DNA from: Alloascoidea hylecoeti
Taxonomy: Eukaryota
Assembly (NCBI GenBank): GCA_001600815.1
Contig: BCKZ01000008.1
Location: forward strand, 62,001-126,000
DNA: 64,000 nucleotides
Direction of reading: 5' to 3'
This document shows positions 1-64,000 of the stretch, piece after piece (the first letter of the stretch is position 1; the number at the start of each line of letters is the position of its first letter). The position numbers and the translations under genes are program-made. The notes below the pieces were generated by a model that saw nothing but the letters and a program-made list of their open reading frames with translations, was not told the origin of the DNA and did not search any database.

Positions 1-1607
1 CCCAAAAATAATAAACAAAAATTCTTCATAATATAAATCTCTGCTCCTTATGTAAGTTAAGTTTAAAATGCGATTCGCGTATATTGTTACGGTGCTGCAT
101 CAGATTACGCAGCAGTTCCATTTTTAAGAGAATCCTAATATAAGTAAAAGCCTTATAAGCAATCCACAAACGCAACTATTGAACTAAATATTCGACCATG
201 AGATGCACCAACTAATTCTTTATACCTACTGCCACAATGATAATTCTACCGTAGACTCGCTCTAGCGATTTAGGAAAACTTAAAGCTTATGAGGGCGGCA
301 CAGGAGAACCAGAAGTGCGAGATTAAAGGTCTAAAGGCCTAAGTAATCGACATAGTTATATCATATGCTTCGTACGGCTTATAGTATAGGATGTTTAACG
401 AGGTACCATGCTGAATCCGTGGCTGTGACCTGGTGTACCAAGCACATCTTCAAATTTATGTGATGTCACACACAAATATATATATATATAAAGATCTAGC
501 TTATAGTTAGAGTAGTCGCAATGAGTGTTAAGAGAACAATCACAAAAGAAATATAATTAATTAATAATTATAATAGTTTTATCACTTACATACAGTGTAT
601 GTATCCTTTAATTGGATGTTAATGTCCTTAATTGTTGTTGGAAGTATTCACTCTTTAATCAGTCAAGTGATTATTAATCCCATTTTAAAGCGCTCCATGG
701 ATCTAGACTTATAACATGTAATCATAGATGAGCTATATTTAGCTACAAAGTTAAATTAATATGGATTACCATTCTTAGTTATAAGCTTAAACTTAATGCT
801 AACTTAGTTGTATAATAACTTATTTTAGTAGTAGTTTAGTAGTTTATATTAGATTTTAATTGGCCTGAGTTCAGATTCTCAAGTTTTCAATTGCTTTATC
901 CACCTTTATAATATATTGATTCTAGTCTTCGACATTCCATTTTATATATTTAGTGTTATCCCATTTAACTCTTGATCTGTGGCTAATGATTCTAATATTA
1001 AGTCATACAACTTTAGATACATGCTATTATGATGTTGCAGATGGAGTTACAATTCCAGTTAATCGCCATGTTCAATCTTAATACAATCAATCATTTGTTA
1101 ATATTGTCATTTCATCCGCTACGTATATTTGTTTTAATTAGCCTAAGCGCCGGTGTTGATGTTTTTTTTCAATTGTTCTATGCTCATTTAATAATATTGA
1201 TTATAATCTTCAACATTCCACCTCAAAGTGCTCTATAGATCTAGTGCTATGTCATGTAACTATAGGTATATGTATGTAGACGAAGTTATAAATTCGGTTC
1301 ATTGCTATTTCTGAATACCTTTAATTATAAGCATAATCATTTGTGTAACCTTAATCATAAATGTAAACATCATCATCGATTCATCATATTCATAAGCATC
1401 ATATATCTTCTACTCAAGAATTAACTATAGAATATATTATACACACACTAGAATTTAAAGAATGTTTTGTCTCTACCTACCGCTATCATATCTGGGAATT
1501 AGTAGTTCATTACATTTCTCCACCATATAATACAAAAACATATACCCATAGCTAAACCTGGAGTTATTAGAAAAGATATTTTTTAATATCAATATTTTAG
1601 TTATGGC

Positions 1608-1831
1608 TATACAACAAAACTCCTAATTATTGTGGTGGTAATTGGGTGATGATAATGAAGACTATTAGCTCCCCAAAAAATGAAATTCGTGTCATATGAC
1701 CGTATCTGTAATGATTTTAATCTGCATCGAAGTGCACTATCATATGACACGAATTTCATTTTTTGGGGAGCTAATAGTCTTTATTATCACCACTTAATTA
1801 CTACTACAATAATTAGGAGTTTTGTTGTATA
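1608..1831. mobile_element. MITE-like element (Tc1/mariner-type ends): 92-bp inverted arms, 40-bp spacer
   Basis: 1608-1699 is the reverse complement of 1740-1831 with 6 mismatches. Ends read TA|CAAC...GTTG|TA (TA at 1610-1611 and 1828-1829). No coding capacity. Confidence 0.75.
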
Positions 1832-3094
1832 TTGCTTGCTAATGGCTGTACCTTACATCGTACGTGTACTATAGCTTTTAATATACGTTTACTAATCCTG
1901 CCAGCTGGATGACAAATCTGATGGATTTTCAAAATATATGATCATTTAGAATGAACCAGGGTCTAGAGGAAACAATCTAAAAATAAGGGGTAGTTTTAAT
2001 ATCACACATTATAACATCTTTAAAATGTTTATCTTTTACTTACATGACAAGGCTATAATGCATAATCTTACTAAAGAATAACTCAGCACCTAATATAATA
2101 GCTATACTTCATTTGAAAATCTAAAACTTAATTCCTTAAGATATTCTATAATCATCTATTCTTATCTATAATACCGTTATCCTTATATAAGTATTGATTT
2201 AAAATATATTATTGGCATACTTTTTGCTTAACCTCCAAACAATTGAGAATTTTTGCTTAAAATTTGACTTTCAGCATATGTAAGTCTAATAATAAATAAA
2301 ATGCTCCAATAATTCCATTGAATGTTTAGTATAAGTTTGTGTCTCCAGAATTCAACACAAATACACACGACAGATATTAATATTACTGTTAAAGCCTAGA
2401 TTTTAACTACTGGTAAAGATAAAATATTAATCACTTTTACACGATGGATGATATGATAATTTACCTAATTGTTCTAGATTTGTGTTTATACTATATTATA
2501 GTCTTGGGTTCATAGTTAGTTGAGTTTATTTTTTGTTTGTTACGTTATAAAAGCGCCCTCGTTCGAACTTTATTATAAATATATACATCACGACTTGTGT
2601 ACCTGACTGAGCATATAGTTAGATCCTAATGTAGAAATGTTAAACTACACCTCCTAAGAGCCTAATTTGAAGAATATACACTCTTTTATTATGGAGACAT
2701 TTTGTTCCGGTTGCTTCTTAATTTTTAACCTTATACTCAACATAAGATAATTTTTAGCCGCTGGTACACGTGGATCGATATCTATAAACCTCACATATGT
2801 AAAAATATAACTGGCTTTTCCTACCAAAAGATTTGTGAAGTATAATGAGCGCTATTTATAAATATTGCTCATTTAAGCTCATACACGATGCACCATATAA
2901 CACTATTTAGCAATTGAAATCTTTAACTGTCAGATGAATATAATTTAGAACGATAATAACAAATAAATTAATATCTCAATTGAAGCAGGAAAAGATATAT
3001 AATTGTGAAGTTCCCTGTTATGTTTCTATTTTTAATTTAATAAATCATTATTTCATTTTTTTAAAATTATCTCTTTGTTTTATAATTTTGAACC

Positions 3095-5077
3095 ATGATT
3101 ATAATTAATATAAAAGTTATGCACTCGATAGTTTATTTGTTTTCTATCACTTTCCCATCATTAGTAAATGCTGCAGGTGGTATTAGTTTTGATATTTCAA
3201 GAACAAAAATACCAACAGAAGACACCGTCATTCCAATTACAAATCCTTATAGTTATGATGTTGTCTACAAAAGGCAATATCAAGAATATCATCTTGAGAA
3301 TGAAAAATATTTCTATATGATCCAGTTTAAGCTGGGTACACCTGCCCAGGAAACTATTGGTGTCACGATAGATACTGGTTCATCTGATTTATGGGTTTCT
3401 TCTAAGAGCAGTGCACTTTGTGAAAAAGTCGGATGCGAGGCATATGGAACTTTTGATTCTGATGCTTCATCCACGTGGAAATACAATAATTCAGAATTCT
3501 CAATTACATATGCTGATAAGACTTATGCAAAAGGTGATTGGGGTATGGATACAATTCATATTGGTGATATATCTGTCCCAAATTTCAATTTCGCACTAGC
3601 TACTGATTCTGACTCTTCATTTGGTGTCTTTGGTATTGGTTTTAGTACTCTTGAATCATCTCCCAATCCATATATTAATTTTCCTGGTGCTTTAGTTGCT
3701 AAGGGTCTTACAAATTCACAGGCATACTCCTTGTTTTTAAATTCAAAGGAAGCCGATTCTGGAACTATATTATTTGGAGCTGTTGATCATTCAAAATACA
3801 CTGGTTCTTTAACTACCATCCCTATTATTAGTAAATACAGAACATCTGTTCATTTAACTGGACTTTCATATTCTAATGATGATGATGATGGTGATAAAGA
3901 TTTATATGTGGGTAATGATGCGGGTGCGAAAAATGATGGATTTCTAACTGATGATGGTCTTTATGCTCTTCTTGACTCTGGAACTACACTTAGCATGTTA
4001 CCCGAAGGTTTTGTTCATAAAATTGGAAAAACATTTGATGCTACATTTGATGATGGTAGTGGTTTATATTTAATGTCATGCAATAGCGATGAAAGTCAAA
4101 TAATTGATTTTAAGTTTTCATGTATAACCATCAAAGCTCCACTCAGTAATTTTCTTGAGTCTGCTTATCTCGATGACGGAACAGCAGCTTTCTTACCTAA
4201 TGGCGAGCCTATGTGTTTTCTTGCTTTTATTCCAACATCTGATATACCGATTTTAGGAGACTCATTCTTAAGAGCTGCTTATGTTGTATTCGATTTAGAT
4301 AATCACCAAGTTTCAATAGCTCAGGCTGCACTAGACCCTTCCAGCACTAGTGACATTGAAGAGATTCAGGTAGGGCCCGATGGAGTTCCTAAAACTAGTA
4401 AATGTGGCGTTACCTCTTCTTTTTTTGATTTATCCTTTTTTACTAGTTTATTTCACATACCATCACCTTCATCATCATCTGATTCATCTTCATTACCTAC
4501 ACCTCTATCACTATCTGGTAATAGTTTCCACGAAGTTGGTTTACCATCTAGTGAACAAGTACTTCCTATAGATTTAACCACTACAGAATTCAGCGAAAGT
4601 ACCTTAACTGAAACTATATGTACTCGTGATGAGTGTACTGACAACTCTTATTCCACAACCATAGAACCTACATCTGTTTCAATTGAAACTATCTCCACAA
4701 CAATAATAACTTTTTCATGTGAAACCCATATAAATGAATATACTACTGAAGTCATTACAATTAGCTTCACTACAGTTGTTCCTTGTTCAACAAGTTCTAT
4801 AGAAACTGTTGAACCTCAAGTCCTAACACAGGTTAAAGCATCTACAATTGCAATTGCAACCTCAACGTTGAAATCAACATTAGAATCAACATTGGAAGCA
4901 ACATCGACACCAACATTGAAACCAACAGTAGTAACTAGTATAACCCCACCAAAAATAACGACACCAACAGTGCCTACCACTCCAAACATTGCAAACTCTC
5001 TTAACTCACTTTTGCCATCATCTGTACATATTGGGATAGCTATTATTCTTTTTACACCTTTTTTAACTTTTATATAA
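3095..5077 (+). CDS. Yapsin-like secreted, probably GPI-anchored aspartic protease (pepsin family A1)
   Basis: Hydrophobic N-terminus, KR site before the mature domain, catalytic DTGSSDLWV and DSGTTL motifs, ILGDSFLR motif, Ser/Thr-rich stalk and hydrophobic C-terminal tail. The start may be the second ATG (3119). Confidence 0.9.
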   Translation: MIIINIKVMHSIVYLFSITFPSLVNAAGGISFDISRTKIPTEDTVIPITNPYSYDVVYKRQYQEYHLENEKYFYMIQFKLGTPAQETIGVTIDTGSSDLWVSSKSSALCEKVGCEAYGTFDSDASSTWKYNNSEFSITYADKTYAKGDWGMDTIHIGDISVPNFNFALATDSDSSFGVFGIGFSTLESSPNPYINFPGALVAKGLTNSQAYSLFLNSKEADSGTILFGAVDHSKYTGSLTTIPIISKYRTSVHLTGLSYSNDDDDGDKDLYVGNDAGAKNDGFLTDDGLYALLDSGTTLSMLPEGFVHKIGKTFDATFDDGSGLYLMSCNSDESQIIDFKFSCITIKAPLSNFLESAYLDDGTAAFLPNGEPMCFLAFIPTSDIPILGDSFLRAAYVVFDLDNHQVSIAQAALDPSSTSDIEEIQVGPDGVPKTSKCGVTSSFFDLSFFTSLFHIPSPSSSSDSSSLPTPLSLSGNSFHEVGLPSSEQVLPIDLTTTEFSESTLTETICTRDECTDNSYSTTIEPTSVSIETISTTIITFSCETHINEYTTEVITISFTTVVPCSTSSIETVEPQVLTQVKASTIAIATSTLKSTLESTLEATSTPTLKPTVVTSITPPKITTPTVPTTPNIANSLNSLLPSSVHIGIAIILFTPFLTFI

Positions 5078-5411
5078 ATTAAATACTAAAATATATATAC
5101 ATCATCTGATAAAACTTATAAATTAGAGACCATTAGATATTTACTCATATTATCGTGTGTCATCAATTACAAACTACCTCTTTTGTTACTCAGGTTTAAT
5201 AAATATTCTTACAGTCACTCCACTTAATTTAAGCAATTCTACTTACCAAAATATCGGCATATCGAATACCCCATTAACTAGCGTAACCTGTTAATATGCA
5301 GGATGAAACAACTTCGAGCGCCAAACTCGAAAATTAGTTATGGTCATGTCTGACAATTCATAATCAATTTGGCCTAAATTAAGTGACATCACTGTTGTGT
5401 TGCAATTGACT

Positions 5412-5418
5412 TCACGTG
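5412..5418 (+). promoter_or_regulatory. Cbf1-type site TCACGTG in the CYS4 promoter
   Basis: Exact TCACGTG about 100 bp upstream of the CYS4 ATG. Cbf1 sites are typical of yeast sulfur-pathway promoters. Confidence 0.5.
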
Positions 5419-5520
5419 CATAGACATGTGATGCACTCACAAAAATTGCACCATTGTAATTATTTAACAAGGGATCTTCTTCAACTTTGACTCCATCACT
5501 ATTATTTTTACACTTTCATT

Positions 5521-7160
5521 ATGAGTAATCGACAAACACCTCCTTTGGTTCATGATGCCATTGACTTAATTGGGGAGACCCCAATGGTCACCCTTAACAA
5601 AATCCCCCAATCTTTGGGTATTAAAGCTAAAGTTTGTAAGTATTATAATACTAGTTGACTTTGAATGTTTTTCATTATTAATATTCCATTAGTGGCCAAA
5701 TTAGAATATTTCAATGCCGGTGGATCTGTTAAAGATCGTATAGCTAAAAGAATGGTGGAAGAGGCCGAGAAATCAGGCAGGATCAAACCTGGTTATACAT
5801 TGATTGAGCCAACATCTGGTAATACGTAAGCATAATACAAATACAATTATTAATCCAACTTGACTCTAATACCAATTTTACATATAGCGGTATTGGACTT
5901 GCACTTCTTGGTGCAGTTAAAGGTTATAGAACCATTATTACCTTACCAGAGAAGATGTCAAATGAGAAAGTATCAGTTTTAAAAGCATTAGGAGCAGAAA
6001 TTGTTAGAACTCCAACAGAAGCTGCGTGGGATTCACCAGAATCTCATATTGGAGTTGCAAAAAGATTAGAAAAAGAAATTCCAAATGCTGTTATTCTTGA
6101 TCAATATAGTAATCCTGATAATCCATTAGCTCATGAATTTGGAACTGGTGAAGAAATTTGGAATCAAGCTGGTGGTAAAATTACTGCTTTTGTTGCTGGT
6201 GCAGGAACTGGTGGTACAATTACTGGTATTGCAAGAGCATTAAAGAAACATGATCCAAAAATTAAAATTGTTGGTGCTGATCCAAAGGGTTCCATTTTGG
6301 CAGTACCTGAATCATTAAATGATTCCGTTGAATCTTATAAAGTTGAAGGTATTGGTTATGATTTTATTCCAGATGTTTTAAGCCGTGATATTATTGATGA
6401 ATGGATTAAAACCGAAGATAGAGAATCTTTCTTATTAGCACGAAGATTAATTAGAGAAGAAGGATTATTGGTTGGAGGTAGTAGCGGTAGTGCTCTTGCT
6501 GCTGCATTACAGGTTGCAAAAGGATTAACTGAAGAAGATGTTGTTGTTGTCATTTTCCCAGATAGTTTAAGATCATATCTTAGTAAATTTGTAGATGATG
6601 ATTGGTTAAAGAATAATGGATTCTTTGATGAACAAACAATTTCTGAACAAAGTGAAAAAAAGACAAGATATAAAGGAGCAACAATTGCAGATTTAAATTT
6701 AAAACCTGTTGTTACAATTAAAACAAGTTCAAAACTTTCAGAAGCAATTAAAATTTTAAAAGATAATGGATTTGATCAATTACCTGTTTTAAATGATAAT
6801 CAAAAATTAGTTGGAATTGTTACATTGGGTAATTTACTTTCTTATATTTCAAGAGGTAGAGCCAAAGTTGAAGATCCTGTTGAATCAATTTTTATTGATT
6901 TTAGAAAATTACCTGATTTTGTTTCATCAAATGATTCAAATAATTTTGATTCAATTAAAACACCAAAGGCAACTAATCAAAGAAAGAGAACATTTGCCGA
7001 AATTACTGTTGAAACTCCATTATCTGCTTTAAATCGTTTCTTTGAACATAATTCTGCTGCTGTTGTTACAGAAAGAACTGGTGATTCTGTTAAACCTGTT
7101 CATGTTGTTACAAAAGTTGATCTTCTTTCATTTGTTGCTGCAAATGGAGGATTTGAATAA
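5521..7160 (+). CDS. CYS4: Cystathionine beta-synthase; exons 5521-5635, 5693-5825, 5888-7160
   Basis: Removing introns 5636-5692 (GTAAGT..TAG) and 5826-5887 (GTAAGC..TAG) gives [30 protein letters not shown] (PLP lysine)..EPTSGNTGIGLA in frame with the 5955-7160 ORF. That ORF has GAGTGGT and a C-terminal CBS-domain pair. Confidence 0.95.
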
Positions 7161-7392
7161 ATCTTTATTAATTATTTGAAATGTTTTTTCTTGTTTATAT
7201 AAATCCTTGACATTCATAGATAAGTAAGTAAACATATTGATCATGATATTGACTATTTAGTGAATATAAAATTAAATTATACTTAATTTTTAATCAGCCC
7301 AATATGGTGTGTAATTTACATACTGTAAGTACTTTACAGCACAGTTGTAAATTCTCTTAACCATCCACCAAGTTTATTATCAAAGGAAGAGT

Positions 7393-8310
7393 ATGACAGA
7401 TAGAAAACCAGGAAGGGTTATTTATATAGGTAGCATACCATATGATCAGACAGAAGAACAGATATCAGATATAGCTTCATCAGTTGGACCGATAGCCAGA
7501 CTTAAACTAATATTTGATAAAGATACGGGGAAATCCAAAGGATATGCATTTGTTGAATATCATGATTCAGAAACTGCGGCATCAGCAGTACGAAATTTAA
7601 ACAATTATCAAATTGGAAATAGAACATTAAAAGTTGATTTTAGTTTTGAAACATCTATTGGACCAAACATTTTAACATCTACAGCTGGGAATAATAATGT
7701 TATTCATAATAATACTGTTCATAATAACAAATCTCAAATTCAAAATCAAATTCAAAATTTAAATTTAGGAACAAATCAAACAATTCCATTATTGCCACCT
7801 GGTAAAACTTTACCGCGTAATGCCACTCCTGCTGTTGAAATAACAGCAACATTAGATTCATTGCCTAAAACTAGGATTGCAAATATTATACTATCGAGTC
7901 ATAGGATGGCGAAGTCAAATCCATTGTTGACTGAGCAATTGTTAACTCAGTGCCCACAATTATCTTATTCAATCGTACAGAGTCTTTTGATGTTGAATCT
8001 AGTCGATGAAAGATCAATAGGAGATATATTAAACACAAACTTTAAACAAAATATTTCTCATGAACAAGAACAACCTCCGCCTCCTCCAATGGCTAGTGCT
8101 CCTGTTCCTGTTCATGTTCCGGCTCCGGCTCCTGTTTCAGCTCCAGCTCCAGCACGTTCCTCTGCCCCTGTAATTGATGAAGGACAGGCTGCTTTATTGA
8201 GACAAGTTTTGGAATTAACAGATACCCAGATAAGTTCTCTTCCTCAGGACCAACAAAATACTATCAGGGAACTAAAGAATAAAATCCAAAGGGGTGAAAT
8301 AGTAATTTAG
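7393..8310 (+). CDS. RNA15: mRNA 3'-end cleavage factor CF IA subunit (CstF-64 family)
   Basis: N-terminal RRM (IYIGSIPYDQTEEQI..SKGYAFVEY), hinge domain (CPQLSYSIVQSLL) and CSTF C-terminal motif (LLRQVLELTDTQISSLP). Confidence 0.9.
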   Translation: MTDRKPGRVIYIGSIPYDQTEEQISDIASSVGPIARLKLIFDKDTGKSKGYAFVEYHDSETAASAVRNLNNYQIGNRTLKVDFSFETSIGPNILTSTAGNNNVIHNNTVHNNKSQIQNQIQNLNLGTNQTIPLLPPGKTLPRNATPAVEITATLDSLPKTRIANIILSSHRMAKSNPLLTEQLLTQCPQLSYSIVQSLLMLNLVDERSIGDILNTNFKQNISHEQEQPPPPPMASAPVPVHVPAPAPVSAPAPARSSAPVIDEGQAALLRQVLELTDTQISSLPQDQQNTIRELKNKIQRGEIVI

Positions 8311-8693
8311 ATTCTCCCAATATAAAACACTATGAATATAATTTTGTCATACAGAAAATTGTTATATAATTCCTAATGTTATCCATATCCATGTGCATGT
8401 TTTTAACAACTGTATTTTTTGTATATTGTTAACATGTACACTCGAATCTTCTACACATAAATATGATGAATAAATTATAATGTATTAATATTTTATGTTT
8501 CTGTTGTTTTGGTGGTCTCAGGACTCCAGAGCCCCCAAGCCTTCATTATTAATTACTAATCAATATGACCACAGAAGATTCTGGATAAGGTCATTGCATG
8601 ACGTGCCCGGCATTTTGCTATAAACTCCACAAAAACTCCCATTTCTTTTCTTTCATCAATCTTTTACTTTAAATTTTTATATTTCTGAAATAG

Positions 8694-9983
8694 ATGAGTT
8701 CAAATACAGATAATTCTCAAAATAGTCCTACTGGTCCCACCAACACTCCTACTAGCGAAAGTGAAGTTCCATCAAGATCTTTCGTTATCTCTTACACGAT
8801 TACACCATTTGGTCCATGGTCATCAACAACTACGGGTGATAATAGAGAACAAACAATAAATGTTGAGACACCCAACAATGATAACCATACAACTGATGTT
8901 CGTCCTCGTATCATTTACTTTACTCCTCCAGTTATCAATATTACAGGACCCGTTGATGATATAGCTTATTTCTGGGGATCCCCTATATCAGTTGAGAAAC
9001 AGAATAAGAATGCTTCTAAACGTGCTATTGAAAGTTTAAAACATCTTAATCTCGATGAAATCCCCGAATCTAATAGGAATTGTTCAATATGTTTAGATTG
9101 TTTAAAACCTTCACCAATCGAAAAGAATGTTACCGTTGAAACTGACGATATGGATATTGATACTGACAAAGAACATATTACTACAAGCGCTATGGATGAT
9201 CCACCAATATCGATACCCGAAGCCCTTGAAACAGACGGAATTGATAAGGAACTAGGAGAAGATAAAAATAAAGACCATTCTCCTTTACAAATGCCTTGTG
9301 GACATTATTTTGGTGATTGTTGTATAAAAGAATGGTTAAAGGAATCAAGTACATGTCCAATGTGTAGAAAACCAATTGAAAGCGAAATGGAATTTCTAAA
9401 AAGTTCTCAAAAAGAAACAAACAATAATAACCCTAATCATACTAATAATGATAATGCTGAAAATAATAATACTTCAGAAGCAACATCAACTCCCCAAAAT
9501 ATATATGCAAATTATGATCCATTTTTATTTTATACTTTACCGAATATTGCACAATTCTTTAATAGTTTATCAAGATCAGAACCTTTAAACCAACATCAGT
9601 CAAATGATCAAGAACATTCAGAAAATCAAAATCAGGAACATTTAGAACAACGAGTTGATCACGAGCCTTCTACTACTACACCAAATCCAGAACAATCACA
9701 AAGTGAACATAATGAACAACCTCAAAACATCTCTACCAATGATCAGAATTCGTCATCTGATGCACAAGAGATCTCTATTGAAACATCACACAATTCTGAT
9801 ATAATACAGGATCCTTCAATTTCTGTTCCTGAGGAATCTGAACAAGTTAGACAACAAAGTTCATCTCATAGTGGTGGACCTTCAAGAAGAGACTACTCTT
9901 TGAGAAATAACAGGTCTCATCCCTATTCAAGATCTAATCAAGATGATAATTCAAATGAACCTACGGAGGATTCTCTTGATTGA
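8694..9983 (+). CDS. SAN1: Nuclear protein-quality-control RING E3 ligase, San1-like
   Basis: Split RING: CSIC, a long acidic insertion, then HSPLQMPCGHYFG..CIKEW..TCPMCR. Flanks are low-complexity and disordered, as in San1. Confidence 0.7.
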   Translation: MSSNTDNSQNSPTGPTNTPTSESEVPSRSFVISYTITPFGPWSSTTTGDNREQTINVETPNNDNHTTDVRPRIIYFTPPVINITGPVDDIAYFWGSPISVEKQNKNASKRAIESLKHLNLDEIPESNRNCSICLDCLKPSPIEKNVTVETDDMDIDTDKEHITTSAMDDPPISIPEALETDGIDKELGEDKNKDHSPLQMPCGHYFGDCCIKEWLKESSTCPMCRKPIESEMEFLKSSQKETNNNNPNHTNNDNAENNNTSEATSTPQNIYANYDPFLFYTLPNIAQFFNSLSRSEPLNQHQSNDQEHSENQNQEHLEQRVDHEPSTTTPNPEQSQSEHNEQPQNISTNDQNSSSDAQEISIETSHNSDIIQDPSISVPEESEQVRQQSSSHSGGPSRRDYSLRNNRSHPYSRSNQDDNSNEPTEDSLD

Positions 9984-10428
9984 AACTTAAACTAATAAAG
10001 AACATGTTTATTTATAAGCTTTTACGCTTACTTTTTCTTTCTTTCTTTTTCATGTCAATACTATTGATTTATAGTTAATTTTTATATTTAGTTGGAATGG
10101 AGAATGATTGTTTTGTTGGGATGTTTTTCTTCTATTTTCGTTTTATTTGATTTTGTATTTTTGTAATTGCTATTGCTATTGGTTTTGTTTTGTATTGTTA
10201 ATAGATTTTTCACAACAATTTGCATATATGGAGTTAAAGTTATGTTATAATTATAAGTCATATATTATTATATACATAAAGACAAATTTTATATTTTTAT
10301 ATTTTTATATTATACTGCATATTTATTGAGCATTATATGTTGGATATCCACTCTTTAATATATATACTCGAGCTTGTATCTTATAATTAAGATATTTTTA
10401 CATTTTGCTTTAATTAGTAATAACAATT

Positions 10429-13400
10429 CTATTGTAAATTAAGAATTGTTTCCGCTAAATTCCTAGAAAATAAAGCAGGGAATTCATGTTGTAACCATAA
10501 TTGACGAAGTTTTTCATATTTCTTTTCACTTAAATAAAGTAAATGATCAGATCTTAAATTTCCATGATCACCATGAGAATTTAAATAAGGTCCAGGTATT
10601 TTAATTCTTAAATTTGATACACCACATCTTATAAAAATTAAATCTGTTTTGGGAACAAAATGAATTCCATATTCAGATTTAAAATTTGGATGTACAGAAT
10701 AACCACCTTCATCAACTCTTTTATCAATAAATTCTAATTTTTCTCCAGTTTGTAAACAAATTGAAAAATCTCTTTCTGGATCATGAATTAACTCTTTTTC
10801 TTGTTCTGTTGAAATTCTAAATTGTTTTGAAAGATAAAAATCTAACCTTTTTTGTAATGGAACTAATCTGTACATTCCAGGATATTCAACTCGAATTTGA
10901 TCAACATCATAATCTAGAACTTTTGAAAATCCTTCATTATCAGTATCTGATGACCCATTTGTAAATTCCTCAAGAATATGGGAAATAACTTGTGATATAC
11001 GGGGCATTTGTAGAATTTTACATAATATATCACCTTCCATATCATCAAGGTCAAGTTTTAAAATCTCTTTATTCCAAGTTTCTGAACATTGAGCATAAGC
11101 AAAAATCGCAGCTTGTCGTAAATATTGAGTTGCTGATTTATAAAGTAATTTATAAAACACTTTAAAAAAATTTGGTGTTTTCAATTTATCGCTTATAAAT
11201 TTAAATTCAGAATCTGTTGATTTATTAGGTTCATATTTTAAAAAAATATTAATTAATTTTGAAATATCATCTTCATTATAATCTGGAAAATCATCAATAT
11301 TAACAGGAATATCTGAAATTGTTGCATCTAAATAAAAATATGATACATTATAAGGTTCTGTGAATAAATGAATAAAGAAACGACCTGTTCGAACAATATC
11401 AATATTTAAATAAAACTGACATAATGTTTGAAAATTTCCAACAGTATTGAAATAATCCTGCACTAAGGAATCAAATGGATTTTCACTTAATATCAAACTA
11501 AAAGCACCTTTATTAGTTGAACCATGAGAATGAAGATCAATCACTAATTTATAATTTGTCATTGCTTGTAAAATCTTAAGTTTACTACCTGTAAGATTAT
11601 CAGTTAATACCCCTGTCCCCATAAAAGATCTTGGTCTACCTCTTAATGAAATTTCAATTGATCGGATAGTATTTGAAATATATTCAACGATCTTATCACG
11701 ATCACCAAGAATATCCTTTGAAACTATCGAATGTGTAAATTTTTCATTTCGAGAATAAAAATTCCTCCTTTCTAAATCAGATGCTCCTTCTGGTACAGAT
11801 GATTCAAGCATTTTTGGGAGTTTCCCAAGACAAGATTGTAATTTTGATTTTCTTAAGGAAATATCTCCAACAAATTGATTAGTTGTATCAAACCCAGAAT
11901 TCCAATCTTCATTTTCCTTCCTACCAGTAATAGTTTCAAAATCAACAACGCTATTAACGTTAAAAATGGGAATAAATTTAGTTGCCAATGCCTTACATAA
12001 AGGACATGATATAATTGGTTGAGGATCTGTTACAAATCGTCTCAGGCACCAGTTCATTGGATCTGAATTGTTTTGATAATAATCTTGGAAACATTTAAAG
12101 TGCATACCATGACCACATCCAGTGACTATGCTTTGGGGTGAGGGTTTAACATTATCTTTGTGATTCTCGATTGGGAACCCTGGGTTTTGCGATTTTTTTT
12201 CCTTCATTAATTTTGTCCTAACTTCTTGCCATGCAGAATTTCCAACCGTATCGTCAATTTCACAATCTATATCACAGTCAAGATCGGCTGAATGACCATA
12301 TCCTTCAAATATCCAATAACCTTCATCATTCATTGGGATATTTTTATGCAGATAAGTATCCATAGCATAAACAACAACACCAAATAAATCATCATCATTA
12401 GGAGGATTCTTACAGACAATACATTCCCCAATAGAATCCAAAAGAGTTCCATTTCCATCTTCCCCAGAAGCCATATCTTCATCATCATCATCAACATTAT
12501 TATTATTATCCAAAAAAGCTTTTTGCATATTTGAAAACTTTTCCATCACTTTTCTTCTTTGTTCTTCACCAATTCTTTTACGTTTACTGACCTCATCCAA
12601 TCCATCCGAGTTATGGACAGATGATAGACCATTCGTTTTTAATGCAATCCGTAAGTTCTCGACACTAGCATGATCAGAACTTTCAAGTAATGCCTTCACA
12701 ATGGTTTTAAATTTGAGTTGATAGGATCTGTAAGTGTCTTTTTTTATGACAGACATAAAAACATCTAAAACAGTATCTTTTTCGGTGTACTTAGTCATGA
12801 ATTGTGAAACTATGCTTTGATATCCATGATCCCGTTTCCAATACTCATCTTCAATCGCTGCTATATGACAGAATTCTAAAATGTAACCAAAGAGCCCTGT
12901 TGTGAGGAGTATTTCTTCCTCGTCATAAGTCAATACTTTCACGATAAATCTCCATATTTCTTCAAATCGCGTAAAAGTAAGAAGATCTTCATAAGGTCCA
13001 TCTTTAAGTGGAAGTAATTTAGGAGTCAATACAATTTCAGATTCTTTCACAAGTTTCTTTTTAGCTAGATATGATGTTTTTAAACCCAATGCTTTTTCTG
13101 TATTAGATTGTGAATTTGTAATGGAGTAAGGATCAATTTGTTCAAAATATTTTGGTTTCAATTTAAAAACTCCTACATCTGAAATTCCAGTTGGATCTAT
13201 ATAATTTGTAATTTCTTGAAGTACTTCATCGTGTTCTTTCAATTTGCTGAGCTGATTATCAATTTCATCATCAAGATCAGAATAAGATAAAGGCTTATGA
13301 CACAGGACATTTATCAGAGCACGTTTCAAAAGATATTTATTTTTCTCATCTGTATCTCTAAAATATAAATTTGGCCTTTCATATATCAAGTTTAACAAAA

Positions 13401-16017
13401 ATCTGAAAAATTCTTCTAATATGGAGGATAATCGATCATGATATACTATGTCATTATCGTTGATGAACCACTCCAATAAGCCCCATCTGTCTATTATATT
13501 GTAGATAAAATGGTCAGGTTTAAAATTGTCTGACTCCCAGTTACATAATTGCATTTGAACCAAAAAAATATCCCTTTGATACCCATTAACGGCAAAATCA
13601 CCCTCCTGGTATTCAATCATTTGAGCACGCAAGTTGATGCCATTTCTGACCCAAAGACCACAACTTATTTGTGAACTAAACACAATTGACCTGAGTGCAT
13701 ACTCAGCTACTATAACAAGTGCATTCTTTGCAGTATTTTCACTCTCAGATACTTTTGTTGACAGAAATTCAGTGATAGAAATATCATATTTAGAGATAAA
13801 CCTTTCAATTAGGTAGGAAATATGGGTTCCAAATGTGTGGAACATACTCACCTTTTCTTTAGAAACATCATATTTAAATATCGAAATTTTTTGAGGAACT
13901 TTAGTGACTGTTTTGGATTTGTGATATTTCATTACAGACATATCAGTACTTTTATCTTCATCCTCGGTTGAATCAGCATACATATCTATAGCTTTGAAAA
14001 TTAGTTTCCTACAATTTTCTTCATCCAAGGTATCAATATAGCTAGCATTTCGAATAATTTCATATAGGAAATGAGATAATCCACGATATGTGAGAAGTTG
14101 AATCGATTCATAAAGTACATGTTCGCTTTGTCTTCTAATTACGGGATAAGTCCCCTGGAAAATCATTAAAATCTTAAATATCATGATATAATCTCTTGTG
14201 GCGATTGTTTTTATATGTGAACTTCTTTCAAGAATGAATCTAACATCGTTTAACATTTCACCAGATGCTCTTATAATTGTTTGGAGACGTTCTTTATCAG
14301 TTGATTCAAAACTCCAATTTCCGCTTGTATACACTAATGGATCGCAACTCGAAACCATACAACAGCATGCTTTAAGAATCAGACTAAAGGCTCCATATTC
14401 AACCATCTTGTTTGACAAGCTTGCACTAGTTAAAAGTTGAGCTGAAATATTTGACAATGGGCTTAATTCAGGTTCTCTCTCGCCAAACACAAGAATTGAA
14501 AACAGGATATGATATATTTCTAAATATTGGTAAGTAAAGAGCTCTTTATAACCAGGATTGGAACTTAGACCTATAAGACATAACTCATGCACCAGTGTTC
14601 TAGATGATTTAGTAAACCTAGGATCAAAATAACAAAATATTTGAAATCTGGAGTTATAAAAGTTAAGAGATTTTGATTCGGAAATGTAACTTTCTAGTAG
14701 ATCATTTGTTTCATCTAATTGATTGATACTTTTTAAGTAACCTGATTTATCAAAACTGGCATTGAATGATATATTTCCAAATTCGTGAGGGAGCTCTGTG
14801 TATGGGATTTTACCATCCTCAGTTAAAGCTCCAAGTTTAATAGTTTCTTCTATTAAATTAGATGAAATATATTCAGATACCCCCTGATTATTTTCATCAT
14901 GTTTGTATTTACCACATAGCAATTCGATAATCCTAGTTTTCATAAAGTTAGAGATTTTGGGGAGCGATGTATTAATACATTCTAATATCCATTGTAACAT
15001 GATAGTACACATTTCTTCCCTAAAATAATCCCTTGCGCTCATTATGGTAGCCACCAACTTCGTTCGATCTTTACACGAGTTTGCTCTTCTGCATAAATCC
15101 AGTAAATCAGTAGAAGTAGCCAGGACACACCTTCCTTGTATGTCAATAATTTGTGCTATATCTTTTGCTTTCTCTTCACTAGCACCAGTGATTGTCCTAA
15201 TTGCACTGGAAGCCTCATTAAAATTATGATACTCATCATTCCATAATATTAAAACAAAATCAGGGGAATTGGGATCTTCATAACCGTAAGTTGAAGGATT
15301 TAGACATTTAGAATCAGAATAATCTTCATAGAAATCAGAGTCGATGAACTCAGGAGAATCAGGATCAAGTTCAAATACTTTAACCATACGAATAATAAGA
15401 GGAAGATCAGATGTTGCCATTACATCTAATATATAATCAAGCATAACCTCCAATGTAGCATTAATTGATGCCTTAAGATCATCAGGGACATCCCATTCTT
15501 CCATCTTTTGCAGCTTGCAAGGAATATGTTTCTGATTCCATGCTTCATCATCTCCACAATCGCATATTCCGCTGTTCACCGATGATATTGATATTGAAAC
15601 ATTATGACCTTCATGTATTTCGGGATTGAAACAGTTTTCACAAATGACACAGGTATCATCAGTACCACAATCTTGGCAATGATACACAAGATCACCCGAA
15701 TTGAATTTTTTACCACATACACGACCTTCGTGTGATTGAGCACCAGTGTTTGGTTGATCAGCATAAACCCAGTATGGTATAATATAATGCTGTGAGTATT
15801 CTTCTACCATATTCCAAGTGGCTGGAAAAGTTGGTAATTGATCGGTAGCAGGTTCTGGGAAAAGCTGTGGTAGATAAGTTCCATCTTTTGATAATGAAAA
15901 ATACAAGATATTCTTTAAATGATTTATTTGTGGTCCTCGATGCTCAAACTTAAAATTATACTTCTTAGGAAGTTGGACAAGAAGTCTCTTCAAATTTGTG
16001 GTATCGTATGAAATCAT
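10429..16017 (-). CDS. UBR1: N-end rule E3 ubiquitin ligase (N-recognin)
   Basis: UBR box (HEGRVCG..YHCQDC..DDTCVICENCF..HEGH..CDCGDDEAW), ClpS-like segment (LILWNDEYHNF), GLWVRNG motif and RING-H2 (CGHGMHFKC..CPLC). The ORF track starts at a TTG (16053); the first ATG is at 16017. Confidence 0.9.
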   Translation of the reverse strand: MISYDTTNLKRLLVQLPKKYNFKFEHRGPQINHLKNILYFSLSKDGTYLPQLFPEPATDQLPTFPATWNMVEEYSQHYIIPYWVYADQPNTGAQSHEGRVCGKKFNSGDLVYHCQDCGTDDTCVICENCFNPEIHEGHNVSISISSVNSGICDCGDDEAWNQKHIPCKLQKMEEWDVPDDLKASINATLEVMLDYILDVMATSDLPLIIRMVKVFELDPDSPEFIDSDFYEDYSDSKCLNPSTYGYEDPNSPDFVLILWNDEYHNFNEASSAIRTITGASEEKAKDIAQIIDIQGRCVLATSTDLLDLCRRANSCKDRTKLVATIMSARDYFREEMCTIMLQWILECINTSLPKISNFMKTRIIELLCGKYKHDENNQGVSEYISSNLIEETIKLGALTEDGKIPYTELPHEFGNISFNASFDKSGYLKSINQLDETNDLLESYISESKSLNFYNSRFQIFCYFDPRFTKSSRTLVHELCLIGLSSNPGYKELFTYQYLEIYHILFSILVFGEREPELSPLSNISAQLLTSASLSNKMVEYGAFSLILKACCCMVSSCDPLVYTSGNWSFESTDKERLQTIIRASGEMLNDVRFILERSSHIKTIATRDYIMIFKILMIFQGTYPVIRRQSEHVLYESIQLLTYRGLSHFLYEIIRNASYIDTLDEENCRKLIFKAIDMYADSTEDEDKSTDMSVMKYHKSKTVTKVPQKISIFKYDVSKEKVSMFHTFGTHISYLIERFISKYDISITEFLSTKVSESENTAKNALVIVAEYALRSIVFSSQISCGLWVRNGINLRAQMIEYQEGDFAVNGYQRDIFLVQMQLCNWESDNFKPDHFIYNIIDRWGLLEWFINDNDIVYHDRLSSILEEFFRFLLNLIYERPNLYFRDTDEKNKYLLKRALINVLCHKPLSYSDLDDEIDNQLSKLKEHDEVLQEITNYIDPTGISDVGVFKLKPKYFEQIDPYSITNSQSNTEKALGLKTSYLAKKKLVKESEIVLTPKLLPLKDGPYEDLLTFTRFEEIWRFIVKVLTYDEEEILLTTGLFGYILEFCHIAAIEDEYWKRDHGYQSIVSQFMTKYTEKDTVLDVFMSVIKKDTYRSYQLKFKTIVKALLESSDHASVENLRIALKTNGLSSVHNSDGLDEVSKRKRIGEEQRRKVMEKFSNMQKAFLDNNNNVDDDDEDMASGEDGNGTLLDSIGECIVCKNPPNDDDLFGVVVYAMDTYLHKNIPMNDEGYWIFEGYGHSADLDCDIDCEIDDTVGNSAWQEVRTKLMKEKKSQNPGFPIENHKDNVKPSPQSIVTGCGHGMHFKCFQDYYQNNSDPMNWCLRRFVTDPQPIISCPLCKALATKFIPIFNVNSVVDFETITGRKENEDWNSGFDTTNQFVGDISLRKSKLQSCLGKLPKMLESSVPEGASDLERRNFYSRNEKFTHSIVSKDILGDRDKIVEYISNTIRSIEISLRGRPRSFMGTGVLTDNLTGSKLKILQAMTNYKLVIDLHSHGSTNKGAFSLILSENPFDSLVQDYFNTVGNFQTLCQFYLNIDIVRTGRFFIHLFTEPYNVSYFYLDATISDIPVNIDDFPDYNEDDISKLINIFLKYEPNKSTDSEFKFISDKLKTPNFFKVFYKLLYKSATQYLRQAAIFAYAQCSETWNKEILKLDLDDMEGDILCKILQMPRISQVISHILEEFTNGSSDTDNEGFSKVLDYDVDQIRVEYPGMYRLVPLQKRLDFYLSKQFRISTEQEKELIHDPERDFSICLQTGEKLEFIDKRVDEGGYSVHPNFKSEYGIHFVPKTDLIFIRCGVSNLRIKIPGPYLNSHGDHGNLRSDHLLYLSEKKYEKLRQLWLQHEFPALFSRNLAETILNLQ

Positions 16018-16196
16018 ATCTGATTGCTTAGATAACTTCTGATCTTTGCACAATATTTATATGTAACTAGAAGTTTTTGGTTATCCAATTCGGGGGTCAC
16101 CCGGACATCAATTGAGACAAGATAGTTAAAACTTCACTTATAATTTATCTTGATTAAGAGTATATTTATGTCTTTTATATCTTTTTAAATTATAAT

Positions 16197-17971
16197 ATGA
16201 GAGAAATCCCAGGGTTTTATTTTGGTATGTGGTATATTTGTTGTTCCTGAGTTTTCCTTGTTTTAAGTTTATTAACGTTAATGTTATAGATGAAGAACGA
16301 AATCGTTATTTTTGTATTACAACGAACAACAACACTTCTTCTTCCCTGGCAATTTCTTCTAGAACAAATACATCCAATGGCAGAAACAGAGTATCCCCAT
16401 CTGAGACATCAAGAGAAAGAAACAGGAGGAGGCAAAATCGACAGCTTGTGGATAATAATGGGAGAGGTGATGCAGATGAAGATGAAAATGAGGATGAATC
16501 GGGATCATCCTCAGGAACTAATACTCCTCCGTCTAGTCACAGAAGGCGGGTGTTAGTGAATAGAACAGAAAAGTACACATTAAGTGCTATAAGGTTGCAG
16601 ATGAAGGAAAAAGAACGATCTATAAGCCAACAGAAACAATCTGAAATTTTAAGGGTTAATAGGGATCCGTATCCCACAAGTACCTCCTATATGAGGGCGT
16701 TACTCACAAATCCATATTCACAGCTATCATCAGGTAAGATTGCTCATTTGTATAAACGAACATCCTTATCTCGATTTAAGCGACAACGGTTATGGATTAT
16801 AAAACCTTCAGATGTTGATAATCCGGTATATACGGCTGGATGTGATATTGAGTGCATGTCTATCGATAGAGAAGGTGGTGATCTTTTTATTGGAACAACA
16901 AATGGAATGGCAGATGCTATATCACTAAAAATTATTAAAGATAACGGCAGTACTTACTTACAAAATTCGAGAACGATAAAATCCTGGAATTCCCCTATAA
17001 CATCGATAAATGTTGGTATGGATAGAATGATCCTGTGTACTACATTAGGGGGTGAAGGCTCAAGTGGCAGTGCATTTGTTGGGAAAATAGATAAAAATGA
17101 GGAATCTGGTGTATTTTATGGACTTTCTACTAGGGTTGAATATGGCGCAAAGCATCACAAATCCATATTCTGCTCATCTATAGGAAATAATAACTCATTA
17201 ATATATGGCACTAGTAAGCAGGTCGTTGAAATAAACACCAGCAGAGATTATCACCGATTACAATTTAATACTGGTAGTGATGTATTAAGTGTTAAATTTA
17301 GAGGGGAAGGTACTAACTCTGTCCATAGTTTCTTCGCTGCCGGATGTAGGAATGGATTAATTCTTTTTTACGACACACGTCAAAGAGCAAGACAATTGAT
17401 ACCTCAACGAGAGATGACGTATATTAATCATGGGAGCACAGTAACAAACATGCAGTGGGTATCCTTAAATAATGAACCTACGAACAACTCCAATTACTTA
17501 TTAGTATCCGGATTGGGGGGGAAAATCAATCTATATGATATTAGAAATATAAAAAAAGACAATACCAATAATTTATTTTCTCATTTTGATCACAAATCTA
17601 GTATTCAAAATCTGGATCTAACTGAGTCAGTTATAAGTTATATGGGATATTATAATGATTATCTTATTAATCATGGATTTTCTGTTAGTCATGATGATCA
17701 GTATTTTGCAATTTCTACCTCGGATTCTATTGTTAAAATTTATGATATTTGGAATGGAGATGAAATTAAAACAAATATGGTAAATAATAAATTTGAAGAT
17801 ACCATTAAATCGTTATTATTTGATTACAGTTTTGAAGATAGTCAAAACTTTAGAGAAATGAATTCCGGATATAATGGTATTGATATATGCGAGAAAAATA
17901 GAAAAGAGGGTCTACTTGTTGGGCACGGAAGAACGTTAGAATACTGGGGCAGTACAAATATTTGGATTTAA
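16197..17971 (+). CDS. DCAF4/WDR21-like WD40 protein (Cul4-DDB1 substrate-receptor family); exons 16197-16224, 16290-17971
   Basis: Removing intron 16225-16289 (GTATGT..TATTAAC..TAG) gives MREIPGFYFDEERNRYF, the characteristic DCAF4/WDR21 N-terminal motif. It is followed by WD40 repeats with GCRNG..FYDTR and LYDIR (DxR motifs). Confidence 0.8.
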
Positions 17972-19178
17972 TGTTTTCAATTTCATAGTAGGATATTGAA
18001 TTATACAAAGGGAAGCTAACTTTTTCGAATTTTCATTCGCTGATCGTAATTTGGTGATTTAATTAAACCCATGTTCATCACCTATATCTCATAATAATCA
18101 TTCTTATAGTGAAATTCCAAAACACAGACTTTACTCACTATTTCATCTGAAATCATAAATTTAATGAAAGATGAGATACTCATTATAATATCGAATCTTT
18201 AATGTGTTTGAAAGAATAGTAATATATGGATAAAGGTATGTAACTGTAAATATGGAATAGATGTTGTTTATAGCTATAATATTAAAGTCAATGAAGTATT
18301 TCGTTAATGGACCAATATAATGCCTTCTCTTACTGCTTGTGTTTCGACCCAAAGATTTATAACTTATACAATGAGACTTTTCTACTCGGGGATTTATTAA
18401 GAACCTTCTTTCACTGAGGAGAGTTTAAAGAGGAATTAACTCAATGGCCGTAGCATTCAAAATATATAGGCGCTTCGCAAAAGTTGATTGTCATGGCCAG
18501 CATTTAACACTCACTTTGCTTATTTTCACTCCCCTTTTTCTTCTCTCAATGGGCCACATGTTACAGGCAACTTAATAGTCCCTCTGTCACATCTGTTTTT
18601 AATTGAATTGAGGTACTGAAGAGGAGGTGCACTCAGTTCATTACATGAGATGAGTTCAATGCCTGAAAAAATATACTTCTTTAATTTTGATATGTATATG
18701 TGCAGTCAAAGTCTAAAGTTAGGCTTCTTATCGAGTTTCCACGCCAAATATTATAACCAGATGCACATGCATATTAATTAGAGATGATACATCTGATAAG
18801 AAATGATCAAAATCTACAAGGATCACTTTTTTTTTTTTCTTTATTTTTTATTTTTTATTTTTTTTCATTTCCGATCTGCTTCCTCAGATAAAATCCTTGA
18901 TAATATTGGGTCTTTAGATCATTTAAATTCTGTAATTATTGGTTATTTCAACCGTGTTTGTGTTTGCGGGATGGCCGACGCATAAATAATAATAATTATA
19001 TAAGCATCTACCTTCTAGATTAGAACCTTTTTATCCCTTAATTATAAAATTGAATGTAAACTTAAAGAATAATATTGCTATCTATAAAATATAAGATAAA
19101 ATAACTCATCACAGCTGAATTATTGATAAATTTATATTTATATATTTACAGGTTAAAAGCTTAATCTAAATTCAAACA

Positions 19179-20294
19179 ATGTCTTCTTCCAAGAATTTTA
19201 ACATTCCCAAAACACAAAAAGTGATCAGATCATCGAACTATGGCCCCAATTTTGAGTTAAGAATTGATCATTACTACCCCGTTCCCGTTCCATTATCGAC
19301 ACAGGTTTTAGTTAAGTTGAGTTATACAGGAGTTTGCCATTCTGATTGGTCGGTATTAACAGGGGAGTGGGGATATGAACCAACTACTACCATCCCTGGA
19401 CATGAAGGTGTCGGAAGAGTAGTGCAGCTTGGGTCTGAGGTACCGAGCTCTGAGGCCTATATTGGAATGAAGGTTGGAGTTGCCTTAGTATCTAACCCAT
19501 GTGGAAGTTGCGAGAGTTGTCTGCAAAATGATGGTGAAGTTTTATGTCGAAAAACAAACAGTTCAACGAATTATGGATATTACGGAGAATTCAGAGACGG
19601 CACCTGGCAGCAATATGTAGTTGTTGAAAAAAATTATATCATTCCTGTACCAGAAGAATGTCCAGATGAATTGGTCGGGCCTGCTTTATGTGGAGGAGTT
19701 ACTGTTTATAAAGGCATCAAAAAGTCTGGTTTAAAAGCAGGTGAATGGCTTGTAATCCCAGGATGCGGTGGTGGTTTGGGATCCTTTGGAATTCAATTCG
19801 CAGTAGCTCGTGGATTACGTGTTATTGGAATAGATAATGGTTTAAAAAAAGATGTTTGCGAAAAGTTGGGGGTTGAACACTTCATTGACTTTACAAAGGT
19901 AAAGGATATCCCAAAAGAAATCCACAAGATTACAAGTATTGGAGCACATGGAGTTGTTGTTCTTGCTCCAATTAGTAAAATATATAATGAGGCATCAGAT
20001 TATTTAAGAGAACAGGGTACAATGGTATGTATTGGAATTCCTCCCTCGGAGGTTAAATTGTCGATATCCCTTGCTACAATCATTGAAAAGTGTTTGAACA
20101 TCAAAGGCTCATTGGTTGGTACAAGATCAGATATAATTGAAGCTCTGGATTTCGTTGCTCGTGGAAAAGTTACCCCTGTAGTCACAGTTTATCCAATGGA
20201 AGCTGCAAAGGAAGTACTAAACTTAATGAATTCAGGAAAACTTCATGGGAGAGGTGTACTTAAACTACTTGACAACAATGAAGCTAAATTATAA
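19179..20294 (+). CDS. Zn-dependent medium-chain alcohol dehydrogenase with C-terminal PTS1 (AKL)
   Basis: GVCHSD, GHEGVG, structural-Zn CGSCESC..C, LCGGVTVYK and GCGGGLG motifs; ends -EAKL. Confidence 0.9.
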   Translation: MSSSKNFNIPKTQKVIRSSNYGPNFELRIDHYYPVPVPLSTQVLVKLSYTGVCHSDWSVLTGEWGYEPTTTIPGHEGVGRVVQLGSEVPSSEAYIGMKVGVALVSNPCGSCESCLQNDGEVLCRKTNSSTNYGYYGEFRDGTWQQYVVVEKNYIIPVPEECPDELVGPALCGGVTVYKGIKKSGLKAGEWLVIPGCGGGLGSFGIQFAVARGLRVIGIDNGLKKDVCEKLGVEHFIDFTKVKDIPKEIHKITSIGAHGVVVLAPISKIYNEASDYLREQGTMVCIGIPPSEVKLSISLATIIEKCLNIKGSLVGTRSDIIEALDFVARGKVTPVVTVYPMEAAKEVLNLMNSGKLHGRGVLKLLDNNEAKL

Positions 20295-20454
20295 ACTGCG
20301 TATCAAAGCAATTACATGTTTAATGTTCATAATTATAAGTGTATTACTTAGAAATTTGGCTGTGATGAGATCATATCTCTATAGCTAACTATAAATTAGT
20401 CTATAATTTTAGTTATTGTACACTGTACAGACAAAAACATTATTAATATTTGCG

Positions 20455-20580
20455 GTACGAATGTTTGCAAAATCGATGTTAGCTTTTATGCATAAACCCA
20501 AAACAGTAATATGCACTCCTTCCAGGAACACCAAATACACCAAGATCTTAGGATTCTACCCTCTTAATATATCCACCTAT
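20455..20580 (+). mobile_element. Possible decayed L1-type reverse transcriptase fragment (late RT motifs)
   Basis: Translates as FAKSMLAFMHKPKTVI...YTKILGFY, resembling the non-LTR RT motifs GxxINxxKT..KYLG. Hand match only. Confidence 0.35.
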
Positions 20581-20739
20581 CGTATTTTCGCATGCAATTT
20601 AGGGCAGACTTAGCTCTATGACAGATTAGCTGTATGCGATTCAGATCTGCAGCACATGGCACTGGTTATTGTCATTCTCCATGGCTTTGTGTAGGTATCC
20701 ATCTCCTTTTGTGCTCATTTTCGGTATTTTGCACTATTG

Positions 20740-20820
20740 TTTTTTTTTTAACTTTTCATATATTTTCCAATTAAATTATATAACTAGAAATTATGTAAAT
20801 TCTGAGGAAATCTCTACTAT
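20740..20820 (-). mobile_element. Poly(A)-ended retroelement 3' end, copy 1
   Basis: The minus strand reads ATAGTAGAGATTTCCTCAGAATTTACATA..TTTAATTGGAAAATATATGAAAAGTT then A10. Clearly homologous to 23231-23327 (+). Confidence 0.65.
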
Positions 20821-20922
20821 TTATAGTGAAATAAAAACCTCTTTTTATATTCTTCTTATTTTTGTGTATTCTTGACACTCTTCTTTCTTCTCTTCTTATG
20901 AACCTAGACAACCTTAAAAGTA

Positions 20923-21360
20923 TTTTTTTTTTTTTATTAGATATTTTTAGTTTTTAGATATTAGAATCCCCTTATTAACTCATTTAATATTTGTGGTGTC
21001 CCTGCAAATCTAATATCTTTTCTTAGCTCTAGTGCCTTTTTGATAAATGCCCCATTTTTTTCTATATTGTTTTCTTTTGTATATTTAATTTATGATCAAT
21101 AATTTGATCCCAATTCTTTCTCTTCCTAACATAATCTTCTTTAGTATTCTTATTGTTGAGCAATCTTCAAATAGATGTAATATGTTGTCTTTACCTTGTT
21201 GAAATAAACTACAAATATCAGATTTTTGCCACTATTGTTTTGCATTTTTATTATGATGTAGCATATGAGTAACACATCCCAAGCAGAGCAAATGCATCTA
21301 TTGTGTCTCCTCAGGGTGTTCCAATTTTCATCTTTTAGTTCCGGAATTAACTGCATCTTT
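20923..21360 (-). mobile_element. 5'-truncated L1-clade non-LTR retrotransposon relic (ORF2 C-terminal zinc finger plus poly(A))
   Basis: The minus strand gives ENWNTLRRH..AWDVL, then ICSLFQQGKDNILHLFEDC (21216-21160; Cx2C..HLF..C-type finger with one Cys mutated TGT>TTT), then ..ELRKDIRF..IRGF* (stop 20963-20961). AATAAA then runs into A13 (20935-20923). The 5' boundary is approximate. Confidence 0.65.
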
Positions 21361-21413
21361 TTTTCTAAGAGGCTAGTGGATAGAATTGGTCTGGACCCAT
21401 TTGAAATGTATTA

Positions 21414-21487
21414 GGGCGTCTGGTGTAGTTGGTTATCACATTCGCTTAGCATGCGAGAGGTCCCCGGTTCGATTCCGGTGTCGTCCA
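21414..21487 (+). tRNA. tRNA-Ala (AGC)
   Basis: Cloverleaf GGGCGTC..GTCGTCCA with the G3:U70 Ala identity pair, anticodon loop TTAGCAT, TTCGATT T-loop and a downstream T-run terminator. Confidence 0.93.
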
Positions 21488-21749
21488 TTTTATATTTTTG
21501 GCCCCACGTGGATTGCATCTCCGAAATCCTCCTCTGTGGGCGGATTAGTTAAATCTTGTATCGGTCACAAATCGAAGCCTGCAGTAGTCGGTCCGATTTT
21601 CCCTTTTTTCTTAAAAAGCACGTGTATAAAATTGGATTTTGTAAAAATATACCAAAAATAATAAATATAAATTAATTATATGCATACTAATTTGTAAGAT
21701 GATAAAAAGAAATGAGAGAATATATTTGAATCAGAAAAAATAGTATATA

Positions 21750-22740
21750 TTAACCTTTTTCATTAATTGAGTTTTATTAACTAAAATTATCAAGTGGTAT
21801 ATTAATTATAAACTTTTATATATATGCACATATTTAAATACTATATTCTTAACCAAAAAATTGTGAGATAAAAAGAACCTAATATTCAGGCAAAAATTCC
21901 TACTACAATTGTAATAGGTTTACTCTTTCTTGAGTAATGTTGTTTTGTATTAGAGCATCATTCTAACTATTAATCAACCTTTTACCCAATCCTTAATACT
22001 GTTTATAGTAATCATGTGTAAACATCTTTCCTCCTTTTCTTTTCCGTAGTATATAAGTGATTGGGACCAAAGCTTTAAAACGTCTCTTTCAATCATCTTG
22101 GACCACTGTGACTCAGATAAACTTATACCCTGTTGATAATACTGTCTGTGATATTTTTTAACCAAGAAAACTGTTACCGCTCTTAATAGCAATGCAATTC
22201 TCTACCCTTGTCTACCCTTATGTTGAAAGTTAATGAGGGATTTTACTTTAATTTCCCTTTCATTTAGTTCTACTATCCTTTTAGCCATTGTACCATATTT
22301 TCTTGGTAATTTCACATTTAAAAAAAACATGTTCAAGTGACAATTCCAACTTGTTAATAACAGCACGGACAAAGTTTGTCTTTAATATTGTTATAAAAGT
22401 GTAAGTATGAATTAATTAACGGAAAGGTTGAAAATTATTTTGCAATTGTACTTAATGAAAATTAGTTGGTGACTTTTAATAACATTCTTTTTGAATTCAT
22501 CACATTTTCAAAAGACAGAAGTTTCTGGTCTGTATATGATTGATCTACATTTGGTGTCTTGCAGCTGTATATAGACTAAACAAGTAGTATATTATATCTG
22601 CATCTCTATATATTGCATGCAAGTTTATACCGATTAGTGCCTGAGTTTTGATGGTGAGTTTGCTTCCCCGACAAGGAATTCGAAGGCTTCCCTTTAAAAA
22701 AGAATTAAATACCTGGACCTGTTCTTCAGGTTCAGCAATG
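21750..22740 (-). mobile_element. 5'-truncated L1-clade non-LTR retrotransposon relic
   Basis: The minus strand gives KLCPCC, a frameshift, then LSLEHVFFKCEITKKIW (about 22380-22294), a typical L1 ORF2 C-terminal finger. GSLRIP..TQAL lies upstream (about 22695-22635) and the decayed ORF continues to 21974. The sequence near 21800-21750 weakly resembles the poly(A)-ended repeat. Boundaries approximate. Confidence 0.7.
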
Positions 22741-22824
22741 GAAGCCCTTTTTTTCTCTCTTTCAAGTGGCCGGAAAGGCCCTATTTTTTCGGCCCAATTC
22801 GACATGGCCAGATTGATAAAAATA

Positions 22825-22896
22825 TGAGTGGTGGGGGAATCGAACACCCGTCACTTGCTTGGAAGGCAGGTATGATAACCACTACACTAACCACCC
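22825..22896 (-). tRNA. tRNA-Gly (TCC)
   Basis: The minus strand reads GGGTGGTTAGTGTAGTGGTTATCATACCTGCCTTCCAAGCAAGTGACGGGTGTTCGATTCCCCCACCACTCA, with anticodon loop CTTCCAA and a T5 terminator just downstream. Confidence 0.9.
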
Positions 22897-22917
22897 TTGA
22901 CTTTTTTTATTAAAAAA

Positions 22918-23218
22918 CGTTATCCTCTGTTTTTCGTGTCCTATCATTATGCTCTGCCGCTATGCCCTTATGCCTTTATGTCTAGCTGTATACTAATTAT
23001 GCCACATCTGTTATGTCACACACACACAACTCTAGGTGTTATCTTCTCACATTACTGTGAACAATGCTGATTCTACTCTATGATCATTCGTAATCTCATG
23101 TGTTTTATGTAACCCGGATTTCTCTTACAACTATATAAACTCCAGTCTTAGTCTTAGTTTTCTAATAGATTAATTGCTTAAATTTCTCTGGATCAAGCTC
23201 ACACTTTGTACCCTCACA
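22918..23218. mobile_element. Probable solo LTR about 22 bp upstream of tRNA-Gly
   Basis: About 300 bp, from CGTTAT (degenerate TGTTAT) to ..CTCACA, with an internal TATATAAA. Flanks AAAAA/TAAAA give an imperfect 5-bp TSD. The position fits Ty3-like targeting. Confidence 0.4.
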
Positions 23219-23230
23219 TAAAAGAATAAT

Positions 23231-23327
23231 ATAGTAGAGATTTCCTCAGCATTTACATAGTTGATAGTTAATAGTTATAGACTTTAATTGGAAATTATAT
23301 GAAAGGTTAAAAAATAAAAAATAAAAA
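23231..23327 (+). mobile_element. Poly(A)-ended retroelement 3' end, copy 2
   Basis: ATAGTAGAGATTTCCTCAGCATTTACATA..TTTAATTGGAAATTATATGAAAGGTT followed by an A-rich tail. Homologous to 20740-20820 (-). Confidence 0.65.
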
Positions 23328-23369
23328 TTCTGATATTAATAAGCGCTGATTGACATTAGTGCTTGTTAA

Positions 23370-23500
23370 AAAACTTTGGCAAAAATTTCAGAAGACCAGG
23401 TAATCTTGATGCAAGATAATGCTCTTATTTACAAAGTTGATGTTATCAACTTATCATGTTTTGATTCAAAGAGGAGGAAGTTGAAATGATGAAATGTCTT
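23370..23500 (+). mobile_element. Tc1/mariner transposase relic
   Basis: Translates LAKISEDQVILMQDNALIYK (Tc1 second-D motif, QDNA), then after a frameshift EEEVEMMKC. Confidence 0.55.
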
Positions 23501-23560
23501 TAAATTAAACATAGTATTTTTTTTACACAGTTGTCGGGATTAATTTTCAAATTATTCAGT

Positions 23561-23708
23561 TCATCACCCCGAAGTGAGTAATTAATTTAAGAAATTTTAT
23601 TAGTAGTATTGTAGTTGAGTACCCTCGGATCGGTCATACCGAAGTAAGTAATTAAGCAAGTTTATTAACATTGAGTACACTCAGGTCGACGTCGGTCATA
23701 CCGAAGTT
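23561..23708 (+). repeat. Three imperfect direct repeats about 60-70 bp apart, core TCGGTCATACCGAAGT
   Basis: CCGAAGT(G/A)AGTAATTAA occurs at about 23568 and 23639. TTGAGTAC..TCGGTCATACCGAAGT occurs at about 23614-23645 and 23671-23707. Confidence 0.7.
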
Positions 23709-24772
23709 TAGACTTCTACAGGTTCTATTATATTTATGTAATTGTCGTTTAGTGTTCATCGTATACTCTTCACAGCGGCCCATAATTAGTGTTTGCTTGG
23801 AACAATATGCACATAATGTTAAACGAGCCGAAACTGTCATAATATAATGAGATAACCATTGTCTCAGATCTGGAAGCTTATCGAGTGTGACTGTGGACCA
23901 GCGTGTGGCACTGTGTGCAATTGAGCGTAATATGCATAATCAACTATCTAATAATAAAAAACTTGATCCAGAATATTAATGGTAAGTTGGTAACTTTAAT
24001 TCAGAACCACCAGAAACTTTCAGTTCACCTTCCAGATAAGATATCTTAGATCATAAAACCACTATATCCTTATTAAACATTATGAATATGTATTAATTAT
24101 ATTTTTCGTTAAAAATACCGAGTCTATGAACACGCAAAGAGAAGTACCAATTGAACCGTACAAGTAGACACCCCCGATTAAATAAAACGATTAATAGACT
24201 TTCCAAACTTGAAAGAATGTTTTACTAATATTATATCGCGATCGGTAGCTAGTCATCAGAAGACTTAAGGTTATCAACACACTTTAGATAAGAAATTGCA
24301 ATATGATTAATTATCATGACGATATGCCCATATACCTATAATTCATTTAAAAAAAAGAATCGCATATTTTGAATATATGTTGATAAAGTCATTCAATTTT
24401 AGAGATCATTAATTAATCTGGCTTTTTCAAGATTTTACTAGCACTAGATCTAGAGATAGTATACGTAGGATAAAAAGCTAACCAATCTAGATATTAATAG
24501 GCCTATATATAATAATAGAAAGCGCTTAGATAAAATATGAGGGAAAAAAATAATTTCATTGAATTATGAAAGTATATCAATGCATCAATTATGATTGCAA
24601 TATTCTATTATCGCGCAATTGTTTGTTCCATGTATAATATTATATATATATGACTATATATCAAAATATATAAAAACTAGAGACATTCCTATTCCTCCGA
24701 GAAATGGAACGTCGTTGACCTGCTTCTCAAAATAACACACTTTTGCACTATTGCTGTAATCATCAGAATATA

Positions 24773-26359
24773 ATGTCAGAATCTAATGTTATAGAAGAAG
24801 ATGTTGCAAATCTTGCGGAACTAGGTTATAAGCAAGAGTTGATAAGAACTTTCTCATTACTATCAATGGTTGGGTTTTGTTTTGCCATTTTAACTTGCTG
24901 GTCTGTTATCGGTGCAACTCTTTCGTCAACTATGAATAATGGAGGTCCAGTAGTATTATTTTGGGGTTTTATAGGCGTTTGCTTTTTTTCAATATTTGTT
25001 GTTTTTTCAATGGCTGATATATGCAGTTCTTATCCAGTGAGTGGGGGTCAATATTCCTGGGTTGCATTATTATCTAGAGATACAAAATGGGGAAGAGGGT
25101 TATCTTATATCACTGGGTGGATTCAACTAGCTGGAATAGTGTGTTTTGGGTCTACGGCATTATACATAGTGGGGATATTTATAGAAGGTATGATTGTATT
25201 TAACAGTAATGATGAATCATTCGTTTATAAAGACTGGCATGTTGTATTATATGCTTGGGCATTATGTTTACTGGATTTAATTTTTAATCTTTTCGTAACA
25301 AAATGGTTACCAATGATAAACAAGGTTGCATTATGGTGCTCGATTGGTGGATTTCTTATAAGTATAATTGTTGTATTGGCCGTTTCTTCCCCAAAACAAA
25401 GTGCTCAATTCGTCTTTACAGAGTACACAAGTACCGGAGGTTGGTCAGATAAAGGAATGGTTATTATACTGGGAGTTCTTCAAAGTTCTTATGTCATGTG
25501 CGGTTATGATTCTCCAGCACATATGAGTGAAGAGCTACAATATGCCAGCAGAGATGCACCTCGAGCAATGGTTTTGAGCGTGATGATTGGCGCAGTCACC
25601 GGAATTTTATTCATTATTGCGTTAATGTTTTCAGTTCAAGATTTAAATGCCGTAGCTTCAACTGTTACTAATGTCTCACTTCTTGAAGTTTACCACCAAG
25701 CCACAAATAATAAAACAGCTTCAATATGCTTGGCATTTCTGGTGGCTTTAAGTACTGCATTTGCTTCTAACTCGTTAATTTCAGAGGCATCAAGATCGAT
25801 TTATGCTTTCGCAAGAGATGGGGCATTTCCACAATTTTTGAACAAATATTTGTGTAGGATCAGCACCACTTTACACGTTCCGGTATATGGTTTACTAATG
25901 ACGGCATTCTTCCAGTGTGTTTTTATTGCTATTTTATTTGGTTCAAGTACTGCATTTTCCACAGTTATGTCAATCGGAACTATTGGTCTATATATCTCAT
26001 ATCTTATACCTATTATTGTAGTAATGTTTAGACGGCCATATCAGAAACATGGATATTACTCATTGAGTAAGATGGTCGGTACAAAAGCCTGTTTTGTTTG
26101 CAATTTACTAGCAGTTATTTACTTAACATTTTGCTGTGTTATGTTTTTCTTTCCAACTATTATCCCTGTCACAGGAAATAATATGAATTATGCTTGTGTT
26201 GCCTTTGGAATAACTTGTATATTTGCAATTACATCATGGATTTTAGGAGGATCAAAAACATATATGAAAGTTTCAAGAAAAACTATTATTTGCATTGGGA
26301 CTGAAGTTGAAGATATCCAATATTCAAGTGATGAAGGAAAACTAGAAAAAGGTTCTTGA
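24773..26359 (+). CDS. APC-superfamily amino acid/choline/GABA permease (Hnm1/Uga4 type)
   Basis: LGYKQELIRTFS, GGPVVLFWG, YPVSGGQYSW, GYDSPAHMSEE and AFARDGAFP motifs, with about 12 hydrophobic segments. First ATG is at 24773 (the track starts at a TTG). GATAAG sites at 24035 and 24287. Confidence 0.9.
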   Translation: MSESNVIEEDVANLAELGYKQELIRTFSLLSMVGFCFAILTCWSVIGATLSSTMNNGGPVVLFWGFIGVCFFSIFVVFSMADICSSYPVSGGQYSWVALLSRDTKWGRGLSYITGWIQLAGIVCFGSTALYIVGIFIEGMIVFNSNDESFVYKDWHVVLYAWALCLLDLIFNLFVTKWLPMINKVALWCSIGGFLISIIVVLAVSSPKQSAQFVFTEYTSTGGWSDKGMVIILGVLQSSYVMCGYDSPAHMSEELQYASRDAPRAMVLSVMIGAVTGILFIIALMFSVQDLNAVASTVTNVSLLEVYHQATNNKTASICLAFLVALSTAFASNSLISEASRSIYAFARDGAFPQFLNKYLCRISTTLHVPVYGLLMTAFFQCVFIAILFGSSTAFSTVMSIGTIGLYISYLIPIIVVMFRRPYQKHGYYSLSKMVGTKACFVCNLLAVIYLTFCCVMFFFPTIIPVTGNNMNYACVAFGITCIFAITSWILGGSKTYMKVSRKTIICIGTEVEDIQYSSDEGKLEKGS

Positions 26360-26544
26360 TTTGTGATAATAGAATCTATGTATATACGCATATTCCCTGG
26401 AGTTGTTAAATACTTGACCTCTTTTTTAATTATTATCCGAATATATCTCCAATCCATATCATTCATTTCCAAGACATTCAAATATGCCCATTTCAAGTTG
26501 CGCTCCATATCAGCATATAGTACCTTTTCTCATGCACCAATATT

Positions 26545-26985
26545 TTCCGCATTTGAAAGGCCTTTTCTGAATGAGAACCAAAAGAAAAAAATAATGATTT
26601 AAAATTGATTGAACTAGTCTTCACTGACGAACATTAATTAATGCTTGGTCAGTACAGTCCGTTGAACCTCAAAATGTTTATTAAATAAAGAAGTCTGGGT
26701 ATGTATATTTTATGGTATGGACTGGAATTTGGAATTGTGAATGTGCTTCATTATAGACTGGTAGCAGCGGTTTACGATGTTAATGGCGCTAACACTAAAT
26801 ACTAAACTTAATATGTCATTTTATATAGACAAATAGGATCTTTTAAATTTACCGAACTTTATGTTTGTGTAATTTTTTTTTAAGAGCAGTTGGAGATCTC
26901 ATAGCCTTGTACACTAACCCGAAAAGTAAGATGCTGTACCCAGTAATTCAAAAATATTTCAGCACCCCTCACTGAAAATATGACT
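26545..26985 (+). mobile_element. Tc1/mariner transposase relic
   Basis: Ordered decayed motifs: RPFLNENQKKK, LVFTDE (26614), KSGYVYFMVWTGIW, then PSNS..PLTEN. Shares nucleotide similarity with 47300-47565. Confidence 0.65.
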
Positions 26986-27679
26986 ACACAATCAAAATTA
27001 CTTTAATTACATTTCAAAGACGACAAAAGGTATAATGGAAAATCTAAATCTTATCATTTCAGATGAGAGTTTGCGATTTTCTGTGTCAAATGTTTCGGCC
27101 CTGTTTCTTAACTATTCAATATCTAGGCGCTCAGATTTTGCAGCCATACATATAGTGAAGACGTATGAGGTCACTTTTGCAAATCTGAATTCAAATTCGA
27201 AGAGTATACATATTACATAATAAAATTTACCTCTCCAATTATTTAGATGAGTGAATGCATTAGCATATTCATACTGGTATATTTCCTTATAGCGTAGTAT
27301 CTTTACCGTTGCATGCATATTTTTTAGGGACGCAAAAAAAGTTTTTTGTAGTGTAAGTTGAAGTTTGTGGAACACACCATGAAAAAGAAGTAGAACTTCA
27401 GATATAGGTAAATAGGAAGAGATTTCCCAGATTTTTGTGAATGATTAGCACTATTATTATTTTTATTTCTGTAGTAAGCTATTAAAATCTACAATAGCTG
27501 ATACCCTAATATAATTATAATGAAAATTTGATAAAATATTATTTTAACAATTAACATTTAATTTACAACCTCCCAATTGAGGAATTGATATAAAAGTTTA
27601 TAACTATTCCCCTCCAAATTTTCCACCAATAAATAAAATCATAAACCATTCTTTTTTATATATATTCGAACAGTCGATA

Positions 27680-29785
27680 CTAATTAGACTTTCTCACACA
27701 TTTGTCTAATAGTTTTTGATTCACTTTTCCAAAGCCTTGATCAATATCCATCAGCAATCTCAAAGCGTTTCTACTCTTTAAATATTTCAATCCTTGTTGA
27801 CCTTGGCCATAAATACCAACACCAGCGCGTTTCAACTCATCATCAAGATCTTGAGAAGTTGGGTTTAAATACATTTCTTCTGTCTTGGGGTGACCAGGTA
27901 ATGGGAACCAGGAATGTAATACTTCATATGCTGCTAAAGTGAAACCAAATTGAGGTGATGATCTTAAAATTCTTGCAATACCACCTTTAAAAAATGCTTT
28001 GAATCCTTCTTCTTTCCAAATAGTTCCTGCTGCATGTCGAAGCCCCACGTAATTTGTTTGACCTTTTCTTGATTCAACCTGAAGACGAGTTTTAACAACA
28101 TCACATGGAGTTGTCAAGTAAGCAGCTGGTATACCAGCAATAGCACCAGCGATAAGTAATTGCCATGCTCTAAGTTCTTTACCAGGGCCTTCTCCGAAGT
28201 AATCTTTCTTTAAGTGGGAATAAGTTGGGAAGTAAATGGCAGAAAACGGCACATCACGAAGCAAACAAGCCGATGCTCCTTTATAAAGACCCAGTAGTCC
28301 AAGGGATTTTACAACTGATATTGCGCCACGTCTCAAAAGAGTAGGATCAGTTTTCATTAATTCTCCTTGCACCTGAAGTCTAATTTTAACGATTTCCAAA
28401 GGGTTGGTAAAGATCACTTGACAAGCGCCAGCACAGCCACCAGCGACAAGTTCCCAAGGAACGGGAACTTTTCCATTTTTATCAGCAGTTTTACCTCTAA
28501 TTAAGTCATTAATAGTTAATTTAATTGCTTTTTCGGGTGCAACACCTACCAACTGAGGGCCTAATCCGGAATATAAACCAAAAAATCCTTCTCTTGATAA
28601 AACCTTTTTAAAGCAATCCCAAGAATTTTTATATAGTATTTGACCAGGGGTTGTTGTTCTTTGGTTTTGCATTCTTGTTTTAACTAAATCAATAGGGTAA
28701 ACCATAGTTGCACCAAAAATACCAGCTACAGCACCTAGACCAAAGTTATAAGCAGATTCAAAGACATCTGATAAGAAGCCTTTTGGATCCTTTGTGATAT
28801 TCTTAGCGGATTCTATCTTACGTAATTCCGATAATTTATAACGCGTTGCTGGATCCTGATAAGATGGATCAATAACTTTCTTAAAATCATCAAGGTGTAA
28901 TCTATTATCATCTGTTGGTAATTTACCATTAATGCCAGCAAAAAAGAATAATATATCAATTTCAATTGGAGAAAAAATTGCAAATCTCGTCGAACGGGCA
29001 ACTTCATTCATAAATAATTCTTTTGAAATTAAACCATCTTTTGTCTTTTCAGAAGCAGATTTTGCAATATAATCAACTAAATCAGAATGATTTAAAACAT
29101 TAAAAAATGCTCTCGTTATTGAATAACTAATTTCTTTTGATTTTGTTAATTGAGGTAATCTTTTTAAATTTTCTAAAACTTTAGGACTTGCTTTATGTGA
29201 TACAGTTTCATTAACCAATTTTTCAAAATCTTCAACTGAAATTGAACCTGTTTTACCTTTATCGAAATAAATAAATCCTTGTCTGATTCTTTCGCCCAAA
29301 ATACCAGTCATCATTTGAGAAAAATCATTATACGTTAAATTATGAGGTGTTCCATATCTATCTGATCTACCAAAATATAAATGTGCCCATTGAGTATTCC
29401 AATCAAAATTTAAAGAACTACTTTTATTTTCTAAATATTGTGATCTGAATTCTTCAGGGGTCACAATTCCATCTTTATTTTTATCAAAGAATCGAAAAGC
29501 AATTTCAAAGTCAGCATCAGGTAATGACAAGATTCTTTCAAACTCAATCCAATCATCTAAAGTAATATAACCTTTTGAATTTGAGTCAGCAATATTAAGC
29601 AATATAGAAAATGAATCTCTTGGAACACGAGAATAATTAAGTTCTTTCGGTGCAATAGCATCAATAAAATCTTGTGGAGTCATTACTTTTTGCTGATCAT
29701 CATTTGGACCATTTAATGTTTGACTGGCATACTGCTGAAATATTTGGTCCGCTTGGGGAGCTTTCCTCTTAATAGACATAGACAT
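27680..29785 (-). CDS. AGC1: Mitochondrial aspartate/glutamate carrier with N-terminal EF hands (Aralar/citrin family)
   Basis: EF-hand motifs (DSNSKGYIT, DKNKDGIVT, DKGKTGSIS) and three carrier repeats (PIDLVKTRMQ, PLEIVKIRLQ, PCDVVKTRLQ), plus GVAPEKAIK and RSSPQFG. Confidence 0.95.
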   Translation of the reverse strand: MSMSIKRKAPQADQIFQQYASQTLNGPNDDQQKVMTPQDFIDAIAPKELNYSRVPRDSFSILLNIADSNSKGYITLDDWIEFERILSLPDADFEIAFRFFDKNKDGIVTPEEFRSQYLENKSSSLNFDWNTQWAHLYFGRSDRYGTPHNLTYNDFSQMMTGILGERIRQGFIYFDKGKTGSISVEDFEKLVNETVSHKASPKVLENLKRLPQLTKSKEISYSITRAFFNVLNHSDLVDYIAKSASEKTKDGLISKELFMNEVARSTRFAIFSPIEIDILFFFAGINGKLPTDDNRLHLDDFKKVIDPSYQDPATRYKLSELRKIESAKNITKDPKGFLSDVFESAYNFGLGAVAGIFGATMVYPIDLVKTRMQNQRTTTPGQILYKNSWDCFKKVLSREGFFGLYSGLGPQLVGVAPEKAIKLTINDLIRGKTADKNGKVPVPWELVAGGCAGACQVIFTNPLEIVKIRLQVQGELMKTDPTLLRRGAISVVKSLGLLGLYKGASACLLRDVPFSAIYFPTYSHLKKDYFGEGPGKELRAWQLLIAGAIAGIPAAYLTTPCDVVKTRLQVESRKGQTNYVGLRHAAGTIWKEEGFKAFFKGGIARILRSSPQFGFTLAAYEVLHSWFPLPGHPKTEEMYLNPTSQDLDDELKRAGVGIYGQGQQGLKYLKSRNALRLLMDIDQGFGKVNQKLLDKCVRKSN

Positions 29786-32700
29786 TATATGTTAACTGCT
29801 ATGAATGCAATTGTGGTGGAGTTCAAGTAAACAGATAAAAAGACACAATGAAAATTCTAATAAACAAATAAAAGAAGAGGAAGAAAAAACTTGAAGGTTT
29901 CAGTCAATTTATTTTAGATTGTATGATCTATTTTATCAATCATATGATACTAATTATAATATTAATATATGCGTTTATTGTGTCTGCATATTCCATCAGC
30001 ATATTGGAATTCTTGTGCCTTCTTCCATGAAATTAAAAGGAAAACCTCGGGCAATTCAAGGACATTATTTCTAAAAGTTCCAGCTATCTAAGAAATGGTT
30101 CATCTTTTCTTTAGTTCGGAAAAGTTGGGGAACCGAAGGTCTTTCTCTGAAGTAGAGTCACACCAATTGCAATACCATGTTTAAATTTGCAGCTGCAAAT
30201 AATATTCTGATTAGATTATTTTGCATCATAACTATAAAATAGTATTTATGACCATAAGATAAATCTATACTTGAAGGTTATAATTATGAGGATGTAAATT
30301 TTAATCCAAAAGGATATATCAACATTCATTGAAAATTTGAAATTGGTATTGCAGATTTGGAAACACCAAATTCCAAAGTTTTTGATATTTCTAGTGCTGT
30401 CAAGTGCAATGGGATCTATGCATATTTTAATTAACTGCATTTGAAGTTTAAATTTTGGATGAATGGATTGATTATAAACTGCGGGAGCAGTATTGACAAA
30501 TAACCATATTTAATTGCAAGCTTGCAAATAATTGTTGTGAATTTTAGAAACCTTGGGTCTAGGCGGTTATTATAATTTCCTTTTTTAAAACCATTATATT
30601 CACTTATATGGATGATGTCATTACTTGTTGACGATGCTGAGAAGTTATGATATCAAACATTTGTTGCGCGATCGGAATACTTTTTAAGGCATAAACATTA
30701 TATGTAACTAACCCCACCCACACAGCTGAAACCCCACAATTATAAGGCATTCCTTTAACCATAATTACTTTAAGTTTATTAAAATATGTTTGTTAATTTG
30801 TTATTTCCAGAAGATTGAAGACACTATTACAGAATATTATCAATATTAATATTATTAATAGTGCTTCAATTACAATTGGTGTTAATTATAAGCAGACTTC
30901 CGATATCGATGACTTATAGAATTAATAATTAATTGAGAAATTAGCTATAATTATATTAATCGTATCTAAATATTGGAATACCAAATTCAAAGTAGCGCTC
31001 GTCACCGATATCCATCTGCCAGCACTAACACAGCGGGCCTCGGGAAAACTGGGTTATAACTTATAATTAAAATCTTATAGATACAGAGATTTTTCACCCA
31101 TTGATAGTGAGATTTTGGGAAATTAACAATCGAAAAATGGAACAACTAATTAATTGGTTTGTCGGAAAATAATTGAAGTTGTCTAGGTATTATTGGTAGT
31201 TCATTGTAAGAGAATAATTTGGCTAATCAATTCCTAGACAAATCGATAATAAATTCTCAAATTAATTAATTTTGAGAGTAATTGCTAAATAATCCCCACG
31301 ATTAACGCTCATTATTTGTTAGCTAGAGCAATCGGTTACTAAGATTCGTTAGTCTAGCGAAGAATCGCCGAATATGCTAAGAAAATAACTATAATAATTA
31401 TAAATACTTGTTTACCGATTTTTATTTGTCACGAATTCGGTGGAACTAAACAATTCAGGTTTCGTGAACTTGCAATTGGTACTCATGAAAGTCCTAAAGA
31501 TATCTTCAGAATTCTATTACGCGAAATATACAGTTGTATATATAAAAGTACAAATGCAGCACAACCTGATTAATTACATAGCTTTAACAAAACATCTATA
31601 TTATTTCTATCTTTCTATTCTTACGTGTGTTGTGTCAATCGCCAAATATAGTCAGGGGCTTAAAAATATCAAATTATTATCTTACAAATAACCAATACTA
31701 CCCTACCTAGGTAACGCTGATTAATTTCTATATAAACTACTAAATAATTTTTAAATATTATTCGATTAAGTACCAAAACGTGAGCTGATTAATTACTGTA
31801 TTTATCGCCAAGGTTTCCCAAAATTTAAAATGAAAATATCCAATGTGTGAAAATCTATGAAATTTCACAAGTAACCTATTTTTTAATATTAATTATAACC
31901 TGATAATTTTTCCGTAGACTTTCCGGAATATATAAAATTCAATTTTATTAATAGTCTTTAATTATTATTTAGTATCGTACAAGTCTGTTATTAACCACGT
32001 ATTAAAAAATGTGAGCCTTCGTCTTGATCAGTTTCTGAACGTCGTCATTTTCCTTTTGCTATATTTTGGTACGACTCTGGGTATTTTTAACATGTATCGT
32101 ACAAATTAGGTTTCACGAGGCATGATTCTTCAAGGTGTCTCTGGACTCACAGTTGGTACGACTTGGTAGGTAGCTCCATATACAAACCCTTGAACCTTTA
32201 AGAAGCAATCTATTCATATAAAAACTCATGATATTATCCATTCAGGTACATTTTCTGAAATATTAAGAATTAGTATCGATAACTAATATGTTTCAATTGC
32301 AAATAGTCATGCTTTCTACCTCACTTTAAATAGAGAGAAATAAACTAGCATACCTATTAAAATTTATTTAATTTGGTTGAAAACATTATACCCCATTTGT
32401 GTTTTCAAGTTTAACTTTTGATATTTAACATCACAATTACAATTGAGGTTAGTTTATAGATTTATAATATTTCAATTCTTAACTCCGTAAATGATTATAA
32501 GTATATCATATTACGTATCGTGATGGTTTAACTTATAATATATTATCCTCCAATTGAGTTTGAATAGAGGACTACATAATCATAATAAAGTACTCTTAAG
32601 ATATCCTCCAAAAATATGATGGTACATGACAATACATGTATTACATGTATAACAATTGCAAGCCATGAATAGAATACCAGACAACGTTAATAGCTTGAGT

Positions 32701-33756
32701 TGTTCTTAAGGTACTCCATAGTATATATATTCTGTAAAGACTGGAGATTCTATTAGACTATTATATACATGTATATATCCTACATGACATATAAGATGAG
32801 ATTTATGGGAAGGAGGTTCCAACTTCCAATACTTTGAGAGAGGCCTGAATAATAAGTTATTAGTTATTGTATCATACAGGAACATGAGACAGCAAGGAAT
32901 TTCTTCAAATGGATCTTCCAGAAGTTTTATGTAGATATGTTTTAGGTTCCCAAACCGCTTTACCGGTATATAACTTATATACCGTAAAGCACCTCTTTTC
33001 CAAATTTCAGTAAGGGCTTCCCTTTATTATAATTATTTTGAGGTTCAAAGGCCTGACTCTCATCAAGCATAAAGTTTTTTTATACTTTTTCAGATTCGGA
33101 CACAACATTCGTCACTAATATGACACCATCTCAAATGTGAGAAGTTGTTTTGCCAAAAAAGTTGTTAGTGTACTTCTTTATCAGTGAACACAGTTGAAGG
33201 TAAAATATAAGCTTTTGGCCTATTTCAACAATTGAGAATCCATGTTTGCCCAGAGTGCAAATTCCAATGCGATTAGCTGGTTGCAAATGGATTATAATTA
33301 TAGAATTGGAATTCCTTGAAGTACCGCTCAGCTGGATTTACAAGCTATTCTATGGTATATTTAAAAAGATGTGTTTTAATGGAGGTAAAAAACAAACGCA
33401 CCTACGACCTCACCGGCTATAATTGTAACTAGGTTCAAGTTGAAATCTTGCAATTGTATTATGATATGAAACTATATGGTCAGTAACTTTTTCAATTAGG
33501 ATTTTATTGTTATAAATAAATAGATTTAGGATTTCATTCATCAACATACGTTCTTTAATTAAATTTGATCATATAATGAATAGAGATAATCCTAGATAGG
33601 ATGGACACGTCAATAAGATACCCATCAAATTAAATTATGATAACAGAAATTTGAAAAAACCGAAAAAAAACATAAAATAAAATATAAAATAAAACAAATG
33701 AAAATGAATCAAATGAATCAAATGAAATTAGAACAAAACAGATGAGAATAAACAAA

Positions 33757-33805
33757 TAAAAATAAAATAAAATAAAATAAAATAAAATAAAATAAAATAA
33801 AATAA
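33757..33805 (+). repeat. (AAAAT)n microsatellite
   Basis: About 10 tandem AAAAT units in the 3' flank of the large transcription factor. Confidence 0.9.
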
Positions 33806-33983
33806 AGATTAATAACAAATGAAGTGAAAAATTTTAAAAACAAACATTTAGAAATTTTAAAAGCCAAAAATAAAGAATTTTTTTATCAACCCTGTATAAT
33901 AATAATAAAAAGGTCCATAACTTCATACTAAATCATAAAACATATACTGATCATTCAAACTCTTCTCCATCAATCTTCCCAAT

Positions 33984-36900
33984 CTATATAAACATCGCAT
34001 CACATTGAATCTTACACCTTCCTAAACTTCTTAAAACACAATTATTCAATAATCTAATTTCTTCATTTAATATGTCCCAATGTAATCCATCTTCAATATT
34101 TTCATTAATATTTTCTTGTTGTTGAATATCTAACTTATTGTCCCAACTTATAGTTTCTATATTATAATTTTTATAATTTGTAGTAGTTTTAATTAAAAAA
34201 TTAATAACTAATCTTAATAAACCAACAGAATAATTTTTATTTTTTATAATTGATAAACCATTTGATAAAATTAAAAAAGCTTCATAATAATTAAGTTTTT
34301 TTTTTTTATGGGGGAAATTTTGATTATTTAATTGAATTTGATTATATATTTGTAATGCATAATTTGTTAAATCGATTTGAATACGTTTTAAATAATCAAT
34401 TCCATTAATTTTTGAATTAAAATTTGATGAATTTGATGATTCTGATGATAATGAAGAAGAAGAAGATGAGGAAGATGATGATGTTGCTTTTGTCTCTAAT
34501 TCAAAATCTTCAGGTCCTTCAAGACAATAACCATAAGCCCAACAAACCAAAGTACAAATTGCAATCATATATAAATTCTTCCCATCAGGTAAATTAAAAG
34601 GAGTTTCATTCCCATTAACATCACCATATCCATTTTCATCCATATCAATATTCTCATCTTTATTCAAATTATCTCTTAATTTATTAAAATCATTAATATT
34701 AATTTTAATATCATCGGTAAACATCCTAATTAAATCATCATACCAATTTTGTTCATTTTTTGATAAAAATATTTTACTTAAACAAATAATTCCATGTAAA
34801 TAACATATTTTACCATTTAAACCAATTGACCAATTATTTATCTTAAGTTTTGAATTTTGCCATTCTTTTGATAAATTAATTGAATGATTTAACATTTTTG
34901 GTGCACCAGCATAAATTTGTAAATCATCAAGTTTAACTTTTAATCCAATTATTGATGTATGAAATAATAATGAATTTGATATATATAAGTTTCGATTACA
35001 ATTAATCCCTTTAATCAAATTTGATTTATCGTTATAATACCAAAAACTTATTGCTGGTGCAAGGATTTCTCTCCATCTGTAATCATAAGAAGATTTTTTC
35101 AATATATTATCATTTGAAAATTTAGATTGATAATTCATACTTAAATTTCCATTCCCATTACTATTATTATTATTCAAATTATTAATGTTTTGAGATGATA
35201 AATTTGAAGATGATAACCCTAAACTATTAAATTGTAATTCTTGTTGTTGTAATTGATAAGAAACAGCAATCATTCCAGAAAATAAAACAGTATAACCAAA
35301 AGAAGAAGTTTTAACAGATTTGCCATGTAAAATATCTTTTAAAGCAGTTAAAAATGAAATTCCTGTAACAATTGTTGATTCAGTAATTGTTGAAATTGAA
35401 CCTAATGAACTATCAATTGAATTAGGAGAATCATTATTAATTTGTTGAATGTTGTAATTTCCAATTGAAGTAGGAAATCTTCGATTTAAATCATAATCAG
35501 TAGAATTACAATAAATATATTCTTCCCATAATTCATCAGAACAAGGTAAATTCAATCTTATTTCATTTATATTTAAAATAATTGAATGTGTGAAAAAAAT
35601 AGCATCCATAACATCAATATAAAAACAAAATAATGCAACTCTTTTAGTTTCTTCAATTTTAATCCATTTATGCCATGATGATTTATCAACGAAATTCTCT
35701 TCTACACTTCCACTACCATTTTCACCATTTTCATTATCACTATTATTATTATTATCATTTTCTAATAATGCAGAAGATCGTCTTAATAATTGAATTGTTG
35801 TACCATGATGTAAATGAGATCTTTCATGTAATTTTCTATTACTCATATTTTTTTCATAAAATTCTAATAATAACAAAGATTGAATAACCCATAATTTTGC
35901 AGGTGGATTAAATTCATCTAAACTAAATAAAATCCATCTTAAATCAGTTGCTAAATAATTAGCTAAATCGATTTTTTCATCATTACCATTTTCATTATCA
36001 TAATCTAATTGAGTTTCTTTTTCATTTGAATCATGTTTATGAATGTTTTTCTTTTTAATAAAAAATTGTGGATTTAAAAATTGTTCATAAGCAATTCCAA
36101 TCAACACAATTGATAATAAAAATGAAGAATTAATTTCATTTATTTTAAATGTTGGATAATGTAAAATTGGAAATCTTGGATGGAAAAAATTCCAATAATT
36201 TTTAATATATTTTTGAAAACTTAAAACTGATAATAAATCTTTAGTATCATTATTATTATTCATTAATGATAATAGTGGTATTAATGAAATCATTTCATTA
36301 ACTTTTGATTCAGATATTTGAATATCATTTTCAGTTGGTGGTGATGGTGGTGATATAACATGTGGTATTTCAATTGATTGAGTAGTATTTGAAAAAATTG
36401 AGTATGGATATTGATGATTGAAATAATCTGAGGTTTGATTATTATAATGATGATGATGATGATGATGATGATGTTGATGTTGATGTTGATTTTGATGTGG
36501 TTGAAAATTATTAACTTTAACGTTAAAATTTTCATTATTATTGGATATAGATGGTATAGATGGTGGTATGGGTGGTATAGTTACAGGAATATCCAATTCC
36601 AACTCTGGAATTGAAGGTTGGATAAAAGTTGTTGGAGTAGAAGTAACAGGATTATTAGGAGGAGTCAAATTAAAGTTTGTAATGGATCCATTTGTAGATA
36701 GAGTATCAGAACCAGGAGTTGGAGTAGTAAATAACCAGGATAATAAATCAATTTCATTAAGATTTATACCAGAATGAGAAGGTGAAATTCTATTTGGTAA
36801 AGGAGTTATAATTTCATTTGATATTGGATTTGGATCTGAAATTGGAAAAGAATTTAAATCTGAAAACGAACAAGAGCCTGGATTAACATTCCCATTTAAA

Positions 36901-37433
36901 GAATTTAAAATACTTAAATCTAAATTTAAATCCATATCAAGATCCATTTGCAATTGATTATCAGGAAGAGAGGTTGGAACTTCTGATTCTTGTTTGATAT
37001 AATCGTTTGTATTTGTGTCTGTATTCATGTGTGTATTTGAGTCATCCGAAATTTTCCGTTGTTTTTTCCTAAGTCTTGTAGTGGATGAAGAAGAAGATCT
37101 GTTCAACAGTTTTAAACGACGTGTTTCATGTCTTCTCAAGTGGCGTTGTAACAAATCATCTCTTACAAACTTTTTGGCACAATTTGGCCAAGAACAAGTG
37201 AAAATTTGCTTCGGGAAATGATTCAATTGATGTCTTTGCAAATGTTCGAACCTTGTGAACCTCTTGCCGCAGTCTTTGACATCACACAAGAAGATTTTGG
37301 CAGAACGCCTTTTGGCCCCGGCAGCAGGCGTCGTAGCAGCACCGGTCGTGGCAGCAGTACCGGTGGAGGTGGACGGGGCGGAAGAGGTGAGGGGGCGGGG
37401 ATGGGGACGGACAGGGGCAGGGCGGGCACTCAT
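33984..37433 (-). CDS. C2H2 zinc-finger transcription factor with fungal-specific TF (middle homology) domain
   Basis: Two C2H2 fingers (CDVKDC..FTRFEHLQRHQLNH; CSWPNC..FVRDDLLQRHLRRH), a poly-His tract, and Fungal_trans-type motifs YWNFFHPRFPILHYPTF, WIKIEETKRV and LPCSDELW. Confidence 0.9.
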   Translation of the reverse strand: MSARPAPVRPHPRPLTSSAPSTSTGTAATTGAATTPAAGAKRRSAKIFLCDVKDCGKRFTRFEHLQRHQLNHFPKQIFTCSWPNCAKKFVRDDLLQRHLRRHETRRLKLLNRSSSSSTTRLRKKQRKISDDSNTHMNTDTNTNDYIKQESEVPTSLPDNQLQMDLDMDLNLDLSILNSLNGNVNPGSCSFSDLNSFPISDPNPISNEIITPLPNRISPSHSGINLNEIDLLSWLFTTPTPGSDTLSTNGSITNFNLTPPNNPVTSTPTTFIQPSIPELELDIPVTIPPIPPSIPSISNNNENFNVKVNNFQPHQNQHQHQHHHHHHHHHYNNQTSDYFNHQYPYSIFSNTTQSIEIPHVISPPSPPTENDIQISESKVNEMISLIPLLSLMNNNNDTKDLLSVLSFQKYIKNYWNFFHPRFPILHYPTFKINEINSSFLLSIVLIGIAYEQFLNPQFFIKKKNIHKHDSNEKETQLDYDNENGNDEKIDLANYLATDLRWILFSLDEFNPPAKLWVIQSLLLLEFYEKNMSNRKLHERSHLHHGTTIQLLRRSSALLENDNNNNSDNENGENGSGSVEENFVDKSSWHKWIKIEETKRVALFCFYIDVMDAIFFTHSIILNINEIRLNLPCSDELWEEYIYCNSTDYDLNRRFPTSIGNYNIQQINNDSPNSIDSSLGSISTITESTIVTGISFLTALKDILHGKSVKTSSFGYTVLFSGMIAVSYQLQQQELQFNSLGLSSSNLSSQNINNLNNNNSNGNGNLSMNYQSKFSNDNILKKSSYDYRWREILAPAISFWYYNDKSNLIKGINCNRNLYISNSLLFHTSIIGLKVKLDDLQIYAGAPKMLNHSINLSKEWQNSKLKINNWSIGLNGKICYLHGIICLSKIFLSKNEQNWYDDLIRMFTDDIKININDFNKLRDNLNKDENIDMDENGYGDVNGNETPFNLPDGKNLYMIAICTLVCWAYGYCLEGPEDFELETKATSSSSSSSSSSLSSESSNSSNFNSKINGIDYLKRIQIDLTNYALQIYNQIQLNNQNFPHKKKKLNYYEAFLILSNGLSIIKNKNYSVGLLRLVINFLIKTTTNYKNYNIETISWDNKLDIQQQENINENIEDGLHWDILNEEIRLLNNCVLRSLGRCKIQCDAMFI
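37375..37426 (+). other. G-quadruplex-capable G-run cluster on the template strand of the TF 5' end
   Basis: Seven runs of 3-5 G within 52 nt (GGGG..GGGGGCGGGGATGGGGACGGACAGGGGCAGGGCGGG). Confidence 0.6.
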
Positions 37434-38310
37434 TGTTTACTGTGTTTAGTGGTAACATTCATGGACTCAGACGTAAATAATAACGCAGATCTAAAATCAG
37501 CAATTCAAAGCAAATAAATAGTAAATTAACAAATCATTTGTCCCCACAAGCCGTGTGCCAATAGGTCCCGGATTTTCTGTTGTCTGTCACTGTGCCCGGG
37601 TCGCTTTTGTACCAATCGTCCATTTTACACACACACAGCCGGGTTTCTACCGGGAGGTATCCGGGTTCGGGTGCGTCTCCTGATCATCCGGGTAACTGCG
37701 GGGTACTGCCTCCAATTGGTGTGCTGCACGAGGGGCATATTCGCAGTTTGTTTCGCACTTCTGGTGATGTCACAGGTCCACAATTCCTATATTTATATTC
37801 AACTATATAAATTTAAATAGACACATTCCTCATCTATATGAAAAAGAGTGATAGATCACTACTACTTCCAGGGGCATTGCTGCCAGGGACACAAACCTAA
37901 ACATACCGCACTCCATTCCAAAAGGGTTTCAGACTAATTTATTATCATTACAACAGCACAAACGCAACGCAAAGTGAATCATATTAACAAGTTCAAAGTT
38001 CAAAGTTCAAAGTTCAAGAGATGCACGTATGTAAAAGTGAAGAAAAGTTAATTTGTCTCGGCCACCATCCATACATTATTATTATTATTTAATAATATTT
38101 ATAATCGACTACATATGGAATTCTCAATTTGTTTGAAACATTTCGAATATTTCTAAGATTATTCATATAAATATAAGATTCGATAAAACTCCCCTTTCAT
38201 TTCTTTTCCCAATCCTCAACTTCTTAAATATTTTAGAAATACCGGTTGTTGCTTTCCTTTTATAACAAGCTTATACACTCATTACTCATTTTTACTTCTA
38301 AATAAACAAT

Positions 38311-39417
38311 ATGATTTATAACACTTATATCAATACTGCTTTATTGTTGGCTTCTGTATCCGTTGCTGCTCCAGCTGGTGATTTACTTGCAAGAGACGAC
38401 TTACAAGTCGCCGAAGGAAACAACAAAGCCTTAACGATTCCTCCAATTTATGTCTCTTCTGGTGTGGTTTCTACTGTCCCTAATAATGTCGTTGGTGGTA
38501 ATAATTTCGCTACACAATCTGCTCCTGGATCTCAATCAGGTGCATCTTACACTGCTCCTTCTCATACTTCGGCACCTCATGCCTCGAGTTCAGCTTCAGC
38601 TTCATCTGGATCTTTCTCAGCTTCAGCTTCTGTCTCTGCTAGTGTCTCAGGTTCTGCCTCAGGCTCAGGTTCAGGTTCTGCCTCTGATGATTATGCCGCC
38701 TTAACTACCGGTGCTGAGAAACCATTAACAATTCCACCTGTTTATGTATCATCGGGTTCTTCCGTTGTTGCATCATCAGTATCAAATGGTGTCGTTGGTG
38801 GTAATGATTACTGGTCTCAAAGTTCATACGGTCCCGTTTCAGGCGCTTCTTATGGTGTTTCAGCTTCAGCCTCTAGTTCTGCAAACTCATCTGCCTCTGC
38901 TGCATCTTCTTCAATTACTTCAAGTGCCAGTGATGATTATGCGGCTTTAACAACAGGTGCTGAAAAACCATTAACAATTCCACCTGTTTATGTATCATCA
39001 GGTTCATCTGTTATTGCATCATCAGTATCAAATGGTGTTGTTGGTGGTAATGATTACTGGTCTCAAAGCTCATACGGACCGGTTTCTGGTGTTACATACG
39101 TTACAACTTCCGGATCTGCAAGTGCAAGCTCATCTGCCTCAGCTGCATCTGCGTCAATAACATCCTCCACAACCGATGATTACGCCGCATTAACAACAGG
39201 TGCTGAAAAACCATTAACAATTCCACCTGTTTATGTATCATCAGGCTCATCTGTTATTGCATCATCAGTATCAAATGGTGTTGTTGGTGGTAATGATTAC
39301 TGGTCTCAAAGCTCATATGGACCAGTTTCTGGTGTTACTTATGTTACAACTACATCATCTGAACCTTATTATACATCTTCTGGAAATTCATCTACTCTAA
39401 CCACTTCTTTCCTTTAA
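38311..39417 (+). CDS. Secreted Ser/Ala-rich protein with four internal ~55-aa repeats (cell-surface candidate)
   Basis: Signal peptide and pro-segment ending LLAR. One diverged and three near-identical units DDYAALTTGAEKPLTIPPVYVSSGSSV(V/I)ASSVSNGVVGGNDYWSQSSYGPVSG, separated by Ser/Ala linkers. Confidence 0.85.
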   Translation: MIYNTYINTALLLASVSVAAPAGDLLARDDLQVAEGNNKALTIPPIYVSSGVVSTVPNNVVGGNNFATQSAPGSQSGASYTAPSHTSAPHASSSASASSGSFSASASVSASVSGSASGSGSGSASDDYAALTTGAEKPLTIPPVYVSSGSSVVASSVSNGVVGGNDYWSQSSYGPVSGASYGVSASASSSANSSASAASSSITSSASDDYAALTTGAEKPLTIPPVYVSSGSSVIASSVSNGVVGGNDYWSQSSYGPVSGVTYVTTSGSASASSSASAASASITSSTTDDYAALTTGAEKPLTIPPVYVSSGSSVIASSVSNGVVGGNDYWSQSSYGPVSGVTYVTTTSSEPYYTSSGNSSTLTTSFL

Positions 39418-41249
39418 AAAATTTAAATATTAATAAAGTTTTTAAATTTAAATTATAATTAAGTTGTATTGATTTTAGGGCATAAAGAAATCATATTAAA
39501 AAAGGCATAATTATAAGCAATTATAACAGAATTCCAAAACCGTTCTTATTTTTTTTTCTTTTTTTTCATAATTACATATATTCAAATAAATATATGTTAT
39601 ATTGTTTTTGTTAATTATTTATTGTTTATTTTACTACTTTTTAAAAAATAAGATTAGTCTCTTATATTCTTTTTTAATATAGATATTTTAGAAATAGTTA
39701 TAATTTTCTATAGCTCTTAATTCTCAATTTCATAATTTACTTTTCTTAATTGTAAACTTCATTAATTAACATCTAACATTCTAACATTCTAACAGTATTG
39801 CAATTGAATTTGTATGGATTACCGGTACGGTGTTATAGCTAGCTGACGACTATAGCTAGTTATGATTAAATTTGCAATTGTGTATAGTTTATAGATAGCA
39901 AATTATATTATATCTTCCAACCGCAATTAATCATAGGAAGGTTTAGATCTAGGATAAAATCTAAGCTTAAGTTTAAACTTTTTAATCTTATAATTATCTA
40001 ATTGATCTGATTATTATGTTCCAGAAAATCTTTTCAAATGGTAATTAATGGTATTGTTAATTATGATATACTACAAGTGACATAAAAATTAATCGTTTTA
40101 TTTAAATTTGACGCTCTCTTCTATAGCAATTAATTATTAATTTCGTTAAGGTTTGACTGAATATTAACTATGTTATTTGAAATTTAACAGATAAAGGAAA
40201 AACTGATCATAATTAAAATTATTGTATTATGCGAAGAGTAAACGTATATGATAGTTATATCTGATCCCTAGGGTTGTAATTATGTTATGTTAACATTGTG
40301 GAAAGTATGAGTATGACAGAACTTAATTAAAAGACATTATATTTTTGAAGAATTTATCCCGAAAATATACATATACAGTTGCAATTGCAAGCTTATATTT
40401 TTCATTAAGCATAAAGAAGAAGACGTTTTTCAGGAACATGTTGTAGGTTGACCTATGGGTACATCCATGCATACATATGCATATGCAAAATATTATGCAT
40501 ACAACCATTCCAGTTAATTTACGCTATCCGGTAGACTAAATATTAGGCCACTTTTGAAGCTAAATATTTGACCTAATGACGATTATTGTTCGGCCATGTT
40601 GATGAATTATCCGCTACGTCTTCCTTATTCTATTGGTCCCATTGCCAATTTGCTATCGTTCTGTTGTCATTGATAAGGACTATATAGACATATACTTTAC
40701 CTCTTGTTTTTGTTGGTTCACTGTGAGGCGTTACACAAAAATAAAATCGAATGCACACATTTTAGAGATCCTCTATCTAGATCTTCCTTAAAGCATAGTG
40801 TAGTAACTGTAAAATATCAAAATAAATACTATTATACACTTAATTATAAATCTACACATATATCATATATATATACAGTATATTTAATTAGGAATATTTT
40901 CCTAGGCTCAATAGTCTAGGTTCCTCACTATAAAGTAGTATGCAATTAGTCTGTTATGATAAAAGTTATTACAACAAGACCCATGAAATATATTTTCTTA
41001 AAATGCTTTTCGAGAGTCCCAAAAAGCTTTAATCGCTTATACAAATGTACATAAGAACATTGGAAATGACAGTAACCTTTTTATGTAATTACATTAATTT
41101 CAGTTCTTGAACATGATCAGTAGTTTTTATCATTTTATGTCCTTTCGTAACATATACATGTATATAACTCCAAACATTTAAGGTGAAGTCAGTTTTGCTG
41201 TAGTGTTTTACCTGGGGTCTTCCAATTCACTATTTAATAGGTATATCCA

Positions 41250-41965
41250 CGAATATGAGCCTTACCTTCTTCGAATACACCTTCCAACCTTTTCCTTTGA
41301 TCTTAAACCTTCCACAACCCATATTTCTCTTAATGCCGCCCAATCCAAGCCCTTTATATCGCAATGCAATGCAACACAACAAAATTGATCGTGATATCAT
41401 CGACACGCAAACTTTTCTACGAAGCTTTTCCAAAAAAGTGATGAGATTTACTTTAAACACATTAAACCGGCCTCGATTTCTGTTACGACTTCCTATATAT
41501 TCAAATCTATCAACAACTCACACCATATCTTTGCAGCTTCCTCGGGAGCTTTTTTGATAAATAACACCTTTTGATACTTTCACCAAATGTCCTATTGAAT
41601 CTCCCTTCCAACACACCATACAACTTGTACCTGGTAAATCCCAGTCAAGAAAAAAACTTCTGATGGCTCTACCTCCTGGCGTCTAGTTATCGACTACCAT
41701 TTACCGAAATATTAATGCCCAAACAGTAAAATGACATTTTCAGAATTATTGTTATTATTATTATTATTATTATTTAATATACCTGGTATATGTTATAGAG
41801 TTTATCCTCCTTAATTTTTCAAAGCCTCTTCATACATCATTAAATTCAACTCACAATTATTCATATCGTAGTCTCTGTGTATTCCAATACTGTTCTTGAC
41901 AGGTAAAGCAAGAAGACATATTAAAGACCATATTGCAATAGTTACGCCAAAAGGTCGTATGATTG
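41250..41965 (+). mobile_element. Ty3/gypsy pol relic (RT N-terminal part)
   Basis: PFQHTIQLVPG (41603), VKKKTSDGSTSWRLVIDY (41644), INAQTVK, QVKQEDILKT and VTPKGR in gypsy order. Broken by frameshifts, deletions and a (TTA)n tract. Confidence 0.8.
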
Positions 41966-42184
41966 TTGATCATGACTAAGAGTAGATATCTAACAAGACA
42001 ATAATGTCAGTATGATATTTATTTGGTTCATTAATTGACCACACAGTTAAGTCGAATGATTGCAAGTCTATAGTAAACTTGACAGATGCATATGCAAATA
42101 ATGTTTTCATTTATTTGCGGTTTAAAAATTGTAAAAGTGACGGAAAAGGTTTACCAGTATACCGTTATAGCATATAGGCCTATA

Positions 42185-44398
42185 CCGTCAGGTCTATAGA
42201 TACTAGGATTCCGGACACAAAATAATTGATATTTTCAACCACAAATAATTCAACATCAGATTCAGATTGATTTTGAACTTGAGTACGATTTTTTAACCAA
42301 CTAATATAAATTAAATTTAATACTATCACTAAAATCTATTTAATCTCGTAATTCTGATAATGATTTTTCAATATACACATTTTGTGTTTTCTGTTGTGGA
42401 GTAGGATTTTTTCTCCAATTTAGAGTATTTAGCTTACTAGAGTCAGTAGCACCAGTCTTTTCAACATAATTTTCGGTATCTATTATTATCTGGAAAGTTT
42501 TTATTCGGGTATCATTGGATGAGTCAAAGTTCATATGATATATTAGAATTAGCTTTATGGTACCTACTGTCGTAAGGCGTGAGAAATAGGGTGGTTTGAG
42601 GAATTATGACCAGCCATCCAAAAACGCGATGATCGGGAGCATATAAAACGTCGTCTTTCAATCGCCACCAAACCTCCATCATAACTCCAAATGGCTCGTA
42701 CAAGATCTGTGCAGAATGAGAATGAGCGTCAGAATATGTTAGTCAATGCTGCTATCGATTATAAGAGAAAACACATGAATCAGTCGTTCCGGAAGGTTTC
42801 TAAAATATTCTCTGTTCCAAGATCAACTTTAAACGATCGTTTCAATGGTTCATCATCACACAAGGATTCCCACATTTCTCAAATGGTTCTAACTCCCCTT
42901 GAGGAGCAGGAGCTTGTTCGGAGGCTGTTTTTTTTTCTCGAAAAATGGGTGTGCCGCTAATTTAAAACGGTTTCGTGAGAGGGTAGATAATCTAGTATAC
43001 GAACGCGTTCAAAAAGATCCTTTAAAATTACCCACCAAAAACAAGACAACGTCGCATTTCTGTTCGCGTAATTATCATATGCCTTTTATGTTCCGACATA
43101 CCACCTTGTCATACAAAAAGATGCGTAAATTAGATGCCTATAGGTTTCCAAGTATATCCGCGAATGGTATACACTGCTCCATCAGGCTATCAAAACAACA
43201 CCAGAATCTCATATTTGGAACTTGGATGAAACTAGCACCCAGCTTGGAGTCACCGATGAAGGGGAAAAGCGATTTGTGTCCTACTCAAAAGAAGTTTGCT
43301 CAAATTAAATTCCCGAGAGCTGAGCTCATCTCGTCTGTCGAATGCGTATGTGCCGATGGTTCTAGGACTGCTCCACTCATTATATTTTAAAAAAAAGCAG
43401 GATGATGATGTCTCACCTGCTTGGGTACCTGATAATGAAGATAGGACATTAAAGAATTGGGTATTTACATGTTCCAGTTCTGGTTATATAAATGGTGATT
43501 TGATATTGAGATGGTTACACGAATTATTTTTACCCCATATTGCGTATGAAGAAGGACACATTATTTTATTAGATGGCCATTCGAGTCATATCTCCTTTCA
43601 ACTAGTCATGGAATTCATTAAATATGGCATTCGACTCTTTATTTTGCCAGCCCACATTAGTCAGTCAACGCAGGTGTTGGACGTCTCTTGCTTTGGTCCT
43701 CTTAAAAAAGTTGAAAAACATCTATGACGAAATACTAGTAGATAAACCCAACAATCATAGAGCACAAAAAAGAGAATTCGTTGAAATATATAAGAAGGCC
43801 AGATCTGATGCAATAACAGCTAGAAATATTCGTTCTGGTTATAAGGCAACCAGAATATACTCATTTGAGTCAGAGAAGATTATCGAAATTTGGAAAAAGT
43901 TTGGGTAGCAGAAAACGAGGAAGAAAATTTAATTTTATATGAAGATTTTGAGGGAGAATTAAAATTCGAAACGTTTGTGAACGAAGCTCGTGTAACGATG
44001 TTGGAAAGGCTGAAAATATATGATATGTCGGAGGATGAATTTCGTGCTTGGAAGAATTAGCTTAGGGGTGCAAACAGGCTTTATTATCAAGTACATCTAC
44101 CAATATTCTTGAAGAAAGCACTCATAACACATAATTCCCCTGAGATAACGAAGAGAAATGCTTGTCGTGAGATTGGTGCTGCTGAGCTGAATACACCAAG
44201 TCGGAGAAAAAATCCCACTCCACAACAGAAAACACAAAAAGTGTATATTGAAAAATCATTATCAGAATTACAAGATTAAATAGATTTCAGTGATAGTATT
44301 AAATTTAATTTATATTAGTTTTTGGTTAAGAAAATGGTGGTTGAACATATCAAATATGTTGAATCCTAGTACCGTCCGGTATCTACAGACCTTGACGG
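42185..44398 (+). mobile_element. pogo/Fot1-family DNA transposon, frameshifted transposase (42691 to about 44279), long TIRs
   Basis: HTH start (SFRKVSKIFSVPRSTLNDR), WNLDET, ILLDGHSSH and LPAHISQSTQVLDVSCFGPLK spread over several frames. Ends are TA|CCGTCA..TGACGG|TA, with inverted homology between about 42185-42457 and 44171-44398. Confidence 0.9.
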
Positions 44399-44605
44399 TA
44401 TATATGAAAATTATTAGCTTATTATAAGACATAAATTAGTTAAAAAATTAAAATTGTAATTATAATATAAATATTTATTGGTATTTAAATTGATATACAT
44501 TGTAGCTAAGCTCATATTTAATAATTATAAAAAGGTTATATGCGGATCCATATAAAATTGGTTTAGTTATACGTTTCTAAACTTAAGAACAAGAAATGAA
44601 GAATT

Positions 44606-46468
44606 CTACATATCTCTAGACCTTTTGAAACATGATATCGATCTTTTTCTTCTTCTTTGAATCCCTTGTTCTGCTTCAGGTTCCTCATCAGGATACATTT
44701 TTCTCATCCAAAATGATCCACCAAAAAACCCACCAAGACAAAGACATATTAATAAACAACAAATTCCAATAAACCAATGAAAATCAGTTTTACCATCCCC
44801 TGGAACTTTTACATTCATTCCGAATAAACCAGTAAAAACATTTAATGGAATAAGAATTATACCAATTAATGTTACTTTACTAAACATTTTAGTAATTTCA
44901 TCAATTGCATTAAAAGATTCTACTTTAATTTGAGTTAAATAATTTGAAGTTGATCTTGATAATAATTTTTCATAAGAAATTAAATTATTTGACATTGCAG
45001 TAATATGATCTTGAATATCACTTAAATATAATACAATATCTTCATTTGTATTATTATAACGATTTGTAAACATTTTAATAACTTCTGCCTTTCCAAATAA
45101 ATATCTCGTAATTTTCATTACTTTTCTTCTTGAGACACCAACATTTCGAATCATATTTCTATAATCTAAATCTCTTGAAATTGCTATATTATCTTCAGAT
45201 GAATGAGCATCAAATTCAAGAGTTTGAACAATTGGTGCAAAACTATCAGTTATATTATCAATTAGTGCATAACAAATCCAATCAGATGTAATATTTATAT
45301 ATCCATCTAATTTTTTAATTCTTTTTCTTACATTTAATGGATGATTGATTGGAGATGTATGAAAAGTTAAAACACCAGATTTAAAAAGTATCATATAAAA
45401 TGTAATTGGTTCAAGATATTCATCAGATGATTCATTAGTATTAATTGTATTAAATACAATAAAATAATAAGATTTAAATGATTCAAATTTTTCTCTTTTT
45501 TCTTGTGTTTCAATATCTTCTCTTGTTAAGGGATGAATTCCAAAAGCATTCGAAAGCATATGAATTTCAGATTCTGTTGGATTTAAACAATCAAGCCACC
45601 AAGTTTTTGTTTCATCATTGAAAAGTTCTTTAAATGAATGTCCTTCTTCAACTAAGGATGGAAAATCTTGAGCATATATAGTTTCATGTTCTGTTCTAAA
45701 AAAAGTAAATCTATTTTGAAGTCCATTATCTCCTCCAAAATTTATATCCATTCCTTCAAATTCTACATCTTTGGATGATTCTGATCCATTTCTTATTTCA
45801 GTCAATAGAATACTTTTAGTAGGATTCTTCTCCGTCGGAGATAATTGCAACTCATTAAATTCATCATTTTTCTCATTACAAAAAGCTTTAATTTCAGCAT
45901 AATTAATATTATTATTAGAATCTTTTTTAGTTAATGAATAATTAATGGGAAACCAAACATCTTCTTCTTTTTTACCTTCAAGCTCTAATTTTAATTTATA
46001 TTCTCCCGATTCTATAGATCTTGATCTATAGTAATTTTTTGAAAGTGGTAGTTGGAAATCCTCATTTGAGGTTTTAATTGTACCTTTTAAAAAACCTTTC
46101 AAACTATCCATAGTTCTTGAAAAACTTTTTGATCTGCTTCTAACCGATGAAGATCTAGAACCTCTGGAACCTGGCAAATTTTTAGATCTAACTGACCGTA
46201 GGTGATTTGAACTATCCGAGCCTGAGTGATTGGAACTAACTTCATTATAATTGAGCGGTAGTTGGAGATGATTTGAATCGCTATCAATGCTAAGAAACCG
46301 TGGAGTATGAATTGAGTTTCTCGCAGAAGATTCAGAAGGTGATCTTATAGGTGTATGTGAATGACTTCGACCAGTAAAAGGCTCTGGTTGCGAAGCTAAA
46401 GAAACAACTACTTCTGGTGCGATATTTTCCTCGGGTGGATTATATTTGTTGTTGATAGCCATTTCCAT
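44606..46468 (-). CDS. ALR1: CorA-family Mg2+ transporter (Alr1/Mnr2 type)
   Basis: RFTFF..ETIYA, WWLDCLNPT, FGIHPLTREDI, DWICYALID and GLFGMNVKVPG with two C-terminal TM helices. ALR1 versus a paralog is not certain. Confidence 0.85.
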   Translation of the reverse strand: MEMAINNKYNPPEENIAPEVVVSLASQPEPFTGRSHSHTPIRSPSESSARNSIHTPRFLSIDSDSNHLQLPLNYNEVSSNHSGSDSSNHLRSVRSKNLPGSRGSRSSSVRSRSKSFSRTMDSLKGFLKGTIKTSNEDFQLPLSKNYYRSRSIESGEYKLKLELEGKKEEDVWFPINYSLTKKDSNNNINYAEIKAFCNEKNDEFNELQLSPTEKNPTKSILLTEIRNGSESSKDVEFEGMDINFGGDNGLQNRFTFFRTEHETIYAQDFPSLVEEGHSFKELFNDETKTWWLDCLNPTESEIHMLSNAFGIHPLTREDIETQEKREKFESFKSYYFIVFNTINTNESSDEYLEPITFYMILFKSGVLTFHTSPINHPLNVRKRIKKLDGYINITSDWICYALIDNITDSFAPIVQTLEFDAHSSEDNIAISRDLDYRNMIRNVGVSRRKVMKITRYLFGKAEVIKMFTNRYNNTNEDIVLYLSDIQDHITAMSNNLISYEKLLSRSTSNYLTQIKVESFNAIDEITKMFSKVTLIGIILIPLNVFTGLFGMNVKVPGDGKTDFHWFIGICCLLICLCLGGFFGGSFWMRKMYPDEEPEAEQGIQRRRKRSISCFKRSRDM

Positions 46469-47089
46469 AATTTTAACTATATTAAATATTCATATATTCG
46501 TTTTTATAGTTTTACCACTATAACTTGTATAATTGGATGTTGAATTCAGCCATGAAGGAAAAAGAGGGAGATTTGAGATATTTTAAAAGAAAGAAGAAAA
46601 GATTTTGAAGAAATAATTTTTAATCTATAACTTTATTATGTCTAGACCCACAAATGATATATCAATTCATTATCTTAAATCTCAACCTACTTGAAAGTAA
46701 TCTCTTTTTTTTCATGCTGACGGTTAATTTTCACTTATATATAAATATATCGTCCCAATAATCCTCATATGTATTTAAAAGTGAGATATCTTGGCGGTTT
46801 CACTTAGGCAAAATATCGCAGACGTAGGTTTGCAATTGAGGTTTAAAGTTCAAATATGTGGAACTCACTCTACTCCAATTGACAGCCGTGCGCATATATC
46901 TACTAGAGTTTATTTATAAATTAATCATTAAACATCAATGAGTTGACCACAACAAAAATAAAACTACCACATGAAAATAGCATCATCATACTCGTCTTAA
47001 TACTTTGTGTAAAGTATTTTACTATAAGTTAAGTCAGTAGATAAGCTCCATCTAGTTCTAGGCCATGATGAAGATTGGAATGATGCCCG

Positions 47090-47570
47090 AGAAGCGCCAA
47101 TTAAAAAACCCATCCTAGAACCCATTCTAAAAAAGCAATATAAAGAATGTGCCCGGCATTTAAAAGACTTTTTTAACGCGAGGAACCAAAGGAACAAATT
47201 TGAAGATATATTGTAGTGGTATCTAGCCAGTAGTGACTAATGCTCGATCGTCACAGGATCTAGACCGGAAAGTCGTATGCTCGATGACAATCAGGCCAGG
47301 CCCTTGAACCAAACATAAGGAAGTCTGGGTATTTAAGTCTTATGGTACAGACTGGAATTTGGAAAATGGTCGTACCGCATTTTAAAGGGTGGTTGGAGTT
47401 CCTAATGCTCCATTCCTTAAGCTTGTAGAGTGACAACCATCTATGGCGTTAAGAACGTTGATACTAATAATTACTAAACATATATAGAGTGGTAGAATAT
47501 CCAGAAATTACGGAACATTTTGAAGTTTGAACCATCTTAAAGATGATCTTGAGGCCTTGTATAGTATAAT
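47090..47570 (+). mobile_element. Tc1/mariner transposase relic, related to the 26545-26985 copy
   Basis: PIKKPILEPILKKQYKECARHLKDF and KSGYLSLMVQTGIW..GRT. Shares AAGTCTGGGTAT..TATGGTA..GACTGGAATTTGGAA with 26691-26734. Confidence 0.6.
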
Positions 47571-47830
47571 ACTCAGCAACTAGTTATAATCTTGCCATTT
47601 CTATGTGAAGTGGTGATCAGAAATTAAACGCGCTGTATATAATCAATACCTATAAGGTTCGCCTTACAGTAGAAGATAAATTACTCAATGTTACTATAAT
47701 ATAACTATGAGATAAAACGGTGGACAAAACCCAAAAACACAAAACAAATGCCAAATTCCAAATTTCCAATTACAAAATCTTCCTTAATACTATATTTATA
47801 TGGATGTCATGTTCCCATGTTAATGTATAA

Positions 47831-49826
47831 TCATAATAATGATTCTTCATCCAATTCACGTTCAACAATATTTTGAAAATCAATTGATTTAAATAGCCAT
47901 AATCCCTTTTCTTTACCAATAATAGCTTGTGATAATCTATACACAACCCTTCTTTGAACCTCATTATGATAAGAATGTTTTTGATTTTCTAATTCTTTAT
48001 CATTTGGAAAATCACTTTGCCAAAATCCTGGTGGTGTACCACTAATTGATGATAAATTATGAGTTGTACGTCTTTGATAAGCGGTTGTTCCCATTTCAAA
48101 TAAACTTTTTGCATTTAAAAAATCAATTTCATCATGATCAGATTCTAAACTAAGTGATTTATTATTATTAACATTTAAATTATGTGATGATACAACCCTT
48201 TTTGCAAAATTTAATGCTCTTTCTATATTTTTATCTTTTATTTTACCATTTTTAAGATCTTGTAAAGAATACTGTGGTTCCCATGGTAATGAATCATTAT
48301 ATTCAAATTTTGGATTTTTCATAAAATCTTCTGGAACCCATGTTTTTTTTGTTATTGGATTTCTTAACTCTAAATCTTTTATTTTAAATTTTAAATAATC
48401 TTCAGATATTATATATTGTTTTCTACGTTTTAATGGATTTTGTTTGCTATTTTGATTTCTTGATATTGGTGTTAATTCTGAAATCATTCTTTTAGAAGAA
48501 TTATTTATTTTATTTCCTGGTGTTTCTGGAGTATTTAATTGAAATGGTAAATTTAAGGATTTTGATTTAATTTTTGTAAAAGAATCTACATGAGATTGTA
48601 TTTTTGTATATTGATTTTTGGAAATTGATGGAGTAGATGGTACAAATTTTGGATTTTCGTGAACACTATTTAAAAAGGTTGATTTTGGTGTAATTAATTT
48701 CCTTTTTTTATGACGATAAGTATTAGATTTCTCATTTTTTGCGCTAATACGTTCTTCAACTGATGGTGGTGATGAAGAAACCGTTATTACTTCAGAATTT
48801 GCCTTCTTTTCCTGAAGATTTGGGGAACTGCCCGAATTAAATGATCCACTAGAAAAAGATGCTTTTGGTGTTTTAATCGGTATTCTATTAATTGATTTTA
48901 ATTCTGCTGTATCTTGTGTATGTGGAAGTATGATATCCAAATCTTCATCTGAATCGGAAATATAACTTGAGTTCTCAATGTCATTTGTTCTTCTTGGATC
49001 TTGATGATTTGATATATTAATGAAAACACTATCATGAACTACTCCAGTTTCAGAACCTTGAGTAGCAGGAACCATGCGATCATCATTTATACCTTCTTTC
49101 TTAACTTTTGGTAAGGGTATTATAGGAAAGAGATCAATCTCTTGTTGGTTTCCATCTTCATTTTCATTTATTTGTTGCCTTGGACATTGTGTTGAGTCAT
49201 TACTCTGAGATGATGTCGCAACATCATTTCTAGAACCCAAGTCTTCTTGGTTTGATAGATTAATTGTAGATAAAGGTCGAGGAAGCTGATATTCTTTTTT
49301 TACTATAGGAATTTGATTATCTTTCTTATTTAATCTTGTTTCAGAAACCTCTCGAAGAACATTAAAACTAATATTTTTACTAATTTTCGATTCTAATTTT
49401 TCATTTTCATTTTTTAAAATATCACAAGTTGATTCTAGATTTTTAATAACAATTCTATACTCTTCAAATTGATTTTTAAATCTTTCAACTTCAGTCATTA
49501 ATGATGTCAACTCATCATTATAATATCTATTTTTATCCCTTAAATCTTTTAGTTCTTCAGTTAATACATCAATTTCTTCTTCTTTTTCTTGAGTTAAGCC
49601 GATATCTTGTAATCTTCGAATATCTTCTTTTAAATTATTAATTTCCTTTTGTTCTAAAAATCGATATTAATATTATTGTTTTATCTCTTGTGAAAATGTG
49701 TTACTTACGCGTCTGGATTATTTTTCGATTTTTATGATCCTTCTTTTTTAATTCATTAAAAGATATCTGTTGAAATTCAAGCAAAGATGTAATCTGAGCG
49801 GTTGAATCTTCGAACGAATTTACCAT
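47831..49826 (-). CDS. SAE2: Sae2/Ctp1/CtIP DNA end-resection factor; exons 49826-49709, 49653-47831
   Basis: Removing intron 49708-49654 (GTAAGT..TATTAAT..TAG) joins MVNSFEDS.. in frame to an N-terminal coiled coil. The C-terminus has the TPPGFWQSDFP motif of the family. Confidence 0.8.
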
Positions 49827-49902
49827 GATTGAAACATGGGGTCTAATATCTAGTTTAATATGAAGGTTTACAGTTAATGTTTGTTGAGTATTATATGATC
49901 AA

Positions 49903-49910
49903 TTTACCCG
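49903..49910 (+). promoter_or_regulatory. Reb1-type site TTACCCGG upstream of SAE2
   Basis: Exact consensus within the about 150-bp intergenic gap. Confidence 0.4.
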
Positions 49911-49979
49911 GCCTTTAGGACGTTGATATGCCTAATATTATATAAGATGAAAACAATATTAATTCGTCATTTATAATTT

Positions 49980-50663
49980 TTATTCCCCTTCCGAATCATA
50001 ATCTGAAGTTAAAACTTCATGGAATTTTCTTATCAGAATACTATTATATCTTAATTGAAAATCATACAGCAAACATGGGTTGTATTTTTGGCTATAATCA
50101 TAATAGGAAACGCTCTCTGTTATTCTTCGTTTTAACTCTTCACAAATCTCCCATTCGTAGCAATCGAAGCAGTAAAGTTCCCTTCTTGGTAAAACTATAC
50201 TTGTAGAAGATAAGATGACATCGTTTAATCGGTTACACAATTTCCGATTTAACAATAAAACCCTATAATTATGCCGATATTTGCTATGCCTTTGGGTATA
50301 AAGTTTTAACAATTTGATATATTTTTCATTATGAGGTACGAGAGTAACATCATTACTAATTGGTTGTTCAGTTATATATCGATTCAGATATTTCCTTTTC
50401 GAACCTTCAAGTTGTTTTATATTTGGTTCTTTAGCAATAACAGTATTATCAATTAAATCTCTAACAAATTTAACTTCTTTGGGAAGATTCTCTTCTTTAT
50501 CTTCTTCAAGTCTGGGACCCTTTTGTGAGAATATACAGAATTTCGTCAATTTACCGCTCCACGTATCATGAGAGGTATTGGGTATAATATTGTCGTTAAA
50601 TTCTAACTCATTTCTCAATGGTGATGATGATTTTGGTTTTGTGTTTGTAATTTTTGGTAGCAT
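49980..50663 (-). CDS. Hypothetical protein (about 227 aa), no recognised domain
   Basis: Long open frame from ATG 50663 (MLPKITNTKPKSSSPLRN..) with protein-like composition. The track's upstream extension looks like non-coding promoter sequence. Confidence 0.6.
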   Translation of the reverse strand: MLPKITNTKPKSSSPLRNELEFNDNIIPNTSHDTWSGKLTKFCIFSQKGPRLEEDKEENLPKEVKFVRDLIDNTVIAKEPNIKQLEGSKRKYLNRYITEQPISNDVTLVPHNEKYIKLLKLYTQRHSKYRHNYRVLLLNRKLCNRLNDVILSSTSIVLPRRELYCFDCYEWEICEELKRRITESVSYYDYSQKYNPCLLYDFQLRYNSILIRKFHEVLTSDYDSEGE

Positions 50664-50963
50664 TTGAATTTTATGTGAATAGCTATGAATATTGGTATAG
50701 TAAAGTTGTAATTGAATGGATATATTAATGAAAATACCGTAGAAGGGAAATTGAATATATAAACCCATATAAATATATAAAGAAACCGAAGAATACAAAC
50801 AAATCTTTGGGCTCGATCATCAATGATGACATCATCCACACCAATTCGTTATGTAATCAATAAAATTCTCATATTTACTGCGATATGAGTACTTCTCGTC
50901 ATGGGCTTACCTCCATCTAAGAACTTCAATATTGTTTCACTTTTCACTATTTTTTCATAATAA

Positions 50964-51587
50964 ATGGAGGATTCACCAAGTTCAGATAGCGGGCAGACAT
51001 ATACTTGCTCTACTTGTTCAGCCACATTTTCCCGGGCGCATAATCTTAAAAGTCACTTACTGACACATACACAAGAACGTCCTTTTACTTGTCCAACGTG
51101 TTCATCCAAGTTCCGGAGGTTACATGATCTTAAAAGACATATGAAACTTCACTCCGGTGAAAAGCCATTTATTTGTGGACACTGTGGTCGAAGATTCGCG
51201 AGACAAGATGCTCTTAATAGACATAATAAAACGAAAGAGGCAGGAAAACCAGGTTGTGTATCTCTTGGAAAACAGGTTCTTACACCATCATATGATCTCA
51301 AATTACCACCTATCATCCCAAAGCCAATAGCTATTCTTCCTTTGCCATCAAATTCAAGTCCACCATCATCGACTCGGCCTATATCTCAATCACAATCTTC
51401 GATAAATTCACCTCAGATACCTCCGTTATCTACAAATAGATCGACAACCTCAACAAATGGGAATTCTAACACACCGGATTATCTTCCATTAATACGAGTT
51501 TTAGAAACTCGAATTATTTCCCTGGAACAAAGACTTTTAGCCGCTGAAAATAGAGTAGGATATCTTGAATCTCAACTACATTCTTGA
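50964..51587 (+). CDS. Three-finger C2H2 transcription factor with C-terminal coiled coil
   Basis: CSTC..HNLKSHLLTH-TQERPF-CPTC..HDLKRHMKLH-SGEKPF-CGHC..DALNRH, then C-terminal heptads LETRIISLEQRLLAAENRVGYLE. Confidence 0.9.
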   Translation: MEDSPSSDSGQTYTCSTCSATFSRAHNLKSHLLTHTQERPFTCPTCSSKFRRLHDLKRHMKLHSGEKPFICGHCGRRFARQDALNRHNKTKEAGKPGCVSLGKQVLTPSYDLKLPPIIPKPIAILPLPSNSSPPSSTRPISQSQSSINSPQIPPLSTNRSTTSTNGNSNTPDYLPLIRVLETRIISLEQRLLAAENRVGYLESQLHS

Positions 51588-52129
51588 TTATCTTTCTTTC
51601 TTTTACGTTTCTGTTTCTTGATTCCCAGCCTCTCCGCATTTTTGTATAATATTTTGTTTATGTTTTGATTTATTTATTACTATTCTTTTAAATTTGGTTC
51701 CTTTTTTCACTATTTGGTTTTTGTCGGTTATGAAATAAAAGCAATAACATCCTAATATATAATTTATTACTTAGGCCTTATAGATATCACAATTCTCTAT
51801 TTTAAAAAATTAGAAATATACTTTATGAATGATAAAAACATTAATATCTTTAAATTTAATGTGGCAATGTAGAATAAATATTAATCAAATACAACCAGTT
51901 AATATTAATATTATCAGTTTATAATAGTATTAAAATTATAATTACCGGCTACACTAAGGCAGTTTTGAATGTTCATATAAACTTAGAACGTTAACTATAA
52001 TGATATTTGTACTTATATATATTACTAATAAAAATCTCAAAACATTTAATTCCAGCTGTGGTCTTTTCAAATAAAAGCTATAAGCTTACTGTCATTCCAT
52101 TTAATTTTGGCCACTGGTAGTACGCATGC

Positions 52130-52394
52130 ATGTTTGATCAAGGTAATATATTAAGAATTTTATTAAGAGTAAAAGAGCAAACCCGAAAGAAGTTAGATAT
52201 TACTGTTATCCCATTGGAAGAACAGGTGAAAAAGATTAATGGTCTGTTTTTTTTAAAAATAAGCTTAAGGTGGTGATTTGATGGTGTTTAGCAATAGAAT
52301 TTTAGCTCAAGGTGAAGGTTCTAGTTTTCGAAAAGATGTTCTGAATGGATTTGTAAACAATGGCGGGTGGAAATGGGATGAATTTAATCAATAA
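52130..52394 (+). pseudogene. Possible C-terminal fragment of an NmrA/isoflavone-reductase-like (Cip1-type) oxidoreductase
   Basis: MFDQGNILRILLRVKEQTRKKLDITVIPLEEQVKK, a frameshift in a T-run, then GGDLMVFSNRILAQGEGSSFRKDVLNGFVNNGGWKWDEFNQ*. Resembles yeast Cip1-family C-termini from memory only. Confidence 0.35.
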
Positions 52395-54964
52395 CACGAA
52401 TCCATTGCAATTCATAGCTATATTATTTCCTACTAGCGTTTACTAAAACAAGCACCAACATCATAAAATATATGAATTTACTAGATATTCTATAGGTCTG
52501 ATAGATAAACTGCTTATTCAAGATTGGCACCTTTGCCTTGTTTTTGCTGATCTTAATTTTTTTTCCTCCAACTGCGTGTGTTTAAGGGTGGCAGATGAAC
52601 TGCTTGTTGTTCGCTCATTGTGGAGTTGTAAAATCTAAATCTAAAACATTGCCATAGAATACGAATATAACTAATTAAAACCTGGCGGGGATCTTTACAC
52701 AGTAAGAATCTTACCTTTTAGCTCCTAGTAAGTAAAACATAATTATAGAGTTAACATTTTCGTTCAATATTTATTGTCATACTAACATAATTCATAATTT
52801 TATTGCTATAAAACTTATTGTTTCTTAATTACTAATATAAGTATAATTAACGATTTCATATAAGCTATTACTGGAGATTTCCTATATATAAGTTACTTAG
52901 AAACAGCACTTATAATTATTCTCATAGTTAATATGGATTTCAAAGAATATGTGTCAATTTCTTTAAACTTATACATATAGCGATAAGTTTTTCCTGATAT
53001 ACTATACAAGAGCTGTATAATCTATTTTAGTGACGTGCATATATATATATGCATGCATGTTTTGAAACTTCTATATGTGGTAATTGGTGTGGTATTTATT
53101 TTTTCTTTTCAGCCAGTACTTATAGCTGTTTGCGAGTGTGTGAATACAAATCCTCCTTCCACTTCTTTTAACATTCTAACACAGTAATATATAATTATTG
53201 TTCAAACATTTAAATTAGTCCAACAATGATGATAATGATGGTAATGATCTATGTCACCAACCTTCTCACAAGCCTACTACTGGAATTTTAGAAAAAAAAT
53301 CTATTATAACTCAAAATATAGAATTTCGAGCAGCTTCATTTACAATTGCTACGGATTTAAAAGCTACTCATAATTTAAGTAAAAAGTTTTTGGAATCATA
53401 TATATATATTCAATTTCTAGGAAGCATGCCATCCAATTAATTCTTGATTTGATATGTACTTCTTGCAATAAATTCTCATATCGAGTATATTTGCAGCTCA
53501 AGAATGTATACGAGTGTATCAGGAAATGTTTTGAAAAATCCACGATAGCCCTCTGATCGAAAATCCTATCAATACACGGAAGGATTTATCAAAATGTTAT
53601 CAAGACAGTATAATATCAGCATTAAAATTTTTCTGCCGAGATTGCAAAGATAGATTTATCACGTCTCGTTTGATTCAAAAATATATATTTCATGTATTAT
53701 TATTGTGAGAACTATAGGTATACATGTAAGCTTATACCAGTGATATGGGGGTAAAAAATCTACTTGTTTGACGAGATCGAGCTCGGACAAAAATCTTTTC
53801 CTTTTAATATTATATACAGTTACATTTAACCATTTGTGCTTCCAAATCTTTAACTTCTCTATGACCTTGGGATATTGGTGTGTGACTGTATGGATTATTA
53901 GTGGTGTGTTGTGTGTGTAAAACCACCAACACATATAAATTATTAAAAATATTAGTACTAAACTCTACTTAATATCTCATAATTTTGATTATATAGGTTG
54001 GATATTTTCTTTTGTAAATCTGGTTGTGGTACGGCGTGAGCGTTCTTCCACTATTTAGCGTATTGAGCTCAGAGTTATCTAACTCAAATCTTAAAACACA
54101 AATTCAAGCATGCCACGATGAGCTGTAAGGTTGCTATATGGACACAATATGAAGGCACTGTTTTCTCAGAATAGTCTAATGTCTTTTTAATGCAATCACC
54201 GTAGTGAAGAATGAAAATTGATGAGATCTATATTTGTCTAAAAGATTTAGTGTCTCGAAATATACTCTTCAAGCTTGCCTCCATGGCCAAGGTGGATTAT
54301 CACAAGAAGACCCACATCCGTTCTCTCTACTCTTGAGGAGAACTCGTCCGTCAATCTTTGTTTCTGTCTAGAAATGATTGTACTGCTTCTAACGCGTTTT
54401 CATGGGCTGATTGATGAGTTTATTGTGTGAAAAAGGATTCATATCAAAGATTGCCCTGAAAACTCGTTAAAGGTGCATTTTATTATTTTTCCAAGATTTA
54501 TCAGTATCCGCAGATAAGATAGAAGCTAAGTTACAAAATACAATTGTAACCGCAATGCAAACATAATTTTATAATTAATTGATACATATATTTTTATATA
54601 TCACTTATATTCAATAAAGATTTAAATTTGTAGCCTATAGTTCAAATCAAAAAAATTCATTTCGTTATTTTATAGTGTAAAATATTGAATAGCATAAGGA
54701 AAATTAATAAAGCATACATATATGAGAATGATAAAATAATATGAAAACAAATAATTAAAAAGTAAATAAAATCTGTAAATTTGAGAGTATGAAAATCGTA
54801 ACACTTTATATGTACACCGATATAGTTTCCGTGAGCAAAAAAAATTATAAGATTCGACAAAAGCTTTTAAAACATCATATAAAAAATTGCAGCAAAGCGA
54901 GAAAAAACATATTCATATCGTGAGTAGTTATCATATCCTACTTTTCTGTTATCTGCTATTCGTT

Positions 54965-57900
54965 TCAAGATTGTTGTTGTTCATTGCCTCTACCTCTATA
55001 ACTACCGTTGCCTCTACGACCACCACGACCTCTTCCACGATTACCATGTTCTCCTCTAGTTCTAGTGAAGTGTCCTTTAGTGTTACTAGAATTTGGAGTT
55101 CCATTACGGGGTCCAGTAGGTGGTACTCTTTTACCACCTTCTTGTTGCTCAGACGGTGATGTTGAATCTTCACTATTTAAGACCGATAAACCACGAATTC
55201 CAAGAAGTGCTTTCACTTCTGCTGATGCATTCTCATTTCCTGAAGGTGTTCTCTTATGAACCTGTGGCTCAGTCTGTTGTTGTTGATGTGGCTGCAACGG
55301 TGCTGGTTGATTTTGCGCAGTCGGCATAAATTGCTGAGGCTGTGGGACAAAGCCAGGGAATGGGAAGGGTGGCATTGGCATACCAGGTACAAAATTTGGA
55401 GGGGGAGGGAAAGGCATATTCATAGGTAAAGGCATTGGCATAGGAGGTCCACCACCATACTGACTGAAGAAATTAGCAAATGCTTGTTGAGGATTACCAT
55501 TACTATTAGAAATGGGTGTTGATCCTGGATTAGCTTGTGGAGGCTCATTAGGTTGTGATTGACTATTTGGACTACCATTCAAAAGTGATAATAAAAATTT
55601 ACTATTCTTTTCTTCAACTTTGTCTTGAGTTGAATCAACAGGAGCTTTAATAGTTTCAGTAGTCTCCTCCTTATTAACTTCAGTAGGTTTTGTGTCTTCT
55701 TGTTGTGTTTTTTTCAACCATTTTTTAGCATTTACAGGAGTTGTTGTTCCCTCTACTTTCTTATTCTGTGATAATAGTGGTGGGGAAGACTCGTTGATAT
55801 TTTTCCCTCTTTTCCAAACATTATTAACTGGTACATTCGAATATCTTTGTTGATTATTATTTCTATTTGATTGGTCTTGTCTATCATCATACCGTTTTTT
55901 AGAAGCAGCTGAATGATAAACCAATTGCTTACTCGAAATATTTAACAACATCGAAGTTTCAACATTTAATCCTCTATTAGTCTTCAAAGTACCAGCCAAA
56001 GTATTGCTACCTAATAACGGAGCATCAAATATAACATCAACAGTAACGTTTTTCATACTACTGTGAATAGCAACGACGGTTCCTTTACTAAACAAAGCAA
56101 CTTTACCAGATTCTTGAACATATGAAACACGATCTCCCAATTGGAATCTTTGAGTTGACAATAAATTTGAAGAAACGGATGGATTTAAAATAGCATCTCT
56201 TGGTACTTTATGTAAGGTTTTTTCAACAACAGGTTCATTATTAATAACAGATTGTTTTAAAAATTGAATTGATAAATTTTCAATTTTTTTAATAGAATCT
56301 TGTGATAAACCTTCAGATTCTAAACTAACCAATGTATAACCTTTTGATTTAAAATTTGATAACCATTCTTTAATTTTTTTAATTTCATTATCAACTTCAT
56401 TTCTATCCATACCATTAAAAATTTCAGACGCTCTTGGAATATTAGCATGCATATTTTTAATAATACCTTGAAATAATTCAGGGAATTCTTGCATATAAGT
56501 ATAAATTAAATCAATAGCTGTTTTACTAAATTGCCATCCACGTTCATGACGTTGAGTATAACCTAATGCCTTTAATTTTTTAGATTCAAATTTTAAATCA
56601 AGTCCAACATTACGTTTCTTACCACCATGTTCAATCATATATGTTGAAGTAATACGTGATAAAACCAATGGATGCAACTTCAAAATTTTGGAAACTTCAA
56701 AAGATGGGTAATATCTTGCATTTCTTCGTTCCAAAGCAGCAATAGTTTTTCCAAACGTTGGAGTCAAATATTCTTTAACATCTTTAAGTTCTACTTCTTC
56801 TTGTGACTTGATTGATAACGTAACAGATTCTTTAGGTTCATGACCAACAACTTCTGCAGGTTCTCCATAAGCGAAATCACCCAAAAATACAACTTTAGAA
56901 TGTAGTTTAAATTCTTCTTCAACAGGAGCAGGTCTTCTTTCTTTGTACCTAAGATCTACATTAGCAACTTTTTTAACAACCAGTTGCAAAGGATAAATCT
57001 CTTCAACATCAGTATTGAAATCTTTTCTATACCATCCATCTCTAGAACGTAATAAACCTCTTAAAGGATTAACATGAACCAAAATATCAATTGAACCAAC
57101 CTGAATACCTCTATTTTTAGCAAAAGTAGCAGAAAGATTTTGTACTACTTTATCATATCTAAAATCATATTTTTCATGAGAATCAGCAATAATTTGTCGA
57201 TTATTAAGACTAAACCTTGTATCATAAGTTGAAATCCCAATAACTTTTGCTTCTCTTAAATATGGCCAATTGATATAAACTTTTCTACCCAAAAATTTTA
57301 AAATTTCATCTAATTCTGAATATTTATATAAATTTTCAATTTTTAAAATTCTTGATTCCGATCTTGTCGGTTGTTGAAATATAACAATTCCAGCTAATTC
57401 TAAATCTGATTTAAAAGAAATTGTTTTTAAAGTTGGAAAACCAGCAAATAAATATTTCCCACTTTTCGAACCTTTAATTAAACCATTTTCATCTTTTTCC
57501 TTTGGTTCTTTACTTTGTAATTGAGGATCTCTATCACCAGGCATTATAAAAGTTGTTTCAATACAATGACAATCTTCAATATCATCAAGAACACCAGGTA
57601 TACTTGATTTAATATATCTATTAACTTGAGGATTATAAATAAATTGAATAGCTTCACCAAATGAATTTCTTTTCTTTTCATCATCAGTTAATAATTTATC
57701 AACAGGTTTCATTGCTTCTAATAATCTAACTTCATCAACAAATTGAATTTTCACAACAGCTTCCCAATCAGCAGTTTTCCCATTCATATCTAATTCAACA
57801 TCATTTGGATAAAAATCAATAATTGGAGAATTTTGATCAGTCATTAATGCTCTATAAGGTAAAGGTAATAAAGATCTTGATCTTGCAGGTAAAACAGCCA

Positions 57901-59857
57901 TTAATTGTTCAAAAGGTTTAAAAGGTTTACCAATTTTAAAATCAATAATTTTTCCAAGACCTTTTTTAATATCTGAAATTCTTGGAGAATAATGATATTT
58001 ATAAAACCATGGCCATGATTGAACACCTTTATAATAATAAAATAAAACCCATTGTAATCCTTCAATATAATTTTCAGTTAAATTTTTAATTTCTTCTTCA
58101 TTATTTAAATGAAAACCAAATTTTTCAATATAATATCCATCTCTCCATTTATCAAATTTTTCATTATAAATTTTTTTCTTTTCTTCTTCATCTTCTGGAT
58201 TTAATGTTTTTGTTGCTATATATTTTTTTAAATTTTTCTTTAAAAGATTTACAGTTTCTTGTGATGTTATTGCATCATGATCCATTATTGCAATATAAGA
58301 ATCTGATGAATGAACTAAAATAAGATTAAATTCAGATGCAATTTTCTTGAGAAATTGTAAATTATCACCAATTATTTTACTTGGAATTTCAATTTGATCT
58401 TCTTCGTCATCATCCTCATCATCATCATCATTATCATTATCATTATCAACAATCTTTTTTGGAAATTTTTCAAGTTCTTGTAAAATAAAAGAATTTAAAA
58501 ATTGAAGTATTCTCTTTTCACCTCTTTCTAAAATTTTTTTTTTATTCCCAATACTAATTGTTTGTAATTCTTGATTAAACCAATCAACGTCTAAAGCATC
58601 ACCACCTTCAAAGATTCTTCTTTCGAAAATTTCTAATTCATCTAACCATATTTTAAATCTTTCCATATTAATAACACCATTTTCATTTAAGTAACCATCA
58701 AGATTTCCTTTAATAAAAGCATTTTTAAAAGTTTGTATTAAAACAGGAAATGCACCTTTATTTATATGTAAATCAGGTAAATTCGGTAAAAAATCATTCC
58801 CAATAACATACATTATAAAAATAAAATCATCCAATAAATTTTCAAAATTATATTTAAATTTACCTTCAAATTCAATTGCATCTTTTAAATCATCAAATTC
58901 AAGTTGTAAATATTCCCTTACTAAACTTAAATGAAGTAAATAGAAATTTTCATCTTCTAAAGTTTTTCTTTTTTGTTTATCACCTCGTCTACCAAAAACA
59001 ACTTCTTCTCTTAATAAAGCAAAATGAGGAATATGAGTAACAAGACCTAACATAATCAAATCAGCATCTAAACCATAAATACAATGTCGTAAATTAACGT
59101 CATAATCATCTCTTCCAATGCTACCACGAATATATTCCATAATTTTATGTTCTCCTTCACCAGGTACTTCATGACCAGATAAAACAATTTCTATTCCTTG
59201 CCAATTCTTATCATTCATAACTTTAGCATTAATAAAATACTTCAAATGAATACTGACTTTCTTCATAAATTCCGTACCGGGAGTAATTGAATTCGTATCA
59301 AAAGGAGGTTCTTTAGGAATTTCAATTCCTTCTCTTTCAGCTTTTTCTAAAGCTTTTTCAGCATCTAGTGCTGTTCTAAAACGACGTGAACGTTGTTGAT
59401 TCATTTTAGCTCTCGGAGCAACACCATCAATTGCCATGAAAAAAGTCTTTTTTGGTTTTATTAATGTAAATAAATGATCAATATATGCAAATATTGCAGT
59501 CATTATTTGAGATTCGGTTAATCGTTCCATCGCATCATCATTCCCATGTGTACAATTATCTAAAAAATCCCAAAATCAAAATCAAAAATCAAAATCGAAA
59601 TCAATAGTTCAACCGTTAACAGATCATCCAACATTATATACCTTTCTTGTTTTTTTCAATACATACGAAGAATTGAATTCATATCAAGATATAAATTATC
59701 AAACCTATAAAACAAATAATCAATTAGCCATCACATCATAATCATGAACGTCTCTATATCCCAAAAAAACGTACTCCGGGATCCTATCGTCCTGAATCAA
59801 ATCACTGATCAACGGCCATCTCTCTGAAATAAACCTGAAAAACTTTGGAATTCCCAT
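54965..59857 (-). CDS. XRN1: 5'-3' exoribonuclease 1; exons 59857-59775, 59704-59667, 59559-54965
   Basis: Splicing introns 59774-59705 (GTACGT..TAG) and 59666-59560 (GTATGT..TAG) gives MGIPKFFRFISERWP..EFDNLYLDMNSILHNCTH. Further motifs: AIDGVAPRAKMNQQRSRRF, GEGEHKI, YGLDADLIMLGL, GNDFLP. Long Xrn1-type C-terminus. Confidence 0.97.
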
Positions 59858-60034
59858 TTTGTATGTATTTTATTTATCTACTTGAATATTATGTTATTTT
59901 AAGATGTGAGCGAAAGTAAGAAACTCTAGTGATTAATTTTACCCTTACCATTCTGAAATATACCTTTTAGTCATAGGTTACCCTGCCTCACAATATAGAA
60001 AATGATAAGGACTACAATACAATAATCCTTCAAA

Positions 60035-60504
60035 ATGTCAGGTGCACCAGGTATGTTTAATAATTACCAGTATAATTTATATATATCACTAATATGAAAA
60101 GGTGGACCACTTCCAAGATGGACTCCAACACCTCCAGAACGAGGTTCATTCCCATTAGATCATTTTGGCGATTGTAAAAAAGTCATGCAATCTTACCTTG
60201 AATGTTTAAAGATTGTTAGAGGACAAAATGCTCCTAATTGCCGTTTATTAGCAAAAGAATATTTAAGATGTCGAATGGATAAGTATGTATACTCTTATGA
60301 ATATTATGTATATAAAACTAATTTGGATTTTATAGTGAATTGATGGATGATAGTGATTGGAGAGATTTAGGATTACCATTAGATGAAAAAAACCAATCTA
60401 CGTATAAAACTATGAAATTAGCTTCTGATACTTCTAATTCAGAATTACAATCAGAATCTAGGAATTTAGCAAAACAAAGGATAACAGAAGATTCAAGAAA
60501 GTGA
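60035..60504 (+). CDS. COX19: Cytochrome c oxidase assembly factor (twin Cx9C); exons 60035-60050, 60102-60282, 60336-60504
   Basis: Absent from the ORF track. Introns 60051-60101 (GTATGT..CACTAAT..AAG) and 60283-60335 (GTATGT..AACTAAT..TAG) give [39 protein letters not shown]. Confidence 0.93.
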
Positions 60505-60699
60505 ATTTTCATTCGTATAAGTTATATCAAAAATAAAAAAATAAAAAATGTATATAAATAAAATAAAATAACACCTCTATCATTCAGTGTAATTTTAAAT
60601 ATAAATAAAATTTTACATAACTTCTGCTGTTTAGCAACTAAAGTCTACAATTTATCATAACGTGAGACTTTTTTACATTTTTAACAAACCAAATCACTC

Positions 60700-61170
60700 C
60701 ATTTTGTACTCCATGTCCCAAGTTATCCATTATATTCTTATCATTTTTCAATAATAATACAGCGCTTATATTTATGGATATAATGATAGTGATGGGTTGA
60801 TGGTAATAAAGACACACGTAAACTTACATCAGATTTCTCAACTATTTCATCCATTGTAACTGCAATGACTCCAATAAGCTAATCATTATGCGCGTTAATG
60901 AAAATTGTAGATATCTTGCAAACAATTTTGGGTTTTTTTTGGGGAATTCACCATAATTGGCAATGTTTTAATTAACATCAAATCCCATCAACTTTTTAAC
61001 AAAATATCTATCAACTCAACTCATACCACCAATCCCAACCGTTTAACCCTCGAGATCATTCCAAACTCTATATTTTTACCTATATAGTAACCATAGAGGA
61101 AACAAAATCACTTATGACATTCAACACAAGTGACAAGCTTTTCTCTGGGAGAAGTCAACTGAGGAATGGA
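60700..61170 (+). mobile_element. Possible heavily decayed Ty3/gypsy integrase relic
   Basis: Fragments LHVPSYP, DGLMVI and HSTQVTSFSLGEV occur in integrase order, with many stops and frameshifts. Confidence 0.35.
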
Positions 61171-61614
61171 TGGAACCAATACTTTCCTGGACTTCCCGAC
61201 ATCCCAAAACTACAGTAAAGAGTCTACAACAAAATGATTTGTGGAAGTTCCCTCATTTGGAACGCTCCAGCGATATTTAGCATTGGTTCTCCCTTCTGGC
61301 CGAAATTTAATTGAGGAAAAAGAAAGATCTATTTTAAGTTGAGTATATATGGTATTACTTTTCAAAATAAAATTGCAAAATTAATATTAAAAGCCATATA
61401 TAATATATATATAATATATAGTTATCGTAATACGAAGTTATGAGAAGAAATAAAATAAATAAATAAAAATCTAATAGCAATAGCAAATAATTCTAATGAA
61501 GTATTCACCACCCAGATAAATCAAAAGAAGAAAAAGACAAAAAATTATAAGATATACCATAAATTTATAATTAATGTTTCTAATCCTTGTAATCTGACTA
61601 ATTCTCAATCTTAA

Positions 61615-61930
61615 TTTATTATTCATCAATTGTTCATGGGTACCTTGTTCCAAAATCTTTCTATTTTCAAAAACATAAATAATATCAGCATGTTGAATAG
61701 TACTGCCGCATCAATAGCTTGTTGTACAATCTTTTCAGATTCCGAATCTAGCGTACTTGTTCATCCAATAATAAAATCTTTGGATTTCTAATCAATGTTC
61801 TTACGATTGCAATTCCTTGTTTTTGTCCACCTGATAATAATGTACCCTTTGAGCCACACATTGTGTTGTAACCATTTGGTAATGATATAACAAAATCATG
61901 AATATTAGTTAATTTTGAATCTTCAACAGT
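61615..61930 (-). pseudogene. ABCB/MDR1-type transporter C-terminal NBD fragment
   Basis: [44 protein letters not shown], frameshift, [16 protein letters not shown], then (H-loop deleted, frameshift) STIQHADIIYVFE..EQGTHEQL. The rest of the gene is absent. Confidence 0.85.
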
Positions 61931-63176
61931 ATATTCGCTAGAAAGAACCTAATATAGCGGAACACCCTACAGTCATATAGAATTAATATGAGATTCATTT
62001 ATTACAAATGAAAATAAAAATATAAAAAGGAGAAGTTTGTATGCTCAGGTCCATTCGTGATCTAATCTAATCTACAGGTAGTGCTTGACAAAGTTGCTCC
62101 ATATCGTATATTGAACTTCTTATAAATGGCGATGATAGGCATATATATGAGTATGGATGGCCTGAGTCTTTGGGAATTATTGAAGATTTAGGATTTATGA
62201 TTTTGTGGGCCAACCCCACCCAGCAACTTATAAGCTAATAATTACCCGCAATTAATGTAATTATAATGAAAGGTATATCATTGAACTTGTAAAATTTGAA
62301 CTATATGCATATGTATTAGGTAGCCAAAGCTTAAAACATAAAACTCTATGCATGAGAGTTGCCCACAATCCTATTCAATATTCCTTTAAGTATGATTAGG
62401 AGGAATCGAACTGCTTATTGAATTTATAATCCTAGTATGAACGATGCAGTCTTGTGCAATCTTGCTACTTTAGGCTTCAAAAACAATAACCCTTAATATT
62501 TAAGGAACTTATACCATCTCAAACGAATATCCTTTCCCCATTTGAATTATCTTACAACATAAAAAAAACTAACACTAATATATTTACTATTATGATTTTT
62601 TGATACATATTATTTACAATCTTTAAGTATAAGCTTATAATACAATTATAATAATGATTATACTGTTACATGATAGTTTTACAGTTGATAAGTTGCAATT
62701 GTTTGTAATAAAGAATTTTCTTATATTGATAAATGTAAAAAATATAAATAAAAAAAATTTAGATATAAATATAATAAAAAAAAGAAAGAAATCGATAAGA
62801 TAAGATAAGATAAAAATAAGATAAACTTAAGTTATTGCAATTATGAAAATCATCATCATTATTTGACTTATATCTTCATTTCATTTCATTATATAATATC
62901 GATATTAAAAACAGCGTATATCAATATTAAAACATGTCAAGGTAAAGTTAAAAAAATCATAATAATTACTTCAATTTTATTCAATTCAATATCAGAAAAA
63001 ATTTTATAAAATAAAATAATTGTTTGATTTCTTTTGACTTATGGATCCAAAGGTAAATAATATTAATAATAATAAAAAAACAACTAAACATGCAAACTAA
63101 ACAATTCAAAAATCAACATCTCATAGTAACATAAAAATAAAAAGAAAAATCATGATTCAATTGAATGTTAAAAGAG

Positions 63177-63290
63177 GAAATAAAGAAATAAAGAAATAAA
63201 AAAATAAAGAAATAAAGAAATAAAGAAAAAGAAATAAAGAAATAAAAAAATAAATAAAAATAAATAAAAATAAATACAAAAATAAAAAGA
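63177..63290 (+). repeat. (AAAGAAAT)n / A-rich tandem repeat
   Basis: Tandem 8-nt AAAGAAAT units grading into AAAAAT-type units. Confidence 0.85.
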
Positions 63291-63531
63291 AAATATTTAA
63301 AGGTATTTGATAATCATTTTTTTCTTAATTTAACAATTTAACCAAAACATTTACCTTCACCTTTACTTTTACATTTACCAATAAAAGTATCATTATACCC
63401 CATCATGAAATTTCATATCATTTTCATTTCCATAAGATAAGATATCAAAAGCCAGATATTTACCTAACCAACCAATCATAAAATTTAAAATATAAAAGAA
63501 GAACAAATACTATAAAATTAAATCTTCATCT

Positions 63532-63999
63532 TTATGTTGATTTTGATGATGATTTTTTAAATCTTAAAGAAATTCTTTCTGATAATTTAGAAGCACCAAC
63601 ACCAGCATTTTTCAATAAAATTTTTTCATTTTTTTGAAAATTATTTAAAGAAATTTGAAATTTTTTAGATAACTTATCATTTAATTTATCAATTTTTAAA
63701 TAATTTTTTTTTAAATTTAATTTAATTTTTTGTTTTAAAATTTTATTTTTTTCTGAAATTTTTATAATATTTGATGATAAAAATTCTTTTCTTTTTGATA
63801 ATTTTTGTTTTAAAAATTCTTTCCTTTTTGAAATTTTTAATGATAGAAATTTTGAATCATTTGATAATTTATTATATTTATTTTTAAAATTTTCTTTTTT
63901 AAATTGTAAATTTTCATTATTTATTTTATCTTTTAAGAAAACATGAACTGATTTCTTAAACTTTCGTAATTTCTTTAATTTTAAATCTTTATAATCATT
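63532..63999 (-). CDS. 3' end of a Lys/Asn-rich ORF that begins beyond the window
   Basis: About 155 uninterrupted codons (NDYKDLKLKK..KNAGVGASKLSERISLRFKKSSSKST*) in very AT-rich DNA. It has no ATG inside the window and is missing from the track. Confidence 0.65.
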   Translation of the reverse strand, partial: NDYKDLKLKKLRKFKKSVHVFLKDKINNENLQFKKENFKNKYNKLSNDSKFLSLKISKRKEFLKQKLSKRKEFLSSNIIKISEKNKILKQKIKLNLKKNYLKIDKLNDKLSKKFQISLNNFQKNEKILLKNAGVGASKLSERISLRFKKSSSKST

Positions 64000-64000
64000 T

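Follow-up and report, generated by a model that had tools for sequence, protein, structure and literature searches.

LINE relics with 5' ends facing tRNA genes suggest that a LINE of this yeast is directed to tRNA genes

Four relics of non-LTR retrotransposons (LINEs) were found in a stretch of yeast DNA of 64 kb, which was analyzed over its whole length and is called the window. The truncated 5' ends of all four face a tRNA gene, as had been predicted and as was confirmed directly from the sequence. This arrangement suggests, without being proof, that tRNA genes serve as targets of a yeast LINE. A tRNA-gene-directed LINE with a placement like that of TRE5, abundant now or recently in this yeast, is the reading that is somewhat favored. 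The chances are even for the wider proposal that LINE families of a budding yeast home to tRNA genes via the Pol III complex, with antisense insertion of one family about 55-65 nt upstream and perhaps sense insertion of another downstream, and that this was invented independently of the Amoebozoa. If true, this would be a further convergent case of safe-haven targeting, by target-primed reverse transcription in a yeast. The positioning of a LINE endonuclease by TFIIIB/TFIIIC would become open to yeast genetics, and the result would bear on the design of site-directed LINE-based insertion tools. If the relics were a mere pile-up, the locus would be an ordinary graveyard of transposable elements.

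The features of the locus are summarized in Table 1. Analyses with ARAGORN and Rfam revealed exactly two tRNA genes in the whole window, and thereby both tRNA genes of the original prediction were verified. Apart from tRNA, no Rfam family reached the gathering score in the 64 kb. The tRNA-Ala gene is directly followed by a T-rich terminator (21488-21499), and a T5 terminator is present on the minus strand 3' of the tRNA-Gly gene. Both genes and all relics are contained in one gene-free gap of 4.5 kb (20294-24773). The non-genic share of the window is 31,989 nt, about half of it, and the G+C content of the genome is 31%. B-box-like strings just 3' of both tRNA genes were considered as external B boxes and were dismissed as too weak.

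Table 1. Relics and tRNA genes of the locus (positions within the window).
Feature	Position	Strand	Basis
Relic A1, high-copy 3' tail module with A tail	20740-20905	-	contig depth, flanks, P0013
Relic A2, 5'-truncated LINE 3' end	20923-21357	-	tblastn, family HMM, contig depth
Zinc knuckle of A2	21160-21213	-	alignments to family; Pfam zf-RVT E=0.036
Spacer between A2 5' end and tRNA-Ala	21358-21413		56 nt; boundary from contig divergence
tRNA-Ala(AGC)	21414-21487	+	ARAGORN; Rfam RF00005 46.2 bits
Relic B, frameshifted ORF2 C-terminus, minimum extent	21974-22470	-	three-frame translation, Pfam, Atlas
tRNA-Gly(UCC)	22825-22896	-	ARAGORN; Rfam RF00005 51.4 bits
Relic C, 5'-truncated tail-module copy, decayed A-rich tail	23229-23327	+	BLAST, nhmmer, contig flanks

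The relic closest to tRNA-Ala, A2, contains a decayed ORF2 C-terminal coding region (20964-21356), followed by a short 3' UTR and then by the tail, A13 (20923-20935, read as T13 on the forward strand). Its 5' end was placed at 21357 because two contigs of run X4 diverge past that base. Contigs revealed that other copies of the family extend further, whereas A2 is cut at this point. The relic is upstream of tRNA-Ala and is oriented opposite to it, and an A7 run (minus strand, 21358-21366) adjoins the junction. By tblastn, 20964-21356 is matched by ten ORF fragments that belong to a single family (P0001-P0008, P0011 and P0012), four family ORF fragments are 83-90% identical to a 48-aa piece of A2, and A2 was detected by the family HMM with E=5.6e-28. 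The tail and the ten family fragments verify the predicted fragment from 20923 to about 21360, but its distance from the tRNA gene is 56 nt and not about 50. The consensus of the zinc knuckle in the A2 family is CxxC-x10-H-x5-C, and in A2 the second C is replaced by F. The Pfam family zf-RVT (PF13966) matched A2 with 15.2 bits and the relative P0001 with 20.3 bits (E=9.3e-4), in both cases below the gathering score of 27.5 bits. A further relative, P0006, was placed among zf-RVT clusters by the Atlas (0.96, 25 of 30 hits). The knuckle points to zf-RVT, and the relics would be candidate members of the L1 clade of the original prediction.

The neighboring relic A1 ends with an A10 tail (20740-20749, T10 on the forward strand), and its homology to a high-copy family reaches up to about 20901-20905. 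The fragment at 20740-20820 of the original prediction is therefore real, but its length had been given too short. Summed contig depths, which are not copy numbers, were about 230-440x single copy for the tail module (bin 20753-20903) and about 18-42x single copy for the A2 body in four public runs; the A2-type family is multi-copy and dispersed. The locus is present in runs from two studies. The flanks of the contigs differ past 20740-20742 (agreement about 0.5), and 13-23 contigs per run have unlike flanks at the A-tail end. P0013, which was found with the antisense ORF over A1, is 95% identical to A1, and its flank was uninformative. The contig joints 20861>20949, 20840>20953 and 20905>20944 link the tail module directly to A2-type sequence at other loci. 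A1 could be an insertion that is older and stacked, or else A1 and A2 could belong to one element, with A1 as its distal 3' UTR.

A copy of the same tail module is found 332 nt upstream of tRNA-Gly, again in the opposite orientation to the tRNA gene. This relic C is 82% identical to the reverse of 20735-20824 in a self-BLAST, and nhmmer detected it with E=8e-9. A poly(A)-ended plus-strand copy had been predicted at 23231-23327 and was indeed found, with its truncation at about 23229, which leaves about 97 nt of the tail. The A-rich tail covers 23304-23327, the flanks in contigs are diverse past 23314, and an A-rich dodecamer precedes the copy. The DNA between tRNA-Gly and relic C had a summed depth of about 1-3x single copy and matched no family. 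A solo LTR in this region (22897-23228) was also considered, and by eye no TG..CA element with a matching duplication was seen. A third tail copy at 21630-21673 (70% over 44 nt, BLAST E=0.093) was rejected, as nhmmer was negative and the depth was that of a single copy.

Relics A1, A2 and C are A-tailed, variably 5'-truncated 3' ends of non-LTR elements (LINEs), and the knuckle of A2 is of a zf-RVT-like type. Their A10, A13 and A-rich tails have locus-specific flanks, and the truncation points differ, i.e., 23229 in relic C, about 20905 in A1, 21357 in A2, and the residue W before the knuckle in P0002. Pfam matches to RVT_1 or Exo_endo_phos were absent from the ORFs of the window that were searched, and searches of 5.8 and 1.84 billion proteins revealed no intact element or ORF2, only ORF fragments of 38-159 aa. 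The absence of reverse transcriptase and endonuclease is expected of 5'-truncated relics and thus does not exclude that they belong to the LINEs. Target-site duplications were not recognizable by eye at A1, A2 and C. A protein search with the knuckle piece of A2 as query yielded only the fragments P0001-P0004. The profile of these four had 11 hits among 1.84 billion representatives: three of the inputs (P0001-P0003), six new fragments and two false positives, the SpaA-repeat protein P0009 and P0010. Five metagenome loci that match a conserved 18-mer of the tail have neither a tRNA nor BLAST similarity to the region, and were thus regarded as chance matches.

An independent locus is represented by P0002, a database ORF fragment that matches A2 over residues 96-143 only (tblastn). 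Its residues 48-77 fit a full tRNA frame in antisense, including the B box (11 of 11), the T stem (5 of 5), the acceptor stem (7 of 7), T8 and A14. Only 56 of 2000 shuffles were compatible in a strict tRNA-frame test (P about 0.03, based on back-translation of P0002 and not on DNA). A looser back-translation test was without discrimination, with 36 of 200 shuffles reaching the score of P0002. The gap between the tRNA-like stretch and the start of the LINE is 56-67 nt, and the truncation point is unlike that of A2. The same distance together with a different truncation would be expected if the insertion site is fixed and 5' truncation is random. In addition, one contig, found in each of the four runs, has tail-like sequence (to 20774) linked to the initial bases of a tRNA-Ala-like gene (joint 20774>21414, 22-letter side), which is a weak indication.

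Taken together, the insertion distances are -56 for tRNA-Ala, about -56 to -67 for the tRNA-like stretch of P0002 and -332 for tRNA-Gly, and the 5' end faces the tRNA gene in A1, A2, C and P0002, a small sample. The TRE5-like upstream geometry of the original prediction agrees with A2 and probably with P0002, both antisense; relic C is antisense as well, but at a greater distance.

It had also been claimed that relics occur only near tRNA genes, and this was supported within the window by Pfam, HMM, nhmmer and tblastn searches. Matches to zf-RVT, RVT_1 or Exo_endo_phos (E<=0.1) were found for 2 of 15 ORFs near the tRNA genes and for none of 150 other non-genic ORFs of at least 45 aa; of the 184 ORFs listed, 25 beyond 60322 and two over tRNA-Ala were outside this Pfam search. 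Family HMMs over 2600 ORFs, nhmmer and tblastn detected no further copies in the window. The A2/tail family is present at only two loci in the 64 kb (self-BLAST, nhmmer and tblastn with 11 family fragments), each of them antisense and upstream relative to one of the only two tRNA genes. For a random placement in the 31,989 non-genic bases, the probability of two copies at most 700 nt upstream and antisense is about 5e-4, a post hoc value for a window that was chosen for its pattern and that contains only two tRNA loci and a total of two or three insertions. Two further candidates were discarded. The T12 at 18827-18838 is not a retroposon tail, but belongs to a long T-rich promoter tract before a dehydrogenase gene, and nhmmer did not confirm the weak matches (58-66% identity) that BLAST gave in AT-rich sequence near 63059-63930.

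The same picture could result from a passive pile-up, if LINEs inserted approximately at random into AT-rich DNA and survived in gene-free gaps, so that proximity to the tRNA genes and orientation would be due to coincidence or retention bias. We consider this rather unlikely. Every relic does lie within a single gene-free gap, two or three independent events underlie a pattern that was spotted post hoc, relic C is at -332, the start of relic B lies somewhere between 22470 and about 22745, and no target-site duplications were found by eye. However, half of the window is non-genic and yet has no copy elsewhere, and a retention bias would lead one to expect neither a constant orientation (4 of 4) nor a distance that recurs (-56, and -56 to -67 in P0002). 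Furthermore, a pogo-type relic of about 2 kb (42285-44338) persists 19 kb from the tRNA genes, showing that insertions of transposable elements are tolerated elsewhere in the window. Still less probable is a sequence-driven targeting as in Zorro3, in which the endonuclease would prefer oligo(A), the tRNA flanks would offer such tracts, and Pol III factors would be uninvolved. A-rich runs directly adjoin the 5' junctions of A2 (21358-21366), of B (A7 within purine-rich sequence near 22745-22760, at its possible start) and of C (the dodecamer), and thus a sequence preference also plays some part. Zorro3 itself goes into poly(A) tracts and has poly(A) on both flanks, according to the available part of PMC7175516. 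But 35 of the 43 non-genic A/T runs of at least 7 in the window are more than 1 kb away from a tRNA gene and all of these are empty, such tracts are ubiquitous at the given G+C content, and for Zorro3 the same part of PMC7175516 reports no regional preference. In addition, a preference of this kind is compatible with tRNA targeting.

Relic B is located downstream of tRNA-Gly and is co-oriented with it. A relic starting about 85 bp from the gene had been predicted here; a zinc-knuckle remnant on the minus strand (CPCC ... ELSLEHVFFKC, 22314-22371, spanning a frameshift) was recovered with Pfam and the Atlas, but the start could be narrowed only to between 22470 and about 22745, i.e., 80-355 nt from the 3' end of tRNA-Gly. 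The zf-RVT match has 15.5 bits (E=0.027, profile positions 70-85 of 85) and is below the gathering score of 27.5 bits, and the Atlas put relic B among zf-RVT clusters (0.95, 29 of 30 hits). The reading frame ends at 21974, and there is no clear A tail. Relic B is not assignable to the A2 family because the HMM of that family does not detect it; it is a different, low-copy LINE family, with a summed depth of about 1-4x single copy. A search with its 75-aa C-terminal ORF against longer proteins revealed no relatives. With respect to tRNA-Ala, relic B lies 370-490 nt downstream and has the opposite orientation, which makes its relation to either tRNA ambiguous. Depth, HMM result, lack of relatives and of a clear A tail, the broad range of the 5' end and the position relative to tRNA-Ala all favor the view that only the upstream family is tRNA-directed, that relic B is an unrelated old LINE fragment present by chance, and that a TRE3-like family does not exist. 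It is a toss-up whether this view is correct. The co-orientation and the possible distance of 80 nt speak against it, as TRE3 is found 40-150 nt downstream of a tRNA gene and co-oriented with it in Dictyostelium discoideum, according to the available part of PMC5911963. By analogy, relic B may be a separate, older relic of a second family with TRE3-like behavior, which is the weakest part of the reading. The predicted TRE3-like downstream geometry agrees with the co-orientation, but it depends on one low-copy relic with a 5' end known only within the range given above. In contrast to TRE3, relic B is single and low-copy, has no clear A tail and is without a demonstrated external B box.

If the upstream family is directed to tRNA genes, a putative element protein (ORF1p or ORF2p) would recognize the tRNA gene's Pol III pre-initiation complex. 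The likely partner would be TFIIIB, because the junction at -56 is approximately at the upstream edge of its footprint. The endonuclease would nick just outside of this footprint, and target-primed reverse transcription would run away from the tRNA gene. Copies would then land in antisense, about 55-65 nt upstream from the 5' end of the mature tRNA, with the 5' end of the element toward the tRNA. Repeated hits at one site would push older copies outward, and this could account for the outer tail module and for the copy at -332. A docking of the LINE on the Pol III machinery, as proposed originally, is conceivable by analogy with the known systems. Counting against the tRNA-directed reading are the position of relic C, the intervening DNA at 1-3x depth, and the lack of recognizable target-site duplications and of RT/endonuclease.

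Similar layouts have so far been reported from dictyostelids (social amoebae) only. In the available part of PMC5911963, TRE5 of D. discoideum is described 40-54 bp and NLTR-B of Polysphondylium pallidum 39-64 nt upstream of tRNA genes, both in opposite orientation, and the targeting of TRE5-A is based on experiments, with an ORF1p-TFIIIB interaction and B-box dependence. The oligo(A) tail, the C-terminal zinc finger of ORF2 and the antisense insertion tens of bases upstream are shared with TRE5-A/-B/-C and NLTR-B as described there. In contrast to TRE5 and NLTR-B, the host is a budding yeast and not an amoebozoan, and the likeness is one of layout. Unlike for TRE5-A, targeting is deduced here from few loci, with one copy at -332. 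The same 2018 review, in its available part, lists in its table non-LTR targeting of tRNA genes for dictyostelids only, and gives insertion 3' of tRNA genes for dictyostelid genomes only (PMC5911963). A tRNA-gene-directed LINE in fungi was not reported in the literature searched.

Pol III targeting by integrase has evolved in the same fungal subphylum in Ty1 and Ty3, and in this lineage the machinery of Pol III is understood in detail, including how it contacts the integrases of both elements. Like Ty1 and Ty3 of Saccharomyces cerevisiae, as far as the available source texts describe them, the elements described here are retrotransposons of a budding yeast, and the DNA upstream of Pol III genes would serve them as a safe site. 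However, Ty1 and Ty3 are integrase-based LTR elements, whereas the elements described here are LINEs, which use target-primed reverse transcription. In addition, and again in the available texts, insertions of Ty3 are at the transcription start site and those of Ty1 in a window of up to about 1 kb, both in either orientation, unlike the situation found here.

Among the LINEs of yeasts, the L1-type elements Zorro3 (and Zorro1/2) of Candida albicans share the A tail and the A-rich 5' junction. Zorro ORF2 has a Cys-rich C-terminus, as is the case here. In contrast, no regional preference is known for Zorro3, which targets poly(A) tracts, and the location of Zorro1/2 is subtelomeric (available part of PMC7175516), while the copies described here are at tRNA genes. 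Ylli of Yarrowia lipolytica, an L1-type yeast LINE, is also rich in 5'-truncated copies, has poly(A) tails and lacks recognizable target-site duplications; in strain CLIB89 it is represented by 17 full-length copies, 7 sequences of more than 1 kb and 104 fragments of 30 bp-1 kb. Unlike here, an association with tRNA genes is not mentioned for Ylli in the available part of PMC5014426, from which these data were taken. Compared with Zorro, the family of this yeast seems to be far more abundant.

The window is an AT-rich (G+C 31%) chromosome segment of the budding-yeast type with ordinary genes, among them those for an aspartyl protease, a PLP enzyme with CBS domains, a CstF2-like protein, UBR1, an ADH-type dehydrogenase, an amino-acid permease, a mitochondrial carrier, a Fungal_trans regulator, CorA and XRN1. 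ARAGORN and Rfam concordantly detected two tRNA genes and no more, which form a convergent pair in a gene-free gap of 4.5 kb (20294-24773). All four relics named in the original prediction are present beside them, and the pieces are LINE 3' ends. Within the window, this tRNA-adjacent pattern is real and non-random.

tRNA genes and LINE-type relics (A1, A2, B and C), with summed contig depth in multiples of single copy; following the tool's warning, summed depths are not copy numbers and were treated as orders of magnitude
Feature	Position	Strand	Characteristics	Depth bin	Depth
tRNA-Ala(AGC)	21414-21487	+	ARAGORN, Rfam		
tRNA-Gly(UCC)	22825-22896	-	ARAGORN, Rfam		
Relic A1	20740-~20905	-	A10 tail	20753-20903	~230-440x
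Relic A2	20923-21357	-	A13 tail (T13 at 20923-20935, plus strand)	20904-21356	~18-42x
Relic B	knuckle 22314-22371; frame ends at 21974	-	downstream of tRNA-Gly	21961-22715	~1-4x
Relic C	23229-23327	+	shorter copy of A1 tail, 82% identical	23169-23319	~6-16x

The open piece of A2 (48 aa, 21088-21231) matched four ORF fragments with 83-90% identity (P0001-P0004, from a protein collection with the source label 'ncbi'). Their profile was searched against 1.84 billion representatives and yielded six additional fragments (P0005-P0008, P0011 and P0012); two further matches were false positives. Jointly, the fragments tile 20964-21356 (tblastn). In the family consensus the knuckle CxxC-x10-H-x5-C is restored, the second Cys of which is Phe in the window copy. 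Pfam zf-RVT was matched by the window copy with E=0.036 and by P0001 with E=9.3e-4, each under the gathering score, and P0006 falls among zf-RVT clusters in a protein-language-model Atlas (0.96; 25 of 30 hits). A stretch of 33 nt, coding for KWWGFIKETYK in the relatives, is absent from A2 at 21320-21322.

Contigs of four public runs were aligned on 20300-24800 at a likeness of at least 80%. X1 and X2 stem from one sample, X4 from another study, and X3 from a wood-decay metagenome; the depth of the single-copy flanks was 19.9-26.5 (X1), 57.4-59.1 (X2), 10.1-10.7 (X3) and 5.0-5.6 (X4). Inside A2 the depth was uneven, with ~4-8x at 20948-21087 and 30-50x at the knuckle. Two X4 contigs that match A2 as far as 21357 diverge from the window locus beyond this base, and thus A2 is cut there, 56 nt from tRNA-Ala, near the gene as had been claimed, but not at the proposed ~50 bp. 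A1 had been given as 20740-20820, which was too short, as its homology to the high-copy family reaches ~20901-20905 in the run contigs.

Past the start of the A tail of A1 (20740-20742), 13-23 contigs per run go into unrelated sequence, and the same is true for 4-5 contigs per run past 23314 at C (agreement ~0.5 in both cases). Because these flanks are unrelated, the tail of A1 and C is a dispersed repeat whose 3' boundary is genuine. A2-type sequence is joined to A1-type sequence in several single-copy contigs (20861>20949, 20840>20953, 20905>20944), and therefore the A1 module is read as the distal 3' UTR of the LINE family of A2, with deletion or template-switch derivatives. In the window, A1 and A2 may be either two stacked insertions, as originally proposed, or a single element of 620 nt with an internal A run. 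At other loci an A2-type 5' part (21209-21323 onward) is fused to the terminal 50-80 nt of the tail module; the joints 20787>21209, 20820>21245 and 20803>21323 were each seen in one single-copy contig, and the junctions all differ. These fusions may reflect internal deletions or template switching by the RT, or may be short derivatives that are non-autonomous. The 332 nt separating tRNA-Gly from C (22897-23228) have ~2-3x single-copy depth in X1 and X2 and ~1x in X4, and terminate in an A-rich dodecamer immediately before C. No family match was identified for this stretch, which may be a retroposon that inserted later and displaced C outward.

The claim that candidate L1-type relics are missing away from the tRNA genes was supported within the window. 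zf-RVT, RVT_1 or Exo_endo_phos was found at E<=0.1 (Pfam) in none of 150 control non-genic ORFs, compared with 2 of the 15 ORFs adjoining tRNA genes. These control ORFs came from a set of 184 (non-genic, stop-to-stop, at least 45 aa); the other 34 were in the tRNA-adjacent scan (7), overlapped tRNA-Ala (2) or lay past position 60322 (25). The whole window was also searched by nhmmer (queries: the four relics), by tblastn (queries: 11 family fragments) and, across 2600 ORFs, by family HMMs; no copies besides A1, A2 and C were revealed. If copies were placed at random in the 31,989 non-genic bases, the post hoc probability that two of them both lie at most 700 nt upstream of and antisense to a tRNA gene would be ~5e-4.

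An independent locus is represented by P0002 (159 aa), which matches the window over residues 96-143 only, i.e., the A2 knuckle (tblastn). N-terminal of this LINE match, residues 48-77 include G-V-E-P-G, and the opposite strand spells a B box. A strict tRNA test was applied to the reverse complement of the degenerate back-translation (B box 11/11, T stem 5/5, acceptor stem 7/7, T8, A14). P0002 was compatible, as were 56 of 2000 P0002 shuffles, and none of the ten other fragments was. From the back-translated protein, the putative tRNA 5' end is 56-67 nt from the first LINE residue, and the truncation point differs from that of A2; a fixed distance combined with variable truncation would be expected of a fixed insertion site. 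In addition, a contig recovered from each of the four runs links tail-like sequence to the start of a tRNA-Ala-like gene (20774>21414), one side being only 22 letters long and the spacing undefined.

Taken together, each of the two tRNA genes has, upstream and in antisense orientation, A-tailed, variably 5'-truncated 3' ends from an abundant LINE family, with one junction at -56. The best-supported reading, to which we give slightly better than even chances, is that the upstream family inserts in a tRNA-directed manner. By the precedent of TRE5-A, a Dictyostelium element, an element protein would recognise the Pol III complex at the tRNA gene, and the endonuclease would nick just upstream of the TFIIIB-covered DNA. 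Reverse transcription would proceed such that the 5' end of the element faces the tRNA, and older copies would be displaced outward by repeated hits.

In the accessible part of a review, TRE5-A is described as inserting 40-54 nt upstream in opposite orientation, with ORF1p binding to TFIIIB and B-box dependence; its table of tRNA-targeting non-LTR elements holds TRE5, TRE3, NLTR-A and NLTR-B, all dictyostelid, and downstream insertion is stated to be dictyostelid-only (PMC5911963). According to the available text of PMC5006619, TRE-like elements were not identified in the other amoebozoans examined. Zorro1/2 are subtelomeric (PMC7175516, in part). Ylli copies are 5'-truncated with poly(A) tails and no TSDs, and the accessible sections do not mention a tRNA link (PMC5014426). 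No report of a fungal tRNA-associated non-LTR element was found in the full-text literature searched, the coverage of which excludes most subscription journals.

The copies might instead have piled up passively in a gene-free gap, which agrees with the small sample and with the copy at -332. However, pile-up predicts neither the orientation nor the repeated distance, the non-genic half of the window has no copy elsewhere, and a pogo-type relic persists 19 kb away. A preference for oligo(A), as for Zorro3, which inserts at poly(A) tracts (PMC7175516, in part), would fit the A-rich runs that adjoin the 5' junctions of relics A2, B and C. However, non-genic DNA has 43 A/T runs of at least 7, of which 35 are more than 1 kb from any tRNA and empty. 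A local A-tract preference may well exist alongside tRNA targeting.

Relic B contains, judging from its three-frame translation, a zf-RVT-type knuckle broken by a frameshift: one frame includes DKLCPCC and the next frame reads ELSLEHVFFKCEITKKIW. The second half matched Pfam zf-RVT with E=0.027, and 29 of 30 Atlas hits were in zf-RVT clusters (0.95). Its 5' end was placed in the interval from 22470 to the A-rich run of ~22745-22760, i.e., 80-355 nt from the 3' end of tRNA-Gly. A TRE3-like downstream placement is a weak reading of this position, against which stand the low copy number, the missing tail, the lack of a fixed start, and the absence of a relationship to the A2 family by HMM. Immediately 3' of the stop codon of B, 21860-21960 has ~4x single-copy depth and a near-identical continuation in other contigs, and is probably a B-family 3' UTR or another small repeat.

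G+C-rich islands lie directly past both tRNA terminators: that of tRNA-Ala (21500-21512) contains a CACGTG palindrome, and that of tRNA-Gly (22775-22811) short hairpin-like repeats flanked by GGCC together with a weak B-box-like string. These islands may be external Pol III elements or boundary elements. The pogo/Tc1-type DNA transposon relic (~2 kb, 42285-44338) has inverted terminal repeats of ~150 nt (42285-42434 and 44185-44338, 91% identical) and several broken frames, with matches to HTH_psq (42685-42957, E=4e-4) and DDE_1 (43260-43724, E=7e-12). An ORF of 368 aa without a Pfam family (38311-39417) contains a tandem repeat (38679-39351, period ~246 nt, units 87-89% identical). Separate short 5' exons were seen in the PLP/CBS enzyme gene (5665-5826 / 5955-7160, PALP match E=2.3e-11) and the XRN1 gene (59723-59869 / 54965-59530, XRN_N match E=7.8e-4), which points to spliceosomal introns near the 5' ends of both genes.
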